Shown here: one piece after another, positions 1 to 64,000 of the stretch
Numbering within the stretch: position 1 is the stretch's first letter
Layout of the letters: every line of letters starts with the position of its first letter
Origin: a virus
DNA: 64,000 nucleotides
Virus record (IMG/VR): IMGVR_UViG_3300047494_000112
Coordinates: 96,001-160,000 of that record
Strand: one strand, 5' to 3'
Notes under the pieces: generated by a model
What the model was told of the DNA's origin: nothing
Database searches by the model: none
The model's input: the letters and a program-made list of their open reading frames with translations, nothing else
Program-made: the position numbers and the translations under genes

Positions 1-699
1 TCTAATCCTCCATCTGAAACAATCACAAAATGTGCTCAAGCTTATCAATTTTGTAGCAATAAATCTGCAAAGAAAAGACATTCTTGTCCGCATAAATTGA
101 AAGATTGTAAAGGTGACTTTGAATATGTAGAGCTAACTCTTTATTACAATGGTTTATCAGGTCACTGCGATTTACTTTTCAAAGTTGATGGTAAATATTA
201 TCTAGTAGATATAAAAACTACCTCAACTTTTTTATTCGACTCAACCAAACTGGCATTAGACAAAGGCTATTATCCAGCTAAAAAATATTTTCATCAAATT
301 GAATCATACGCAGTAATGCTTGAAAAACAATTTGACATTAAAATCGAGCAGTATGCCATTCTATACGTTTCACGAGACAGGACCAGCACAAAAAGAAAAG
401 GTCATATGCTGTTTGTTCGTAAATTAAATAATAGAATGAGAAGAGAGCGTTGGGAGTTATTAGATAAACAAACAGCCAATAACAAATTGGTTGAAAAATA
501 CGAAAAATCCCAAAGCAAAAAGTTGCTAACTAAGATATGGGAAAATCGTCCCTGTCAAAAGCCTTCTGACTACAAGAATGAAATGGGCCCCAAATTCTTT
601 GACAAGGTTTGTACGTTTCACAAGGACAAGACCTGCTATAGCGGCAAAATTATAAAGACAATAGAGAAAATGTATTCAAACAAAACTGCATCTATCTAA
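1..699 (+). CDS. PD-(D/E)XK (Cas4-like) exonuclease, 5' end outside window
   Basis: Frame 1 is open from base 1; HCDLLFKVDGKYYLVDIKT and QIESYA motifs plus Cys clusters fit the PD-(D/E)XK/Cas4-like fold. Confidence 0.6.
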   Translation, partial: SNPPSETITKCAQAYQFCSNKSAKKRHSCPHKLKDCKGDFEYVELTLYYNGLSGHCDLLFKVDGKYYLVDIKTTSTFLFDSTKLALDKGYYPAKKYFHQIESYAVMLEKQFDIKIEQYAILYVSRDRTSTKRKGHMLFVRKLNNRMRRERWELLDKQTANNKLVEKYEKSQSKKLLTKIWENRPCQKPSDYKNEMGPKFFDKVCTFHKDKTCYSGKIIKTIEKMYSNKTASI

Positions 700-709
700 G
701 GAATTAGTC

Positions 710-1237
710 ATGATACTTTCAGCTCAATCTATTCGTCGCCTTTGTAAATATGAATATCCTAATAAACTACCTCAGGTGCCCTTGTTGGCACCTTATTCTG
801 AAAGTGCTGTTAATTCAGGTATGACCTTTGGCCTTTCATCAGCTGGATATGATATTCGTATTGACCAGGATGTTACCTTATATCCTATCACGCTTGGTAA
901 TCTTATGCTTAAAGCTATTGGTGTTAAACGCTCTTCTTTTGCTTTAGCAAGCTCAATTGAGAAATTTACTATTCCCAAGCATCTTATGCCGTTAGTAATG
1001 GATAAATCAACCTGGGCACGTAGAGGGTTAAGCGTTTTCAACACCTGTGCTGAACCAGGATGGACTGGCTGGCTAACCTTAGAATTAGCTAATAAAAGTG
1101 AGCACGTTTTGGAGATAAGAAAAGGAATGCCTATTGCTCAAATTGTATTCTTTGAGTTAGATCATCCTACTTGTCAACCCTATCAAGGAAAATATCAGCA
1201 TCAAGCTAGAGGTCCTCAACCGGCAATATTAGCATGA
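710..1237 (+). CDS. dcd: dCTP deaminase
   Basis: GLSSAGYDIRI, KSTWARRG, EPGWTGWLTLEL, PIAQIVF and YQGKYQHQ motifs. Confidence 0.9.
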   Translation: MILSAQSIRRLCKYEYPNKLPQVPLLAPYSESAVNSGMTFGLSSAGYDIRIDQDVTLYPITLGNLMLKAIGVKRSSFALASSIEKFTIPKHLMPLVMDKSTWARRGLSVFNTCAEPGWTGWLTLELANKSEHVLEIRKGMPIAQIVFFELDHPTCQPYQGKYQHQARGPQPAILA

Positions 1238-2601
1238 AGCCTACTTTAACAGTATTAGGCTTACAGAGTAGCTCAAAGCATTTCATTCCGCACCACAAAA
1301 TTGTACCTAGCTTATATCTAGGTAGATCTAGATCTATAGATCTAGAAACTAAGAGCGTAATGCACACCCAAGAAGCCGTCCAAAATATTGACTTTTGGAC
1401 ATTGGATTGTGATGCTTTTTACGTTGAGGACTCTTTAGGGTGGACTAAACCCCTGGATGTATCAGGAAATCATTTTGACTATTTCAGTGAGTTTCCAAAG
1501 ATATACAGAGTTGCTCATTCACTCTTTGAAGAAGATAATTTTCTAACAAACGGTTGGACCAAGAACAAACAACACGTTTTAGAGATATACAACAACTTAC
1601 TAATTGCCGATCTAATTTGGGTTAGTCCTGTTCTAGTTGAGATATTGCGTAGAACAATGCCTCAGGTATTGTCAAAGCAACAGATACAGCGAATAGAGAA
1701 AAAGTTTGTTGTTCTACCTCCCCCTGACTACTACAAGTTGGATACTATCTCATCTACTGTAGTTCAGCCTTCACGTAGCTTTAAAAAGGGTTTGGTCTTT
1801 CTTTGGAACCACCGCTTAATATCTCTCAAAAATCCAAAAATGTTCTTTGAGGCCATTGAGACATTTCACAAACAGCATAGCAAGGTTCCGATTGAGATTC
1901 GTATCTGTGCATCAGGCACTGAAAAAGAGGCTAGAGCATTTGTTCCTGAGTCTTTGCAAAAAACTGTAGTATATTCACCTTTTATATCTGATCCAAAAGA
2001 GTACTCAAAATTTATTGAAACAGCCAACATTACTATCGGTACCTCACGAATAGAGTCATTTGGTATCTCCGTATTTGATTGTATTCGTCAAGGCATGACC
2101 TATATTAACACTACACCTAACGAAGCCTTTTCAACAATTGCTGGATCACTAACTACAGTTAATCCTAAAGATGTGCCCGATATAATTTGGAAGTTATATT
2201 CTGATCCTAAAAAACGAGCAGACTGGGACAAAAAGAACATACAAGCATTAAACAGTTTACCTAATTTTGATAAAGCAAAGACAATTTTCAGTAACCGTGT
2301 TGATGAAATTGTACATGGTAAAATACAATCAGCAAAGGGCGACAGGTCAGAGAAGCTAAAAACAGCACTAAAAGTGTTAAGCAAAAAAGCTTTGAGCAAG
2401 CAAGACTTGTATCGTACCTTTGGTTGGGAACCAATGACTACATGCCGCAATGCGTTTTGGGGCGGCTATTATTTCTCTTTGAGAAAAAATGGCATTGATA
2501 CAAAGTTGATAAGTAATAAGCTATATTTTTACTCTGATAAGGCTCACCTAAAGAGTATAAATGAAACAAAGATACAAGCGCCGAAAGGATTATTCAAATG
2601 A
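1234..2601 (+). CDS. GT-B glycosyltransferase, GTDC1/DUF3524-like C-terminal domain
   Basis: LWNHRLISLKNPKMFF and TSRIESFGISVFDCIRQG (GT4-type E-x-F-G donor motif); start overlaps the dcd stop. Confidence 0.75.
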   Translation: MKPTLTVLGLQSSSKHFIPHHKIVPSLYLGRSRSIDLETKSVMHTQEAVQNIDFWTLDCDAFYVEDSLGWTKPLDVSGNHFDYFSEFPKIYRVAHSLFEEDNFLTNGWTKNKQHVLEIYNNLLIADLIWVSPVLVEILRRTMPQVLSKQQIQRIEKKFVVLPPPDYYKLDTISSTVVQPSRSFKKGLVFLWNHRLISLKNPKMFFEAIETFHKQHSKVPIEIRICASGTEKEARAFVPESLQKTVVYSPFISDPKEYSKFIETANITIGTSRIESFGISVFDCIRQGMTYINTTPNEAFSTIAGSLTTVNPKDVPDIIWKLYSDPKKRADWDKKNIQALNSLPNFDKAKTIFSNRVDEIVHGKIQSAKGDRSEKLKTALKVLSKKALSKQDLYRTFGWEPMTTCRNAFWGGYYFSLRKNGIDTKLISNKLYFYSDKAHLKSINETKIQAPKGLFK

Positions 2602-3158
2602 CTCATCCGTTCTTCTTGCTATATGATGGCGAGACACGCAAGAAAGCATTAGCTGAATTGCCTGCCATGATTAACAAGGCTAGAGTAATTTTAGATGGCC
2701 ACCCTTTTGTTAATGCTGGATTATACATAGGCCATAGCGGAGGAAAAGACTCTGTTGCAGTCACTTATCTAACTAGGTTAGTTTTTGGTATTTTGCCTAT
2801 TCTTCATTCGGCTAAACCTAAAGGTGAAAATGCCGTTCATCCTGAAGCACAAAAGCTTATATACGCAATGGGTGAACATCGTCCTGTGTTATTGCATCCT
2901 AGAGACGTTGTGCCTCCTCCAGAATATGCTACTCAGATTGATGGCACAAAAATGTGTGAGTTTGATAGGACTGATGGCAGGCATACAGATGTAATGATTG
3001 ATGGAGAGTTAAAAAGCCGAGCCGAAATGACTTGTTATGTTAAAAATGGTCTGTTTGGCAAGAATTTCATTTTTCCAATTTTTGATTGGCAAGATTATCA
3101 CGTTTGGGCTTTGATCTACAAAGAAAACTTGGCCTTTTCCGGAGAGTATTTAGAATGA
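2598..3158 (+). CDS. PAPS-reductase-family (PP-loop adenylyltransferase-like) protein
   Basis: HSGGKDS PP-loop, QIDGTKMCEFDR, and C-terminal PIFDWQDYHVWALI typical of the family; short (186 aa). Confidence 0.65.
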   Translation: MTHPFFLLYDGETRKKALAELPAMINKARVILDGHPFVNAGLYIGHSGGKDSVAVTYLTRLVFGILPILHSAKPKGENAVHPEAQKLIYAMGEHRPVLLHPRDVVPPPEYATQIDGTKMCEFDRTDGRHTDVMIDGELKSRAEMTCYVKNGLFGKNFIFPIFDWQDYHVWALIYKENLAFSGEYLE

Positions 3159-3820
3159 AAAACGTTTTAATTATTGCACCCCACATTGATGATGAAATGA
3201 TAGGTTGCTGGTCTGTATTTAATAATCCTGAAAATAACGTTAGCATTGTCTGGCTGTACGAATTAACTGAAGCTAGAATGCTAGAAGGAATGAGCTTGAT
3301 CGGTAAAGCTAAATCCACCTTAGATAAATTGGGTACAGGTGAAGCTGTAGCCTTTAAGCATATTGAAAAATATGTATATGATGAGATATATGTTCCTTCA
3401 AGAAAAGACTCTCATTTAGACCACAAGAAAGCAAACTCTTTATTCAGAAAATATGCTACCCATTTCTATTCAGTAGACATGGTTGATGGAAAATACTTAG
3501 GTGAGAAAGTTTCTGGCCAAAAATGGCGTGCATTGGAGGACTGTTATCCAAGTCAAAAGTCTTTATGGGACACAAACGCAAAATACTATCTGTTTGAGTC
3601 TATAACAATGTGTGATTACGATACCTATGAGACCTTTGAACACTGGGACTACTCTATCACAGTACCTGCTGAGTATTGTTCAGAGTGTCTTGAAGCGATA
3701 AAGTCTAAAAGACGAGGTGAATACAATTCACGAGAGATTATGGATAAACTGCTACAAATTTGCCCAACAGGTAAAGTTACGGTTCAATACAACGAGTTAA
3801 CTCTAGTGGCAGAAGGCTAG
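3155..3820 (+). CDS. PIG-L/LmbE-family deacetylase
   Basis: True start is the ATG at 3155 (ATGA overlap); VLIIAPHIDDEMIGC and DSHLDH metal motifs. Confidence 0.7.
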   Translation: MKNVLIIAPHIDDEMIGCWSVFNNPENNVSIVWLYELTEARMLEGMSLIGKAKSTLDKLGTGEAVAFKHIEKYVYDEIYVPSRKDSHLDHKKANSLFRKYATHFYSVDMVDGKYLGEKVSGQKWRALEDCYPSQKSLWDTNAKYYLFESITMCDYDTYETFEHWDYSITVPAEYCSECLEAIKSKRRGEYNSREIMDKLLQICPTGKVTVQYNELTLVAEG

Positions 3821-3822
3821 TC

Positions 3823-4254
3823 ATGAAATACGGAATTGAGGTCGAAGGTAGACTACGTGGTGTCAAAACTTTGTTTATGGATGCAAATGAACCTGTGCAA
3901 AAAGTACTTGATTTTTTGTATAGTGATGAAGGTAGAGGCATAGGTCATATTTATATCTGTGATCATGAGAACACTTTGAATTACAGGCAGGTCGCCTATC
4001 TTTTCAAGGGTTTTCACGTAACATTAGAAGTAAGCAAAGTAGAAGGCCCTGAGTTAAGATTAGGTACAGAAAATCTATCAATCATGTTTAGAATTGACCT
4101 TTGTCCGACAAAAGCAATTTACAAAAGTATCAGTTTACTCAGCAGTCTTTTTGACCAAGTTAAGATTGAAAAAGATAAAAAAGTGTATGTCTTTCCCTTT
4201 AGTAGTGTTATTACAACTTTACCTAATGAGTTTGAAGGTGATGTTGAGATATGA
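3823..4254 (+). CDS. Unknown protein, paralog of 7856..8353
   Basis: Tightly coupled ORF; shares GxEV..GxxTLF, HI(Y/F), G(F/Y)HVTL(E/D) and (V/I)KI(E/D)..FP with 7856..8353. Confidence 0.7.
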   Translation: MKYGIEVEGRLRGVKTLFMDANEPVQKVLDFLYSDEGRGIGHIYICDHENTLNYRQVAYLFKGFHVTLEVSKVEGPELRLGTENLSIMFRIDLCPTKAIYKSISLLSSLFDQVKIEKDKKVYVFPFSSVITTLPNEFEGDVEI

Positions 4255-5366
4255 CCAAAATTTATCTGGTACCTATAGAACCTTTGACTGAACGTTATTC
4301 CGAGTCTTGGTATAGAAATATTCCCGTTGCATTTGAAAATGCTGGTTTTGAGGTAGTTGTAATTGACGGTCATCCATTGTTGAATGACGATATCAAGGTG
4401 GGCACTTTTTTAGATATTTCTAGCACTTGTCACTACAAGGCTAGCCAACTACAAAAAATTGCCAAAATGTTTCATCATGGTGCGATTGATAAAGACTCTG
4501 TTTTCTTTTTCTCGGATATTGAATTTTGGGGAATTGAACAGGTCAGACTATTATCTGACATGAACAAGGTACCGGTGTTTTTAACAGGTTTCTTGCACGC
4601 AGGTTCCTATACTAGAGGGGATGCTTTTGAAATTGCAGCACCATATCAACAATTTACAGAGGTTGGCTGGGTAGCAGCATTAGACATGGTTTTTGTTGGC
4701 TCTGAATATCACAAGCAAGCTTTTTGGGCAAGGCGTCTGAAACCTTTAGGCTTTAATAACGAGTTAATACATAAAATCCATGTTACCAAAAATCCAATGT
4801 TTAAGAGTGATTATACCTTTAAAGGCCTCCCAAAAGAAAAAAGAATGCTGCTAACGAATAGGTTTGATCAAGAGAAAAATTGTGACCTAACAATAGCACT
4901 GTTTGCCAAACTGGCCAAAGAATATCCTGATTGGAAGTTTATTGTCACTACTTCACGAAAGACATTCCGTACAAACTATCCAGAAAAAGACATGGTAAAT
5001 ATCAATCAGTTGATTGAGGAGTCAGGGATAGAGCTAAAAATAGGACTAACAAAAGAGAAATACCATGAAGAGTTAGAGAAAGCAGCAATTGTTGTCTCTC
5101 ACTCACCAGAAGAAAATTATGGCATTTGTGTAGCAGAGAGCGTAATTTACGGCTGTATGCCATTGCTATCAAAATGCGCCTCACATCCATCGTTTGTTGA
5201 TAACGATAATAGGTTAATGTTTTACCTAAATGTACCTGGAGATGATTATGCACAAGCAATACGTTTGATGCACGCTTTTGAGGCTGGCGAGAAATCAACT
5301 CTTAAATTGGATTGGAATGGCATGTCTAACATTATTCAATACATTAACGTCCTGCAAAGGAAATAG
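4251..5366 (+). CDS. GT-B glycosyltransferase
   Basis: IEPLTERYSESW N-terminus; TNRFDQEKN and EENYGICVAESVIYGCMPL GT4-type motifs. Confidence 0.8.
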   Translation: MTKIYLVPIEPLTERYSESWYRNIPVAFENAGFEVVVIDGHPLLNDDIKVGTFLDISSTCHYKASQLQKIAKMFHHGAIDKDSVFFFSDIEFWGIEQVRLLSDMNKVPVFLTGFLHAGSYTRGDAFEIAAPYQQFTEVGWVAALDMVFVGSEYHKQAFWARRLKPLGFNNELIHKIHVTKNPMFKSDYTFKGLPKEKRMLLTNRFDQEKNCDLTIALFAKLAKEYPDWKFIVTTSRKTFRTNYPEKDMVNINQLIEESGIELKIGLTKEKYHEELEKAAIVVSHSPEENYGICVAESVIYGCMPLLSKCASHPSFVDNDNRLMFYLNVPGDDYAQAIRLMHAFEAGEKSTLKLDWNGMSNIIQYINVLQRK

Positions 5367-5368
5367 TA

Positions 5369-5734
5369 ATGAAAACTAGCATTTTTGTAAAGTTTCAGAA
5401 AGAGGGAATACACTGTTATCCAGCTGCGCCAGAAGGCGTGGAATTTCTCAAACATCCTCATCGACACATGTTTCACTTTGAGGTGGAAATTCAGGTTTTC
5501 CACCACGATAGAGATATTGAATTTATTCTTCTTAAACGTGAATTGGAAGCTTTGTATGATGAAAAAGTGCTAGAATTAAACCATCAATCTTGTGAAATGA
5601 TGGCTAGCTCTCTATATGATTATTTAATTGGCAAGTATTCAAAACGCGATATAAAAATTACGGTGTCAGAGGATGGTGAGAATGGCGCAATACTAACCGT
5701 GCCATACGTTGAGAATGAATTTGTAGCTAATTGA
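5369..5734 (+). CDS. QueD-like (6-pyruvoyl-tetrahydropterin synthase / T-fold) protein
   Basis: EGIHCYP..HPHRHMFHF..DRDIEFI..SCEMMA..VSEDGENG; adjacent to folE. Confidence 0.7.
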   Translation: MKTSIFVKFQKEGIHCYPAAPEGVEFLKHPHRHMFHFEVEIQVFHHDRDIEFILLKRELEALYDEKVLELNHQSCEMMASSLYDYLIGKYSKRDIKITVSEDGENGAILTVPYVENEFVAN

Positions 5735-5738
5735 GGAT

Positions 5739-6308
5739 ATGCTTGTGAATAAAGAAGATATACTACCGGAAGTGACAGCATTAATTGCCAAAATGTATCC
5801 AAGTTATTTGGAAGATCCAAATTTGGCAGAGACGCCTGCTAGAATTGCAAAAATGTATTGTGAGGAATTGTTTGCTGGTTCATTTACTGAACCTCCTAAG
5901 CTAACAGTTTTTCCAAATACAAAAAAGTACAATCAGCTTATAATTGTTCCTGATATAAATTTCTCTAGTGTCTGTTCTCACCATTGGCTTTCATTCATGG
6001 GATTTGCAACAATTGGAATTTTATTGAATGAAGATTCTAGTTTTTTGGGACTATCTAAATATGCTCGTTTAGTAGATTGGTTTGCTAGACGTCCTCAGGT
6101 ACAAGAAAATCTAACTGAGGAAATTGCTGATTATATTAATGAGACCTTAAAGCCTGCTGCTTTAGGTGTGTACATCTCTGCAAATCATTTATGTGCAGTT
6201 GTTAGAGGTATAAAACAGCCAACCTCTACAATGATTACTACTGCTCTGCGTGGTGAAATGTTAACCAGCCCGTATCTTAAATCTGAATTTTTGGCTAGAT
6301 GTAAATGA
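5739..6308 (+). CDS. folE: GTP cyclohydrolase I
   Basis: ETPARIAKMY, SVCSHH, GLSKYAR, RRPQVQE and HLCAVVRG motifs. Confidence 0.95.
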   Translation: MLVNKEDILPEVTALIAKMYPSYLEDPNLAETPARIAKMYCEELFAGSFTEPPKLTVFPNTKKYNQLIIVPDINFSSVCSHHWLSFMGFATIGILLNEDSSFLGLSKYARLVDWFARRPQVQENLTEEIADYINETLKPAALGVYISANHLCAVVRGIKQPTSTMITTALRGEMLTSPYLKSEFLARCK

Positions 6309-6309
6309 T

Positions 6310-7848
6310 ATGATTAAAGATTTAGTTCAATATATTCCAGCAGCACTCTTTAATCCTGCTCATTCAGGAACCGGAGTTTATATAAAGTATCACGCTCTAA
6401 GAAATGAACCACCTAAACTCTTAAAGTACAAAACTGAATACACTCACTTGGATACTCCCGATAGAGAGTTGTTACTTGTCAACGACAACAATCGACTCGG
6501 AAATACCAGACCTTTGGATGAAGGATTTGATGAATTTGTTTCTTTTTCTCCTATGCATCTGAGTTCAAAAGATTCAGGCATGAAGTGGGGAATGATGAAT
6601 TACCTTCAAAATCTCAATCCCAAGTATAATCACCATTTCATGGATGCTTATAAAGATATTCCTGATCGTGTGAAGATTATTTCTGACTCTGGTGGGTTTC
6701 AACTTTCTAGAGGCAGCGTTTCTTTTATTAATCCTGAAAAATTGGCTATATGGTACAGTACCACCTGTGACGTAGGCATGACTTTGGATGTTCCTTTAGG
6801 TCGAGAAGGTAGCAGCAAATACTTGAAAGAGTCTGGAAAGATACAAAAGAAAAACAATGAAAAAATGCTGGAAACTTTTTCAAAGCTAAATAGTCCTACA
6901 AAGCTCATGAACGTTTTGCATGGATTAAATGAATCAGAGTATGAGCTGTATCACAAAATTGTGTATGAGCCGACTGTGGATAAACTTGCAATTGGTGGTG
7001 TCTATCACTCTTCATTAGTTACATCCACCAAGCTGATCTATAATTTAATGTTTGAGTCTGATATAGGCAAGCACTACAATCACGTCCATATCTTAGGCGT
7101 ATTTAATAACAAAATATTGCCAATCTATTATTGGATTTTCAAATTAGCAAATGAGAAGCGCAAGAAACCAATTCTACTAACTTCTGATTCTTCTACTGCA
7201 ATCCAACAAGCAGTAGCCAAAACATATTTTATGGCTCACAATTACGACGAGCCTTATCAGTTTCAAAAATTAGGTACAACGTTTCAGACAGGACATCTTC
7301 CATCGAGAGTAATTTCATCACCTTTTAGAACATTAAACTGTTGCTGTCCTGTTTGTGCAGCCCTGAAATATACTGACCTATTTACTTTCTGCACAGGTCA
7401 AGCCATAAACTCAGCATTAACGTACCATAACAATTGGCAGTTTAGTCGCTATACCAATTTCATGAATGAAATGCTGCAAAAGCTTGATTTTGAACAGTAT
7501 CGAGATTTGGTTGCAAGACAAATTGGAAAGAGAGCTTCTAGAGACACTTTGGATGCTCTTGATTTTGTTAATCATGCACATAAACATGGTTTGAAGTCAG
7601 CACATAGTAGGTTTCATCACTATTTTAGAAATCTGTTTTCTTTTTCAAAAGAATTAGCTGAAGAAAAAACCATTAAGAAAAAAAGAGACGAATTTTTGGT
7701 GACTGTGTTTGACAAGTATAACAAATATCATAAAACAGGAAAGGCTCCTGAAACCGTTAAAATTATGCTTGACAAAAAAGTAGGTAATCTGGCTCAAAAG
7801 TCAACTTCCTCTAATAAAAAAGCGAAAAAAATCTCAATTAAAAAGTAA
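6310..7848 (+). CDS. tRNA-guanine transglycosylase / DpdA-like 7-deazaguanine insertase
   Basis: DSGGFQL, MTLDVP, HVHILG, TSDSST (candidate catalytic Asp) and CCCPVC...YHN zinc site of the TGT fold; next to folE/queD-like. Confidence 0.8.
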   Translation: MIKDLVQYIPAALFNPAHSGTGVYIKYHALRNEPPKLLKYKTEYTHLDTPDRELLLVNDNNRLGNTRPLDEGFDEFVSFSPMHLSSKDSGMKWGMMNYLQNLNPKYNHHFMDAYKDIPDRVKIISDSGGFQLSRGSVSFINPEKLAIWYSTTCDVGMTLDVPLGREGSSKYLKESGKIQKKNNEKMLETFSKLNSPTKLMNVLHGLNESEYELYHKIVYEPTVDKLAIGGVYHSSLVTSTKLIYNLMFESDIGKHYNHVHILGVFNNKILPIYYWIFKLANEKRKKPILLTSDSSTAIQQAVAKTYFMAHNYDEPYQFQKLGTTFQTGHLPSRVISSPFRTLNCCCPVCAALKYTDLFTFCTGQAINSALTYHNNWQFSRYTNFMNEMLQKLDFEQYRDLVARQIGKRASRDTLDALDFVNHAHKHGLKSAHSRFHHYFRNLFSFSKELAEEKTIKKKRDEFLVTVFDKYNKYHKTGKAPETVKIMLDKKVGNLAQKSTSSNKKAKKISIKK

Positions 7849-7855
7849 GGAATTT

Positions 7856-8353
7856 GTGATGAAAAAAATGTATGTAGGTGAAGAAGTAGGTAACACTCCA
7901 ATGTATGGAACACAAACTTTGTTTGTAGTAGGCTTGCAAGATTATGTTAGTGTTATTTCTGCTGCCGAAGCAAATGAATGTGATCATATCTTTTTAGGAG
8001 CAAATTTTAGCTTTAATCCAGAGGATGATCAAGATGAATTTAATGATTGGGAAGAGTTGATCTTTAATCTGTTGGATAGTCCTTTTGGCTACCATGTAAC
8101 TTTGGATATAGAAATTCCCAAATATAGCGTTTTTATCAAAGATATGGTCAAGAAATTTCCTGACAATTTTTATCCTTTGCTGTCCGTTAGATTGCCTAAT
8201 ATACTAGAATACGGTCCAAATGCGACTATAAAAATTGATGACATTGGATTCAACAAGACTAATCCAGGTATCTGGTGTTTTCCTTTGGATGATAGCTTAA
8301 AGGATTGGGGGTTTTTCAACACTTGGGATGAAATGATAAATAACACGGTTTAA
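7856..8353 (+). CDS. Unknown protein, paralog of 3823..4254
   Basis: VGEEVGNTPMYGTQTLFVVG, DHIFLGAN, GYHVTLD, IKIDD..GIWCFP. Confidence 0.7.
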   Translation: MMKKMYVGEEVGNTPMYGTQTLFVVGLQDYVSVISAAEANECDHIFLGANFSFNPEDDQDEFNDWEELIFNLLDSPFGYHVTLDIEIPKYSVFIKDMVKKFPDNFYPLLSVRLPNILEYGPNATIKIDDIGFNKTNPGIWCFPLDDSLKDWGFFNTWDEMINNTV

Positions 8354-8423
8354 TACGTGGTTCGGAATATATAATTTTACTTACGGACTAATTTTCATAA
8401 GGACTATTATATATGGAGCGCAC

Positions 8424-8969
8424 ATGGTTGATAACGTTACCGCTCACATTCTTAATGTTTTAGCAGCAAAAAAGAAAACTTCACAAACAATTGTTGACCC
8501 TAGAAGAGTAGCAATTGCTTTACCCAATTCTAGAGTGCCTAAAGCTGATTCAGTTGTGAGCTTCAAATACCTATTAATGAATAGCATTAAGTATCAGCCA
8601 GATGAAGCTAACTCTGAACATGTTACGCTCCGTTCTTTGGCTAAAAAGAATTTCAAGAATGGGTCCATTGGAGCTGTAGGTTCAACTTTGACGGACTTGC
8701 CTCAATATCGTCAAAAGCACAAATGGGATCAGACTCTTCGCTGCACACCAGCAAGCTATCGTGGTAAAATAATTGACTGCCCTTCAATTGTATTCAACTG
8801 TTCATGCCCTCGGTTCACGTTTGTCTGGAATTGGGTTCTCTGGGCCAAGTCAGCATCAGTTTTAAATGCTACAAACGAGCCGCCTGACATTACTAATCCT
8901 CGCAAGCTAATTGGGGGATGCAAGCACGCGATTATTTTTCTTCAAGCAATCAAAAAACGCGGTATGTAA
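8424..8969 (+). CDS. SWIM-type zinc-finger protein
   Basis: CSCPRF...GCKH (CxC...CxH) pattern. Confidence 0.5.
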   Translation: MVDNVTAHILNVLAAKKKTSQTIVDPRRVAIALPNSRVPKADSVVSFKYLLMNSIKYQPDEANSEHVTLRSLAKKNFKNGSIGAVGSTLTDLPQYRQKHKWDQTLRCTPASYRGKIIDCPSIVFNCSCPRFTFVWNWVLWAKSASVLNATNEPPDITNPRKLIGGCKHAIIFLQAIKKRGM

Positions 8970-9042
8970 ATTCATCTGGCTAGAAATCTAGTTTCAGAAT
9001 AATTAGCAGTCAAGCTGCTTTATTAAAAGGACTAAAAACAAA

Positions 9043-10905
9043 ATGCGCTACTCTGAAGCAATGTCATCTGCTACCTCAAATTCACTCAAATTTGGTCCGC
9101 AGCGAAAAACACCAGATACAATAGACATTGATTTAGAACGCAATAATTTAATCACTGGACATGGCATGGAGACATTCAACACGTCCTATCTCTTACCAGG
9201 TGAAAATCCACAAACTCTATATGCTAGAGTTTGTGCTTGGATGGGGAGCAATTCAGAACATGCTCAGCGTTTGTATGACTATTTAAGTAAGCATTGGTTC
9301 TCACCAGCTACACCAATTCTATCTAATGCTGGTACTAAACGTGGCCAGACCATTTCATGCTATCTAACTGAAGTTCAAGATAGTATGCGCTCAATTATTG
9401 ACAAGTGGCAGGAACAAGCTTGGTTAGCTTCTCAGGGTGGAGGTTTAGGTGTCTCTTGGAGACAAGTTCGTTCTCGTTCTGAAAAAGTTGGACAAGTAGG
9501 TTCAACTAGCGGTGTTGTCCCTTTTCTAAAGGTTTGTGAGTCTTTGACGCTTGCAATTTCACAAGGTTCTTTACGCCGTGGAAATGCTGCAATGTATCTG
9601 CCTATTTGGCATCCAGAGATAATTGAATTTCTTAATATTCGTAATCCTGTAGGAGGGGATCCCAAACGTAAAACGTTAGAACTGCATCACGGTATTACAA
9701 TTGATGATGAGTTCATGAAGGCTGTCGAGACAAATTCAACATATAATCTACGTTCACCAAAAGATGGATCAATTATAGATATAGTCAAGGCTCGCGAGGT
9801 TTGGATTCGTATTCTAACTACTAGAGTTGAAACTGGCGAACCATACATTATTTTTATAGATAATGTTAACAAAGCTGTTCCTGAGCATCATCAAGCTTTA
9901 GGCTTGTTTCCAACAAGCTCGAATTTATGCAGCGAGATTTTACTTCCTATAGGACCAGATTATAACAAAAAAGATCGAACCGCTGTTTGTTGTCTGTCTT
10001 CTCTAAATTTAGAGTATTGGGACGAGTGGAAAGACAACGAGCAATTTATTCCGGATATTATGGAGTTTCTTGACAACATATTAATCGAGTATTGCGATAC
10101 TGCTATTCCGGAAATGCAACATGCAGTTTATTCTGCAAGACAAGAGCGTAGTGTAGGTTTAGGAGTAATGGGCTTTCATTCTTTATTGCAAAAGAAAAAT
10201 TTGCCTTGGGAATCAGCTCTCTCTAAATCTCTAAACATGAAAGTATTCAAACATCTAAAGTTGGAAACTGATAGATCTTCAAAGCTATTAGCTGAGCTTC
10301 GTGGTCCATGTCCTGATGCTGTTGAATACACCTGCAGAACAGGTAAAGAATATAACGAACGCTTTTCTTACAAAATGGCAATTGCTCCTACAGCAAGCAT
10401 TTCAATTTTAACTGGTCAGTCCTCGCCAGGAATTGAACCTAATGCTGCAAACATTTTTAAATTTGTTATCAAAGCAGGAACACTAATTGCAAAGAACAAA
10501 TATTTATCTGAGTTGTTGGACAAATACGGTATGAATACTTCTGAAGTTTGGGAAGATATATCTCAAAACAAGGGTAGTGTCCGTCATCTGGAATTTCTCA
10601 CCCCATACGAAAAAGATATTTTTAAGACGGCTACAGAAATTGACCAACGTTGGCTAGTTGAGTTTGCCGCTGATAGAACTCCATTTGTAGATCAAGGACA
10701 AAGCTTAAATTTGTTTCTACCCGCCGATATCAACAAAAAAGATTTGCATAACATTCACATGATGGCTTGGAAAAAAGGAGTAAAAAGCTTATATTATGTA
10801 AGAAGTTCCAGTGTTCAACAAGCTCAAACATTGGATAGAGTGTTAAAAGCAAGCAAAGCAGAAACTCCTTCGTTCAATTCGGACGAATGCTTGGCTTGTC
10901 AGTAG
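9043..10905 (+). CDS. nrdA: Ribonucleotide reductase class Ia alpha subunit (no ATP cone)
   Basis: SPATPILSN, ISCY, SNLCSEI, APTASIS, KSLYYVRS and C-terminal CLACQ. Confidence 0.97.
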   Translation: MRYSEAMSSATSNSLKFGPQRKTPDTIDIDLERNNLITGHGMETFNTSYLLPGENPQTLYARVCAWMGSNSEHAQRLYDYLSKHWFSPATPILSNAGTKRGQTISCYLTEVQDSMRSIIDKWQEQAWLASQGGGLGVSWRQVRSRSEKVGQVGSTSGVVPFLKVCESLTLAISQGSLRRGNAAMYLPIWHPEIIEFLNIRNPVGGDPKRKTLELHHGITIDDEFMKAVETNSTYNLRSPKDGSIIDIVKAREVWIRILTTRVETGEPYIIFIDNVNKAVPEHHQALGLFPTSSNLCSEILLPIGPDYNKKDRTAVCCLSSLNLEYWDEWKDNEQFIPDIMEFLDNILIEYCDTAIPEMQHAVYSARQERSVGLGVMGFHSLLQKKNLPWESALSKSLNMKVFKHLKLETDRSSKLLAELRGPCPDAVEYTCRTGKEYNERFSYKMAIAPTASISILTGQSSPGIEPNAANIFKFVIKAGTLIAKNKYLSELLDKYGMNTSEVWEDISQNKGSVRHLEFLTPYEKDIFKTATEIDQRWLVEFAADRTPFVDQGQSLNLFLPADINKKDLHNIHMMAWKKGVKSLYYVRSSSVQQAQTLDRVLKASKAETPSFNSDECLACQ

Positions 10906-10922
10906 CCTAATAGGAGGACATA

Positions 10923-11489
10923 ATGTCCTTAAAATTTCAAGAGGGAATGATCCTTTACAACAGTAAATTGCTAGTTTCATGGGATGACTTTGATGAAGCT
11001 AGAGTGTATTGGGATACAGTTGATTTTGTTATCAATGATATTGACATTTCAAGTTTAATTAAGGTAACAAAAGAAGGTTTAGAGTACCAATCTGAAAAAG
11101 CTGAAGAATTATTGGTAAAAAGCTATTGCTTAGCACTAATGTTTGCCTTCAATTATGGATTTAGATCACACATTGATCTAGAAAGCTATAGTCGAGTTTG
11201 GGAAGGTTATTCAATTCATGTCAATAATCGAGATGTTGACATGTTTGAATCTGAAATAATTATTACCGATGACATTCACTCAACTGAGATAACATGTTAT
11301 GAAGATTCAGAAGTAATACAAGGTAGAAAATATACCTTGTATTCTAGTGTAAATTGGAAATCAGTCTTTGGATTTGTTCATAAATTCTATGAAACAGAAA
11401 ACGATCAGGACGTGGAAGATGAGCATTTAATGGCTTTGGGCTTAATGCAAGCTCGTGACGACGGTTTAAAAAATGGAAAATTGTTGTAA
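10923..11489 (+). CDS. Hypothetical protein
   Basis: AGGAGG SD upstream; 188-aa ORF. Confidence 0.7.
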   Translation: MSLKFQEGMILYNSKLLVSWDDFDEARVYWDTVDFVINDIDISSLIKVTKEGLEYQSEKAEELLVKSYCLALMFAFNYGFRSHIDLESYSRVWEGYSIHVNNRDVDMFESEIIITDDIHSTEITCYEDSEVIQGRKYTLYSSVNWKSVFGFVHKFYETENDQDVEDEHLMALGLMQARDDGLKNGKLL

Positions 11490-11511
11490 TTTGTAATAAG
11501 GAATTAAGAAC

Positions 11512-12087
11512 GTGGTTTTGGATATTTTTAACTCTACAAATTTTTATGGATACAATGTTGTATCTAATACGCATGTACCGCTTCAAACTGATAACTACCT
11601 CTATTCATCCTACTTTGATGGAACAAAAATTGTAACTACGAACCTAAACGATGGAACAGTTGTTAATACTACTGGCTTGCAATCAACAGGTGTAGTATTA
11701 AATCCACAAATTGCACCTAGCACTTATGGAAATATCTCAATCTCAAATAATAATCCATTATTATTTCTTAATAACCCATTTATTCAGCAACAATTGTCAG
11801 GTGTTCCCTGTGATCAAAAATCAGTTACTTTTGATGATATGGTAAATGAATCTAAAGACGAAGAGAATGAGCTCGTTGATGAATCTGAAATTGAAGCCGT
11901 AACTCAAACTCTTTATAAAGATGAATTTGATTCCAAAGGTCGCATGAAGCTAGATTGGAACCTAATCGAAAAACTGGTAAATACAGAGTATGATGATTTG
12001 AGCAATGACGAAAATTGTGCTAAGCATATTGCTCATCTACTCATGGAAGCGCGTGAGTTTGGATTTAAAGAGTCTATCAAGAGGTGA
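11512..12087 (+). CDS. Hypothetical protein
   Basis: 191-aa ORF coupled to next gene. Confidence 0.6.
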   Translation: MVLDIFNSTNFYGYNVVSNTHVPLQTDNYLYSSYFDGTKIVTTNLNDGTVVNTTGLQSTGVVLNPQIAPSTYGNISISNNNPLLFLNNPFIQQQLSGVPCDQKSVTFDDMVNESKDEENELVDESEIEAVTQTLYKDEFDSKGRMKLDWNLIEKLVNTEYDDLSNDENCAKHIAHLLMEAREFGFKESIKR

Positions 12088-12437
12088 AAATGGTTGAGCT
12101 TACAGACGAAGACATTATCTCAATGCGTCAAAGATTAAGATCAGGAGAAGCTTCGCTTAGGCTATTGGCTGCAGAATATAGAACTGATAGAAAGAGGATA
12201 ACAAATGCTATAAAGGGAAATACTTTTCAGCATTTGAATGAATTTGAACCTCCCGTTGAAGATATTGGCGTAAAAAAGGGACCTAGAAAAATTTTCTTTC
12301 CAAAGACTAAAGCAGCAATAGATAAACTGTATAAACTAGGATACAAAAAACATCAGATTAAACAAATACTCATTGAAAACGGAACTACAATGAGTAAAGT
12401 AACAATTGATCGTGCCTTAGGAACCTATAAATTTTAA
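12084..12437 (+). CDS. Helix-turn-helix DNA-binding protein
   Basis: GEASLRLLAAEYRTDRKRITNAIKG HTH-like segment and a second HTH-like C-terminus. Confidence 0.45.
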   Translation: MKMVELTDEDIISMRQRLRSGEASLRLLAAEYRTDRKRITNAIKGNTFQHLNEFEPPVEDIGVKKGPRKIFFPKTKAAIDKLYKLGYKKHQIKQILIENGTTMSKVTIDRALGTYKF

Positions 12438-12466
12438 CCTGATTTCCTTGAAAGGGAAACTATAAC

Positions 12467-14413
12467 ATGACCGGTGAAATTGATATCTTTGAAGAGATTA
12501 AACTCTCAAACAGCTTTCATGACGCAGAAAAAATGTCAATGCGTGATTATCTAGATCTATGCAAAGTAGATAGCTCTGCTTATGCTTCAGCTCCAGAGCG
12601 CATGTTAAAAGCAATTGGAAAACCCATTAAGCTGGACACGTCAAAGGACGAACGTCTTTCCCGAATTTTCTATAACCGTACTATCAAAGTCTATCCAGCT
12701 TTTGCTGACTTCTATGGTATTGAAGAGGCAATTGAATCTATTGTAAACTTTTTTACTCATGCTGCACAAGGTTTGGAAGAGCGTAAACAAATTTTGTACC
12801 TACTTGGCCCAGTTGGCTCCTCCAAGAGCTCTTTGGCTGAGCGTCTAAAACACTTGATGGAAAATCAGCCAATCTATGTCTTGGCAACCAAAGATCATGG
12901 CATGTCTCCTATTTTTGAATCGCCTTTAAGCTTGTTCATTAAAGACGAACAGATTGAAAAAATTGAAAAGAACTACAACATTCCTCGTTCCTATATGCCA
13001 GGAATAATGTCGCCTTGGGCTGTCAAGCGTTTGACAGAGTTTAAAGGAGATATTTCTCAGTTTGTTGTTCACAAAATTTACCCAAGCAAGCTGCAACAAA
13101 TCTGTGTTGCAAAAATTGAGCCAGGTGATGACAACAATATGGATATTGGCTCGATGGTCGGCAAGGTTGACCTTCGTATGCTTGAGAAATTTCCGCAAAA
13201 TGACACCGATGCTTATAGCTATTCAGGTTCCATGAATAGAGCCACTCAAGGCGTAATGGAATTTGTTGAAATGTTTAAAGCCCCGATAAAAATGCTGCAT
13301 CCGTTGCTAACTGCAACGCAAGAACGTAACTATATGGGTACTGAGAATATTGGTGCTATACCGTTTGACGGCATCATTTTGGCTCACTCAAACGAGTCTG
13401 AATGGGCAACTTTTAAGCATAACAAAAATAACGAAGCTTTTATTGATCGTGTTTACACAATCAAAGTGCCTTATTGCTTGCGAGTATCTGAAGAAGTCAA
13501 AATTTACGAAAAGCTTATCCGACATTCCAATCTACAAAACAACCCTCTAGCTCCGCATACATTGGAAATGTTGGCGCGCATGTCGGTTCTATCTCGCTTG
13601 CATGAGCATGAGAACAGCAACTATTTCAGTAAGATGCGTGTGTATGATGGTGAGTTCATTAAAGAGACTGATCCTCACGCTAAAACAGTTCAAGAGTATC
13701 GTGATGCAGCAGGTCAAGATGAAGGCATGACCGGCATCTCTACTCGGTTTGCGTTCAAAGTTCTTTCGGCCACATATAACTACGACTCTGAAGAAATCTC
13801 TGCTGACCCTGTTCATTTGATGCTTCAAATTGAGAAAGCAATCAAGAAAGAGCAGTATCACAAGGATTTGGAAAACAAATATATTTCTTTCTTGCAAGAA
13901 ACATTGGCGGCAAAGTATCTTCAATTTATTGGTGATGAAATTCAGAAAGCTTATCTGGAGTCATACAAAGACTATGGCCAAAATATGTTTGAACGCTATA
14001 TTGATTTAGCTGACAACTGGCTTGAAGATAAAGATTACAAAGATCCTGATACAGGTCAGCTAATGAATCGAGAGCTGATCGATAAAGAACTATCAAAAAT
14101 GGAAAAACCTGCAGGTATTGGTAATCCTAAAGATTTCCGAAATGAGGTTGTCAAGTTTGCTTTGCGAGCTGCAAAGAATACTGGCAAGACTCCTGCTTGG
14201 GATTCTTATGAAAAGATAAGAGACGTAATTGAAAAGCGCATGTTTTCAAACGTTGAAGATTTGCTTCCTATTATCAGCTTTGGCACAAAGAAAGACGCTG
14301 AGACTGACAAAAAACATAATGACTTTTTGGCTCGTATGAAAGAGCGTGGCTATACGGAACGTCAGGTTCGTCGTACTGTTGAATGGTACGTGCGAGCTAA
14401 AGGATCCATGTGA
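12467..14413 (+). CDS. prkA: PrkA/YeaG AAA+ ATPase-serine kinase
   Basis: LLGPVGSSKSS, EFVEMFKAPIKMLHPLLTATQE, GMTGISTRFAFK, EWYVR C-terminus. Confidence 0.95.
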   Translation: MTGEIDIFEEIKLSNSFHDAEKMSMRDYLDLCKVDSSAYASAPERMLKAIGKPIKLDTSKDERLSRIFYNRTIKVYPAFADFYGIEEAIESIVNFFTHAAQGLEERKQILYLLGPVGSSKSSLAERLKHLMENQPIYVLATKDHGMSPIFESPLSLFIKDEQIEKIEKNYNIPRSYMPGIMSPWAVKRLTEFKGDISQFVVHKIYPSKLQQICVAKIEPGDDNNMDIGSMVGKVDLRMLEKFPQNDTDAYSYSGSMNRATQGVMEFVEMFKAPIKMLHPLLTATQERNYMGTENIGAIPFDGIILAHSNESEWATFKHNKNNEAFIDRVYTIKVPYCLRVSEEVKIYEKLIRHSNLQNNPLAPHTLEMLARMSVLSRLHEHENSNYFSKMRVYDGEFIKETDPHAKTVQEYRDAAGQDEGMTGISTRFAFKVLSATYNYDSEEISADPVHLMLQIEKAIKKEQYHKDLENKYISFLQETLAAKYLQFIGDEIQKAYLESYKDYGQNMFERYIDLADNWLEDKDYKDPDTGQLMNRELIDKELSKMEKPAGIGNPKDFRNEVVKFALRAAKNTGKTPAWDSYEKIRDVIEKRMFSNVEDLLPIISFGTKKDAETDKKHNDFLARMKERGYTERQVRRTVEWYVRAKGSM

Positions 14414-14432
14414 GATAAACTGGTCTTATTTT

Positions 14433-14459
14433 GGTGGTGGGTTAGATATTCCCACCACC
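14433..14459 (+). terminator. Stem-loop after prkA
   Basis: GGTGGTGGG-9 nt-CCCACCACC inverted repeat. Confidence 0.55.
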
Positions 14460-14473
14460 TAAAGAGAGTAACT

Positions 14474-14842
14474 TTGAAATTTGAAGTCAGCTTATGCTAT
14501 TTTGAAAAAGATGGTTTAACAGTTAAACAGATAATAGAGTTCAATGATTGTGAAGACAAAAATGTTATTGCTCAATTAACTTGGATATTAAACCATGTCT
14601 CTCAGACTGGCATAAAATATGCTGCAAAAGGTGTTACGGTTTACAATTTTGATGGTTCTTTAGGGCTTCAAATTTTTACTTGGAGTTTAGATACAAAGTG
14701 CGTTCCTGATGATTATGATTTTTCAAAAGCTCACAAGTTAAAATATTGGTTGTTTGTAAACGATAGTCTATCAAGACTAGATACTTCCGTGTTAATAGAG
14801 TTTTCAAAAGACTTTTATCTTCACAAATTACGATATAGGTAA
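14474..14842 (+). CDS. Hypothetical protein
   Basis: AT-rich ORF between prkA and yeaH. Confidence 0.5.
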   Translation: MKFEVSLCYFEKDGLTVKQIIEFNDCEDKNVIAQLTWILNHVSQTGIKYAAKGVTVYNFDGSLGLQIFTWSLDTKCVPDDYDFSKAHKLKYWLFVNDSLSRLDTSVLIEFSKDFYLHKLRYR

Positions 14843-14845
14843 AAA

Positions 14846-15187
14846 ATGTTCCACGTTACTGTCTTAATAAAGTCTATTCTCAAATATAATTTTCCTAAAG
14901 TCGATAAAGACTTAAATTTAGAAGAGTTGGAAAAAGCTTTTAACAGCATTTTGAAGGCTTTTTCTGATGCTTTTCCAAAGCAGATAAGCGTGACAGGGTC
15001 AGGTTATTCCAATAGACCTTTCGATGTCTACGAATCGAAAGGTCCAATAACTTTACAATACTTTACAATGCTTGAAAAAGCAATTTTCTATGTTTGGGAA
15101 GATAAAGAAAAAACAAAGCTAATTCTGGAAGTTATAGCTGATAAAGACGGTAATTTACGAGGCCTCAATAAATTACGTTTTGGATAG
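14846..15187 (+). CDS. Hypothetical protein
   Basis: AT-rich ORF between prkA and yeaH. Confidence 0.5.
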   Translation: MFHVTVLIKSILKYNFPKVDKDLNLEELEKAFNSILKAFSDAFPKQISVTGSGYSNRPFDVYESKGPITLQYFTMLEKAIFYVWEDKEKTKLILEVIADKDGNLRGLNKLRFG

Positions 15188-15368
15188 ATTGAGATAAAAA
15201 TAGAATCTTAGTTTAGGTAAGCTTTTTCCCTTTCACTTGCCTATTCAAGGATTCTATAGAGGGCAAACAAACTAGTAATTGCGGATCAGCCGGCCGCGGT
15301 GAAGTTTTGTTTGCCCTCTGCTATTTGGTAAATTATAGTGTAACTTTCTAACAAGGGATTGAGTTATC

Positions 15369-16619
15369 ATGACAGTTGTATTTATTGATAGACGTAAACT
15401 AAGACAAGATAGAAATTTAGAAAATAGACGTAGATTTTTTCAACGAGTTAAATCTCAACTGCTAGATTCAATCCAGGATCTAAGCGATCACAAGATACAT
15501 GAGGTAGATAAGACTAAACGCAAGGTATCTTTAGACCAAGAAAAAATTGAAGAGCCTCATTTTGCTTATGCTGCAACAGGTATTTGGGAGTTTGTTCTTT
15601 CAGGCAATAGCAATCTACTATCAAACGGCTATGTTGTCGGTGATGAAATTGAAAAACCTGAAGAAAGCCAAGGTGGTAGAGGATCAGACCCGTCTGAAGA
15701 TGGTGAAGGCAACGATGACTTTTTGTTCGAGGTAAATGAAGATGAGTTTTTACAGCTCTTCTTTGAAGATCTTGAATTACCTAACATGGTTAACAAAACC
15801 ATTGCTAAAACAGATGTTTATACTTGGCAAAGAAAAGGCTACACTTCCTCTGGAGCTCCCGCTAACCTTGAATTGCGTAAGACTTTTCGTAATTCATTAG
15901 GTAGAAGGATTGCATTGGGTCGGCCTCATGTGGATGATATTGAAGAAAAGAAGGAAGATGAGACTGACGAGCAGTATCAAGAAAGAATTGCTCACTGGAA
16001 GCGCATTCCTTACATTGATCCTGTTGATGTTCGTTACCGCAATTTTGTTAAACAACCTGTACCTACATTTTCAGCTGTAATTTTCTTTATGATGGATGTT
16101 TCAGGTAGCATGACTGAGCATCATAAAGATTTAGCTAAGCGTTTCTTTATGCTATATTACTTCTTTCTGCAAAAGAAATATTTAAATGTTGAAATTGTCT
16201 TTGTTAGCCATACGCATGTAGCTAAAGAAGTTGATGAACAAGAATTTTTCTATTCCACAGATAGTGGTGGTACGCATGTTATGCCTGCGTTAAAGCTGAT
16301 TAGCAAGATTCAACAGGATAGATACCCCATTGATAAATGGAATATCTACATGGGTCAAGCTTCCGATGGTGATTGTTTTTCACAAGATGGAGTAGCGAGT
16401 GCTGAGTATATGATGGAAACGCTACTACCGATTATGCAGTACGCTTGCTATATAAATGTTTTTGATGGTGGCCGGAATAACGTAACACCTTTGATGGAAG
16501 CTTATAGTCGAATTTCAAATGAAAATTTTGATCAGGTAAAGGTCAAAGATAAAAAGGACATCTTTCCTGTTTTCCGAAAGCTGTTTTCAAAAAATAGAGA
16601 AGAAGCCAAAACTGTTTAA
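15369..16619 (+). CDS. yeaH: YeaH/YhbH (DUF444) vWA-family protein
   Basis: IDRR..NRRRF N-terminus, IPYIDPVDVRY, MMDVSGSM, SGGT, QASDGD motifs. Confidence 0.92.
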   Translation: MTVVFIDRRKLRQDRNLENRRRFFQRVKSQLLDSIQDLSDHKIHEVDKTKRKVSLDQEKIEEPHFAYAATGIWEFVLSGNSNLLSNGYVVGDEIEKPEESQGGRGSDPSEDGEGNDDFLFEVNEDEFLQLFFEDLELPNMVNKTIAKTDVYTWQRKGYTSSGAPANLELRKTFRNSLGRRIALGRPHVDDIEEKKEDETDEQYQERIAHWKRIPYIDPVDVRYRNFVKQPVPTFSAVIFFMMDVSGSMTEHHKDLAKRFFMLYYFFLQKKYLNVEIVFVSHTHVAKEVDEQEFFYSTDSGGTHVMPALKLISKIQQDRYPIDKWNIYMGQASDGDCFSQDGVASAEYMMETLLPIMQYACYINVFDGGRNNVTPLMEAYSRISNENFDQVKVKDKKDIFPVFRKLFSKNREEAKTV

Positions 16620-16644
16620 TCTAATATTGTGAAAGAGAAATGGC

Positions 16645-18192
16645 ATGAAACAAATTATGGCGTCAACAGACTGGAGCCAAGATCGTTTAATTGAAATATT
16701 CAACGAACTTGAAAAATTGAACGAAGAAAAATACAAATATGATCTCTATCCTAATCAGATAGAAATTGTTCCTTACAGTTGGATGATTGATAATCATTCA
16801 TCGCATGGTGGTTTACCTATTCTGTATAAACATTGGTCCTTCGGTAAAGCGTTTGTTAAATTTTCAAATGCTTATAAAGCTCGTCAAACTGGATTAGCTT
16901 ACGAAATGATAATCAACACAAATCCGTGCATTGCGTATTGCATGGAGGAAAACACCGAAGTAATGCAAACCTTGGTGATGGCTCATGCCTCTTTTGGGCA
17001 TAATTTTGTTTTCAAAAACAACTACCTATTTCAACAGTGGACAGATGCTGCTGAGATTTTAAACTATTTGGAATTTGCTAGAATCTATGTTTCTCGTTGT
17101 GAAGAAAAATACGGTGAAAAGCAAGTAGAGTTGTTTCTGGATGCTGCTCATACCTTGCAATTTTCTTCATTCACGCGGTACCCACGTAGTCGAAAATATT
17201 CCGTAAAAGACAATGAGCAACGCAGGTTAGCTCGAGTTAAAGACTATGAAAAAGATTATAACGAAATTTGGGAAAGTATTCCACGAGGTAAAAAAGATGC
17301 TGGCTCACTTCGTGCTGAATATAAAGCTCGTATGAATTTACCTGAAGAAAACATTTTGTATTTCCTTGAAAAATACTCTCCAAATTTATCTGTCTGGCAG
17401 CGTGAAATTCTTCGTATTGTTCGTAGCATCGGACAATATTTTTATCCAAATATTCAAACCAATCTAGTGCATGAAGCAGCAGCCACTTGGACTCACCATT
17501 CTATGCTGAATGATTTGTACGACAAGGGTTTGATCCATGACGGAGGAATGATGGAATGGTTGCACTCACACTCTTCAGTAGTTTATCAACCAACTTTTAA
17601 TCAAAAATTTGGTCCAGGACATTTTAATCCTTATGCTTTGGGTTTTGCAATGTGTAAGGATATGGAAAGAGTCTGTCTTAATCCTACAAAGGAAGATAAA
17701 GAATGGTTTCCTGATATTGCGGGAAGCAAAGACTACATAGGACTATTGAAATACATTTGGTCTAATTTTAGAAACGAAAGTTTTGTTCGACAATACTTGT
17801 CACCGAAAGTAATTCGAGACCTAAGAATGTTTTCAGTTAGAGATGATAGCACCGAAGATACTTATACCATTACAAACATTCATGATAAAGAAGGCTATAA
17901 GCAAGTTCGTTCAATCCTTGCTGATAGTTATCTTGTTGAAAATATGATTCCAAATGTTGAAGTAGTCGATGCCGATATTTTAGGTGACAGGACTTTGTCA
18001 CTTGAATTTGTCTCAGCAAATGGACATAGATTATATCCTAGATATGCTCAGAAGACTTTGGATGCAATTGCAGATATTTGGGGCTACCCTGTTAAACTAA
18101 ATGAAAATTACTCCTCACCTTCAAAGAGGATTAAGACTGAAACTTATGAAGCCAATCCTACTCGACCTTTTAATGAAAGCTTCATGATATAA
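16645..18192 (+). CDS. spoVR: SpoVR/YcgB family protein
   Basis: YPNQIEI, HWSFGKAF, GLAYEMIINTNPCIAY, HASFGHN, WQREILRIVR, NPYALGF. Confidence 0.92.
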   Translation: MKQIMASTDWSQDRLIEIFNELEKLNEEKYKYDLYPNQIEIVPYSWMIDNHSSHGGLPILYKHWSFGKAFVKFSNAYKARQTGLAYEMIINTNPCIAYCMEENTEVMQTLVMAHASFGHNFVFKNNYLFQQWTDAAEILNYLEFARIYVSRCEEKYGEKQVELFLDAAHTLQFSSFTRYPRSRKYSVKDNEQRRLARVKDYEKDYNEIWESIPRGKKDAGSLRAEYKARMNLPEENILYFLEKYSPNLSVWQREILRIVRSIGQYFYPNIQTNLVHEAAATWTHHSMLNDLYDKGLIHDGGMMEWLHSHSSVVYQPTFNQKFGPGHFNPYALGFAMCKDMERVCLNPTKEDKEWFPDIAGSKDYIGLLKYIWSNFRNESFVRQYLSPKVIRDLRMFSVRDDSTEDTYTITNIHDKEGYKQVRSILADSYLVENMIPNVEVVDADILGDRTLSLEFVSANGHRLYPRYAQKTLDAIADIWGYPVKLNENYSSPSKRIKTETYEANPTRPFNESFMI

Positions 18193-18208
18193 ACCAAAGG
18201 AGAATGAC

Positions 18209-18796
18209 GTGTTCCGTAAGAAAATACTAGAGACTAGCATTGAATATACGTGCGGATCCAGGGATGACACATATGGTGATCCTTGGATCAACCTGGCTTG
18301 TCATGCAGAGCTAATGGCTGTGTATAAAAAGTATGCAGGAAATAAGCATACAGGAGGTCATGATGCTGCAATGTTTCAAGTCTTATGCAAAATATCCAGA
18401 ATTGCTTGTGGCAAGCTGAAAGACGATAACTACATTGATCTGGCAGCTTATGCTGCAATTGCCTATGAATGTGACAGAGTAGAATTGGATAAACCCGAGA
18501 ACCAACCTAAGATTGGCGGTCCTGAAATTCAAGAAATGTTAGAGAAGAATCGACACCCTCCCCAAACTAGCTATGATGAAATGTACAAAAGAATTTCTGA
18601 CATGTATGGTGTTACCACCTCAGTAATTGATCCTACAAAAATATTGCAAAATGCAGTACCAACGCCTACTAAAAAAATTGAAGAGACTAGAATCGTTAGT
18701 GGTAAAATGGGAACACTAACACCAGGTAGCGCATTTTTTCAAAATGAAATTGAAGATGAATGCCCTTGTGATACTTGTGAATGTGGTAATAAATAA
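18209..18796 (+). CDS. DUF6378-like (nucleotide pyrophosphohydrolase-related) protein
   Basis: YGDP...KISR..DDNYIDLAAYAA pattern. Confidence 0.5.
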   Translation: MFRKKILETSIEYTCGSRDDTYGDPWINLACHAELMAVYKKYAGNKHTGGHDAAMFQVLCKISRIACGKLKDDNYIDLAAYAAIAYECDRVELDKPENQPKIGGPEIQEMLEKNRHPPQTSYDEMYKRISDMYGVTTSVIDPTKILQNAVPTPTKKIEETRIVSGKMGTLTPGSAFFQNEIEDECPCDTCECGNK

Positions 18797-18805
18797 TATA
18801 GACTA

Positions 18806-19798
18806 ATGAAATTAGGAGTACTGACTTTGAGTTTGACTGAAACTGTACCTGGTCGCCCTTATAGACCATTTCAATACCCTTGGTGCTTTGACTACTTTGA
18901 GCAGCAAAAGAAAATTGATTGGATGCCTTCTGAAGTCGCCATGGGCGATGATGTTAAAGACTATCATGATAGTCTAACCCCCGGCGAAAGAAATCTCTTA
19001 ACGCAAATTTTTCGTTTCTTTGTTACTGCTGATCAGGAAGTAGGTAACAATTATCACGAGCGTTATCTTCCAATCTTTAAGCCTACAGAAGTGCAAATGA
19101 TGTTGCTGCAATTTGCAGCAACTGAATCGGTTCATGTCTGGGCTTATTCTCATCTAATTGATACTATCGGTCTCCCGGAGACAGAATATTTAGCATTTCT
19201 TCAGTACAAGGAAATGACTGAAAAATACGAATATTTTTCAAAATTTTCAATTGACAATCCTCATGAGGTTGCAAAGACTTTAGCTGCTTTTGGAGCCTTT
19301 ACTGAAGGCTTGCAGCTATTTGCATCCTTTGCAATTTTACTAAATTTTCCTCGATACAATTTAATGAAAGGAATGGGCCAAATAATTTCCTGGTCCGTCC
19401 GCGACGAATCGCTCCATTGCGATGGTGTAATAAGATTGTATCATACTTATTTGGATGAGAATCCAAGTATAAACAAGGCTGAATTACAAAAAGACGTTGA
19501 ACAAATTTGTCGTGATATTGTCAATCACGAAGATGCTTTTATTGATTTAGCTTTTGGTGTTAGCGAAGATATTCGTGGCATGACAGCAAAAGATATTAAA
19601 GATTATATTCGTTATGTTGCCAATATGCGCTTGCTTCAATTGAAAATGGAACCCATTTACAATCAAATGGAAAATCCTATTCCTTGGTTAGCAAAGCAAT
19701 TAAACAGTGTTGAGCATGCAAACTTTTTTGACGCCAGAGTAACTACTTATAGTAGATCCGCAACGACCGGTAGCTGGGAAGAAGTGTTCGATGACTAA
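18806..19798 (+). CDS. nrdB: Ribonucleotide reductase class Ia beta subunit
   Basis: PFQYPW, ESVHVWAY (Fe ligands and Tyr radical), EGLQLFASF, RDESLH, NFF. Confidence 0.96.
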   Translation: MKLGVLTLSLTETVPGRPYRPFQYPWCFDYFEQQKKIDWMPSEVAMGDDVKDYHDSLTPGERNLLTQIFRFFVTADQEVGNNYHERYLPIFKPTEVQMMLLQFAATESVHVWAYSHLIDTIGLPETEYLAFLQYKEMTEKYEYFSKFSIDNPHEVAKTLAAFGAFTEGLQLFASFAILLNFPRYNLMKGMGQIISWSVRDESLHCDGVIRLYHTYLDENPSINKAELQKDVEQICRDIVNHEDAFIDLAFGVSEDIRGMTAKDIKDYIRYVANMRLLQLKMEPIYNQMENPIPWLAKQLNSVEHANFFDARVTTYSRSATTGSWEEVFDD

Positions 19799-20009
19799 CG
19801 CTATTTCGGCTACAACATTGGTTGCTGACAATGAGTTAGATTTGTTAAAAACAGCTCAGATTCATGCTTACAATTCTGGTAAAGCTGTTTACATTGCAAG
19901 AACTCTTGACAAAAAATTTTGTATAACTAATCTAATTCCGCATTGTGCAGCTTGGCGTAAAGATAAATTGGAATGGATTCGGACTGTGTTACCAACCGAA
20001 AAAACATGA
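19791..20009 (+). CDS. Hypothetical protein
   Basis: Overlaps nrdB stop; coupled to next gene. Confidence 0.55.
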   Translation: MTNAISATTLVADNELDLLKTAQIHAYNSGKAVYIARTLDKKFCITNLIPHCAAWRKDKLEWIRTVLPTEKT

Positions 20010-20368
20010 AAAGAATCTTAGTCTGTGGTGGTAGAAAATATTCAAACGTAACACGAGTTTATGAGGTGTTAGACAAACTACAAGATAAGCATGGAAATTT
20101 AATTGTTGGTCATGGTTGGGCTACGGGTGCAGATACATTGGCAATGGAATGGGCTAAAAGCAGAGAGCAGATTTGCTTTTGTTTCCCTGCCCAATGGAAA
20201 ACATTTAAACGTTCGGCTGGATTTAAACGTAACGCTGAAATGTTAAAATTATTTGAACCTAATGTTGTAGTTGCTTTTCCAGGAGGAAATGGTACAGCTA
20301 ATATGGTTCAAATAGCTGAAAAAGCAAACGTTAGAATAATAAAACTTGAGGAGAAAAACAGTGACTAA
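20006..20368 (+). CDS. SLOG-family (DUF2493/YspA-like) protein
   Basis: ILVCGGR, HGWATGAD, AGFKRNAEML, AFPGGNGTANM. Confidence 0.8.
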   Translation: MKRILVCGGRKYSNVTRVYEVLDKLQDKHGNLIVGHGWATGADTLAMEWAKSREQICFCFPAQWKTFKRSAGFKRNAEMLKLFEPNVVVAFPGGNGTANMVQIAEKANVRIIKLEEKNSD

Positions 20369-21101
20369 CAAAACAATGGCTGATTATGTAAAAGAAGCTT
20401 GGGCTGACCCAAACAGCACAATTGCTTGGAACCCAAAAGCAGGTAGTGATACGTTTGTAGAAAATACTTGTGTTATGGCTGGAAAATGGCCGGTAGGATG
20501 GATTGATTGGACTAGTTTGACGAGAACTGAGATGCAGAGTCAAGCTATTAGGCATAATAATAAAGTACGGCAGATGGCTATGGTGCCAGTCGTCTCAACT
20601 GAACAACCTAAGACATGGGAAAACCAGCCATGGGTTGGAATTGATATGGCCAAGCAAGCTGAGATCAACTGTGCTATAGATAAAAGCTCTGAACAAACCT
20701 ACAATCTAGGTAATGAACTGCGTGAAACCTATCAACAATGGGTAGTTAGAATTGATAAAATCAACCAGGAAAAGAAAAGATATCAGCCAGTATCTAATCA
20801 TCAGCTAGAACAAATTAATAATGAGTTAGAGCAAACAAAGCTAGAATTACAGAGTGCTAAAGCAGAAATTGCTGTACTAAAACAAGTCAATAAATATAAC
20901 GAAATGACAAAGAATGATATTATGAATATGCTTGATATTCAAAAACTTCCAGGTAATGCTAGTGCAAACGAGTACATGAGAGGATTGGCAAATGGTTTAA
21001 TACTTGCCCTTAATTCTTTTAGAAGAAACTCAGGTAAACCTGAATTAGAATTAGTTCTTTATCCTTATGAAGATAAGGCCTTAACGCGCAAGCGTTTTTG
21101 A
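20361..21101 (+). CDS. Hypothetical coiled-coil protein
   Basis: GAGGAG SD then GTG at 20361; heptad-rich C-terminal half. Confidence 0.6.
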   Translation: MTNKTMADYVKEAWADPNSTIAWNPKAGSDTFVENTCVMAGKWPVGWIDWTSLTRTEMQSQAIRHNNKVRQMAMVPVVSTEQPKTWENQPWVGIDMAKQAEINCAIDKSSEQTYNLGNELRETYQQWVVRIDKINQEKKRYQPVSNHQLEQINNELEQTKLELQSAKAEIAVLKQVNKYNEMTKNDIMNMLDIQKLPGNASANEYMRGLANGLILALNSFRRNSGKPELELVLYPYEDKALTRKRF

Positions 21102-21107
21102 TGCTTC

Positions 21108-22097
21108 ATGATTCCTGATTCCAGTAATTTCATACTTTCAAATCAAAAAGAAGAGATATCTAGAGAGATTCATACCCCTACTCTACTCTCTATCTTAGAT
21201 GACCTGTTATATGCAGCGTTTTCTCCGTTGTACAAGGAAACAACTTTTTTTCGTAGGTTGCTAATGCAGGTTTTGTTATACGCCACAGAAGATAATAGGC
21301 GCAAAATTTCTCTTCTTGAAAAGGAAAAAATCAATGCGTGGTTACTCAAAGCGGTTTACGACAACCGCTTTGATTTCTATACTAGTGCAAAAATTGATCG
21401 TGGAATATATGTTGATTTAATTGATCAATGTGTTCATTTGTTAGAACCAATTGAAGACATTGAAATTGGAATACTAGGAAAAAACAGATTATCTTTTCTT
21501 GAACAGCGTAGACAATTGGCTCTATTTTTTGGAGTAAACCAAGATAGATTATATTCATTATATCAATGGACTTCTAGCTATTTGAAATTATACCTTCAAT
21601 TTAAGGAACGTATAGCTTCTAGGTATTATAAATTAGCTTACCACGAAGCTAACAGAGTATATCACTCTGAAACTAAAAGAATAGATACAGCTGATCTATG
21701 CAAGAATCTGGTCTTGTCTACATGGCGAGCGATAGACAAGTGTGATGCTAGTCAAGGCACCCTAACAGGCTTCATTCAACGCTCATTTCTCAACGCAAAA
21801 ACTTACCCTGAACATGGTCATTTATACGGTACAGCCTATGACGTTCCGATGTCAGCACGTCACTTGCTTTCAAAATCTGGTAAAGTAGCTGAGAATCAAT
21901 CAGTCTCGTTTGATTTACCTGAGATACAAGACAAAATAGAAAAAGTTGATGCAGAAGAAATTAATTATAGCACTGTAGACAAAAATTTGCTAACATTTTT
22001 ACGATCAGTTCCAGGTTTAGAAATTGGTCTATTGATGTTAGGCATACCTATATATCTAACACAAAAAGAGCTTGAACGTTTAAAAGGAATAAGCTAA
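21108..22097 (+). CDS. Divergent sigma-factor-like protein
   Basis: YKLAYHEANR..DTADLCKNLVLSTWRAIDKCDASQGTLTGFIQRSF resembles sigma70 region 2. Confidence 0.55.
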   Translation: MIPDSSNFILSNQKEEISREIHTPTLLSILDDLLYAAFSPLYKETTFFRRLLMQVLLYATEDNRRKISLLEKEKINAWLLKAVYDNRFDFYTSAKIDRGIYVDLIDQCVHLLEPIEDIEIGILGKNRLSFLEQRRQLALFFGVNQDRLYSLYQWTSSYLKLYLQFKERIASRYYKLAYHEANRVYHSETKRIDTADLCKNLVLSTWRAIDKCDASQGTLTGFIQRSFLNAKTYPEHGHLYGTAYDVPMSARHLLSKSGKVAENQSVSFDLPEIQDKIEKVDAEEINYSTVDKNLLTFLRSVPGLEIGLLMLGIPIYLTQKELERLKGIS

Positions 22098-22372
22098 TGG
22101 AAGCTAATCAAGACATTTGTAATATAAATGAAACCGCTGAACCTATGGACATAAAGTGGAAGGTAGTTTGTGGCAACACGAATAACACATTGGATAATGT
22201 TGCACAAAGTAAGTTAAACGTTACTTTGTCATTTCAACCATCAGAACCTATTGTCTTAACTTTTACTGAGGACGATTCTCCTAGAACGCTTGAAATACTC
22301 AGGCAATGGTACATGTTTTTAGGAGCTGAAGCTGATAACGACATTTCTCTAAACACGTTGAGGTACAAGTGA
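22097..22372 (+). CDS. Hypothetical protein
   Basis: Coupled ORF; C-terminus SLNTLRYK resembles that of the next ORF (TLNLLRYKD). Confidence 0.55.
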   Translation: MEANQDICNINETAEPMDIKWKVVCGNTNNTLDNVAQSKLNVTLSFQPSEPIVLTFTEDDSPRTLEILRQWYMFLGAEADNDISLNTLRYK

Positions 22373-22767
22373 AGACTGATCACATTTTCTACAAAGACTT
22401 ATCTAAATATGTTAGGCTGCTCTGGTCTCTAGTACAGCATCGCGATTTGCTTCTTGAATTTGGCTGTAAAGCCGGAGACTCTGGCAGCCTTTGGCTGCAT
22501 GAATTAGGATATAAAAATCCTGAGTATTCAACGGAATGTATTCAGCATGAAATAAAGCTAACCATTCAAGAAATGCTTGTAAATCAAAATTCAGGTATTC
22601 ATCAGCATTTTGTCAATGTTTGGATAGAAAACGGCAGCTTGCGGGTAAAGATACAATTGCAAATGTATGTTGGATCCACCATACTAGACTTTGGAATTAA
22701 TGTAGCCCCTTATGAGGTAAAGCCTAAGACTGATCTAACACTAAACCTTTTAAGGTACAAAGATTAA
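22369..22767 (+). CDS. Hypothetical protein
   Basis: Coupled ORF. Confidence 0.55.
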   Translation: MKTDHIFYKDLSKYVRLLWSLVQHRDLLLEFGCKAGDSGSLWLHELGYKNPEYSTECIQHEIKLTIQEMLVNQNSGIHQHFVNVWIENGSLRVKIQLQMYVGSTILDFGINVAPYEVKPKTDLTLNLLRYKD

Positions 22768-22804
22768 ATTGGTAAAATACTAACGTAACATAGGAGTAGA
22801 ATAC

Positions 22805-23989
22805 ATGACCGGAGGTTGGTCAAGCGCTAAACCAAAAACACGCAGCAATAACATTCGACTCAGCGAAGAGATCGACATGTATGAGTTTCCCAAAAAGAAA
22901 TGGGTAAAAGTAAGAATGTTTGGTCCCATAACAAGCTATTCTCAGCTGTGGTTTGAGATCATTTCTTCTAAGCAAAAAAAGAAGGTCAAAATTCCTAAAA
23001 TTTGCCTTGACTATAATTCTCTAACTGAAGAATTTGAAGAAAAGGGATGTCCATTTCGCAAACTTGGCGGACAAATGACTCAGAACTATATCATTAATTT
23101 TATTGTTAGAGATATTCAGGAGGATGGTCCAACTAAGAATGGCTTAAAATATACAGATTTTGAGAAAAAGAAGCGTGATGTATTAGGTGAAAAATGGCGT
23201 GTTAAGGAAAAAGGATCCAAAACTTGGACTCCTGTTAGAGCAAAAGAATGGTCAGCTACAATGGCTGAAAAATTTCAGTCTCTAAAGACTCTAAATGTTG
23301 TCAAAAACAAAGATGGTGTCAAAAAAGAGTATGATATTACTCATCCAAAATTTGGTCGAGATATTTTGCTTAAATGGGATCCTGATAGCAAAAGTCCAAT
23401 AAAATGGGAAATTCAGCTTGAAGAGCGTACGCCTTTGACAGAAGAAGAATTGGAATACTGTATTCAGCCCTTGACAGGTCTTGAGTCTATTAAACCAATG
23501 GAATTATCAGCAGCAAAAGCTGAGGCGAAGGGTCTTGCTGGTATGCTGGTTGATAAAGACTCACGTAAAGATATTGATGATGACGATGACGAAGCTAAGC
23601 CAAAGAAAAAGAAGCGTGTTGAAGATGACGATGACGATGACGATGAGCCAGTAGTCAAGAAGAAAAAACGTCCTGTAGACGAAGAAGAAGATGATGACGA
23701 TGACTCAGATGATGACTCCGAAGAAGATGATGACGATGACTCCGATGATGATGACGATGACTCAGATGATGACTCCGAAGAAGAAGATGATGACGATGAG
23801 GATGAGCCACCAAAAAAAGTAAGCAAGAATAAACTAGGTACCAAAGCAAAATCTAAGCATCGTGACGATGACGATGATGATGACGATGAGCCAGTAGTCA
23901 AGAAATCTTCAAAAAATAAGATTAAGGACAAAAAGAAGAAAAAGAAACCAGTTGATGACGATGAATTTGATGATGACGATGAATTTTGA
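22805..23989 (+). CDS. Single-stranded DNA-binding protein (T4 gp32-like) with very long acidic/basic tail
   Basis: KVRMFGP..CPF..NYIINFIVRD..ITHPKFGRDI core; D/E/K low-complexity tail ending DDDDEF; directly upstream of recA. Confidence 0.65.
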   Translation: MTGGWSSAKPKTRSNNIRLSEEIDMYEFPKKKWVKVRMFGPITSYSQLWFEIISSKQKKKVKIPKICLDYNSLTEEFEEKGCPFRKLGGQMTQNYIINFIVRDIQEDGPTKNGLKYTDFEKKKRDVLGEKWRVKEKGSKTWTPVRAKEWSATMAEKFQSLKTLNVVKNKDGVKKEYDITHPKFGRDILLKWDPDSKSPIKWEIQLEERTPLTEEELEYCIQPLTGLESIKPMELSAAKAEAKGLAGMLVDKDSRKDIDDDDDEAKPKKKKRVEDDDDDDDEPVVKKKKRPVDEEEDDDDDSDDDSEEDDDDDSDDDDDDSDDDSEEEDDDDEDEPPKKVSKNKLGTKAKSKHRDDDDDDDDEPVVKKSSKNKIKDKKKKKKPVDDDEFDDDDEF

Positions 23990-23996
23990 TTAAAAC

Positions 23997-24028
23997 AAGG
24001 GCGGCTGTAATAGGTCGCCCTTTTCATT
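23997..24028 (+). terminator. Rho-independent terminator
   Basis: AAGGGCGGC / GTCGCCCTT stem followed by T-rich run. Confidence 0.7.
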
Positions 24029-24037
24029 TGAGGTAAT

Positions 24038-25510
24038 GTGTTTATGCCTAAAGTAAAAGAAAAGATTAAAAAGAAAAAAGTTGCAAAAACAAAGCAAGTG
24101 GAAGAAAAAGCAAAACCTAGTTTAAAAGGCATCTATAGCCAACTACTAGATGAAATTGAAAAAGAGTACAGCCTTAGCTCTTCTGATCTTCATCGACATA
24201 GAATTTCATCAGGCTTAATATGCTCTGACTTGGTTATTGGTGGAGGTTTATGTGCGGGATGGTGTAGTGTTTCTGGGCAAGAAGCTAGCGGTAAATCTAC
24301 ACTGACTGCCCACGCCATGAAAGAGGCGTTGAAATATGACCTGTTTATTAGAGAAATGCTTGATCCCGAAGGTACAGTTGAGAGCGTTTACACGGGGAAT
24401 ATTTTCAATGTCAAAAGCCTAACTGAAGTATTCGGTGAAAAGAATAACAAAGGTGAATGGATAGGAGAACCTGGAGATATTCGTTATTCCGATGTCAATG
24501 TGATGGACGATATTTTTAACTCGCTTATTAAGACAACAAAAAGCTTACCTGACAAAATGTACCGAAAAGAAAATGACTCTTGGTATTTTGTCTTGGACCC
24601 GAACGATAAGAGAACAGCCCTTTTCCGCGAGTCCTTGGGTGAACCTGATGCCAGTCTTAAAAGAAAGACTGGTAGATTATGGTACCTTACTGATAATCCT
24701 TGGCCTCAAGCTTTTATTACTTTGGATAGTTTGCCTGCTTTGATCACCGAAAAATCGGAAGAAAAAGATGATAATGATAAAGGCTTAGCGCATCAAGCTA
24801 GAGCCTTTTCAGAATTTCTTCCTAGGCTAGTAGGTAAATTGAGGCGTAAAAACATTGTCATTATGGCTGTAAATCAGCTTCGTGAGAAACCAATGGTAAT
24901 GTTCGGTTCTCCCTTTTATGAGCCAGGTGGAAACGCTTTAAAGTTTTATGCCTCCAATCGAAATCAAATGTTTCCTAGAGTAATACCCCCCTCTTGGCGT
25001 ACTAGTGGTGGTACAAACAATATTGCAATTGAAAAATCCTTAGTTGGTGATAGCTTTGATGAATACCAGTGGAAGGAATTCCTCAACTCTAAGAATAAGT
25101 GGAGCACACCATACAGAAAATGCTCAATGAGAGTGTGGATAAAGGACGGTCAAACCTCTGAAGGTAGGGGATTTGATTTGGCTTTTGATACTTGGATGGG
25201 TTATCAATACTCTAGCTTAGCTACCCAAATTAACAAGAGCATAGATAAAAAGACCACAAAAGTGCTTCAATTTAGAAAGGATTTGCCTAAAGGCCTTGAA
25301 AGTTTAGCCGGTAAGGAAATTCCTTGGCGTGACATGAAAGCTTTGGTTTACGGTAAAGAGTTCAAGCAACGCGAATACAAAGATTTGGGTGAAAAAACAG
25401 CAACAAAGCTAAAAATTGATCCTAAATTAGACGTTCGTGTAAAGCTAGCAAAGTTGGTGAACACTGGAAAAGTTAGCTATTCACCCGTTAAAGATATCAA
25501 AGACGATTAA
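24038..25510 (+). CDS. recA: RecA/UvsX-like recombinase
   Basis: Walker A GQEASGKST, ITLDS, VNQLREKPMVMFGSPFYEPGGNALKFYAS. Confidence 0.88.
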   Translation: MFMPKVKEKIKKKKVAKTKQVEEKAKPSLKGIYSQLLDEIEKEYSLSSSDLHRHRISSGLICSDLVIGGGLCAGWCSVSGQEASGKSTLTAHAMKEALKYDLFIREMLDPEGTVESVYTGNIFNVKSLTEVFGEKNNKGEWIGEPGDIRYSDVNVMDDIFNSLIKTTKSLPDKMYRKENDSWYFVLDPNDKRTALFRESLGEPDASLKRKTGRLWYLTDNPWPQAFITLDSLPALITEKSEEKDDNDKGLAHQARAFSEFLPRLVGKLRRKNIVIMAVNQLREKPMVMFGSPFYEPGGNALKFYASNRNQMFPRVIPPSWRTSGGTNNIAIEKSLVGDSFDEYQWKEFLNSKNKWSTPYRKCSMRVWIKDGQTSEGRGFDLAFDTWMGYQYSSLATQINKSIDKKTTKVLQFRKDLPKGLESLAGKEIPWRDMKALVYGKEFKQREYKDLGEKTATKLKIDPKLDVRVKLAKLVNTGKVSYSPVKDIKDD

Positions 25511-25524
25511 GCAAGCTTCCAGGT

Positions 25525-25635
25525 GACCGACTCTCCCAGGATAGGTGAAGCGTCCTATTCTTTATCATGGCATTGCTCCATTAGTACGAGAAACCTGGCT
25601 AGGCATGGTCTCGTATTTGGCAAACTCTGGCGGTC
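25525..25635 (+). ncRNA. Candidate multi-hairpin leader RNA upstream of the queD operon
   Basis: Closing helix GACCG/CGGTC encloses hairpins GGATAGG/CCTATTC, ATGG/CCAT and AGTACGAGA/TCTCGTATT; no ORF. Confidence 0.3.
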
Positions 25636-25682
25636 TATAAAAAGAAACGGAGAAAGCGTGTCAACGCATTTTGGAGATAAGC

Positions 25683-25886
25683 ATGAAGAAAATTCCTATT
25701 AAAGCTGCAAAAGAAATTGCAGAAAAATATGGATATGATCAGGTAATAGTGTATGCTAGAAAAACAGGAGATATAAAGCCTCATGGCGAGCATATTACCA
25801 CCTATGGTAAAAATAAAGATCACTGCAATGCAGCTGCTCAGATTGGCAATTTTTTAAAGTATAAGATAATAGGATGGACAAAATGA
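25683..25886 (+). CDS. Hypothetical protein
   Basis: GGAG SD, ATG at 25683, ATGA-coupled to queD. Confidence 0.65.
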   Translation: MKKIPIKAAKEIAEKYGYDQVIVYARKTGDIKPHGEHITTYGKNKDHCNAAAQIGNFLKYKIIGWTK

Positions 25887-26470
25887 CTACTCATCTAATC
25901 GAACAAGTCTTCACAAGAAGAATAGCCATTGCTCATAGACTGATTTCAGATCCTTTGTCACCTTGCTATAGCATTCACGGACACAATGTCTATATCAAAT
26001 GGCACGCAGCCTATCATGCTACAATGTCTTTTACGTTGGATTTTGAAGCTAATATGCTAGCACCTTTTGCAAAGGTAAAAGGAACCATTCATAAATGGAT
26101 GGATAATTATTTAGACCATTCTTTATTCATATCGAATAAAGATAGTCACTTGCCTTTGTATTTAGAAGACAAGATGAAGATGGCAGTATTTCACGGCGAT
26201 CCTACAATGGAAATGGTGGCGGCTTCTCTGTATGCCAAAATCAATGCCTTTTTGTCTGATAGCTTTGAGTTGAAACTCTACTGTCCAATGGTTGAGATAG
26301 AAGAAACTCCAACAAACACAGTAATTGTACGCAGCTCTTTCAATTTACCTAAGAGTTGTCAGCATTGGTGGAATCGAGCTGACATGACAACAAACGATAA
26401 TCTTGCGGTCGCAATTGCAATCAATAATGCAGAGCAAGTTGTAGCAGATGCAGCAGCCCACAGACCATAA
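25883..26470 (+). CDS. queD: 6-carboxy-tetrahydropterin synthase (canonical QueD)
   Basis: IAHRL..CYSIHGHN..LDHS..DPTMEMVA..VEIEETPTN. Confidence 0.8.
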   Translation: MTTHLIEQVFTRRIAIAHRLISDPLSPCYSIHGHNVYIKWHAAYHATMSFTLDFEANMLAPFAKVKGTIHKWMDNYLDHSLFISNKDSHLPLYLEDKMKMAVFHGDPTMEMVAASLYAKINAFLSDSFELKLYCPMVEIEETPTNTVIVRSSFNLPKSCQHWWNRADMTTNDNLAVAIAINNAEQVVADAAAHRP

Positions 26471-26620
26471 TTCTCTGTCTCAGAGCACAGCGTATGATAG
26501 ATATCTTGTGGGTACTGTCATTTGATCTGTACAATTCCTATGGTAATCCGAAATACTACCGTAGATAGCCTGTTCAATGCAAAGGATTGAGTAGCTATCA
26601 AGGTATTTTGACACCGTTTT

Positions 26621-26670
26621 GTAGTAACAGATAGTATGACGTAGTAAAACGTAGTAACTTGTAGTCATTT
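26621..26670. repeat. Five (G/A)TAGT(A/C) motifs in exact 10-bp register
   Basis: GTAGTAACAG ATAGTATGAC GTAGTAAAAC GTAGTAACTT GTAGTCATTT. Confidence 0.7.
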
Positions 26671-26727
26671 ACAGCACATGGACATCATGTCATAATTGGG
26701 ACACGTTCACCATGCGCGGATTTCAGC
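26668..26727 (+). promoter_or_regulatory. Sigma70-type promoter with 34-bp leader repeat (copy 1)
   Basis: TTTACA-17 bp-CATAAT with extended TG; 26694..26727 AATTGGGACACGTTCACCATGCGCGGATTTCAGC is identical to 50644..50677. Confidence 0.7.
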
Positions 26728-26759
26728 GCGTATTGCGGGGCGTGAAAATGAGGTGTTGT

Positions 26760-26942
26760 ATGTCAAGTGAGAACAGTGTCTCTGACCAAATCAAAAAGCT
26801 GCAAGAAAGCGTAGACTATTTGACGGATACCATTGCGTTTATGGCTGAACAGATTAATCGAGTACAAGTAGGCGTTGCGGACATAAAGGTACATTTACGT
26901 GTAGATGAAAATGATCCTGATGACGATGATGACGACGAATGA
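26760..26942 (+). CDS. Small hypothetical protein with acidic tail
   Basis: GAGGTG SD, ATG at 26760; ends DPDDDDDDE. Confidence 0.6.
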   Translation: MSSENSVSDQIKKLQESVDYLTDTIAFMAEQINRVQVGVADIKVHLRVDENDPDDDDDDE

Positions 26943-27012
26943 TCTGGTAAAGTGTTTGCGTTCAAGAATTTCGTGACCGCGTGAGCAGCACGAGATAAAG
27001 GGCTAAACCAAA

Positions 27013-27543
27013 ATGGAGCATAGCATGTCGGACAAATACTCGCCTATCCCAATCAAACCAGGAGAGATGAAAATGGAAACTTTTGTTCACCAGTATGAAG
27101 AGCCAAAGCGCAAACCTGTAAAGAAGCTCAAGAATATTCGGGCAATTGTTCAACAAGCTCTTACGGCATGGAAGCTCCAAGATCACTTGGTATGTCCTGA
27201 TATGCCTTATAGGGAAATTGAGGAAGCTGGAGGAACGGTTACTGTCAACGGTCCCTATCTGAATTACGTCAAGAAACACTCTAAAGCAGGCGACTTTGCA
27301 GCTTCGGGGTACGTTACTGGGCGGTACAGCAAAGGTAGCTGCGCTGTAAATTATAAAGCCTCTGCTGACATTGAGGGGTCTTATGTCGTCGATGAAAACA
27401 ACGTTTGCAAGTTGACTATCGACAATATCACATGGAATGGGCCTGACGAAGATGCTGATGAAGATGATGACGATTCCGACGAAGATGCTGATGAAGATGA
27501 TGACGATTCCGACGAAGATTCGGATGAGGACGATGATGACTAG
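27013..27543 (+). CDS. Hypothetical protein with acidic tail
   Basis: Tail encoded by a 33-bp tandem repeat (27445..27510 plus a degenerate third copy). Confidence 0.7.
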   Translation: MEHSMSDKYSPIPIKPGEMKMETFVHQYEEPKRKPVKKLKNIRAIVQQALTAWKLQDHLVCPDMPYREIEEAGGTVTVNGPYLNYVKKHSKAGDFAASGYVTGRYSKGSCAVNYKASADIEGSYVVDENNVCKLTIDNITWNGPDEDADEDDDDSDEDADEDDDDSDEDSDEDDDD

Positions 27544-27589
27544 TTCCCGTGAAAAAGGCGAGTCAATCGATAGTTGAATAGCTAGACAT

Positions 27590-27615
27590 TGTAGGGAGGC
27601 AATTGCCTCCCTACA
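27590..27615. terminator. Perfect 26-bp palindrome (terminator or operator)
   Basis: TGTAGGGAGGCAATTGCCTCCCTACA. Confidence 0.5.
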
Positions 27616-27622
27616 CCTTATT

Positions 27623-30600
27623 ATGGAGAGAAAATGTATGACCTACTACATTCAACGTAAAGCACCGCGCTTGAACGAAATTTGGGAGGCGTTTACTCGC
27701 GACGAAATAAGGGACCTTGAGGTAGAATTTCAACCTTGCTATGACCCACCCAAGAACCGCAAGGGCGACAAAATGGATGTAATGTTTCTTTTCGGTGATA
27801 GTGTAACAGTGGTTGAGACCACCAATGACGAGAAAAGATTTTGGGTTACGTCAAACAGCTTAGATCCATTTGGTACTGTAGCGCCGGTTGCTGATATAAT
27901 TGCCAACACAAAGGGCGTAGATGACATGATGGATGCGCTGAGACCAAAAGGATCGTACAAGCATCTAGGCAAATATTGCGCTACCTGGGAAGAAATATGG
28001 GCTGCTGCTTGCTATATTGAGAATGAGCCGCCAGAGAAATGGCCGACTGATGATGAACACCCTCGTGTTCCGTATGCTTTGCGTGATATAGAGCCGGACG
28101 ATGATGACGATACCGGCTCTGATATGGATGATGACGATGAGTAAAGCTCTAGAAATACCTGATAAGACTTGCACTATCCGAAAGCTTGAGCATGACATGT
28201 GGCGCGGTGAATTTTCGCCTGGATTGCCGTATGATCCAATGACAAAAGGCTGCAAACACAATGCAGCCGACATTGAGATAATTGAGATACAGAGTCCTAC
28301 AACGCATCAGGCCAATGTTTATTTGTCCATTCATGAGGTCGGCAAGCACGGCTTACGGTACATGCACTACCTATTTCACTTGATGGGTACGCGTGATACT
28401 GCTTTGACCGCCAAGCGCCTAACTAGCTTACTGAAAACCCACTTGGGCTACACTGTGATTGATCATGATAAAAAAGTAGCGTTAAACGCTTTGAAAAAAC
28501 TCACCGAAGAAGAGATACGCGCATTGCGTATCAGCGGCGTATAAAGTAAACCTGACCGAAAAACAAGGAGCCATCAAATGCAGGTATTTAAAGATCTAGA
28601 AACTCTGGTTGCACTAGTACCTGAAGAAAAGGCAATGGCTATTAGCTTCAAAATTCTTCAAGAGGAGCTTAATCGAAGTGTAGATTCAGTGGTTGAAGAG
28701 CTTCGATCCAAAGGATTCTTTTTAGCTGAAGACAATGTCTCGCTATTGATTGCACGCTCTGAGAATATAATTGATGCTGCCTGTAATGGTGCGGAAATTT
28801 TGGAATTGAATGAAATTGCTCTAGAATCTCCAAGATATTTGTCCTAATACCAGGAGAATGAAAATGGCTACTCCGATAAAAGATAGGATTGAGATAGCAG
28901 CTGTACTAGGTATTTCTATTGGAACATATGTAAACTATGATAATTTTGATGACGGAGACGAAGAAGCAGAAGGTAGCTGTGAAAACGGAGAACAAATTTT
29001 TGTAGGCTTTGAGCCCAATAAAACATTCAAAATGTACCTACCTGATAACTGGTTAGAAAATATTTCAAAGTGGAAGAAACAAAAGATTAATCAAATAGAA
29101 CCTGCTTGGTTTTTGAAGCTTTTCCACGAGACGGGCTCAATTAAGCTAATCAATTACGAGACAGGCATAGATGAAGACACCTTCGAGGAAGAAATTGATG
29201 GTGAACAGCTACAATGGCTAGATATTTTGATGCACTTGGTAAGTGCTGATGAAGATATGAATGAGGAAGGCGAGGAATGAAACTCAAATTGGTTCTGACT
29301 TGCGGGGCTTGCCCTGAGCAGTATGATGTCTTTGATCCAGATAATACAAGAATTGGATACTTGCGTCTAAGGCATGGGCATTTTAGTGCAGAATATCTTG
29401 GTGATACACATGTTGCTGATGACGAAGGATGGCTAGGTGAGATAGTGTATGAAGCAAGACCAAAAGGTGACGGCATATTTGATTCTGAAGAACGTGATTA
29501 TTATCTGCGCTGGGCTGTATACAAGCTGCTAGAAAGAATTAAAAAAGGTGAACCTTTTTCAAAAGAAAAGCCTAAAGCTCCTGATGTAGAATATGAAATT
29601 GAAGGTGACGCAGAAGAATGGGGTGGCTGGGGAAATTACTTGCAGGATAAAGGCGACGATGATAATGTCTAATCTATATAAACCGTCGCAAGAAGAAATT
29701 ATGAATATAGCATTGGATATCACTGCTCCTAATCACAGCGTTCAGATTGAGATTCGTGAGGATGGGCAAGTGATATGGGTGAACATAGATGGTGTTTGTG
29801 CCTTAAGAGTTTGCCGTATCCCTAAGCTGGAATTAAATGACAGTAGAAAACGTATCTTAGATACGCATGTTACGCACTTGTCAGGTGGTGAACTTAGGTA
29901 GGAAAAATCAATGACTGAATATAGATGGAAAAACGGCGGGCTATGCTTTAAATCAAGTTTGCCAAACGCAAAATGGCGCCCATGCTCTTTGGGACAAACT
30001 ATTTTTTATCTAAAAGGCAAGATTCGTAGCACTGCAAGAAAATTGGCTACCAATCATGATGTTTCAGCAATAGACTTGCTAGAGTTAATAGGTGAGCATG
30101 ATGCCTCAGCTTGAGTGGACAGTAAAACCGTTTGTATCTCGTTTTCATTGGATTTGGCATAATTGGGAACGCTGGCAAGATCAAGGCGACGAGACTCAGC
30201 GTAGAGAGTGCCTAGTTTGTGGTAAATTACAGGTTCGATCTACTTCACTATGTCAGCATACTTGGTTGGATAGAGGAATTACAAGAGTAATACATTTTGT
30301 TGACGAAAAACCGACAAAGGAACTGGGTATCAAATATGAATATGGCTGTATGAGATGTGCCAGGCACAAAACTGTCTTTAGTCCTCACGATATTAATCAG
30401 CGTACAAAAGTCACAATTACTTAGGAGATTGAGATGATCGATCTACGCCACGTTCAAGGTGACGCTCAAAGAGCAATCAAGTTGTATTGCACTATCTGTC
30501 AAAAAAACGAAGCTGTAATGTTCCTTGAACAAGTATACCGTAATCTGTGCGACAGGCTAAACCTGGATCCTGCTGTAGATCTTACAACCGCATACGTTGA

Positions 30601-30877
30601 TAGCGCGCTGTATCAGCGATTAATTATCTCAGAAACAATTATCATACTTTTGTCTTTAGATGAGATTCATTTGAATCTGGTAAATTCTGATTTGCAAGAA
30701 GCTTGCGATACTCTAATCGCACTTGAAGAACCTGAACAGGTGGGGTTTGAACAGTCTCTTGAGGAAGAAGATGATAGCAATAGGCGCATCATTGAATCCA
30801 ATGACGTTTTTGATGTTGAAGAAGTCGGTAGCGATTTCGATAATGTTTTCCTGGAAGATCCCTATGACGATGAATAG
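27623..30877 (+). other. Run of small coupled hypothetical CDS: 27623..28144, 28137..28544, 28578..28847, 28858..29280, 29277..29672, 29665..29901, 29911..30114, ~30098..30424, 30434..30877
   Basis: SD motifs and ATGA overlaps; no recognisable families; several are acidic. Confidence 0.65.
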
Positions 30878-30880
30878 AAA

Positions 30881-31021
30881 TTGCAGGCTATCCAGTGATA
30901 GCGCAACACTTACACAGCCTCATTATCTTGAGGCTGGGTAAGACTGGTAAATCACACCAGTCTAGTAGACGCGGACACGCTAGGCGCAATTGCGTGAGCT
31001 GTACGGCAAGGACATTGCGCG
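30881..31021 (+). ncRNA. Candidate structured RNA (five consecutive hairpins)
   Basis: GCTATC/GATAGC, CAGCCTCA/TGAGGCTG, CTGGT/ACCAG, GTCTA/TAGAC and GCGCAAT/ATTGCGC stems in a GC-rich intergenic gap. Confidence 0.35.
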
Positions 31022-31047
31022 TATTTTAACACCGTAAAGGGTAAAAA

Positions 31048-31620
31048 ATGGCTTCTATCAAGAAAATGAAGAGTGAAATTGCTGCAAAGTTGGATGAGCT
31101 TTCGGACGAGCTTGTAACTGCTCACCATACTTTGATTATGGCAGCCGGAACCGATGACGATGATACTTCATCCGATGACGATGACGATGACGATGTTGTA
31201 TCTGACGATGACGATGACGATGATGACTCTTCGTCTGATGATGACGATGATAGCAACGATGACGATGACGATGATACTTCATCTGATGACGATGACGATG
31301 ATACTTCATCTGATGACGATGACGATGACGATGATGACTCTTCGTCTGATGATGACGATGATGACGATGATAGCACTGATGACGATGACGATGATAGCAC
31401 CGATGACGATGACGATGATGAACCCGCGCCGAAGCGTACCAAAAAAGTAAAGCCGGGAAAAAAGGCAGCTAAACCTGCCAAAAAAGTCAAGAAACCCGCA
31501 AAGGTGAAAAAGCCTGCAGCAAAGGTAAAAGCTGCCAAAGGTAAGGCAGTAAAGAAGACAGCTAAAGCTAAGCCTGGACCTAAGGCTGGCAAAAAGAAGA
31601 CCACCAAAAAGACACGTTAA
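31048..31620 (+). CDS. Bipolar low-complexity protein (poly-Asp/Ser tract plus histone-H1-like K/A/P tail)
   Basis: About 90 aa of D/S/T repeats followed by PAKKVKKPAKVKKPAAK repeats. Confidence 0.7.
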   Translation: MASIKKMKSEIAAKLDELSDELVTAHHTLIMAAGTDDDDTSSDDDDDDDVVSDDDDDDDDSSSDDDDDSNDDDDDDTSSDDDDDDTSSDDDDDDDDDSSSDDDDDDDDSTDDDDDDSTDDDDDDEPAPKRTKKVKPGKKAAKPAKKVKKPAKVKKPAAKVKAAKGKAVKKTAKAKPGPKAGKKKTTKKTR

Positions 31621-31626
31621 TCAGGT

Positions 31627-31653
31627 AATGGGGGTGTAACAGCCCCCATTTTC
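31627..31653 (+). terminator. Rho-independent terminator
   Basis: AATGGGGGT / GCCCCCATT stem then TTTC. Confidence 0.7.
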
Positions 31654-31670
31654 TGTTTAGGAAAAAATTA

Positions 31671-32102
31671 ATGGCAACAGAATATCACGTTGCTGTTAAC
31701 AGCAACGGAATTAGACATTTGATAGGAGAAATTATCTCCACAAATGAAAACGGCATTGTGTTCCAATTCAAACAACCTCGTTCTTCTAAGAGGTTAAGAG
31801 TAACGGTTCCTTCTTATGCAATTATCTTGATCAAAGAAAATGGCATCAAGAGTGAGTTAATTTTTCAGTCTCCTAGCTATGAAGTGGTAAGATTTACCGG
31901 AGTAACAAACGTAAGACAATCAAAAATTGTAGGACTCTCTGTAGGTGAAGCTAAAAAGGGAGAAACACTGCATTTTTCTTCCGACCGAGCTTTTGTTGCT
32001 TCATTACATGAGAAAACTAAAAGAGAAAGAAAAGCAACAAAATCTTCAAATACTGCTGTAAAAAAGAGTAAAGGTAAGCCAATCAAGGCACAAGCTTGGT
32101 GA
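31671..32102 (+). CDS. Hypothetical protein
   Basis: AGGA SD; 143 aa. Confidence 0.65.
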   Translation: MATEYHVAVNSNGIRHLIGEIISTNENGIVFQFKQPRSSKRLRVTVPSYAIILIKENGIKSELIFQSPSYEVVRFTGVTNVRQSKIVGLSVGEAKKGETLHFSSDRAFVASLHEKTKRERKATKSSNTAVKKSKGKPIKAQAW

Positions 32103-32113
32103 AAGGAAATTAA

Positions 32114-32476
32114 ATGACAATGTATCGTGACGCAGAAAGAGAGTTCTTGCGTGAGCCTTCTTTGGAAGGCTTGTCCTATCTATTGCGTAATTTGAGTAGA
32201 CTTCGTCCTGATTGGAAATGGAATTTTGAAAAAGAAAATAGCTGTGCTTATGGATTGTTTTATGATCAATGGCCTACCGAGGAAGAGAAATTCTTTAGTG
32301 GTCCATGTGGCATGGGTTTTTGGAGTAGCCTAAACATATTCTTTGGCTGGGGTATCAGACACATGCCGAATCGTCATGTTAGGCCATATCATATTGCTTA
32401 TCTGATTGATAAGTATTTGGAAAAACATCCTGAGATGTCAAAAAGTCAAAGACTGTACGCTTTTTTGAATAGCTAA
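32114..32476 (+). CDS. Hypothetical protein
   Basis: AAGGA SD; 120 aa. Confidence 0.6.
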   Translation: MTMYRDAEREFLREPSLEGLSYLLRNLSRLRPDWKWNFEKENSCAYGLFYDQWPTEEEKFFSGPCGMGFWSSLNIFFGWGIRHMPNRHVRPYHIAYLIDKYLEKHPEMSKSQRLYAFLNS

Positions 32477-32482
32477 CTAAAT

Positions 32483-32560
32483 GGGGCCGTGGACTAATGG
32501 ATAAGTCAACTGCCTTCTAAGCAGTTCATCATGTGAGTTCGACTCTCACCGGTCCCGCCA
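32483..32560 (+). tRNA. tRNA-Arg(TCT)
   Basis: GGGGCCG/CGGTCCC acceptor, ACTGC-CTTCTAA-GCAGT anticodon arm, TTCGACT T loop, encoded CCA. Confidence 0.9.
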
Positions 32561-32562
32561 TA

Positions 32563-32640
32563 GGAAGGTTAGCTCAGCCTGGTTAGAGCGGCCCGCTCAT
32601 AACGGGTTGGTCACTGGTTCAAATCCAGTACCTTCCACCA
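32563..32640 (+). tRNA. tRNA with CAT anticodon (elongator Met or Ile2)
   Basis: GGAAGGT/ACCTTCC acceptor, CTCATAA loop, TTCAAAT T loop, CCA. Confidence 0.9.
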
Positions 32641-32678
32641 TTTATAATGATGCAGACTAAACCACAACGGAGAGTAAA

Positions 32679-33662
32679 ATGAAACGCTTACTAGCAGTAG
32701 CTTTAATTGCTTTTGGGTTTGCAACACATGCAAACGCTCAATCGACCCCTAGTCTAGATTCGCTTGATAATTCAACCGTTCAAACGGTGACAATTACCGT
32801 TGCTTGCGGTGATCTGAAAAAAGCAAATTGTGCAGAAATACTGCCGCACATAGCTCAATATACTTCAGCAAGCAACGTGCAAATTCAGCCAGTTGCTTCA
32901 CGAGGCAGCGTTCAATCAGCTGAAGGACTTTGCAAAGGTCTAATTAATGCAGCGGTTGGGCAGCATGATGCTTTTGCGGAAGTCGAACAACAAACTTTAT
33001 GTGCTAATACGTTTACGTCTGTTGGACATCCATTGTATCCATACTTTGGCTACCTAATTGTAGCCGCCAGTAATAAGGCAAACAGCCTAAATGATATGGT
33101 TGATAATTTGCCAACTGGAAAGGATGTTCAGATTGCAGACGGCAAGGTCGGCTCTGGTGGTCAGATAACGTTTGATAATATTCGACAGTACGGTACAGAC
33201 GACAACGGCAATTCGTATCAAACAACAGTTTCAGCTTTGCCTGAAGACTGGACCATTGCTCAGGAACAAATTTCATCAGGCCAGCTTGATGGATACTTTA
33301 TCATGGATGCTCCTGGCTCGCCTTTGATTGCACAAATCAAGAGTATCATTGATCCAAATACTAAAAAGCCAGCGTTCAAATTTTTGGATGTTCGCCCCGG
33401 TGACAAGTTTTATGATCTTCAAGATTGGAAAGGCGTTCCCTTGTATCAAGAAGTCACAATTAACGGTGGAGGTTGGTTTTCAAACGCTACAAAAACTGTA
33501 AGCACTTGGGCTGAGCTGTATGCAAACACTACTTGGACTAATTCGGATACAAACGAGCAAGCGTTTAGTGTATTGCAGCAATCAGCCGATCAAGCTGATG
33601 CAGCAATTCGAGCGTCAACTTTGACGCCTAAGGACTGGACAGGCGACATTCCTAAAAACTAA
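32679..33662 (+). CDS. Secreted periplasmic solute-binding protein, TAXI/TRAP-like
   Basis: Signal peptide MKRLLAVALIAFGFATHANA; SRGSVQSAEGL..AAVGQHDA and GKVGSGGQITF motifs. Confidence 0.6.
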   Translation: MKRLLAVALIAFGFATHANAQSTPSLDSLDNSTVQTVTITVACGDLKKANCAEILPHIAQYTSASNVQIQPVASRGSVQSAEGLCKGLINAAVGQHDAFAEVEQQTLCANTFTSVGHPLYPYFGYLIVAASNKANSLNDMVDNLPTGKDVQIADGKVGSGGQITFDNIRQYGTDDNGNSYQTTVSALPEDWTIAQEQISSGQLDGYFIMDAPGSPLIAQIKSIIDPNTKKPAFKFLDVRPGDKFYDLQDWKGVPLYQEVTINGGGWFSNATKTVSTWAELYANTTWTNSDTNEQAFSVLQQSADQADAAIRASTLTPKDWTGDIPKN

Positions 33663-33667
33663 TAGAG

Positions 33668-33780
33668 CTTGCCGCGCCGAGTAGGGGCAAGAGGCGACGA
33701 TCCGGGTGCCATGAGTATCGCCGCGTGGAGCTAGATAATGCTACAGTTATCCCCTCAGTGAAGTAGCCACTACGGATCAC
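33668..33780 (+). ncRNA. Candidate structured RNA with possible pseudoknot
   Basis: GC-rich gap with hairpins CTTGCC/GGCAAG, GGCGA/TCGCC, GATAA/TTATC, GTAG/CTAC; loop GATCCG complementary to CGGATC. Confidence 0.25.
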
Positions 33781-33798
33781 AGTTTACTGGAGAAAGAC

Positions 33799-35451
33799 AT
33801 GAGATGGCTAAGTGAAAAATTTGGTGCATTTATCCTAAAATGGAAAATATCTCTATGGTTATCTATACTGGCACTAATCTACAGTGCGGCTTGTATGCAC
33901 GTTACACTATGGGAACCTGTAATTATAATGTTTCTGATTATTGTTTTGTACCTAGCTCGCATTTTTGCTCACATTGAAGGCGAGGAAAAATACAAAGTAA
34001 AGTTGGCTAATAAGTTAGGAGAAAAGAAATGAGTGAGCTTGCTGATAACCGTCGCGAAAAAAATGATACCAAAAAACAAGCTTCAATTCATCCAAATAAA
34101 CGGAGTGCAAAGACAATTGCAAGACGTAGGCAAAATTATCTGCGTAATAAACAGATAAGAGCTGAGTTATATAAAGCTCATAGGTCCAGTGGATGGAATA
34201 ACCAGGTTAGTACCTGGCACGAAACGCTAAAAGCTTTGTCTAACGGAAGCGCTGGTTAGATTTGCAGCTATTACTAAATCGATAAACCAATATTAACGGA
34301 GATTGTTGTGCTTGAATTGATAAAAGTTTTTAAGATTAAAGACTTGGTTGAAAAAGATAACATGTTTCGTAGGTTAATAGTATCCAAGCTAATATCTCAG
34401 CTTGAGACAAAAGAGACCTATGAATTTGTTGAGAATGACCGTTCTATTCCGAGCAATATGAATGGCATGATTAGAGCAGCTTTAGAGAAAAGTAAAAACA
34501 GACTACCAGAGTTGCAAGATTGTTGGATTTTATCCTCACATATTGGTTTCATGAATACTGAGGATGAGGAAGAAAATCCTTGGGATATAATGCACATTCA
34601 CTGTAGGCTTGTAGATAATAAGCTAGTTACAGTTGAAAAAGCTCCAGAGGGGTACGAACTACACCGAATTTTTGAGGTGTGCATCAAGTATGATCTAATT
34701 TTTTCGCAAGTTCAAACTTTGGATATAAAATTAGACATTAAATTTAAAGATATTGAAATTGAAGATGAAGAGCTGATTAACGGTATGGAATTGGCTGGCT
34801 TAGTTGAAGAAGAGTTGGATGAGCTGGGCTACACTGATGACGATGATGACGAATATGAGGATGAAGATCCAGTTGAAGATTACAAAGGCTTCTTGCCTGG
34901 TGAGTTGCCTTTGAAGGATGATACTCTTACATAAACAGGCGCCAGACACTTTTTGGCTTGCTGTTTGCTCCTGCTGTAATCCGTAGTCCTGGTTATAAGA
35001 TCAATTTTGGAGTTACAGGTATGGCAAAAGTTTTGATCATTGCAAAGTATGCTGATGAGAGTGCGCGTGAATGTTTGGGTAGGCTTTTGGAGGATTTTTG
35101 TCTTCAAGACAGCATTTGGGACTCTTACACTGGTAAACAATTAGGAGTTGCTGAATACTATGAAGCGGACAAGAGAAATTTTGCTGAATCTGTGTTGTCA
35201 GAATGTAGGAAATTAAATCCTTCAGTTGGTTATGACATTGTTGAGGTAAACAAGGCATGATGAAATATTCAGCTTCAATTACTGTTGGTGAACACGACCT
35301 TTCTTATCCTGAAGGAACTAACACTCTACAAATGCTGGAGATACATCGAGACATTGACAAGATTCAGGATACTGTCACAATTTGGATTGATCAGCAAAGA
35401 ATTAAGCTGACTTTTGAAGAGTTTCAGAGCATTGTACGAGAAATAATGTAA
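33799..35451 (+). other. Small hypothetical CDS: 33799..34032 (membrane), 34029..34259 (basic), 34308..34934 (acidic tail), ORF ending 35260, 35257..35451
   Basis: Coupled + strand ORFs with SD motifs. Confidence 0.6.
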
Positions 35452-35476
35452 TTGGCCGGTTAGCTGGGAGTCTAGC

Positions 35477-36724
35477 TTGAACAAAAAGCAGAAAAGATTC
35501 TACAACTTACTAATCAAGAAAACTAGGGGCGCGTTCTTAGTGCGAGGTCATGCAGGTACAGGTAAAACTTATCTTGCCTGTCGTATAATTGAAAAGTTTT
35601 TAGACGATGGAAAAACTGTCACTGTTTTATGCCCTACGCATCAAGCCAAATATCAGTTTTCAGCCAAACTAGAACAAAATAAGCGTCTTGAAATCGATAC
35701 TGTAGCCAGTTTTCTTACACAATTTCCTATAGTAGATAAAGCTACAGGTGAATTGGTGTTTCAAAGAGGTGGCTACGGTGGGTGTGATTCTGATTTGTTG
35801 GTAATTGATGAAACTTCAATGGTCTCTGAATATGAAATGAGTGAACTCCTAATAGCCAAAGAATTTGTATTAGTCATTTTCTTAGGAGATTTTGAGCAAC
35901 TTCGACCAGTAATGAAAAAACAAGGAGATCTGTACAAACAGCTAAAAACTTTTACTTTAACACAACAACAGCGCAATGCAGGACCCATTCTTGAAATGTG
36001 TTCTGAATTGCGAGAACGCTTATTTTATCCAGTCAAGTCTGTAGTTAAAGACAACGGGAGCATTATCGTTCACCATACTAGGGAACAACTGATAGAAAAA
36101 TTTTTAGAAGACTTGCAAAAAGAAAAAGTAAAATATAACCTGTGCTATTTAGCATACCGAAATGCGACAGTAGAGCAAGTTAGAATAAAAGCACACCGAT
36201 TACTATATGGCTCTGCCTCGTTTACAAAGGGGCAGTACTTACGTTTAGACGGGCGATCTCATGCAGGTAATAATGGCTCAATACTAAAAGTGTTAAAAGT
36301 TGAAGCGAGTGAAAAAGTCAAAATAGCTGGACTGCTTGTTAGGCTCTTTACACTCAAGATTCGTAATCTTGATTTAAAGCAAGCTTTCCATGTTGATATG
36401 GTAGGACCTAAAACTCAGATAAAGCTAAAAAATCTACTACAAGATTTGTATAATCAATCTGCAAAGTGGTTTCGGAAAAATCATATCAAATGGAAAATAT
36501 GCCAAGAAGAGATCAAAGAAATAAGGCAAGTGGTAATGTATAGTTGTCCATATGTTTCTACTGTACACAAGTCTCAAGGTAGATCAATACCTCGTGTTTA
36601 TGTAGACACTTTGGATATTAATAGTGGAAACGATCGCAAACGTTTAATGTACGTCGGTTGTTCTCGAGCCATTGATAAAGTACATACGGTTCGAGTACCT
36701 GATAAATCTAAAAAGAAAAGATAG
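35477..36724 (+). CDS. dda: SF1 DNA helicase, Dda/RecD-like
   Basis: GHAGTGKT, LVIDETSM, GDFEQLRPV, QQQRN, TVHKSQGRS, YVGCSRA. Confidence 0.85.
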   Translation: MNKKQKRFYNLLIKKTRGAFLVRGHAGTGKTYLACRIIEKFLDDGKTVTVLCPTHQAKYQFSAKLEQNKRLEIDTVASFLTQFPIVDKATGELVFQRGGYGGCDSDLLVIDETSMVSEYEMSELLIAKEFVLVIFLGDFEQLRPVMKKQGDLYKQLKTFTLTQQQRNAGPILEMCSELRERLFYPVKSVVKDNGSIIVHHTREQLIEKFLEDLQKEKVKYNLCYLAYRNATVEQVRIKAHRLLYGSASFTKGQYLRLDGRSHAGNNGSILKVLKVEASEKVKIAGLLVRLFTLKIRNLDLKQAFHVDMVGPKTQIKLKNLLQDLYNQSAKWFRKNHIKWKICQEEIKEIRQVVMYSCPYVSTVHKSQGRSIPRVYVDTLDINSGNDRKRLMYVGCSRAIDKVHTVRVPDKSKKKR

Positions 36725-36731
36725 TATGTTT

Positions 36732-36806
36732 GGCCGGTTAGCTCAGCGGTAGAGCATTCCCTTTACACGGGACAGGTCGGCGGTTCAATCCCGTCACCGG
36801 CTACCA
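36732..36806 (+). tRNA. tRNA-Val(TAC)
   Basis: GGCCGGT/ACCGGCT acceptor, TTTACAC loop, TTCAATC T loop, CCA. Confidence 0.9.
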
Positions 36807-36811
36807 AAATA

Positions 36812-36887
36812 TACGCCTTGGTGGAATTGGTAACACCCCAAATTTTGATTTTGGAGATTCCTGGTTCGAGCCCAGGAGGCGTAACCA
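36812..36887 (+). tRNA. tRNA-Gln(TTG)
   Basis: TACGCCT/AGGCGTA acceptor, CCAAA-TTTTGAT-TTTGG arm, TTCGAGC T loop, CCA. Confidence 0.88.
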
Positions 36888-36891
36888 GTAT

Positions 36892-36976
36892 GGGGTCGTG
36901 GAGGAATGGCATACTCTTCAGACTTAAAATCTGACGCCCGTAGGGATTGTGGGTTCGAGTCCCACCGGCCCCACCA
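36892..36976 (+). tRNA. tRNA-Leu(TAA)
   Basis: GGGGTCG/CGGCCCC acceptor, TCAGA-CTTAAAA-TCTGA arm, long variable arm, CCA. Confidence 0.92.
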
Positions 36977-36999
36977 AAATTTATAACAAAGGAAAACAA

Positions 37000-37465
37000 A
37001 TGAAAAATCTATACGTGCATACAGTGTCTGTGCCCAAGTTTGCTTTTTGGTACGACGGAGAAGGAATGAAGTATCGTACTGGGCCATATCTGTTTTGGGA
37101 AAAACTAATTCGAGACTATGGACCAGCAGGTGGCAAATGGTCGGCTCTACTAGGAGGTTTTACTCCTTCAATTAGGTTCAAGAACAAGACGGATGCAAAT
37201 AATTTATCAGTATATTTGTCGTTGTTCAAATGAAGGTAACTCTATCACAGTTAAAAAGTGAGATGCTATGGGTCTCAGTTACGGAGAGTGGCTACGCAAG
37301 TCTAATGAAACAGCGGACATTAGACAAGCATATGAGATGTTTGACCAAATGACCTTGTCGATTGGTAAAAGTTATAGAACTGAAATTTTCAACGCTATCT
37401 ATCATGAAGCTGAACGTCGTTGGAAAGAAAGAAAAGAGCAATATGACACAGAAGACGGGAATTAG
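37000..37465 (+). other. Two small hypothetical CDS (37000..37233, 37268..37465)
   Basis: AAGGA SD before the ATG at 37000. Confidence 0.5.
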
Positions 37466-39353
37466 GTTAACGCAATCAGAAAAAGATGTCTCCTACTTTA
37501 AAGACGATCTGCACAAAATTCGAGCTAAGCCACAAATGTACGCTGGTGCGACAGACGTCACTGGCGTTTTTACGCTTCTACGTGAGATATTAGATAATGC
37601 AGTAGATGAAGCTAGAGCAGGACGAAATAATCAGATTGATATTTGGCTTACTGAAAAAGCATTTTGGGTTCGTGATTTGGGTACCGGAATACCTGTCAAA
37701 AAACATCCTGAGGCAAAAATTAGCACACTCACTCACATTCTGACTAGCTTACAGTCATCAGCAAAAATGACCTCAGGCAAAGCTTACAAGACTGCTATCG
37801 GAACCCACGGGGCAGGACTGAAAGTTACCAATGCTCTTAGCAAACTATATAGAGTATGGACTTACAGGCCTGATGCTGATGGCTGGCACCATACTGAATT
37901 TCAAAGTGGCGTTGAAAAAGTAAAAGTACAAAAAAGTAACGCTCCAAAGTTACCTGACGGAACAAAGCCAAAATCTGGCACTGTAATGATGTTCATTCCA
38001 GATGAGGTAATATTTGGCAAGTTTACCAAAGCTTGGTTAGGCTCTGATACTCAAAAGATAAAAACCCACTGTAAGATTATAGAACAGTGGAGTGAGATGG
38101 CTGCGTATATGAACGCAGGGCTACAGGTTACTTTTACTTTTCGAGATCAAAAACCCAAGGTTTGGAAATTTAAAGACGGTATTTATGCCTATACAACAAA
38201 GCGCCTATCTGATCTAAACGCTGAGCCTATTAACAAGAAGCCAATCTTTCATACGTCTCAAAACATGGACTTGGTTCTTTCCTTTGCCGATGTTGAAGGA
38301 TGTGAAATAGAGTTTTTTACCAACACTATCAGAAACATTGAACAGGGAGTTCATGCGGATGCTTTGTATAAAGCTATGTTTGACTCCCTAAAACCGTTTC
38401 AAAAGAAGCTAAAATACACTCCTACTGACCTCCGGGACGGATGTGTCGGTTTGCTAAATTATAAGATTGATGCTCCACAATTCGATAGTCAGACTAAGGA
38501 AAAACTTGTTGACGGGAGAGTAAAGGAGTCCTGCTACAAAGAATGTTTAGATACTTTGGAGGAATACTGGAAAAAGAACAAATCTATAGCTCAACAAATT
38601 GTCAAACGAGCTTCAGAACTACGGAGCATGACGGCTGATTTCTTGAAAGATAAAAAGCTGATAAAAAACGTCAATGCAGCTAAAAAGAAAATGAGCGCCA
38701 AGCTTGCTGATATTGTGGGAAATACACCAGTTGAAAAGACTGAGCTGTACCTAGTTGAGGGCGACAGTGCAGGCGGCCAAGCAAAGGCTGCTCGCAATAA
38801 ATCTTTCCAAGCCGTTTTTCCTTTAAAAGGGAAACCATTGAATGTAATGACTGCAAAAAAAGATAAAATTAACAACAATAAAGAGATTGCAGGAATACTT
38901 GCTGCCATTGGTCTGGACATGAATGCCAAAACTCCTACTGATAAAGTTAGATACGGAAAGATTATATTTCTAGCTGATGGTGATGATGACGGTCACCACA
39001 TTAATGCTTTACTGATTGGCTTATTTTGGAAATATTTGCCAGGCTTGTTCAAACAAGGTCGAATATATCTAGTTGATAGTCCAAAATACATCACTCGATA
39101 TAAAGGCAAAGTTCACTTTGCTCATACAAAAGAAAAGCTGTATAAAAGACTAGGAACTCAAAACTTGACTATAACCTATTTGAAGGGCTGGGGGGAACTT
39201 AATGCTATTGACATGAAACCTCTTGTGTTTGATACAGAGAGTAGAAAATTAATCAGACTAACTGTACCGAATGATAAAAAAAGCATCAAAGATTTTGAAG
39301 CTATGCTGAGTAAAGACAAAGAACTTCTTAGAGAAGATTTAGGGCTTAGCTAA
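37443..39353 (+). CDS. Type IIA topoisomerase ATPase/TOPRIM subunit (GyrB/ParE/gp39-60-like)
   Basis: EILDNAVDE, DLGTGIP, GTHGAGLKVTNALS, FDSQTKEKL, VEGDSAGG, PLKGKPLN, DGDDDGHHI, KGWGE; probable start ATG 37443. Confidence 0.93.
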   Translation: MTQKTGIRLTQSEKDVSYFKDDLHKIRAKPQMYAGATDVTGVFTLLREILDNAVDEARAGRNNQIDIWLTEKAFWVRDLGTGIPVKKHPEAKISTLTHILTSLQSSAKMTSGKAYKTAIGTHGAGLKVTNALSKLYRVWTYRPDADGWHHTEFQSGVEKVKVQKSNAPKLPDGTKPKSGTVMMFIPDEVIFGKFTKAWLGSDTQKIKTHCKIIEQWSEMAAYMNAGLQVTFTFRDQKPKVWKFKDGIYAYTTKRLSDLNAEPINKKPIFHTSQNMDLVLSFADVEGCEIEFFTNTIRNIEQGVHADALYKAMFDSLKPFQKKLKYTPTDLRDGCVGLLNYKIDAPQFDSQTKEKLVDGRVKESCYKECLDTLEEYWKKNKSIAQQIVKRASELRSMTADFLKDKKLIKNVNAAKKKMSAKLADIVGNTPVEKTELYLVEGDSAGGQAKAARNKSFQAVFPLKGKPLNVMTAKKDKINNNKEIAGILAAIGLDMNAKTPTDKVRYGKIIFLADGDDDGHHINALLIGLFWKYLPGLFKQGRIYLVDSPKYITRYKGKVHFAHTKEKLYKRLGTQNLTITYLKGWGELNAIDMKPLVFDTESRKLIRLTVPNDKKSIKDFEAMLSKDKELLREDLGLS

Positions 39354-40789
39354 TGGAAAAAATCAGAGAAAAGTATTTTACTGTTGCGGGTAAAGAAGCC
39401 TACTATACATACTCTAATATGGTCAATGAGGATCGTTCCATTCCTACTGCATTAGAAGGTCTCAAACCCAGTGGACGAAGAGCCTTGTGGACTTTGCATA
39501 CCTTGGGGCTTACTAGTAAAGCCGGGTATATGAAAACGGCAAGAGCAATTGGAGAGTGTCTTGGAAAATTTCATCCCCATGGTGACAAAAGTTTACACGA
39601 TACATATGTTACCTTAGTTCAAAGTCCACTGTCAATGGCTGACGGTTCCGGCGGCTGGGGCAGCTTTGCGAATCCAAAAGGCATTGCTGCCATGAGGTAT
39701 TCTGAAATTCGCATGTCGCTTTATAGCGAAAAGGTTTTCTTTGACAAATTTTATCTTCCAACTGTAAAGCTATATCCAAACTATGACGGTAAAGAAGTTG
39801 AGCCGTTGATCCTACCCTCTTTGGTACCTAATCTTCTAGTAAATGGAAGCTTTGGTATCGGCGTAGGTGTAAGTACAAGCAATCCTAGCTTTACCTTTGC
39901 AAGTGTTGTAAAAGTTCTGATAAAGACTTTAACTAGTAAAGAACCCTGTACGCCAAAAACTTGTATGGACTTGGTGTTTACTTCAAAGTACGAAGGTATA
40001 CCCGTATTTAGTAAAGACGAATTTTTACGACTACATAGAACAGGAAAAGGTAAGGTAAAATTTGTATCTAAATACACTTTGGATCCCAAGAAAAAAGAAA
40101 TGCGAATAACGCAGTTTGCACCTTTTGGTAGCTTAGAAAAATGCTTAGAAAAAGCATTAGCAATGAAGACTGTTGCGTCTGTTAATGAGATATCAGACGT
40201 GACTGATAAGCACGGGACAATTTTAGTCAAATTACGCATGACTGGTAGCGAAGCAGAGTTAAAGAAAGAAGCAGATAGAATAATTGACCAGGCTTTTTCA
40301 GCACAAAAAAGCTACAATATTAAGGTGCTTGATCGAGAACTAGATGAAGATAAACAGGATACAAAACGTAAATTGCGAGACGCAATTACTCCTGAGTTGA
40401 TTAACGGCTGGATAAAATATCGAATAGCAATGGAAATTGAAGCTTGCCAATATTGGATAATTCAGGTTCAAAAAGAAATTGATTACCGTTTGCTTTTAAT
40501 TAAAGCTGTTGACCAACTTGAAGTCATCATTAAAGCTTTACGTCAAAAATTTTCAAAGGACGAATTGCGTGCCTACGTTGCCAAGCACATGAGGATAACC
40601 TCTGATGAAGCTGAAGTTATTATCAATCTAAAAGTGTATCAATTGCGTCGGCTTGAAGCTAATCAGCTAAAACAGGAAATTGAAGAGAGAAAAAAGACAA
40701 TTGCCGGTTACAAAGAGAGGATAAAAAATCCTGCTACCTATATCGCAACCCAACTAGATGGTTTTGCAAAAACTTTTGCCAAAACCTAA
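39353..40789 (+). CDS. Type IIA topoisomerase breakage-reunion subunit (GyrA/ParC/gp52-like, no CTD)
   Basis: EGLKPSGRR, KTARAIGE, HPHGD, AAMRYSE, PNYDG, PNLLVNGSFGIGVG. Confidence 0.93.
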   Translation: MEKIREKYFTVAGKEAYYTYSNMVNEDRSIPTALEGLKPSGRRALWTLHTLGLTSKAGYMKTARAIGECLGKFHPHGDKSLHDTYVTLVQSPLSMADGSGGWGSFANPKGIAAMRYSEIRMSLYSEKVFFDKFYLPTVKLYPNYDGKEVEPLILPSLVPNLLVNGSFGIGVGVSTSNPSFTFASVVKVLIKTLTSKEPCTPKTCMDLVFTSKYEGIPVFSKDEFLRLHRTGKGKVKFVSKYTLDPKKKEMRITQFAPFGSLEKCLEKALAMKTVASVNEISDVTDKHGTILVKLRMTGSEAELKKEADRIIDQAFSAQKSYNIKVLDRELDEDKQDTKRKLRDAITPELINGWIKYRIAMEIEACQYWIIQVQKEIDYRLLLIKAVDQLEVIIKALRQKFSKDELRAYVAKHMRITSDEAEVIINLKVYQLRRLEANQLKQEIEERKKTIAGYKERIKNPATYIATQLDGFAKTFAKT

Positions 40790-40822
40790 TCTGGTAAAAT
40801 ATACATGAAGGGGTTACTCTAG

Positions 40823-41891
40823 ATGGAAAAAGAAATATTAACCTTTGCTCAAGCAATTGAAATAATGGACAAAGGCGGAGTAGTCTGTCTTGGAAAAGAG
40901 GCAAACGTTATCTACAAAAAAATTTTTGGTCTGTACGTTAAACGTTTCGGCTGGTTCAGCGTAGAGAATGCCGTCTTTCAAGGCGAACATTTTAACTTGC
41001 CTTGGTACGAAGTTAAATCCGTCGATGTAGCAAAGGGAGAGGCTCGTGTCTGATAATCAAGAAGTATCACTAGAAGTAAAGAACGCATTGCAGAGCGCTT
41101 TGGATGACGTCTCAGATAACCCTCTTACAGAAATGCGCTTATATGTCTTTGAACAAATGATGGAGCTACTTAAAAATGTACCCGATCAATTTGAAACGTT
41201 GGCTGTTGCTCGTTTAGCATTGATAGGCAATGTAACGGGTTTGGTTCAGCAAAACGCTAACTTAATGTCACTTGTACAAAGTGTCTGTGAGTGGTTTGGC
41301 GTTACTGTAAGAGTAACTGCTTACAACGGCACTCAAGTATTTGAGCAAGATTTAGCTATTGTTGCAGATTCAAGATACGATATTAAAACTTTGCAGCAAG
41401 CCATGATTTCACTAAAGGCAAAAATCAATATTATTGTCAGTGAAGCCGAAGCTAAAGGCAAACTGCACGATGAATTGAACAACAAAATTATCAACATGAC
41501 CGAAGAAACGGTTAGACTGCAAAATCGAATAAAAGAATTTGCAAACGCTCCGCCTCCTTTGACAATTGAAAAACCCTTTCGTTTAGCGCGCTCATTCATT
41601 AAAGATGGACAAGTGCGCTTTTTGTACATTTGCAAAGACGAGACTGGTGATCAAGGATACAAAGTCACTAAGCATTTAAGCAAGGCACTAGCTTGGGATG
41701 ATGCTGGTAAGGCAGCAGAACGTTTGGTGCATCTAATGCAAAACGCTTTGGAATATCCAATACCCAAAATTTACGATTACAATGTTTTGTCTCTTCATGT
41801 CATGAACCCTTCTACAAAGATCTCGACTGAGACCCAACTAGCTCTCTCTCAAGCTCGAATTAGAGCTGAGAAAAACTTGAAAGCTAAATGA
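40823..41891 (+). other. Two hypothetical CDS (40823..41053, 41046..41891)
   Basis: Coupled ORFs. Confidence 0.6.
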
Positions 41892-41892
41892 A

Positions 41893-43626
41893 ATGAGATT
41901 AATAGACCTACTTTCAGCACTCAAAAAGGAACTAGAAGCTGCTAGAGCTTCCGATGGTTCTGAAGAGCAGCTTGAGCAACACTATCATACTTTGACTGCT
42001 AGATTTGATGAGTTAAATAAATACAAGTTATCAGATGATGTTGTAGTCGTGGGTATCAATATTGCTGAAGTTAAATCGGATTTAAAGAACGTTAAAAACG
42101 TTTTTTATTCAGTACACTCTGGTCTACTTGATGATGAGATAAATAAAGGAAAATATTCACGCGAATTGGGAATATTGGCTGTCAAGGTAGGTGAAGCTGT
42201 CGATAGAATTAGTAAAGAATACCTAAAGACGGCAATGATAAAATTTACAGAAAAAGCCTCTCCTGCAGTTGCTTTGCAAGTTGAAGCTGCTACAGATTCA
42301 AAAAAGACTTTCAAGGCTCTAGTTGATATGAGCCAAGAATTGCAGGAAGCCAAGCATGATATAGAAGAAGCAGGGAAAATTCAAATAGGCCTCAATATAG
42401 AAGATCCTTTGCATGTTAAATACCTGCGTGAAACGCAATCAGCTCCTTCCACGCCAGAGGGTTTTCGAGCCTTGCAGGACAAGGACAAAATTAGTCATGA
42501 TCCAAAGGAAGCTGAAAAAGATCAAAGAGTAAGGCTAAACAATCTGAATCAAGACGACAGAGCTTATTCTGTTCTTGAAAATTACCAAGACGGTGTACGC
42601 AAATTAGCTGCAACCCATTGTTTGCCTAATATGAACTGGACAATAGGGCGAGGTCCAGTTTGGTTCATGTCAAAACCTGCATTAAAAGAATTTCAAATCA
42701 AGGGGTTAAAAGTTAGATTTGATCCTTTCTTTCCTGGTTGGATAGTAGCAGATCAATATCTGTTAGGCATAAAGCCAAGTTTGTTAAAAGACAAAAAAGA
42801 GCTTCTGCATTCACTAAGGCACATTCGTGAAGCTTTTAGTCAGAGGTTTTACACTCCTTTTGTATATGTTACCTTGCCGCATGTAAATTTAAACAATAAA
42901 GAAATTTCAAAAAATAAAACAAAGGAAGAGACTAATCAATACGGTCAGCTTGTGATCAATAAAAAGAAGCAGCGATCTGATCCTGGACTAAAAGAAGACA
43001 TTAGTGTGGAGATTCCAAAATTTAAACCATTACCAGGCAGTAGTTTAATCTGGACCTGGTTGATGCCCGAAAACAAATATAATGCTTTGCCTTTTCTAAA
43101 AATACAAGATTTTGGATTTCCAGTAGCGCAATCAATGCGTAAATTGGATGAGCGAATGGCTAACAGCATTATTCCTTCCCTAAAAGAAGATGCTGCAAAA
43201 CGAGATGCTTTGATGCGTGAATATAGCATTAAAGTAGACAAGGAGTATTATGAACAGGTTAAACCTTTAACCGCTCAGATTAAAGAGATTGAGGAGAAAG
43301 TTACCTCAATGGAATTGACAAAAACTGATCTGGCAACACGTTATGTCAAGCTAGAAGAGCATCTGAAAGAGTTGCAGCAAAGTTTAGCGCTGGCAGGTAT
43401 AGGCTCTTTGCGAGAAAAGCTAAGCCTTGAGATTCAAGCACAAGAAGACAAAATAGCTGCTCTAAATGGACAAATTGAAGGCCATAGAGCAATTATTAAA
43501 TCCTTGGGCAAAGAGTCAAAGTCAATTAAAGCTCAAATGGCGGCTTTGCAATCTCGTATTCGTCAAGAGCAAATGAGCGCGATAAAAGCTATAAAAGAAG
43601 GGAAAAAACCGGAGGATCCAAAATAG
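41893..43626 (+). CDS. Large hypothetical protein with C-terminal coiled coil
   Basis: 577-aa ORF; heptad-rich last 140 aa. Confidence 0.75.
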   Translation: MRLIDLLSALKKELEAARASDGSEEQLEQHYHTLTARFDELNKYKLSDDVVVVGINIAEVKSDLKNVKNVFYSVHSGLLDDEINKGKYSRELGILAVKVGEAVDRISKEYLKTAMIKFTEKASPAVALQVEAATDSKKTFKALVDMSQELQEAKHDIEEAGKIQIGLNIEDPLHVKYLRETQSAPSTPEGFRALQDKDKISHDPKEAEKDQRVRLNNLNQDDRAYSVLENYQDGVRKLAATHCLPNMNWTIGRGPVWFMSKPALKEFQIKGLKVRFDPFFPGWIVADQYLLGIKPSLLKDKKELLHSLRHIREAFSQRFYTPFVYVTLPHVNLNNKEISKNKTKEETNQYGQLVINKKKQRSDPGLKEDISVEIPKFKPLPGSSLIWTWLMPENKYNALPFLKIQDFGFPVAQSMRKLDERMANSIIPSLKEDAAKRDALMREYSIKVDKEYYEQVKPLTAQIKEIEEKVTSMELTKTDLATRYVKLEEHLKELQQSLALAGIGSLREKLSLEIQAQEDKIAALNGQIEGHRAIIKSLGKESKSIKAQMAALQSRIRQEQMSAIKAIKEGKKPEDPK

Positions 43627-43697
43627 TGGCTAAATTTGCTTAATGCGATCCAGACTGTAGAATACACGTGCCTAAAAATTTAAAACAGGAGAACACA

Positions 43698-44366
43698 ATG
43701 GACTTTGGTTTCGATAGCACAAAATTAATGAACCGCTTCTTTCGCAAAGTTGATGGAGTGGTTTGGGACTTGCTTTCCGGTAATGTAGGGGTTAGGACAA
43801 ACGAAGGTATTGCTAGCTTAACTGAGGAAATTGAGGAAGTTCCTTCTACCAAAGCTGGAAAAATTGTTCCAGGCACCATTAGTTATGGCGTAACCATTAA
43901 CCCAATGGAGAGCATGGGATTTCCTTTGCCTGCATTTGCACAAAACACTCCTGCTTCTTCAGTAAAGCCGGGTGATCTTATCAGTGGTGCAAAAGGATTA
44001 ATGGGTTGGGTTACAGACATTAAGCCCAAATCTTACAGCATAATGAAGGCTGACGGAACCATTACAAATTGGTTCCCGCCAAAGGTTCAGTTCTTTGGAC
44101 CGGAAAGCGGAATTATGGTTGTAAGGTCTTTGACTAACCTAATGGGCGGCAGCAAGGACGGTGTTGCTAATCTTGGCAATATGCTTTTGCCTATGCTAAT
44201 GATGAATGAAGGCAAAATTGATTCTAGCATGGAAAAAATGTTGCCGTTGATGCTGTTTGGAGGCATTGGCGGAATGACAGGTGCAGGTTCCACTGCTGGT
44301 GGTATGAATAACATGATGCCCATGCTAATGATGATGAGCATGATGAAAGGTGGAAAGTCTTTTTAA
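43698..44366 (+). CDS. Hypothetical protein with Met/Gly-rich C-terminus
   Basis: AGGAG SD, ATG 43698; MLLPMLMM / MLPLMLF / MMPMLMMMSMM repeats. Confidence 0.75.
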   Translation: MDFGFDSTKLMNRFFRKVDGVVWDLLSGNVGVRTNEGIASLTEEIEEVPSTKAGKIVPGTISYGVTINPMESMGFPLPAFAQNTPASSVKPGDLISGAKGLMGWVTDIKPKSYSIMKADGTITNWFPPKVQFFGPESGIMVVRSLTNLMGGSKDGVANLGNMLLPMLMMNEGKIDSSMEKMLPLMLFGGIGGMTGAGSTAGGMNNMMPMLMMMSMMKGGKSF

Positions 44367-44453
44367 CTCAGGAGAGGGGAGGGTCGACCTCCTCTCCGTC
44401 TACATTTAATCGACGTAAAAAAAGCTGGTTTGACGAATAATAGGAGAAAGTAA

Positions 44454-45365
44454 ATGGGTAATAGTAGCTGGACAGCCGTAGATAATGTTACCGGGGTAAC
44501 TGCAAGCATGGCTTATGCTTCAAATGCCAATCTGCGTAGCAACAAACGTCTTGAGGATATTTTTGTCAATAATACTATCCAAAAGACAATGGATCCCATT
44601 CATATCACATTTCGTGAATCGCGTGATTCAGAAGCTAATCCTAATTCGTTGGCTATTATTCTGGGATTGGATGTCACCGGTAGCATGGGTATGATCGCTG
44701 ATGACATGGCAAAACGTAGTCTCGGAGTCTTGATGGATGAGATTCATAAGCGCAAAAATGAATATGATCCACATATCATGATCATGGGTATAGGTGACGT
44801 GGAGTACGATCAATCTTTTCTGCAAGTTAGCCAATTTGAAGCTGACTTGAGGATTGATGATGAGCTGCAAAAGCTACACATTGAAAAAGGTGGTGGCGGT
44901 AATAATTCTGAGTCTTATAATCTAGCTTGGTGGTTTGCGGCCAACAAGACAAAAATTGACTGCTGGGAAAAACGTTCACAAAAAGGTTTGGTGTTCACAA
45001 TTGGTGATGAATTGCCTCCACCAGAGGTAAGTAAGACATCTTTTCGCCGCCTTTCTCATCCTGTTCAAGCTGACATTGACTCTAAAGAGCTTCTTTTAGA
45101 AGCTCAGAAAACCTATGATGTATTTCACATTATTGTTGAGGAAGGGAGTTACGCTTTATCAAGAAAAAAGCCTGTCATTGCAGCATGGACTGAATTACTA
45201 GGTAAACGCGCACTACCCTTGTCCGATTACAAGCGTTTGCCTGTTGTAATTTTATCTGCAATTGAAGTAAACCAAGGAGCTGATCCTCTTGAGGTAGCAA
45301 ATTCTTGGCAAGACAAAAAAGACAAAGTCGTTGTTTTACATGCTTTCGGTTTAGACAAACAGTAA
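44454..45365 (+). CDS. von Willebrand factor A domain protein
   Basis: IILGLDVTGSMG MIDAS, GGGGNNSESY, VFTIGDE. Confidence 0.85.
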   Translation: MGNSSWTAVDNVTGVTASMAYASNANLRSNKRLEDIFVNNTIQKTMDPIHITFRESRDSEANPNSLAIILGLDVTGSMGMIADDMAKRSLGVLMDEIHKRKNEYDPHIMIMGIGDVEYDQSFLQVSQFEADLRIDDELQKLHIEKGGGGNNSESYNLAWWFAANKTKIDCWEKRSQKGLVFTIGDELPPPEVSKTSFRRLSHPVQADIDSKELLLEAQKTYDVFHIIVEEGSYALSRKKPVIAAWTELLGKRALPLSDYKRLPVVILSAIEVNQGADPLEVANSWQDKKDKVVVLHAFGLDKQ

Positions 45366-45375
45366 AAAAGGAGTT

Positions 45376-45853
45376 TTGAAAATGAGTAACGAATTAAAGA
45401 AACACTACTATGTCAAATCTGACAACTATTTCTTTTTCTTGACAGATCAAGAAGAGTACTGCTGGCTAGAAGAACAAGATGAAGCTACAGTATTTGATAT
45501 GGATGATGCTATGACATTAGGACGAATGATCAAAAAATATAATCCTAAAGCCAAAATAACCCTATGTGTTCAAGAGATGATTGAAATTACTTTACAAGAG
45601 GGAGAATAGTATGAATAAATACTACGTTAAATCTGGTGTCATGTATCTTTCATTGAGTAAATCAGGTGAAAATTATACGATGTGGGAATCAGATACAGAT
45701 GACGCAACTTGGTTTTCAAAAGAAAATGCTATTGTTATGGCTACACTTTTAAAGACTCGCTTTCCAAAAGAAAGTATTCGAGTTGTGGGTTTAGAGATTT
45801 CTGAGATTGACATAGACGAGCCGGAAGAAAAACGTCCAACACGACTCCGTTAA
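45376..45853 (+). other. Two small paralogous CDS (45376..45609, 45611..45853)
   Basis: Both begin (K)YYVKS and share W..DEATVF / DDATWF, A..(L/M), and (I/V)..(E/L)EI. Confidence 0.6.
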
Positions 45854-45917
45854 AGTGTTTCAACCTGGGAGGGGGTGCAGAAATTACCCCCTCCAATTCT
45901 TTGTGGGAGAGCTGAAA

Positions 45918-47132
45918 ATGGTACTCGAAGGCCATGCTATCATCGGAGCAGGCTACGGAGATGAGGGAAAAGGTTTAATTACTCACTACAAATGCAGATC
46001 AATTAAAAAACAATTGGGTAGAGTTATAAACGTTAGGTTCAACGGCGGGGCTCAGGCGGGCCATACAACATACAGCGAAAAAACTAATACTCGCCATGTA
46101 TTTAATACATTCGGTTCAGGTACAATGGCAGGAGTAAAAACTCACCTATCAGAATTCTTTCTCTTTGATCCTTTAATGTTTGAGCGTGAGAGAACTACTC
46201 TTCGTGAAAAAAACATTCCTTTTCAGCGACCAACCATTAGTCCACTTTGTTACATGGTAACCTTTATAGATATTATTCTAAATCAATCTGCTGAGATATT
46301 GAGAGGCTCTAATAGACATGGGTCTTGCGGCATGGGAATTGGAGAAACTGTCGAACGCTCTGAAAATTCAGATTACGATTTTGTTGTTGGAAATCTTGCC
46401 GGTGATAACAAAGGACATCTGCTAGAGATTTTAATGGACTGTTGGAAAAACTACCTACCTGAAAGAGCCGAAAAATTAGGCGTTACTTCGGATAAATATG
46501 AAGAATTAGAAATGAAGCTCTTTTTTGAAGACAAAGACTATGCTCATTTCATGTTGTCTAAATGGTACGATAGTGCTAAACAAGCATTACGCCATATTAC
46601 TTTGGTTCCTGATGAACAGCTTGAAGCTGAAGGAGTTGTATTTGAAGGAGCGCAAGGCTTAAAATTAGATATGGATAATGGAACTTTTCCATACGTCACT
46701 CGGTCAAATACAGGATTGACTAACGTTGCTAAACTCTGTGAAAAAATGAATGTAGGCGTGTTGAATACAACCTATGTTTCTCGTACTTATAAAACCCGAC
46801 ACGGAGAGGGTCCAATGCTACATGAATTAGAAGGCCCTCCTTCTATGCAGTTTGCAGATCAAACCAATAAACCAAATCCGTATCAAGGCTCGCTACGATT
46901 TGGCTTACTTGACTTAGATGAGCTAATGCAAGATATATTGGCAGATGCAAGTAAAGCACGGACAACTGTATCTGTTGCACTTACCTGTTGTGATCAGATA
47001 CCTGATGGCACTTTTGTCGTTACTAATGGAAAAGCTGAAAAAATGACAGCAATGGAAATAGCCAAAAAAATTGGCATTACAAAGCTAATGTCATATGGTC
47101 CAACGGTAAAGGACATTAAGAAAGTTTGCTAA
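45918..47132 (+). CDS. purA: Adenylosuccinate synthetase (divergent PurA family)
   Basis: GAGYGDEGKG, RFNGGAQAGHT, HGSCGMGIGET, FEGAQGLKLD, PYVTRSNTG, TRHGEGP. Confidence 0.85.
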   Translation: MVLEGHAIIGAGYGDEGKGLITHYKCRSIKKQLGRVINVRFNGGAQAGHTTYSEKTNTRHVFNTFGSGTMAGVKTHLSEFFLFDPLMFERERTTLREKNIPFQRPTISPLCYMVTFIDIILNQSAEILRGSNRHGSCGMGIGETVERSENSDYDFVVGNLAGDNKGHLLEILMDCWKNYLPERAEKLGVTSDKYEELEMKLFFEDKDYAHFMLSKWYDSAKQALRHITLVPDEQLEAEGVVFEGAQGLKLDMDNGTFPYVTRSNTGLTNVAKLCEKMNVGVLNTTYVSRTYKTRHGEGPMLHELEGPPSMQFADQTNKPNPYQGSLRFGLLDLDELMQDILADASKARTTVSVALTCCDQIPDGTFVVTNGKAEKMTAMEIAKKIGITKLMSYGPTVKDIKKVC

Positions 47133-47133
47133 C

Positions 47134-47577
47134 GTGCCAATAGATTTAATTGAAAGAGGTAAAGCTCTTTGTAAGCATTTTCCGGACTCTGAATCATGTG
47201 GAATCTGTAACACAACAATTGAAGTTCAACAGCATCACTTGTGGCCTAGACATCTTCATGGTCCTGAAGATGGGCCACTATTTCCTATATGCTCAGCTCA
47301 CCATCTAATGATACATCATTTAGCAGGTAAGGAAAAAGAAATTCCACCTGGTTTTAATGAGAACCAAATCAAACTAATTAAACTGCTTGTGCAATTTATC
47401 AATATTGCCAAGGTACAAGCTGAAGATTTAGATCCGACTATGCTTGATCGAAAAATAATGTTCACAGTACCTCAAGCTCTACTTAAAAGAGCGCATAAAC
47501 GCAAGCAGGATAAAGGCTACAGTCGTCTTCAAGATTATTTGACTGACCTGATACTTCAAGATACAATGGAGCTCTAA
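47134..47577 (+). CDS. HNH domain fused to ribbon-helix-helix-like domain
   Basis: CGIC..QQHHLWPRHLHG..PICSAHHLMIH; C-terminal KIMFTVPQALLKRAHKRKQDKGYSRLQDYLTDLILQD. Confidence 0.55.
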   Translation: MPIDLIERGKALCKHFPDSESCGICNTTIEVQQHHLWPRHLHGPEDGPLFPICSAHHLMIHHLAGKEKEIPPGFNENQIKLIKLLVQFINIAKVQAEDLDPTMLDRKIMFTVPQALLKRAHKRKQDKGYSRLQDYLTDLILQDTMEL

Positions 47578-47666
47578 TTTAGGTAAAAAAATGTACTTTG
47601 TAGTAAAAGTGTGTATAACAACAATTTGTTGTAGTCTAATCCTTAAACAAATGAAACGTCTGATCT

Positions 47667-47713
47667 AAAAATCTGAAATACCAATTGCAGATTTTTGTAA
47701 GGTTTGTTATAAT
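47667..47713 (+). promoter_or_regulatory. Sigma70-type promoter with an inverted-repeat operator over the -35
   Basis: TTGCAG(47685)-17 bp-TATAAT(47708) with extended TG; AAAAATCTG(47667)/CAGATTTTT(47688) inverted repeat. Confidence 0.7.
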
Positions 47714-47762
47714 TTAGGTACACCAACTATGCGTAAATTTTGGTGAACAAAAGGGGTGAGGT

Positions 47763-48431
47763 ATGAATGAAAAAACTGAGTCGCCACTAGAAAATAAAGA
47801 TAAACGCCGACAACCTATTGCTTTAAACGTTAGGTGTGGTAGCTGTATCTTTTTTGAGGATCGGGCGCATCAAGCGTTCAAAAAACCTTGCTCAACGTTG
47901 GGAGTAAAAAAGTTTAGTCGGCCCTGCATCAAATTCTTTGCCAACCCTTTTCATTTTCTTCAAGATGATCCTGAGTACAAGCTTGTTAATCGATTATTGG
48001 TAAAATACGGGAAGCAACTGCCTACTTTGGTAGCTTGGTTAAATCAAGAATCCTCCACAAAGAAAACAGGATTTACATTTGGACAGACTGTGTACGTCCG
48101 AATGCTAGGTGATGATTATCTATTAAATTATGCTAAAGCAACAGTAATATCTTCAAGCAAAGAACAGGTTTATGTTCAAGGCAAAAAGTTAGGCAAGGGT
48201 GGCACTTATTTACATGATTCAGTTTTAACTGAAGAGCAATGGAGTCGCAAAAAGAAAAATTTGATAAAGCATAAACGGATACGAGATCCAAAAGAAAAGG
48301 AATACTACAAGATAACAGTCACACCTAAAAAAGCTGTTGATTACGAAATTCCTACAATTGATCAGTTTGCAAAAACAATGAGCAAAGTCAAAGATAAAAA
48401 GACAAATAGTCGAGTCATTATTGTCAAGTGA
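47763..48431 (+). CDS. Hypothetical Cys-motif protein
   Basis: CGSC..C..C N-terminal cluster. Confidence 0.65.
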   Translation: MNEKTESPLENKDKRRQPIALNVRCGSCIFFEDRAHQAFKKPCSTLGVKKFSRPCIKFFANPFHFLQDDPEYKLVNRLLVKYGKQLPTLVAWLNQESSTKKTGFTFGQTVYVRMLGDDYLLNYAKATVISSSKEQVYVQGKKLGKGGTYLHDSVLTEEQWSRKKKNLIKHKRIRDPKEKEYYKITVTPKKAVDYEIPTIDQFAKTMSKVKDKKTNSRVIIVK

Positions 48432-48437
48432 TTTCAT

Positions 48438-49607
48438 TTGCAGGATATTGTTCCTGTAAATCTTCCAAAGAGGGCTCAAGCTTTGACACAGATAAGAGTA
48501 AGCGATAGCACATGGAAACAGCTATCAAAAGACAATGATTCCTCATTGGCAACAGTGTTGCTACAATCAATACCCAATTCAACAAATTTATCTTCTGACG
48601 CAGTTACCGATATAAAAGTTGCAATGCTTGGCTATATAATGCACGTTAACGATTTCAATGATCTAAAGAGGGTAGTTAGATATTGGGATTTAGAGACCAA
48701 TGACAGCTATAAATTACTACATGGAATCTTGGAAAACTTTGAGACAAACTTGGGTCTCAAACAAGCATTGCTAATCTGTTTGAATAAGATGAGAGATAAA
48801 GAACGTATCAACTACACTAGCTTAATGCGAACCTGTGACATTACTGCTGGGAATGAGGTGTGGCTTACAGCTCTAAAAGGAATCAATTTCAAAGGCAACT
48901 TGCTCACAAAGGTAAAAGAAAGACCTTTGTTGATACCTAAACAAGTAAAGCGCAACTGTCAAGAAACGATGAAAAATTTAGAACAGTACGTTACTAGATT
49001 CGTGTATCATTCTCTGCATTTTGTGGTAAAATATAATCAGATGGATCACAAAGACATGATCTCTGATTTGATGCGTAAAGGGGTTGAAACGTATTACCGA
49101 GTTACACCTATGCAGGTTGATTTACATAGAGAAAACAGCGTAAAGCGGTCAATTCATAATCAAGGCATGAAAGAAATTTCCTTTTTTACCAGCAAGAAGC
49201 GTGCTCGCATTGTGAAAACAGGAGAAGGGGAATACGAGACTAAAGAGCAGTCTCTCCACAATAAGGAGGGTTTTATCAATGATTCTAAAATGGGCGATGC
49301 TAATTGGCAATTACCTACTCTAAGATTTGAGACTGAGCGAGTAATGCAGCAATACATTGAAGCTAATCGCAAGCAAGCACATATTGTCCTTAAGCTAATG
49401 TTTAAGGACAATGATGCGTATTTTGAAAAATACGTTCGTACTAAAATGAGAGCTAGTGAAGATCACAGCATAGAAAATCTAGCAGCTAGTCGTCCTAAAA
49501 ACTACACAAAATTTATTGCCGACTATCACGATATTCCAGAACTTACAGTTCGTAGAATTGCCTATGAGCTACTAAGAGCCTTTAACGGCGAACAAACAAC
49601 CTCTTAA
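48438..49607 (+). CDS. Hypothetical protein, possible second sigma-like factor
   Basis: YVTRFVY..DHKDMISDLMRKGVETYY..VKRSIHNQGMKEI loosely follows sigma region 2 spacing. Confidence 0.3.
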   Translation: MQDIVPVNLPKRAQALTQIRVSDSTWKQLSKDNDSSLATVLLQSIPNSTNLSSDAVTDIKVAMLGYIMHVNDFNDLKRVVRYWDLETNDSYKLLHGILENFETNLGLKQALLICLNKMRDKERINYTSLMRTCDITAGNEVWLTALKGINFKGNLLTKVKERPLLIPKQVKRNCQETMKNLEQYVTRFVYHSLHFVVKYNQMDHKDMISDLMRKGVETYYRVTPMQVDLHRENSVKRSIHNQGMKEISFFTSKKRARIVKTGEGEYETKEQSLHNKEGFINDSKMGDANWQLPTLRFETERVMQQYIEANRKQAHIVLKLMFKDNDAYFEKYVRTKMRASEDHSIENLAASRPKNYTKFIADYHDIPELTVRRIAYELLRAFNGEQTTS

Positions 49608-49633
49608 CTCACTCACAAAAGGACAAAAAGTAA

Positions 49634-50341
49634 ATGGCAAAGATTGCTTGCAAACACACTGGGCATGTTTTCTATACTACCTCTGATCTAAAAATTGTGC
49701 CACTGGTTTCATTTAGTTTGATCTCGGTGCTATCACCAGCTCTACCTTCTTCCGAAGAAGGCCGTACGGCATTTCAGATCACTGAGCGTGTCGAAGCCAA
49801 AGTGTTGGCGCAGTTTAACTCGAATAGTTTCATGCTATCAAGTGCAAAAAAGACAAAGAAACGTGTCAAGAATGAGGATGATAACGAAGCTGAAGACGAG
49901 GAAATGCACATTCCTTCTTTGGGTCAATACAGCGAAATTATTCACGAAGCAACAGTAGATTCGTTTTCTGAAATTAATGCTGTTGGCGTTGAGAGTAGCC
50001 AAGTGTACGCTATGATGGGCGACAAAAACAAGAAGAAGCTTCAAATGCGTTTACGCAACCTAATCAGCGCTGTTGCTGAAAAAGAAGCAATTGCAACAAA
50101 TGCTGAATTGCTTGCTGACAACACAACACTAGCAGCAGCTGAGGCAAAGATTGACGAGCTTTCTTTTAAGATTAATCGTCTCCTGTTGGCGTATTCGACA
50201 AAGCCTTTCATCGCATTAAAGCCTCTTGGTGAAGCGGTAGACGAGTATGCTACAAAGTACGGCGTTTCAGATGAGGACAAAGCCAAATTGTCTAGTTCTC
50301 TACTCAAACAGTATCATGATGGCTTTTCTGTAACAGGCTAA
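49634..50341 (+). CDS. Hypothetical protein
   Basis: AGGA SD; 235 aa. Confidence 0.7.
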   Translation: MAKIACKHTGHVFYTTSDLKIVPLVSFSLISVLSPALPSSEEGRTAFQITERVEAKVLAQFNSNSFMLSSAKKTKKRVKNEDDNEAEDEEMHIPSLGQYSEIIHEATVDSFSEINAVGVESSQVYAMMGDKNKKKLQMRLRNLISAVAEKEAIATNAELLADNTTLAAAEAKIDELSFKINRLLLAYSTKPFIALKPLGEAVDEYATKYGVSDEDKAKLSSSLLKQYHDGFSVTG

Positions 50342-50360
50342 TACGCTAAAATTAGGCATG

Positions 50361-50393
50361 AGGCCCATTGGCGAAAGCTAGTGGGCCTTTTTT
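50361..50393 (+). terminator. Rho-independent terminator
   Basis: AGGCCCATTGGC-GAAA-GCTAGTGGGCCT plus T run. Confidence 0.85.
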
Positions 50394-50617
50394 CATATCA
50401 GAACTTGCTCGGATTCTTTTACTATGTGGATAGCAAAGCAAAATGCCTACAAACACCCAGGATTTGTACAGTTTATCTGTATTGTAGTTTGTAGTAATAA
50501 CAAAAATCCACTGTTTCCTATTAAATCCAAAGAGTTGTAGGTATAGAGTTGAGTCAATCCAATGGATTTTGCATACCTGCTATGCAGTAAAAGATGGTAA
50601 AATGTAGTCAGATGCCA

Positions 50618-50677
50618 TTTACAGACCTCTCCTAGTCGTGTAAAATTGGGACACGTTCACCATGCGCGGATTTCAGC
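50618..50677 (+). promoter_or_regulatory. Sigma70-type promoter with 34-bp leader repeat (copy 2)
   Basis: TTTACA-17 bp-TAAAAT; 50644..50677 identical to 26694..26727. Confidence 0.7.
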
Positions 50678-50725
50678 AGGTGAACGTTTCACTCAAAACA
50701 ACTGATATGGAATGGAGATACTGAC

Positions 50726-52894
50726 ATGACGACACTTACCAACAAAAACATTGCCACCGTGCTGCCCGCTTTCATGGCGCAGGCTGATCAGCTTGGCTTG
50801 AAGCGCATGAAGGTCGAAAAGGCACATGTCATCGGCCCTGTGTTTCATGCTGGTCCCAAGGTGGCTGTGTACTTTACGCGCCGTGAAGGCGAGGAATTGG
50901 CACTGAACCTGATGTTCAGGGGCCGAGTGGTTCGGCAGTACAGCGGCAAGCTGAATGACGAAAAGGTTGCAAAGAAGCTCGCTCGGTGGGGCCGCCGCGC
51001 CGCTTTCAGCAAGGCCAACTAATCGGCACAAAGTGGGACACTTCAAGTGTCCCACTTTTCCTTCCCTCATGATAACGGAGAATAGGCATGTATCCTTATG
51101 TTCACTCAGGCCGCAAGTCGCCTTATCAGCTTCGGAAAGAACTGGCGGCTGCGCTGAAAGCTGAGAAAAAAGCTGAGGCTGCCTCAGCACGAGGCAAGTG
51201 GCGAATAATTTTTGGCCAAACTTACTGTCGCGTGTTCAGTAACGTGCTGAAAAACGGTCAACAGCGTGTCAAGTTGTACGGCCACGTTCGCCTTACACCT
51301 AAACAGGTCAAAAAGAAGCTGGAGGGCGCGGGCTACATTGTAGCTAAATGTGAAAATACTTTTGGCGGCTCGGTTACCGCCTACGTACAACCAAGAGCGG
51401 GAGAATAAGCATGTCAAAAATTAAAGCAATTTATGGCTGCGTGATCGTAAAAGGCAAAGAATACTCGGATGATGAAATCCGAAAGCTTGTCGGAAAAAAT
51501 GTAAAGGGCTGGCGTTACGGCGGCGATCAGTCAAACGAGGAAAGTAATATCTGCATCGTATTTAAATCCGGTGACAGTATCGAATATGGCTGGCCGGATT
51601 CAAATGCACTTGAGGAATGTTTGGCCTGTATTGAAAGGTTCGATCCTTCCCCTTTTGCAAAGGCAACGCAAATCCTGTCCGAAAAGAATTTTGCAAAGTT
51701 GCTGCCTAACTTTGCAGCTAAGCTGAAAGAGCTTGGCTTCCGGCAGCAGGCGGACAAGTCATCCATACTGAATTTCTACCACAAGAACCCCAGCGTGTGC
51801 TTTACGTTTGAGCGCATTGACGGTCAATTGCGTTTCATGTGTTACGGCAATATTCTCTGTGCCGGCCCGATGACCGAACAGCAGCTACTTAACGCGCTGG
51901 AAAAGTTTACTCGGGCGCGTAAGCCAATGAAAGCGCTGAAGCACAAAGAGGCAACACAGGAGGAATTGGAGGAAGCTTTCAACCTGGTGAAAAACAATAA
52001 GCATTGGAAAAATCCAATCAACAAAACGATCAAGGACCCTGGCCGCGAAATGCAAGGCTTGATTGTTGAGGCAGTGGCACATTATACTGGCTCTTTTCCC
52101 GAAATCAGCACGTTGCCTGGCGGCAAAATTAACGTGCGTGCCGCCGGCTACTATTCAACAATAGGAGCGTAGTAGTGTCCTGCAAACAAAGGCTACTTGC
52201 AACCGTGTTGTTGCCTTCAGCATTGGCTGCTTGGGGATACGTTGCCTACATGTTTTGGACAATTATTAACTAAAGGGATTAAGGCAATCATGAAAGAAAC
52301 GCTAAAGTCTTTTAATTCTTGGCTGGCCGATGAGAAAGCCAAAGAAAGTTCACTCTATGATTGTTGGGAAACAACTTGTAACACCTTTGGCGAACAAAAG
52401 GCTCGATACTTTTTATCGACGATAGACTTTCCTGTCCTTCACACACACCAGGTTTGGTGTGAGGTGTTGACACAGATAATGATTGATTGTGTGCATGATT
52501 TTCAGGACAACAAAAGAACAAAACAGTCAATTGTTCCGGCAAAATCAAACGTTGTCCCTTTCAAGCCAAAAATTTGAAACTAATGCCTACCGGGCGAGAT
52601 TGTAAATTGGTCTCGCTAGGCAGACAATAGTTGTCTGGATTCAAAGGAGAAATTCAAATGGCTCAACGTTGCAATTTTCCCGGCCGTCGTCGCATTCGTC
52701 AACAAAGTGCCATTGCGCGCAAAGAGGCGCAGCTGAAAACCTATCAAATCTTTTTGGAAGCTGAGATTGCCGATATCAAGGCAGGAAAAGGAGTTAAGCA
52801 TCTTCACGAGGAATCGCGCGATGCGTTAATATCAACCATTAGCAAAACAATTGCCGACATTGGCTTTTCAAAAGCCAAACTAACCGCAGTCTAA
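50726..52894 (+). other. Early-type hypothetical CDS: 50726..51022, 51088..51408, 51411..52172, 52290..52577, 52658..52894
   Basis: Strong SDs (GGAG); visibly GC-richer codon use. Confidence 0.65.
51030..51060 (+). terminator. 13-bp perfect stem terminator
   Basis: AAAGTGGGACACT-TCA-AGTGTCCCACTTT then TC. Confidence 0.65.
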
Positions 52895-52902
52895 AAAACT
52901 GT

Positions 52903-53796
52903 ATGTACTATCATGTTACCTCAAAGTATTATGGGCCTGAGGTAACTTTTACACCTCGAGTCCCAACAGGTTCTGATCCTGATTTAGAGGATAGGAAAAC
53001 GCCACGCATTTGTTTTGCACCTACTGTCAAACAGTGCTTAATGGGCGCAGTAGGCCATCCAAATTGGCAAGTTGCTTGGACCGACATGTGTGGCTTGAGG
53101 AGTCAACGTCAAGTATTCCTGTACTCAATACCGGGCAATAGCAAGGTGTACAGGCCAACAAAAAGAAAAGTGTTCGATGTCGATAGAACAGGGGAGGTGT
53201 GGCGTCTAGTAAGTACAAAGCTAACCTTGGTAGGCGAGATCGTCTGCCAGGACGGAGATCTTAAAATTATCAAACAAAAGGAACATACAATGCGTGTAGC
53301 AGACAAAATTGCAGCCAAAAAGGCTCAGGCGAAAAGCAACAAGGCTCCAGCCAAGGTCGCCAAGCCAGCCAAACCGGCTGCCAAAGGCAAGCCTGCCAAG
53401 GTCGTCAAGAAAAAGCGGGCAGCAAAGCCCGCGATCGTGTACACTCCGATAAAGGAGGAAATGAACAAGTCGGCGTTGCTCAATTATCTTTCCGAGGAAA
53501 CGGAGGTTGAGCTGAAAGCTGTCAAGGCGATCATGCTAAAACTGGAAGAGACAATTTGCGGCTCGTTGGCGCCAAAGGGCGTGGGCGTGTTTACGCTGCC
53601 TGGCGTGTGCAAGTTTGTCACCAAGAAAATTCCGGCCAAAAAGGTACCGGCTCGCAAGGCAGGCACAATGGTTCGGAACCCGCGCACCGGCGAGGAATCT
53701 CCCGCTGAGGCACGTGCTGCCTACACCAAGCCTGCAACGGTAAAGGTTAAAGTTAAGGCGCTGACCAAGCCACGCAAGGCAGCCATTCCTGCATAG
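52903..53796 (+). CDS. ADP-ribosyltransferase-like domain in frame with an HU-like DNA-binding protein
   Basis: N-terminal YHVT..RICFAPTVKQCL..TGEVW; from ATG 53290 (AAGGA SD) a K/A/P-rich tail plus HU core MNKSALLNYL..FTLPGVCKF..VRNPRTGE..KVKVKAL; no stop between them. Confidence 0.6.
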   Translation: MYYHVTSKYYGPEVTFTPRVPTGSDPDLEDRKTPRICFAPTVKQCLMGAVGHPNWQVAWTDMCGLRSQRQVFLYSIPGNSKVYRPTKRKVFDVDRTGEVWRLVSTKLTLVGEIVCQDGDLKIIKQKEHTMRVADKIAAKKAQAKSNKAPAKVAKPAKPAAKGKPAKVVKKKRAAKPAIVYTPIKEEMNKSALLNYLSEETEVELKAVKAIMLKLEETICGSLAPKGVGVFTLPGVCKFVTKKIPAKKVPARKAGTMVRNPRTGEESPAEARAAYTKPATVKVKVKALTKPRKAAIPA

Positions 53797-53808
53797 TTAG
53801 GAGAAAGC

Positions 53809-54375
53809 ATGACTGACTACAACAAATTGGTGGGCTATGACGTGTACGCAGGTATTCGTGATAGCTCAGCGCTGGAAAAGGTTGGCGAGTGGTGTGCCAC
53901 ATATCATAAAGGAGTGATATGTGGCAGCGCGGCGGTTGCTATCCACTTGGGCAAGGAAGTCAGGCCAGTTACTCCTGATTTAGACGTGTTGATCAGCCGT
54001 GATGAATCTACCATTGCAAGTGTTTTGGCGGCTTTTGGCAAAAAGGGACTGGCTAAAAACCGGTTTGGATTTTCCAATGTTGTCGATAACATGGATACTG
54101 ATTGGTTGATTGCTAAGGACCGCTGGCAGGTTGCGGCAATTACAAAGCCTGTAATGTGGAAAGGCTTGGCTGTAATGGCTCTGCCTTTTCTGATAATTAG
54201 CAAGTTGGTCAGCGGTAGAGATAAAGACGCAAATGACCTTCAGCTGATTTTCAATCACAAGGGTCAGTCATACTTTGACAAATCTATAATGTTTATGCGT
54301 CAACTGGGAATGGATAAGGAAATTGAGGACTTGCAGTCTGATATGCACATTTTCAAACTGGTGAAACCTGATTAG
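53809..54375 (+). CDS. Pol-beta-superfamily nucleotidyltransferase (AbiEii/DUF6036-like)
   Basis: CGSAAVAIH..RPVTPDLDVLI (GS...DxD) and KLVSGRDKDANDL. Confidence 0.6.
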   Translation: MTDYNKLVGYDVYAGIRDSSALEKVGEWCATYHKGVICGSAAVAIHLGKEVRPVTPDLDVLISRDESTIASVLAAFGKKGLAKNRFGFSNVVDNMDTDWLIAKDRWQVAAITKPVMWKGLAVMALPFLIISKLVSGRDKDANDLQLIFNHKGQSYFDKSIMFMRQLGMDKEIEDLQSDMHIFKLVKPD

Positions 54376-54562
54376 GAGGTTACATGTCACCTGACGAAAG
54401 CAACTACAAAGCCACGGAAACAGTTACTTTGACACCTTACGAGGTTCAGATGATCATGACCATGGCTGAATATTATGTTGACTGTGAAGCTGAGGCACAT
54501 GAATTGGGTTGTATTCAATCTGTGCTGAACAAGATGAAGGGGTGCAAGCAACCCGCATTTAG

Positions 54563-54623
54563 CTAATACGAAACCAGAGCCCAGGGATAACACCAATAAT
54601 CCTGGGCTCGCGCTTCGCATTGG
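54563..54623 (+). promoter_or_regulatory. Conserved intergenic hairpin motif, copy 1 (RNase III-site-like)
   Basis: CTAATACGAAAC-[GAGCCCAGG/CCTGGGCTC stem]-GCTTCGCATTGG. Confidence 0.6.
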
Positions 54624-54851
54624 GCGAAGATACTAGCATAGAATATCTATAGCAAAAGGAAAAACACATGCCGAAAGAGCTGACTGTCGATGAAATGATC
54701 GATCAAGCCGAAAAAGTGTTGGCTGAAAATGGGAGGACGCCGCCATCTCCGTCCACAATGTTCATTGCTTTTGACTACGCGGATGCAATGGAGGACTGTG
54801 TCGATGATGGCTACGATTACAGCGTAAAGTATCTGATGTAACTATTCACTG

Positions 54852-54888
54852 GGTGAGGATCAACTGTTGATCCTCACCTTTCTTTTCA
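54852..54888 (+). terminator. Rho-independent terminator
   Basis: GGTGAGGATCAA-CTG-TTGATCCTCACC then TTTCTTTT. Confidence 0.8.
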
Positions 54889-54907
54889 TCATTCTCAGGA
54901 GAGAATA

Positions 54908-57900
54908 ATGAGTAAAGTATTTTTAATCTTTGTGGCTTGCGTTCTCTTGTTCGCTTTTATCTTTGTGACCTGGACACAGGATGAGCTGGGCTACGTGCTA
55001 ACTTTGATCAAAGGGCATACTGTACATGTTCCCTTCTTGATCGCTCTTATTTGTAATCTGTTCCTAAACGTTGCAACCTTTTGGTTTGACGTTGTAGTCT
55101 GGGCTCTGCGTGTTTGCTCTATTATCTAAGAAAGGATAATTGATGACAATTTCAAATTGGAGTTTATGCGCCGCAGCAATTGGCGCATTGATTATAGTTG
55201 GCATACTGCTGTTCTGGTATGCTTTGTGGGTATATGCGGTAACTGTAGATAATTAGGAGGATGGATACCAATGAATATTTGGGCAATACTACTGATCGCA
55301 TATGCGTTGCTTGATGTAATCGGCTACGTTTACATACGGCACAATTATGTCCTCACGCGCCTTGATGCAAAGCTGCAGCGTGAGATTCAAACCGAGATTG
55401 GTAGGAGATAAGATGCCAGATAAAAAATGTTCCACATTGAGACAGCTCGGTTAGTATCAACTACTACCAAGGAGTAAGGTCATGGCCAATATAGTCAACA
55501 TTAACGCCAAGGTTAACGACAAGGGCAAGCTGGTCCTTTTCATTGACCCAAAACAAAACGGTGAATTGTCAGGGACCGGCAAGTCCTTTGTCATTGCCTC
55601 AGCCAGGTGGTATGACTTGTCTGACCTACCTGGCTGTGAAGGCTTGGCTATAAATTGCCAAGTGATCCGCAAACTTGCAAAAAAGAAAGTCAAAAAAGTT
55701 GAACCTGATGACGACGATGATACGGACGAAGGTCCGGTTGAAACCAAGACCAAAAACAAAGGCAAAAAGCCCAAATTGAATCGTGACAAGGATGGCAAAG
55801 TGAAGCCAATTGCGACTAGCACGCGCGTTGCAGATAAGCTTCGCGTCAAACGATCCAAGTAGGAGAACATTATGAGTGTAGTTCGCGTTGAAATGGTCCA
55901 TCGGGTTATAGCTGAAATTAAAGATGTGGCCTTAAAGGTGACCAAGCTGACAAATGGTGTTGAGATTTTTATGGAAGGAGGCAATTACAGCGGTGATAGC
56001 ATAATTTTAGACAACAAGCAATTTGCCGGCTTGCTAAATGAGCTGCAACTTATGCTAGTTGATGGCGTTCTGCCTATCAAAACAGAAGTGATGCAGCTAT
56101 CACCGTCGGTTCGCAATGATGAGGATTTATCAATCTCATTAAAGCTTGCAAAGCAAGCAGAACCTGAAAATAAGCCAAAGAAGAGAATTGAACCTCGCGG
56201 ACCAAACGCAAGGCCGACCAAAAAGAAGCCAGGTTTCAAACGGCTGAATACAAAGCAACAGGTTAACTCACATACAAAGTGGTCGGAAGAGGAGAAAAAA
56301 GAAGTTGCAGAGTTCCTTAATAATAAAGGGACATGGTTGGCAGCATCCAAAAAGTATGGCCGCACAGTCAAAGCGATCGTAGTTGCGGCACAACTAAAAC
56401 GTCTTCCCAACGTTGACTACCGAGCAGTTTGTTTGACTGCTGGCTCACCCCAATAACAGGAGATTAGCATGACCGACACAGCCAACATTGCAAATATCGC
56501 CAACACGGTAACGTCAACCATCACAGCTTTGGCAACCAAGGCCGGGGCAGCAATTTCAGCCTACGGCCCACAAACCGTTGACTTTGCCGCTCACTATCTA
56601 CACGTCATTGCTCTGATCACGGCTGCCACCGATATCCTTGGTCTAGTCTCTGTCCCAATTTTGGGATATATAGCCTACCGATTCTGTAAATATTTTATCA
56701 TCAAGGTAATTGACGGCGGCGATGGCCCAGAATGGCTGATACCTATTGTTGTTGGGATGTTCACCGCATTTTATATTATCATCGCAAGCTTTACTTGTCT
56801 AGAAAGCCTACTTTCAACCCAAGAGCTTTTGGGTCTTTTTGCACCAAAAATTGCAGTTGTGCAATACGCGCTAAATGCGGTTACACCCAATACTGGTAAT
56901 AGCAACTAATCAAAGGAGAGGCGAATGTATTATGTCGTGTTTGAGGGAAACGGCAAAACCCTGTATCGGACAAAGTTGGGAGACTGGACACAGATCAAGA
57001 ACGTTGCGTTTCCTCACAAGTGCAAGGCTCGAGCCTTAAACGTTGCCAGTCAGGCGCATGATGCCTATATGAAAAAATTCAAAACCGCGAATGGGATTCG
57101 CTTTCTTGTAAAGGAGTAAGGTTATGGAAAAGATAATGGTTCGGCCACCTGGCGCTTTAAACCTGGCTGATTTGCAGGATTTGCTTGCTCTGGCAAAAAT
57201 GGAAAAGGTCATCCTGTATAAGGTTTATGGCCTTGGCAAGGCGTCAAGTATAGGTATAATTGAACTAGACGAAAGATCTCTGATCAAGGAGCACAAGTAC
57301 GATTCTGGAGACTCAAGCCAGTTTCTACATTACTATCGCACCAACAGCTTTACATCTATAGATTTTTCTACAAGCGCTAGCATTGTTGATGCCAATGTGA
57401 TTGAAAATGGCTACAATGATCACTACTGGTTCAGCAATAAGCTGATTGCAGAGAGATATCTCAATCTTTGCCGAAACTCGGCTCGACTAGAGTGTAATAC
57501 CCAGCGTCACTGGGAGGACTGTCGTCGCTGGGAAGATTCATTTGATGACAATTGGGAGGATTATGAGGATTAAAAGGTGCCCAAGCTAGTTGAAAACTCA
57601 GATTACAGGTTAACGATCTACAATCGGTATGGGCCAAAAACTAGACAAGAGTTGTATCAAGTAAAAGGCAGAAATTATTTTCGTATTAGCGAGATGACAA
57701 AGCCTGGACTGATACGGTGTTTGGCGCATCTGTCAGAAAAGACCCGAAGGCAATACCTGACTGACATTTGCCGAGAACTTCGAGTACGCCAAATACTTGG
57801 CAAAAACGGTGTCACGTACTATTTTCTATCAAAGAAGAGGAAAAAGCAATGATTAATAATCAACAAGCTTCTGAAAACATACTTGCCTACTTGAATGAAG

Positions 57901-60865
57901 GTAGGTTGGTTAAGCGTTATTGGAAAATAGAAAGAGAGGGGCGTTATTACGCCTGCTTGTTAGGTGCAGCATTTGGGATACCTTCAGTAGCTGATTGTCC
58001 CAATGAAGCCATGCCAAAATGGATGGCTGAATGCACCGTCACGCTGGTTGATGGTATTAGTAATGAAGATTTAAACAATGGATTGATACGTAGGTATGCA
58101 GATCTGCTGTCAAAATGGACAGTGTTGTCAAAAGAACAATGGGCTAATGTACTAGCGCGATGGCTAGTTAGGTTGATCGATCAAGCAATTGACTCGATTC
58201 CTAAGCCTGTAAGAGATGAAGGGCTTATACTTGTAAAGGTTTGCGAACAATGCAAATCAGCTGTGATTTGCAAAAATGAATCAGATTATGCTAAAGTTAC
58301 TGCAGCTGTTAAAGCTGCGGCTTCAGCGCATGAAGCTGTGTGCAGGCTTAATGCACATTCAGCTGTGCATGTTGCTAATGCTGCAGCTTATGCTGCTCAT
58401 GCGATTGTTGATCCAACTTCATATGCAGCTTATGCTGCACATTATGCTGCAAAGGTGGCTTCCAATGTTGCCAATGATGAATATTCAGCATATAAATCTC
58501 TTTTTCAAGCTTTACTTGATGAGATTGAAAAAGAGATTTTCGGAGTTCAATCATGATTGAACTCAATGAATGGAAAAGTGACAAATGGGAAGAAGCCGTT
58601 TTTAAAGTAATGGCTACTTTTCGCCAAAAATACGGAGTTAGCTACACCAGCGGTGTTGTACTTGGTGGCCACGACATGAAACCTGCTGCAATAAACCATG
58701 AATGGCCAGAGTTTTTAATTTCGTGGGAAAAAGGCAGTATGCTAGATTATTGCATTCGAGTTCAATCTCCAGCACCAAAAGGTTATGACCACCTGGTGCC
58801 CGTTCGAGCAGTGGTTTGGTTCAACCATGATCAAGTAACCTACTTGGCAGCATTTGAATACATGGATGAATTGTATCAAGAGCTAATTTCAATTGAAAGG
58901 AGCAATAGGTGCCCAGAGCAATATGCACAGGATGTGGAGAGGAGTATTCAGAAAAACGTGCCGCACTTGGTTACAACAAATGTTTAGCTTGTGGTGATGC
59001 TGTTGCTCAGAAACAAATACAAGCAAAGCAGAAGCGTATTCTCCCAGCTTTCAACAAAGGAGGCTATACGCTTTTATCTGGTGACTACGAAACTGCAAAG
59101 TCAGAGGCTCGAGGTATGGCTCGAAAAACGGAGAATGAAAAATGACACCAACAGATAAGGACATTTGGGCTGCTTTGGCAATAAGCATGTCACTGTTCAA
59201 GCTGCAGGAAGAAGAAACGGAACAGAAGCAGTCATTTCAGGACTGGGTTAAAAAAGAAAATTTGCCTAAACTGGATGACGAAGAACCGTATACCTATTAA
59301 TTTTTAACCAAATGAGAGAGGACATGTAACATGGATATGCCGGTAACTCTTCAGAGCCTGATGATAAAAGACATTCGTGCGTCTCACTTTGAGACCAAAA
59401 AGCAGGTTTGGTTTCGCTGCAAGCGTAATTGGACAGATGTTTATTTTGAAATTTTGGATTACTATTTTCCAGAAGATTCAGAAACCTATGAAGGCGTACC
59501 TTACCTTTGTGGCGCCGCCCACATTGACGGGACTTGGATAATCGGCTTCCTAAATCCTTCTTGTGAATTTATTCCTTTGTGATAGGAGAGTTAGATGAAA
59601 TATGATTCTTGGAAAGCTGATATCAGGCCAGTAGATCCTGATCCTGACAATGAGTTACATCTTACGGTTAACGAGGTTAGAAATTGTATGGAGGTTGTGG
59701 CAAGCGTGCTTTATAGGCACGCCAAAGCTGCGGCCATCCAACACAATGATGGTCTGTATGATGAATTTTCTCGTTTGAAAGCTGATTTGAATATGCTTTC
59801 AGATCGCTTGTTTAGCGCAAGCAATGATGCTTCGATGCATCGAGTGAACGCCAGTATTTCTCAAGGTGAGAAGAGCATGGCGGCCATTATGAGTGGTCTT
59901 TTAAAATCAGTGGGTACTGATAAAGACCCACTGACAACGGTCGCCGTTGAGTTGATGAAAGTCCACTATGACATGGCTGATGAGCTGAAGGAGTTGAAGG
60001 ATGACTGACTTTACTCCTGGCAACTTGGTCTTCCATGCTGAAAAAGTGTATAGCTGTTCCAAACTAGACTACCTATTCTGTGAGGATAGGTTTGTGGGCA
60101 CAGTTGTTACTCTGAGTGATGCTCACTCAGATGAGCATATAATTGACTTGCCTAATTTTCGATGCGAAAGGGACATTACCAGTCCTCATTGTCAGTATCA
60201 AAACGTTGAGGCACCTAGCACAGTTGCACCTGCAATCAAGCATTGGGTATCAAAGTTGAGTTCATTTTTGAAGGGAGACTTGCAATGAAGTACGAATACC
60301 ACGTCCTAATTCGGCATGACACTTTGCCACATTCTAGTCTCCAGGCTTTGGGAAAAGAGGGTTGGTTACTATGCAGCGTTGTCTCCCAAAGAATTGGAAT
60401 TGGAGGAGACACTCGACATACTTTTTACTTTACTCGGCCGTTGAAAGAGCAAGTGTAATGGGACTTGTGCTGGTACCTCTTTGGTTCATGTTTACTTTAC
60501 CTGGGCGATGGCAACAATGGCGTAATTTCTACTTTCCCAGCAACAGTCGTCAGAGCATTGTTGCATCAGCTCGTGACTACAATTCTAAAGGCGTAATGTT
60601 TATCTTTTGTCTACGTTTTTGGAGTTTTTGGCTGTGCGTATGGGCAATTTTTCCAGGTTTGATTTTACTTGGAATGGCATGGATTGCAAACAACAGTACA
60701 GAGTCAGCAGCAACGTGCCCAGTTTTTATCACAAACCTGTACTATTGGATTCACACTAGCGCATTGTGTCGCATATCGCTTCACTTTGATCTAAAGGTAA
60801 CGTTGGCTTTTTTGACGTGGATTAACGAAGCAGTAACCTGGCTAAACACTCCTCACAATCATTGA
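54908..60865 (+). other. Array of small hypothetical CDS, including 54908..55129 (membrane), 55482..55862, 55872..56456 (C-terminal Myb/HTH-like), 56469..56909 (membrane), 57124..57573, 57577..57852, 57849..58556 (Ala-rich), 58553..58987, 58909..59145 (CxxC Zn finger), 59331..59582, 59595..60008, 60001..60288
   Basis: Dense + strand ORFs with SDs and overlaps; few recognisable motifs. Confidence 0.6.
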
Positions 60866-60877
60866 TAAGGAAAGCTA

Positions 60878-61141
60878 ATGCAAACTATGAACAAATTTTT
60901 GGATTTGGTACTTAGGTTTCAGAATCTTTCAGTAAAATTTGGAACGAGCAAATCTTCTTCGTATCAAGTCTCTTTGACTATAGGTCAGGATAAAAAATGG
61001 TGTCTAAATTTAGGCTGTTATGATATAGAAGACTGGCCTAGGAATTTATTGCTAGGCCCATTTTTGAATATAGAAGAAGTGTTGGAGGCTTTTGAAACGA
61101 AGGTAAAGGAAGCGGAAGCAATTCCAGATAATTTCGTCTAA
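60878..61141 (+). CDS. Hypothetical protein
   Basis: AAGGA SD; 87 aa. Confidence 0.6.
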   Translation: MQTMNKFLDLVLRFQNLSVKFGTSKSSSYQVSLTIGQDKKWCLNLGCYDIEDWPRNLLLGPFLNIEEVLEAFETKVKEAEAIPDNFV

Positions 61142-61192
61142 TACGAAACGAGAAGGGTGGGCAGGGTTTCCACCCTTTACGCTTCGCATTGG
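61138..61192 (+). promoter_or_regulatory. Conserved intergenic hairpin motif, copy 2
   Basis: CTAATACGAAAC-[GAAGGGTGG/CCACCCTTT stem]-GCTTCGCATTGG. Confidence 0.6.
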
Positions 61193-61227
61193 AGCGGAGA
61201 AACAACCAAAATGAAAGTTATCATAAC

Positions 61228-61545
61228 ATGGCGAAAAACATTGAAGCACGTCTGGCTCTCTTGCAGCAGGCAGTATTGGCACTTTTGCCGGCGACAGGAA
61301 CTCACGCCAAAGTGATCAAGGAAACAGAGGAAGCTTTTCCTTTGATCACTGAGAAGAAGCGTTTGGCTTTTGCATCCAGCGTTAGCAAGAAGCTTTCCAA
61401 GGCTGAAAAGCCGGCCAAGGATTCCAAAAAAGAGACCAAAAAATCGGAAAAGAAAGTCGAGAAAAAGGTAGCCAAGAAGAGCAAAAAGCTCGAAAAGAAG
61501 CTGGCAAAAAAGGCAGGCAAAAAAGCAAAGCAGCTTTCGGACTAA
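61228..61545 (+). CDS. Lys-rich basic protein
   Basis: ATG 61228; K/A/E-rich tail. Confidence 0.6.
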   Translation: MAKNIEARLALLQQAVLALLPATGTHAKVIKETEEAFPLITEKKRLAFASSVSKKLSKAEKPAKDSKKETKKSEKKVEKKVAKKSKKLEKKLAKKAGKKAKQLSD

Positions 61546-61557
61546 TTGTTTAACATT

Positions 61558-61581
61558 GAGGGTGGCAATATTGCCACCCTC
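61558..61581. terminator. Perfect 24-bp palindrome
   Basis: GAGGGTGGCAATATTGCCACCCTC. Confidence 0.5.
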
Positions 61582-61794
61582 CTAACTTAGGAAAATAAAA
61601 TGGAAAAAGGACCAACACAGGAGATATTAGATCAATACACTGAGCTGTTGCGTAAAGCAGCTCGGCCTCGGCTAACTATTGCTGATGCAGGAGCAGCAGT
61701 ACGAGAAAACGTTGATTTGGTTTTATTCGTGACGCAAAATGCGCCTGCGATACTCACCGGACTTCAAAATTAACTTAACCACAGGAGAGTAAAA

Positions 61795-63314
61795 ATGAGC
61801 AGCAAGAAAACCAAGCGTCAGATCAATGAGATCATGGAGGCGCTTGAATACATGGACGGAGATTATATTGATGCCTTCCATTCTTCCGTAATGTCAATGC
61901 GTGCCGAAGGCGAATTGGATAATGAACCGGTTCAGGTTGTCGTCAAGCGTCCCAAAAAGACAAACCCGGCTAAGGTTGAGAAGCCCAAAGCAAAGCGAAC
62001 TGTCAAAGTTGCTGAGGATGCTCCAAAGTTTTCAGACATGTCTGAGCGTGAACAACGCGCCTATATCCGGGCTTTGAATGTCAAACCTAACGATGCTGGT
62101 GAAAATTTGGCGCGTTTTCTGAAAAAGGTTGCCAAAATGGCTTCTGAGCATACGGAAAAGCAACTACTCCGAATGGGGAAGGAAGCCGAAATCAAATTTG
62201 TGTTTGGCAAAGGTCGCCAAGATCCATACGTTAAAAAGGAGAAAATGGCTGCACAAATTCTTATTCAGTAATTGGTAAATTGTAATGTGAAGGCTGGCGT
62301 AAAACCCAGCCTTTCACTTTTTATAGGAGAGTGAACATGTCAGCTTGTAAAAAAGACAGCGTGTTGATTGACCTTGATCAAAACTTTGGATACAGGTTTG
62401 TGCGTTTCAATTCACCTGAGTTGACTGGTAAGGTGTGGCAACTGGCATTTCAAATGTTGGTTGCAGGCGTGGGTTTTTATCAACCAAAGTCTTATCAAGA
62501 GACCGGAGTAGAGCCAAATATTACACGCGAGATTGTACCGGCACACTATTGGGTATTCTCTCATTATGGCGATGAGATTGGTCGCATACAGGTCAATGTT
62601 GTAAATGGGCTTATCCATCGTTTGAGAGCAAACTATCAGACGTGTCATTGGTCTGGAAAGATATGCTATCAAAAAATAAATCCAAAGAAATATGTTCACT
62701 TGGCCGATATAACTTTTGGCTGGGAGAAAGGAATGAACGACTACGTTCCTATCCTAATACAAAAATTTCAACGTGAGCCCGTTAAAGAAATGCTAATGGG
62801 GAATTAATAGGAGAGTGACATGGATTTCTTTTCAAAAGGTTTGACAGCAAAAGATTATCAAAACTTGGACAAGAAAGGCTGCATTGTATTACCGGATCGA
62901 AAAATTGAAAGCGTCTTGAATCTAAAAGATTTTTGGATAGTTGTATTGCGTGATGCCGATGAACCAGCTTATGTGCAAGTCTTTGCAACGCAGAATCTGC
63001 ATGGGATGATGACCTCTCTCCTTGATCTGGAACGCTCGCAAGGGGCATACGAAAACATAGCGGGTTCTCTATCTCAAGATGATTTGAATACAGATTTTAA
63101 CAAAATGATATCTGACTTGATGCAGCGTTCAAATGTTTTAATTAGGCAAGTTAAAACCAGTCCTATAAACCCTGAAAGGACGATCGGTACTTGGCAAGCT
63201 CCAGATGAAAAACTTACGTCTAAAGACGCATACAACAAATATATTCTAAACTGTTTCATAGATTTTGATAAAATTCAGTCTACGGAAGAAATGCAAGAAA
63301 ACGAGAAATTCTAA
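61795..63314 (+). other. Three hypothetical CDS (61795..62271, 62331..62807, 62820..63314)
   Basis: AGGAG SDs; terminator-like hairpin at about 62287..62318 between the first two. Confidence 0.65.
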
Positions 63315-64000
63315 TGGCACAAACTATAGACCAAATGATCACAACACTAAAACTGTGGGATAAAGCTTACGCCAAAGGCAAGCCCATTGTAACTGACGCC
63401 ATTTACGACGCCTTGCGTGAAAAAGCTAAAAAGCAAGCACCAAAGCATGAGTATTTCAAACTGCTCTCAACCAGGGACGCGCCTGGCGAAAAGGTAAAGT
63501 TGCCGACCCCAATGATGTCTCTGGATAAAACTAGACCGTCTAGCATTGTTGAATGGGCCAAGTGGGATACCGAATATTTAATAGGTCCCAAACTGGATGG
63601 GTTGTCGGGCAAGTTAAAATTTGTCAAAGGCAGGCTGCAAATGGCTTTTACTCGTGGTGATGGTATCATTGGCCGTAACGTTACAGCGACAGCCAAATTG
63701 GTCAACGGCGTCATGCAAAACTTGCCAACAAAGGATTCATTGGAGATCAATGGCGAGTTTATCGTGCACAATTCAGTGTTTGCAGCGTTAAAAGAAAAAA
63801 TGGCACAGAATCCAAAGCTAAAGCAATACAAAGCTGCACGCAATTTTGTTGTTGGTATGCTGAATACCAAGGAAGCTGATCCTGAGCTATTAAAGCATGT
63901 AACGTTCATTGTGTACTCGGTTGATTGTCCTACAGCGAATTTCAAACACAAATTAGACCAACTAAATCTGGCTGCCAAACTAGGCTTTATCACAATTACA
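63314..64000 (+). CDS. ligA: NAD-dependent DNA ligase, N-terminal part (runs off window; not in ORF track)
   Basis: My translation from ATG 63314: AYAKGKPIVTDAIYDAL, MMSLDK, PKLDG (KxDG), AFTRGDGIIGRNVT, INGEF, ARNFVVGML. Confidence 0.92.
   Translation, partial: MAQTIDQMITTLKLWDKAYAKGKPIVTDAIYDALREKAKKQAPKHEYFKLLSTRDAPGEKVKLPTPMMSLDKTRPSSIVEWAKWDTEYLIGPKLDGLSGKLKFVKGRLQMAFTRGDGIIGRNVTATAKLVNGVMQNLPTKDSLEINGEFIVHNSVFAALKEKMAQNPKLKQYKAARNFVVGMLNTKEADPELLKHVTFIVYSVDCPTANFKHKLDQLNLAAKLGFITIT

Follow-up and report, generated by a model that had tools for sequence, protein, structure and literature searches.

A putative sugar-handling gene module embedded in the 7-deazaguanine operon of a large uncultured phage and of many other phages

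The closest described system is that of Cellulophaga phage phiST, whose DNA holds 2'-deoxy-7-deazaguanosine (dDG) and which encodes FolE, QueD, QueE, DpdL and the transglycosylase DpdA3, but no QueC (Cui, Hutinet et al., NAR 2023, PMC10516641). DpdL is a QueD paralogue carrying LxxxHRHxF in place of the QueD motif CxxxHGH, and its role as 7-carboxy-7-deazaguanine (CDG) decarboxylase has been proposed but not shown. In the same work, dDG could not be reconstituted in E. coli from DpdL and DpdA of phage ACP17 alone, and further enzymes were suggested to be needed. A glycosylated 7-deazaguanine is known outside DNA: huimycin of Kutzneria albida, a free secondary metabolite made through QueC and O-methylation, carries GlcNAc on N2 of the base, which is attributed to HuiG, a glycosyltransferase (GT) annotated with a GT4-type Pfam domain (PMC7439116; 10.64898/2026.04.15.718813). 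Its pathway shares CDG/preQ0 core genes and a GT with the locus described here, but involves no transglycosylase, deacetylase or PP-loop partner. In mycothiol, bacillithiol and 2-deoxystreptamine aminoglycoside biosynthesis (MshA/MshB, BshA/BshB, BtrM/BtrD), a retaining GT4 adds GlcNAc, an LmbE-type enzyme removes the acetyl group and an ATP-dependent enzyme then acylates the free amine. PP-loop, ATP-dependent activation of the CDG carboxylate is an established chemistry of QueC and QueC-like amide synthetases such as RoyL of roseomycin (10.64898/2026.04.15.718813). Finally, T-even phages protect their DNA against nucleases with glucosyl-hydroxymethylcytosine, where the base is a pyrimidine with a hydroxymethyl handle and the alpha- and beta-glucosyltransferases belong to other families.

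We examined a window of 64,000 nucleotides, corresponding to positions 96,001 to 160,000 of the 187-kb viral record IMGVR_UViG_3300047494_000112. The initial annotation described ten tightly packed genes at 710-8353 as a candidate pathway for a glycosylated 7-deazaguanine or pterin-derived DNA base, and this gene arrangement was confirmed. All ten ORFs are present on the + strand, the junctions at 1234, 2598, 3155 and 4251 are ATGA overlaps and the other gaps are 1-7 bp. Promoter and terminator scans did not exceed shuffled controls. The ten genes and two further relevant ones are as follows (window coordinates).

710..1237 (+), dCTP deaminase (DCD/dUTPase fold), translationally coupled to the next gene but probably a nucleotide-pool enzyme
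1234..2601 (+), GT4-type glycosyltransferase GTa (455 aa), the second sugar transferase
2598..3158 (+), small PP-loop ATP pyrophosphatase (SGGKDS) of the PAPS-reductase/CysD/FAD-synthase family
3155..3820 (+), divergent PIG-L/LmbE-type (PIG-L-like) metal-dependent deacetylase
3823..4254 (+), unknown A, paralogue of unknown B and probably a QueE derivative without the iron-sulfur cluster
4251..5366 (+), GT4-type glycosyltransferase GTb, the conserved partner of the DpdA-like gene
5369..5734 (+), DpdL, QueD paralogue and proposed CDG decarboxylase
5739..6308 (+), GTP cyclohydrolase I (FolE)
6310..7848 (+), DpdA-like guanine transglycosylase (predicted TGT fold) with a basic helical C-terminal extension
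7859..8353 (+), unknown B, member of a large unannotated family, possibly a QueE derivative without the cluster
8424..8969 (+), conserved downstream partner of this TGT-like clade, with a CxC...CxH (SWIM-like) motif
25874..26470 (+), true QueD (6-carboxytetrahydropterin synthase) with the CxxxHGH motif

Most of the initial family assignments held, with some corrections. The gene at 5369-5734, initially called QueD-like, had no PTPS hit and is DpdL: LKHPHRHMF at residues 27-35 matches the published signature, tblastn gave 36.8% identity to phiST DpdL (CGPG_00067, E 6e-11) and 50% to ACP17 DpdL (E 5e-25), and PHROG 17812 matched at E 2.9e-30. The PIG-L gene starts at 3155 instead of 3086 and unknown B most likely starts at the ATG at 7859. 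The statement that QueE is lacking was true of the window only. The record encodes QueD 18 kb downstream of the operon (PF01242 E 2.6e-15, above the cut-off; TIGR03367 E 1.6e-10; CYSIHGH visible in the sequence) and, about 8 kb beyond the window end (genome 167937-168782), a QueE-like radical SAM enzyme with an intact CxxxCxxC motif (CNLKCSFC), whose five best NCBIfam hits are all QueE models. QueC was not found in the 187-kb record. FolE is clear (PF01227 E 5.3e-47; NCBIfam FolE models E 3e-47).

This gene set, although split here over three places in the genome, corresponds to the published QueC-less dDG genotype, and the absence of QueC together with DpdL is not in itself a sign of a non-standard base, as had been inferred initially. 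The pterin alternative received no support. Contrary to this locus, phiST has no GT, PIG-L, PP-loop or unknown A/B genes. Its DpdA3 (259 aa) is also not detected: an HMM built from 90 members of the present 400-540 aa family found no ORF in the phiST locus at E 1e-4, and tblastn of the window protein found no Cellulophaga or Campylobacter phage, so that sequence-detectable kinship with the phiST/CP220-type DpdA3 subfamily was not observed.

The DpdA-like protein was weak as a single sequence but clear as a family profile and as a predicted fold. Its AF2 model (pLDDT 85) gave Z 24.1 to ArcTGT 1iq8 (312 residues aligned, rmsd 3.8), 23.9 to human QTRT1 and about 23 to bacterial and human TGT, and Foldseek matched DpdA 7ui4 at 3.5e-9. 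The family profile hit ArcTGT at 4.6e-11 and DpdA at 1e-4, with aligned motifs. In 36 relatives, D126 (SDSGGFQ), D160 and D293 (TSDSS) are invariant and the zinc-site residues C344, C346, C349 and H373 are conserved in at least 90%. FolE and DpdL abut the gene, and association with deazaguanine synthesis genes was observed in most related loci. Yet, the closest TGT relatives, GR7B and Lauda, have no deazaguanine genes nearby.

Since the protein scores equally well against tRNA enzymes, a role in phage or host tRNA modification was considered. The initial annotation took the lack of a GUN anticodon among the five tRNAs of the window as weakly favouring DNA; this is true of the window but fails at genome level, where tRNA-Asn(GTT) occurs at genome 86444-86520. 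However, the protein lacks the PUA and C-terminal tRNA-binding domains of ArcTGT and has a basic helical tail instead, all phages known to carry deazaguanines in DNA encode such DpdA proteins, and no QueA, QueG or QueF was seen among the genes scanned. Moreover, phage PA5oct, which carries a DpdA-like gene, a GT and DpdL, is reported to resist G-containing restriction sites and to be hit by sensors of modified G (PMC12191111), although this is only indirect evidence for exchange in DNA. A tRNA target thus appears very unlikely.

The module of GT4, PP-loop, PIG-L-like, unknown A and second GT4 genes is what distinguishes this locus. Both GTs score above the Pfam cut-off for Glycos_transf_1 (GTa 29.7 and GTb 32.5 bits against 26.4), and they are the only two GTs of this family in the genome, both inside the operon. 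In GTb, the putative donor-site residues R204, K209 and E296, corresponding to the Arg/Lys diphosphate binders and the Glu of the EX7E motif, are conserved in 55, 54 and 58 of 59 relatives, respectively, and the EX7E motif can be read. Its top solved relatives are HexNAc transferases: SdgB at 9e-10, then PglH, GtfA, MshA and BshA. GTb is 52% identical to the protein of Burkholderia phage BCSR5 and 46% to that of Xanthomonas phage X1. A second GT occurred in the position of GTa in locus L098 (L numbers denote loci of our censuses), and differently placed in L107, L014, L055 and L070.

The PP-loop protein scored 23.0 bits against a PF01507 cut-off of 22.5, and its family profile hit CysD 1zun at E 1e-6, FAD synthase and NAD synthetase. 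It is not QueC: no PF06508 match was found in the protein or in the genome and its 186 residues contain no C-terminal Cys cluster, only the SGGKDS PP-loop being shared. The PIG-L-like protein remained below the Pfam cut-off (PF02585, 21.3 bits against 28.2), but 21 of 33 relatives matched at E below 0.01 (best 7.7e-7), and P9, H10, D12, D13, E14, D85, H87 and H90 of the PHxDDE and DxHxxH motifs are invariant in all 33. Its profile matched only LmbE/PIG-L structures, weakly, with BshB among them and the motifs aligned to TT1542; the family has 358 cluster representatives. Single-sequence PDB searches of the TGT-like, PP-loop and PIG-L-like proteins gave chance hits or nothing.

Unknown A and unknown B are paralogues (hhalign of unknown A against the unknown B family, 94.8%, E 5e-8). 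Unknown A follows PIG-L in 15 viral loci as well as in BCSR5 and X1, and keeps an E-G-x3-G-x4-F motif like the QueE N-terminus. Unknown B has at least 284 relatives, none with a Pfam domain, and its model (pLDDT 88.9) is an alpha/beta partial barrel without convincing fold match: Foldseek found nothing at E 0.001 or better, the best VIA score (Z 7.3, to RsbS) lies within the noise range, and three QueE structures scored Z 5.5-6.1 over about 125 residues. Neither protein has the CxxxCxxC motif, direct hhalign against the QueE family was negative (below 1%) and the ESM Atlas gave no usable lead. Their QueE ancestry thus rests only on the short motif and on these Z scores near 6, through the QueE-like domain of a PP-loop fusion at 87.6%. 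Unknown B lies next to the DpdA-like gene in ACP17 and L083-L087 and recurs in 8 other loci altogether, but is absent from the 80%-identical relatives L088 and L089.

The sugar-handling genes are linked to the deazaguanine pathway by more than adjacency in this one genome, the linkage resting on conserved gene order in unrelated phages, reciprocal censuses and gene fusions. The order PP-loop, PIG-L, unknown A, GT, DpdA-like is conserved in X1 (where the full run is FolE-PP-PIGL-unkA-GT-DpdA-DpdL-QueE), in BCSR5 and in about 15 viral contigs, and the module also recurs in a deazaguanine operon of Xanthomonas phage BUDD. Among 90 TGT-seeded loci, a GT occurred within 10 kb of the DpdA-like gene in 65 (within 300 bp in 47, overlapping in 28) and in 35 of the 47 loci with full flanks. 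Reciprocally, 80 PIG-L-seeded loci contained GT in 79, QueE in 54, FolE in 42 and QueD in 34, although 60 showed no TGT-like gene within 10 kb. As a control, the 69 weak PIG-L relatives in cellular genomes have no deazaguanine gene nearby. Natural fusions were also found: PP-loop::PIG-L (P0230 and P0240), PIG-L::DpdL (L164, L176, L157 and L167) and PP-loop::QueE-like.

These linkages argue against a coincidental neighbourhood in which the GTs would act on hydroxymethyl-pyrimidines in DNA, virion proteins or the host envelope. Such a reading could invoke the dCTP deaminase heading the operon (Pfam DCD E 2.6e-19; PHROG 1663 E 3.8e-49; TIGR02274 92.5 bits against a cut-off of 92.8) and the fact that GT4 enzymes commonly act on proteins and glycolipids. 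Yet, no ThyA- or ThyX-type hydroxymethylase was found in the 187-kb record, for which reason a hydroxymethyl-pyrimidine route was rejected, and the dCTP deaminase, without homologue in any of the other loci, is not conserved with the module and was rejected as part of it. We consider this reading improbable.

The interpretation of the initial annotation was thus partly supported: a deazaguanine DNA base is likely, while a sugar on it is plausible on gene content alone. The ORFs, their conserved order, the censuses and the fusions were observed here, whereas the enzymatic steps, including CDG decarboxylation, exchange of guanine in DNA and the transfer of a sugar to the base, are inferred from homology. 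In our preferred view, held at about even odds, FolE, QueD and QueE would make CDG, which DpdL would convert to 7-deazaguanine or otherwise handle, and the DpdA-like enzyme would exchange guanine in phage DNA for this base. GTb would transfer a HexNAc, probably from UDP-GlcNAc, onto the deazaguanine, either as free base or in DNA, the PIG-L-like enzyme would remove the acetyl group to leave a free amine, and the PP-loop enzyme together with unknown A would carry out an ATP-dependent activation, for instance of a carboxylate. GTa may add a second sugar. The sequence of reactions would resemble that of the mycothiol-type pathways, with a different acceptor and a small PAPS-reductase-type PP-loop protein instead of a Cys ligase. 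The predicted product is a sugar- or amino-sugar-bearing 7-deazaguanine that would shield virion DNA from host nucleases. Some arguments speak against it: phiST makes plain dDG without any GT, 7-deazaguanine offers no obvious hydroxyl acceptor, and an N2-glycosylated free base would probably not fit a TGT pocket.

Alternatively, the DNA base may be plain dDG as in phiST, with the GT, PIG-L and PP-loop enzymes acting on a transient intermediate or carrier, e.g. a glycosylated CDG processed before insertion, so that no sugar would remain in the DNA. The failed reconstitution with ACP17 genes is in line with this, and ACP17 has the GT and an unknown B homologue between DpdL and DpdA. However, phiST achieves dDG without GT, spending UDP-sugar and ATP on a scaffold that is then removed is costly, and the optional, modular presence of PIG-L, PP-loop and a second GT looks like decoration rather than core synthesis; this alternative is unlikely, though the least so among the rivals. 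The module might also make a free glycosylated 7-deazapurine like huimycin or dapiramicin during infection, DpdA inserting an unglycosylated base separately or acting independently. Many PIG-L plus GT loci with FolE, QueD and QueE but no TGT-like gene within 10 kb would fit this view. It is nevertheless quite unlikely, since GT and DpdA-like genes overlap or abut in 47 loci, PIG-L::DpdL fusions tie the module to the DpdL/DpdA genotype, and no transporter or regulator typical of metabolite clusters lies in the operon.

More tentatively, and somewhat less likely than not, virion DNA of this phage and of cultured carriers such as X1, BUDD and BCSR5 may contain a 7-deazaguanine bearing a de-N-acetylated hexosamine, perhaps extended by a second sugar or an ATP-dependent acylation, made by a virus-specific set comprising a GT4, a PIG-L-like deacetylase, a PP-loop enzyme and cluster-less QueE-derived base binders. 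Literature searches found no description of a glycosylated deazaguanine in DNA, and the sugar-decorated DNA bases known to us are all pyrimidines; this would be the first sugar-bearing purine in natural DNA and thus a new chemical class. It could explain why DpdL plus DpdA failed to reconstitute in E. coli, would define new targets and escape routes in the contest between phages and nucleases or glycosylases, and the enzymes would be tools for site-specific sugar labelling of DNA. Cultured phages carry each version of the module: X1, BUDD and BCSR5 the full set, ACP17, PA5oct and Phosso GT plus DpdL, and phiST no GT.

Downstream of the ten genes, homologues of the product of 8424..8969, which had no Pfam hit and carries its SWIM-like motif at residues 126-168, directly follow the TGT-like gene in GR7B, Lauda, L008, L009, L011-L013, L044, L088 and L089.

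The window belongs to an IMG/VR virus record of 187,324 bp that was estimated to be 81% complete, of which it represents bases 96001-160000. Its gene content is that of a jumbo-type myovirus, with PrkA/DUF444/SpoVR, ribonucleotide reductase, a sigma factor, a UvsX-like recombinase and topoisomerase II. The gene cluster described in the initial annotation was recovered as such: all ten ORFs exist, four of their junctions are ATGA overlaps and the remaining gaps measure 1-7 bp. Promoter-like and terminator-like sites inside the run did not exceed shuffled controls. The features considered first are the following.

Window 710-8353, + strand: run of ten tightly packed ORFs.
Window 5369-5734, + strand, within this run: DpdL, initially called QueD-like.
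Window 25874-26470: genuine QueD.
Genome 167937-168782, about 8 kb past the window end: QueE-like radical SAM protein.
Window 1-699, immediately upstream of the operon: PD-(D/E)XK nuclease-like ORF (weak Pfam hit, E 5e-4).

Searches against Pfam, PHROG and NCBIfam confirmed six of the initial gene assignments, i.e. a dCTP deaminase, two GT4 glycosyltransferases (GTs), a PAPS-reductase-type PP-loop protein with an SGGKDS motif, FolE and a TGT-like protein, the latter with a weak match. The PIG-L assignment remained below the Pfam cut-off (21 bits against 28). The gene initially called QueD-like displayed no PTPS hit. Instead, it carries LKHPHRHMF, which is exactly the LxxxHRHxF signature used by Cui, Hutinet et al. 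to define DpdL, a QueD paralogue that they proposed as the CDG decarboxylase behind 2'-deoxy-7-deazaguanosine (dDG) in Cellulophaga phage phiST (PMC10516641). Likewise, tblastn found the phiST DpdL at 37% identity and the DpdL of Acidovorax phage ACP17 at 50%. The dCTP deaminase was unique to this genome among all loci examined and is therefore probably involved in pool metabolism.

The rest of the pathway was found elsewhere in the genome. The QueD displays the CYSIHGH motif, and the five best NCBIfam hits of the radical SAM protein, which has a QGEG...CNLKCSFC N-terminus, are all QueE models (E 2.5e-24). No QueC was found in the record, nor any ThyA-type or ThyX-type enzyme that could feed a hydroxymethyl-pyrimidine route. 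The core genotype is therefore the published QueC-less dDG type, and the lack of QueE put forward in the initial annotation is an artefact of looking only at the window. The interpretation that accompanied that annotation, a sugar-decorated product of a deazaguanine pathway without QueE and QueC, was thus supported only in part. Its argument from tRNAs, none of those in the window having a GUN anticodon, does not extend to the genome, where three further tRNAs occur outside the window (genome 86338-88618): Ser(TGA), Asn(GTT) and Thr(TGT), of which Asn(GTT) has a queuosine-type anticodon.

A profile built from 36 relatives of the TGT-like protein hit ArcTGT (4.6e-11) and Salmonella DpdA (1e-4). 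In that alignment, SDSGGFQ, D160 and D293 were invariant and the CxCxxC...H zinc site was conserved in at least 90% of the sequences. The AlphaFold model (pLDDT 85) matched TGT enzymes at Z 23-24 over about 312 residues and DpdA 7ui4 at a Foldseek E of 3.5e-9. Beyond the predicted barrel lies a helical, lysine-rich tail instead of the PUA domains of ArcTGT. The family is distinct from the 259-aa DpdA3 of phiST, which was not detected by our family HMM. In a quick tree, the window protein was placed in a clade with Vibrio phage GR7B and the Pseudomonas putida Lauda-type phages, which have no deazaguanine genes nearby, but the same clade also holds Burkholderia phage BCSR5, Xanthomonas phage X1 and ACP17, which do. 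A 181-aa protein with a CxC...CxH (SWIM-like) motif (window 8424-8969) directly follows the TGT-like gene here, as well as in GR7B, Lauda and the related loci L008, L009, L011-L013, L044, L088 and L089, and may be a DNA-binding partner of this DpdA-like clade.

The sugar module proved to be linked to the pathway, as first indicated by conserved gene order. Phage X1 displays one contiguous run composed of FolE, PP-loop, PIG-L-like, unknown A, GT, DpdA-like, DpdL and QueE, whereas BCSR5 has DpdL, PP-loop, PIG-L-like, unknown A, GT and DpdA-like, followed by QueE and FolE. Viral contig L098 repeats even the extra upstream GT of this window. Of the named phages, X1, BUDD and BCSR5 carry the full module, ACP17, PA5oct and Phosso have the GT plus DpdL, and phiST has no GT. 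Of 90 loci seeded on the TGT-like protein, 65 hold a GT of this family, which lies within 300 bp of the TGT-like gene in 47 and overlaps it in 28, and DpdL is present in 48. Among the 47 loci with at least 3 kb on both sides, 35 have the GT. In the reverse census, seeded on the PIG-L-like protein, GT was found in 79 of 80 loci, QueE in 54, FolE in 42, QueD in 34, the TGT-like gene in 20, PP-loop in 19, DpdL in 17 and unknown A in 15. As a control, 185,579 cellular genomes were searched: only weak, generic PIG-L relatives turned up and none of the 69 lies near any deazaguanine gene. Within the lineage of the window, unknown B is missing from the 80%-identical relatives L088 and L089, while locus L090 shows that GT-DpdL-FolE-TGT is kept.

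Three kinds of natural fusion were encountered in other viral contigs. Proteins P0230 and P0240 are PP-loop::PIG-L-like. Contigs L164 (9995-10741), L176, L157 and L167 encode PIG-L-like::DpdL proteins, with both motif sets visible in the L164 sequence. Finally, L148 (10802-11857), L150 and L167 encode a PP-loop fused to a domain that opens with the QueE substrate-loop motif but has no cluster cysteines.

The GT family keeps the Arg/Lys pair and the EX7E glutamate in 54-58 of 59 members, from which catalytic activity is predicted, and its nearest solved relatives are HexNAc-transferring GT4 enzymes (SdgB, PglH, GtfA, MshA and BshA). The PIG-L-like family comprises 358 cluster representatives. 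PHxDDE and DxHxxH are invariant, 21 of 33 members hit PF02585, and the profile matched only LmbE-type structures, although weakly. The PP-loop family grouped with CysD, FAD synthase and NAD synthetase, not with QueC.

Unknown A and unknown B are paralogues (hhalign 94.8%, E 5e-8). Unknown B belongs to a family of at least 284 unannotated proteins and is confidently predicted (pLDDT 88.9) to fold into an alpha/beta partial barrel with no clear structural relative, three QueE structures appearing at Z 5.5-6.1 over about 125 residues. The fused domain of L148 bridges the two, with 87.6% to QueE and 54% to unknown B. Both unknowns are read as probable cluster-less QueE derivatives that keep a base-binding loop, yet this is a lead rather than a result since direct profile comparison with QueE was negative. 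A 199-aa QueE-like paralogue in contig L142 (11114-11713), directly upstream of the GT and beside a normal QueE, keeps the EGE...G.PT.F motif but has no cluster cysteines, and may be an intermediate form between QueE and the unknown A/B family.

As regards mechanism, the gene identities, conserved orders, censuses and fusions are results of the present analysis, whereas the base-synthesis and base-exchange steps are assigned by homology only, and the activities of the module enzymes, as well as the presence of a sugar on the DNA base, are inferred. The DpdL step is proposed in the literature but was not reconstituted. A GT4 paired with an LmbE-type enzyme is the classical way to install glucosamine, by addition of GlcNAc followed by de-acetylation, and is used in mycothiol, bacillithiol and aminoglycoside biosynthesis. 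The set itself is modular: the GT is almost universal, PIG-L is frequent, and PP-loop plus unknown A is occasional. This argues that the GT acts on something every system has, namely the deazaguanine itself. Huimycin shows that GlcNAc is attached in nature to N2 of a 7-deazaguanine base, a step attributed to HuiG, the glycosyltransferase of the cluster, and QueC-like enzymes are known to form amides from adenylated CDG. DNA is the likely destination, since phage PA5oct has DpdA-like-GT-DpdL, its DNA resists enzymes with G in their sites and it is restricted by sensors of modified G (PMC12191111).

Yet several observations go against a sugar on DNA, a reading for which no carrier has so far provided a mass spectrum. 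phiST reaches dDG without any GT, and 7-deazaguanine has no hydroxyl. One main alternative is a transient sugar-bearing intermediate that ends as plain dDG. Moreover, many PIG-L plus GT loci show no TGT-like gene within 10 kb, and the other main alternative is a free huimycin-like metabolite.

No paper was found that describes a GT, PIG-L or PP-loop partner of DpdA or DpdL, or a glycosylated deazaguanine in DNA. This study adds the reciprocal census with its cellular control, the three kinds of fusion, the paralogy of unknown A and B, and the links to huimycin and PA5oct.

Elsewhere in the window, the PrkA kinase/AAA protein, DUF444 and SpoVR triad (12467-18192), a bacterial stress or sporulation-type set, sits between the large and small ribonucleotide reductase subunits (9043-10905 and 18806-19798). 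Outside the window, a ribose-phosphate pyrophosphokinase-like gene lies next to a NAMPT/NAPRTase-like gene (locus L006, 2221-4595; genome 162221-164598), resembling the phage NAD-reconstitution counter-defence pair. At window 50000-54000, G+C rises from about 0.37 to 0.46-0.47 and stays above 0.41 to the window end, and a few minus-strand ORFs appear at 50693-51417.
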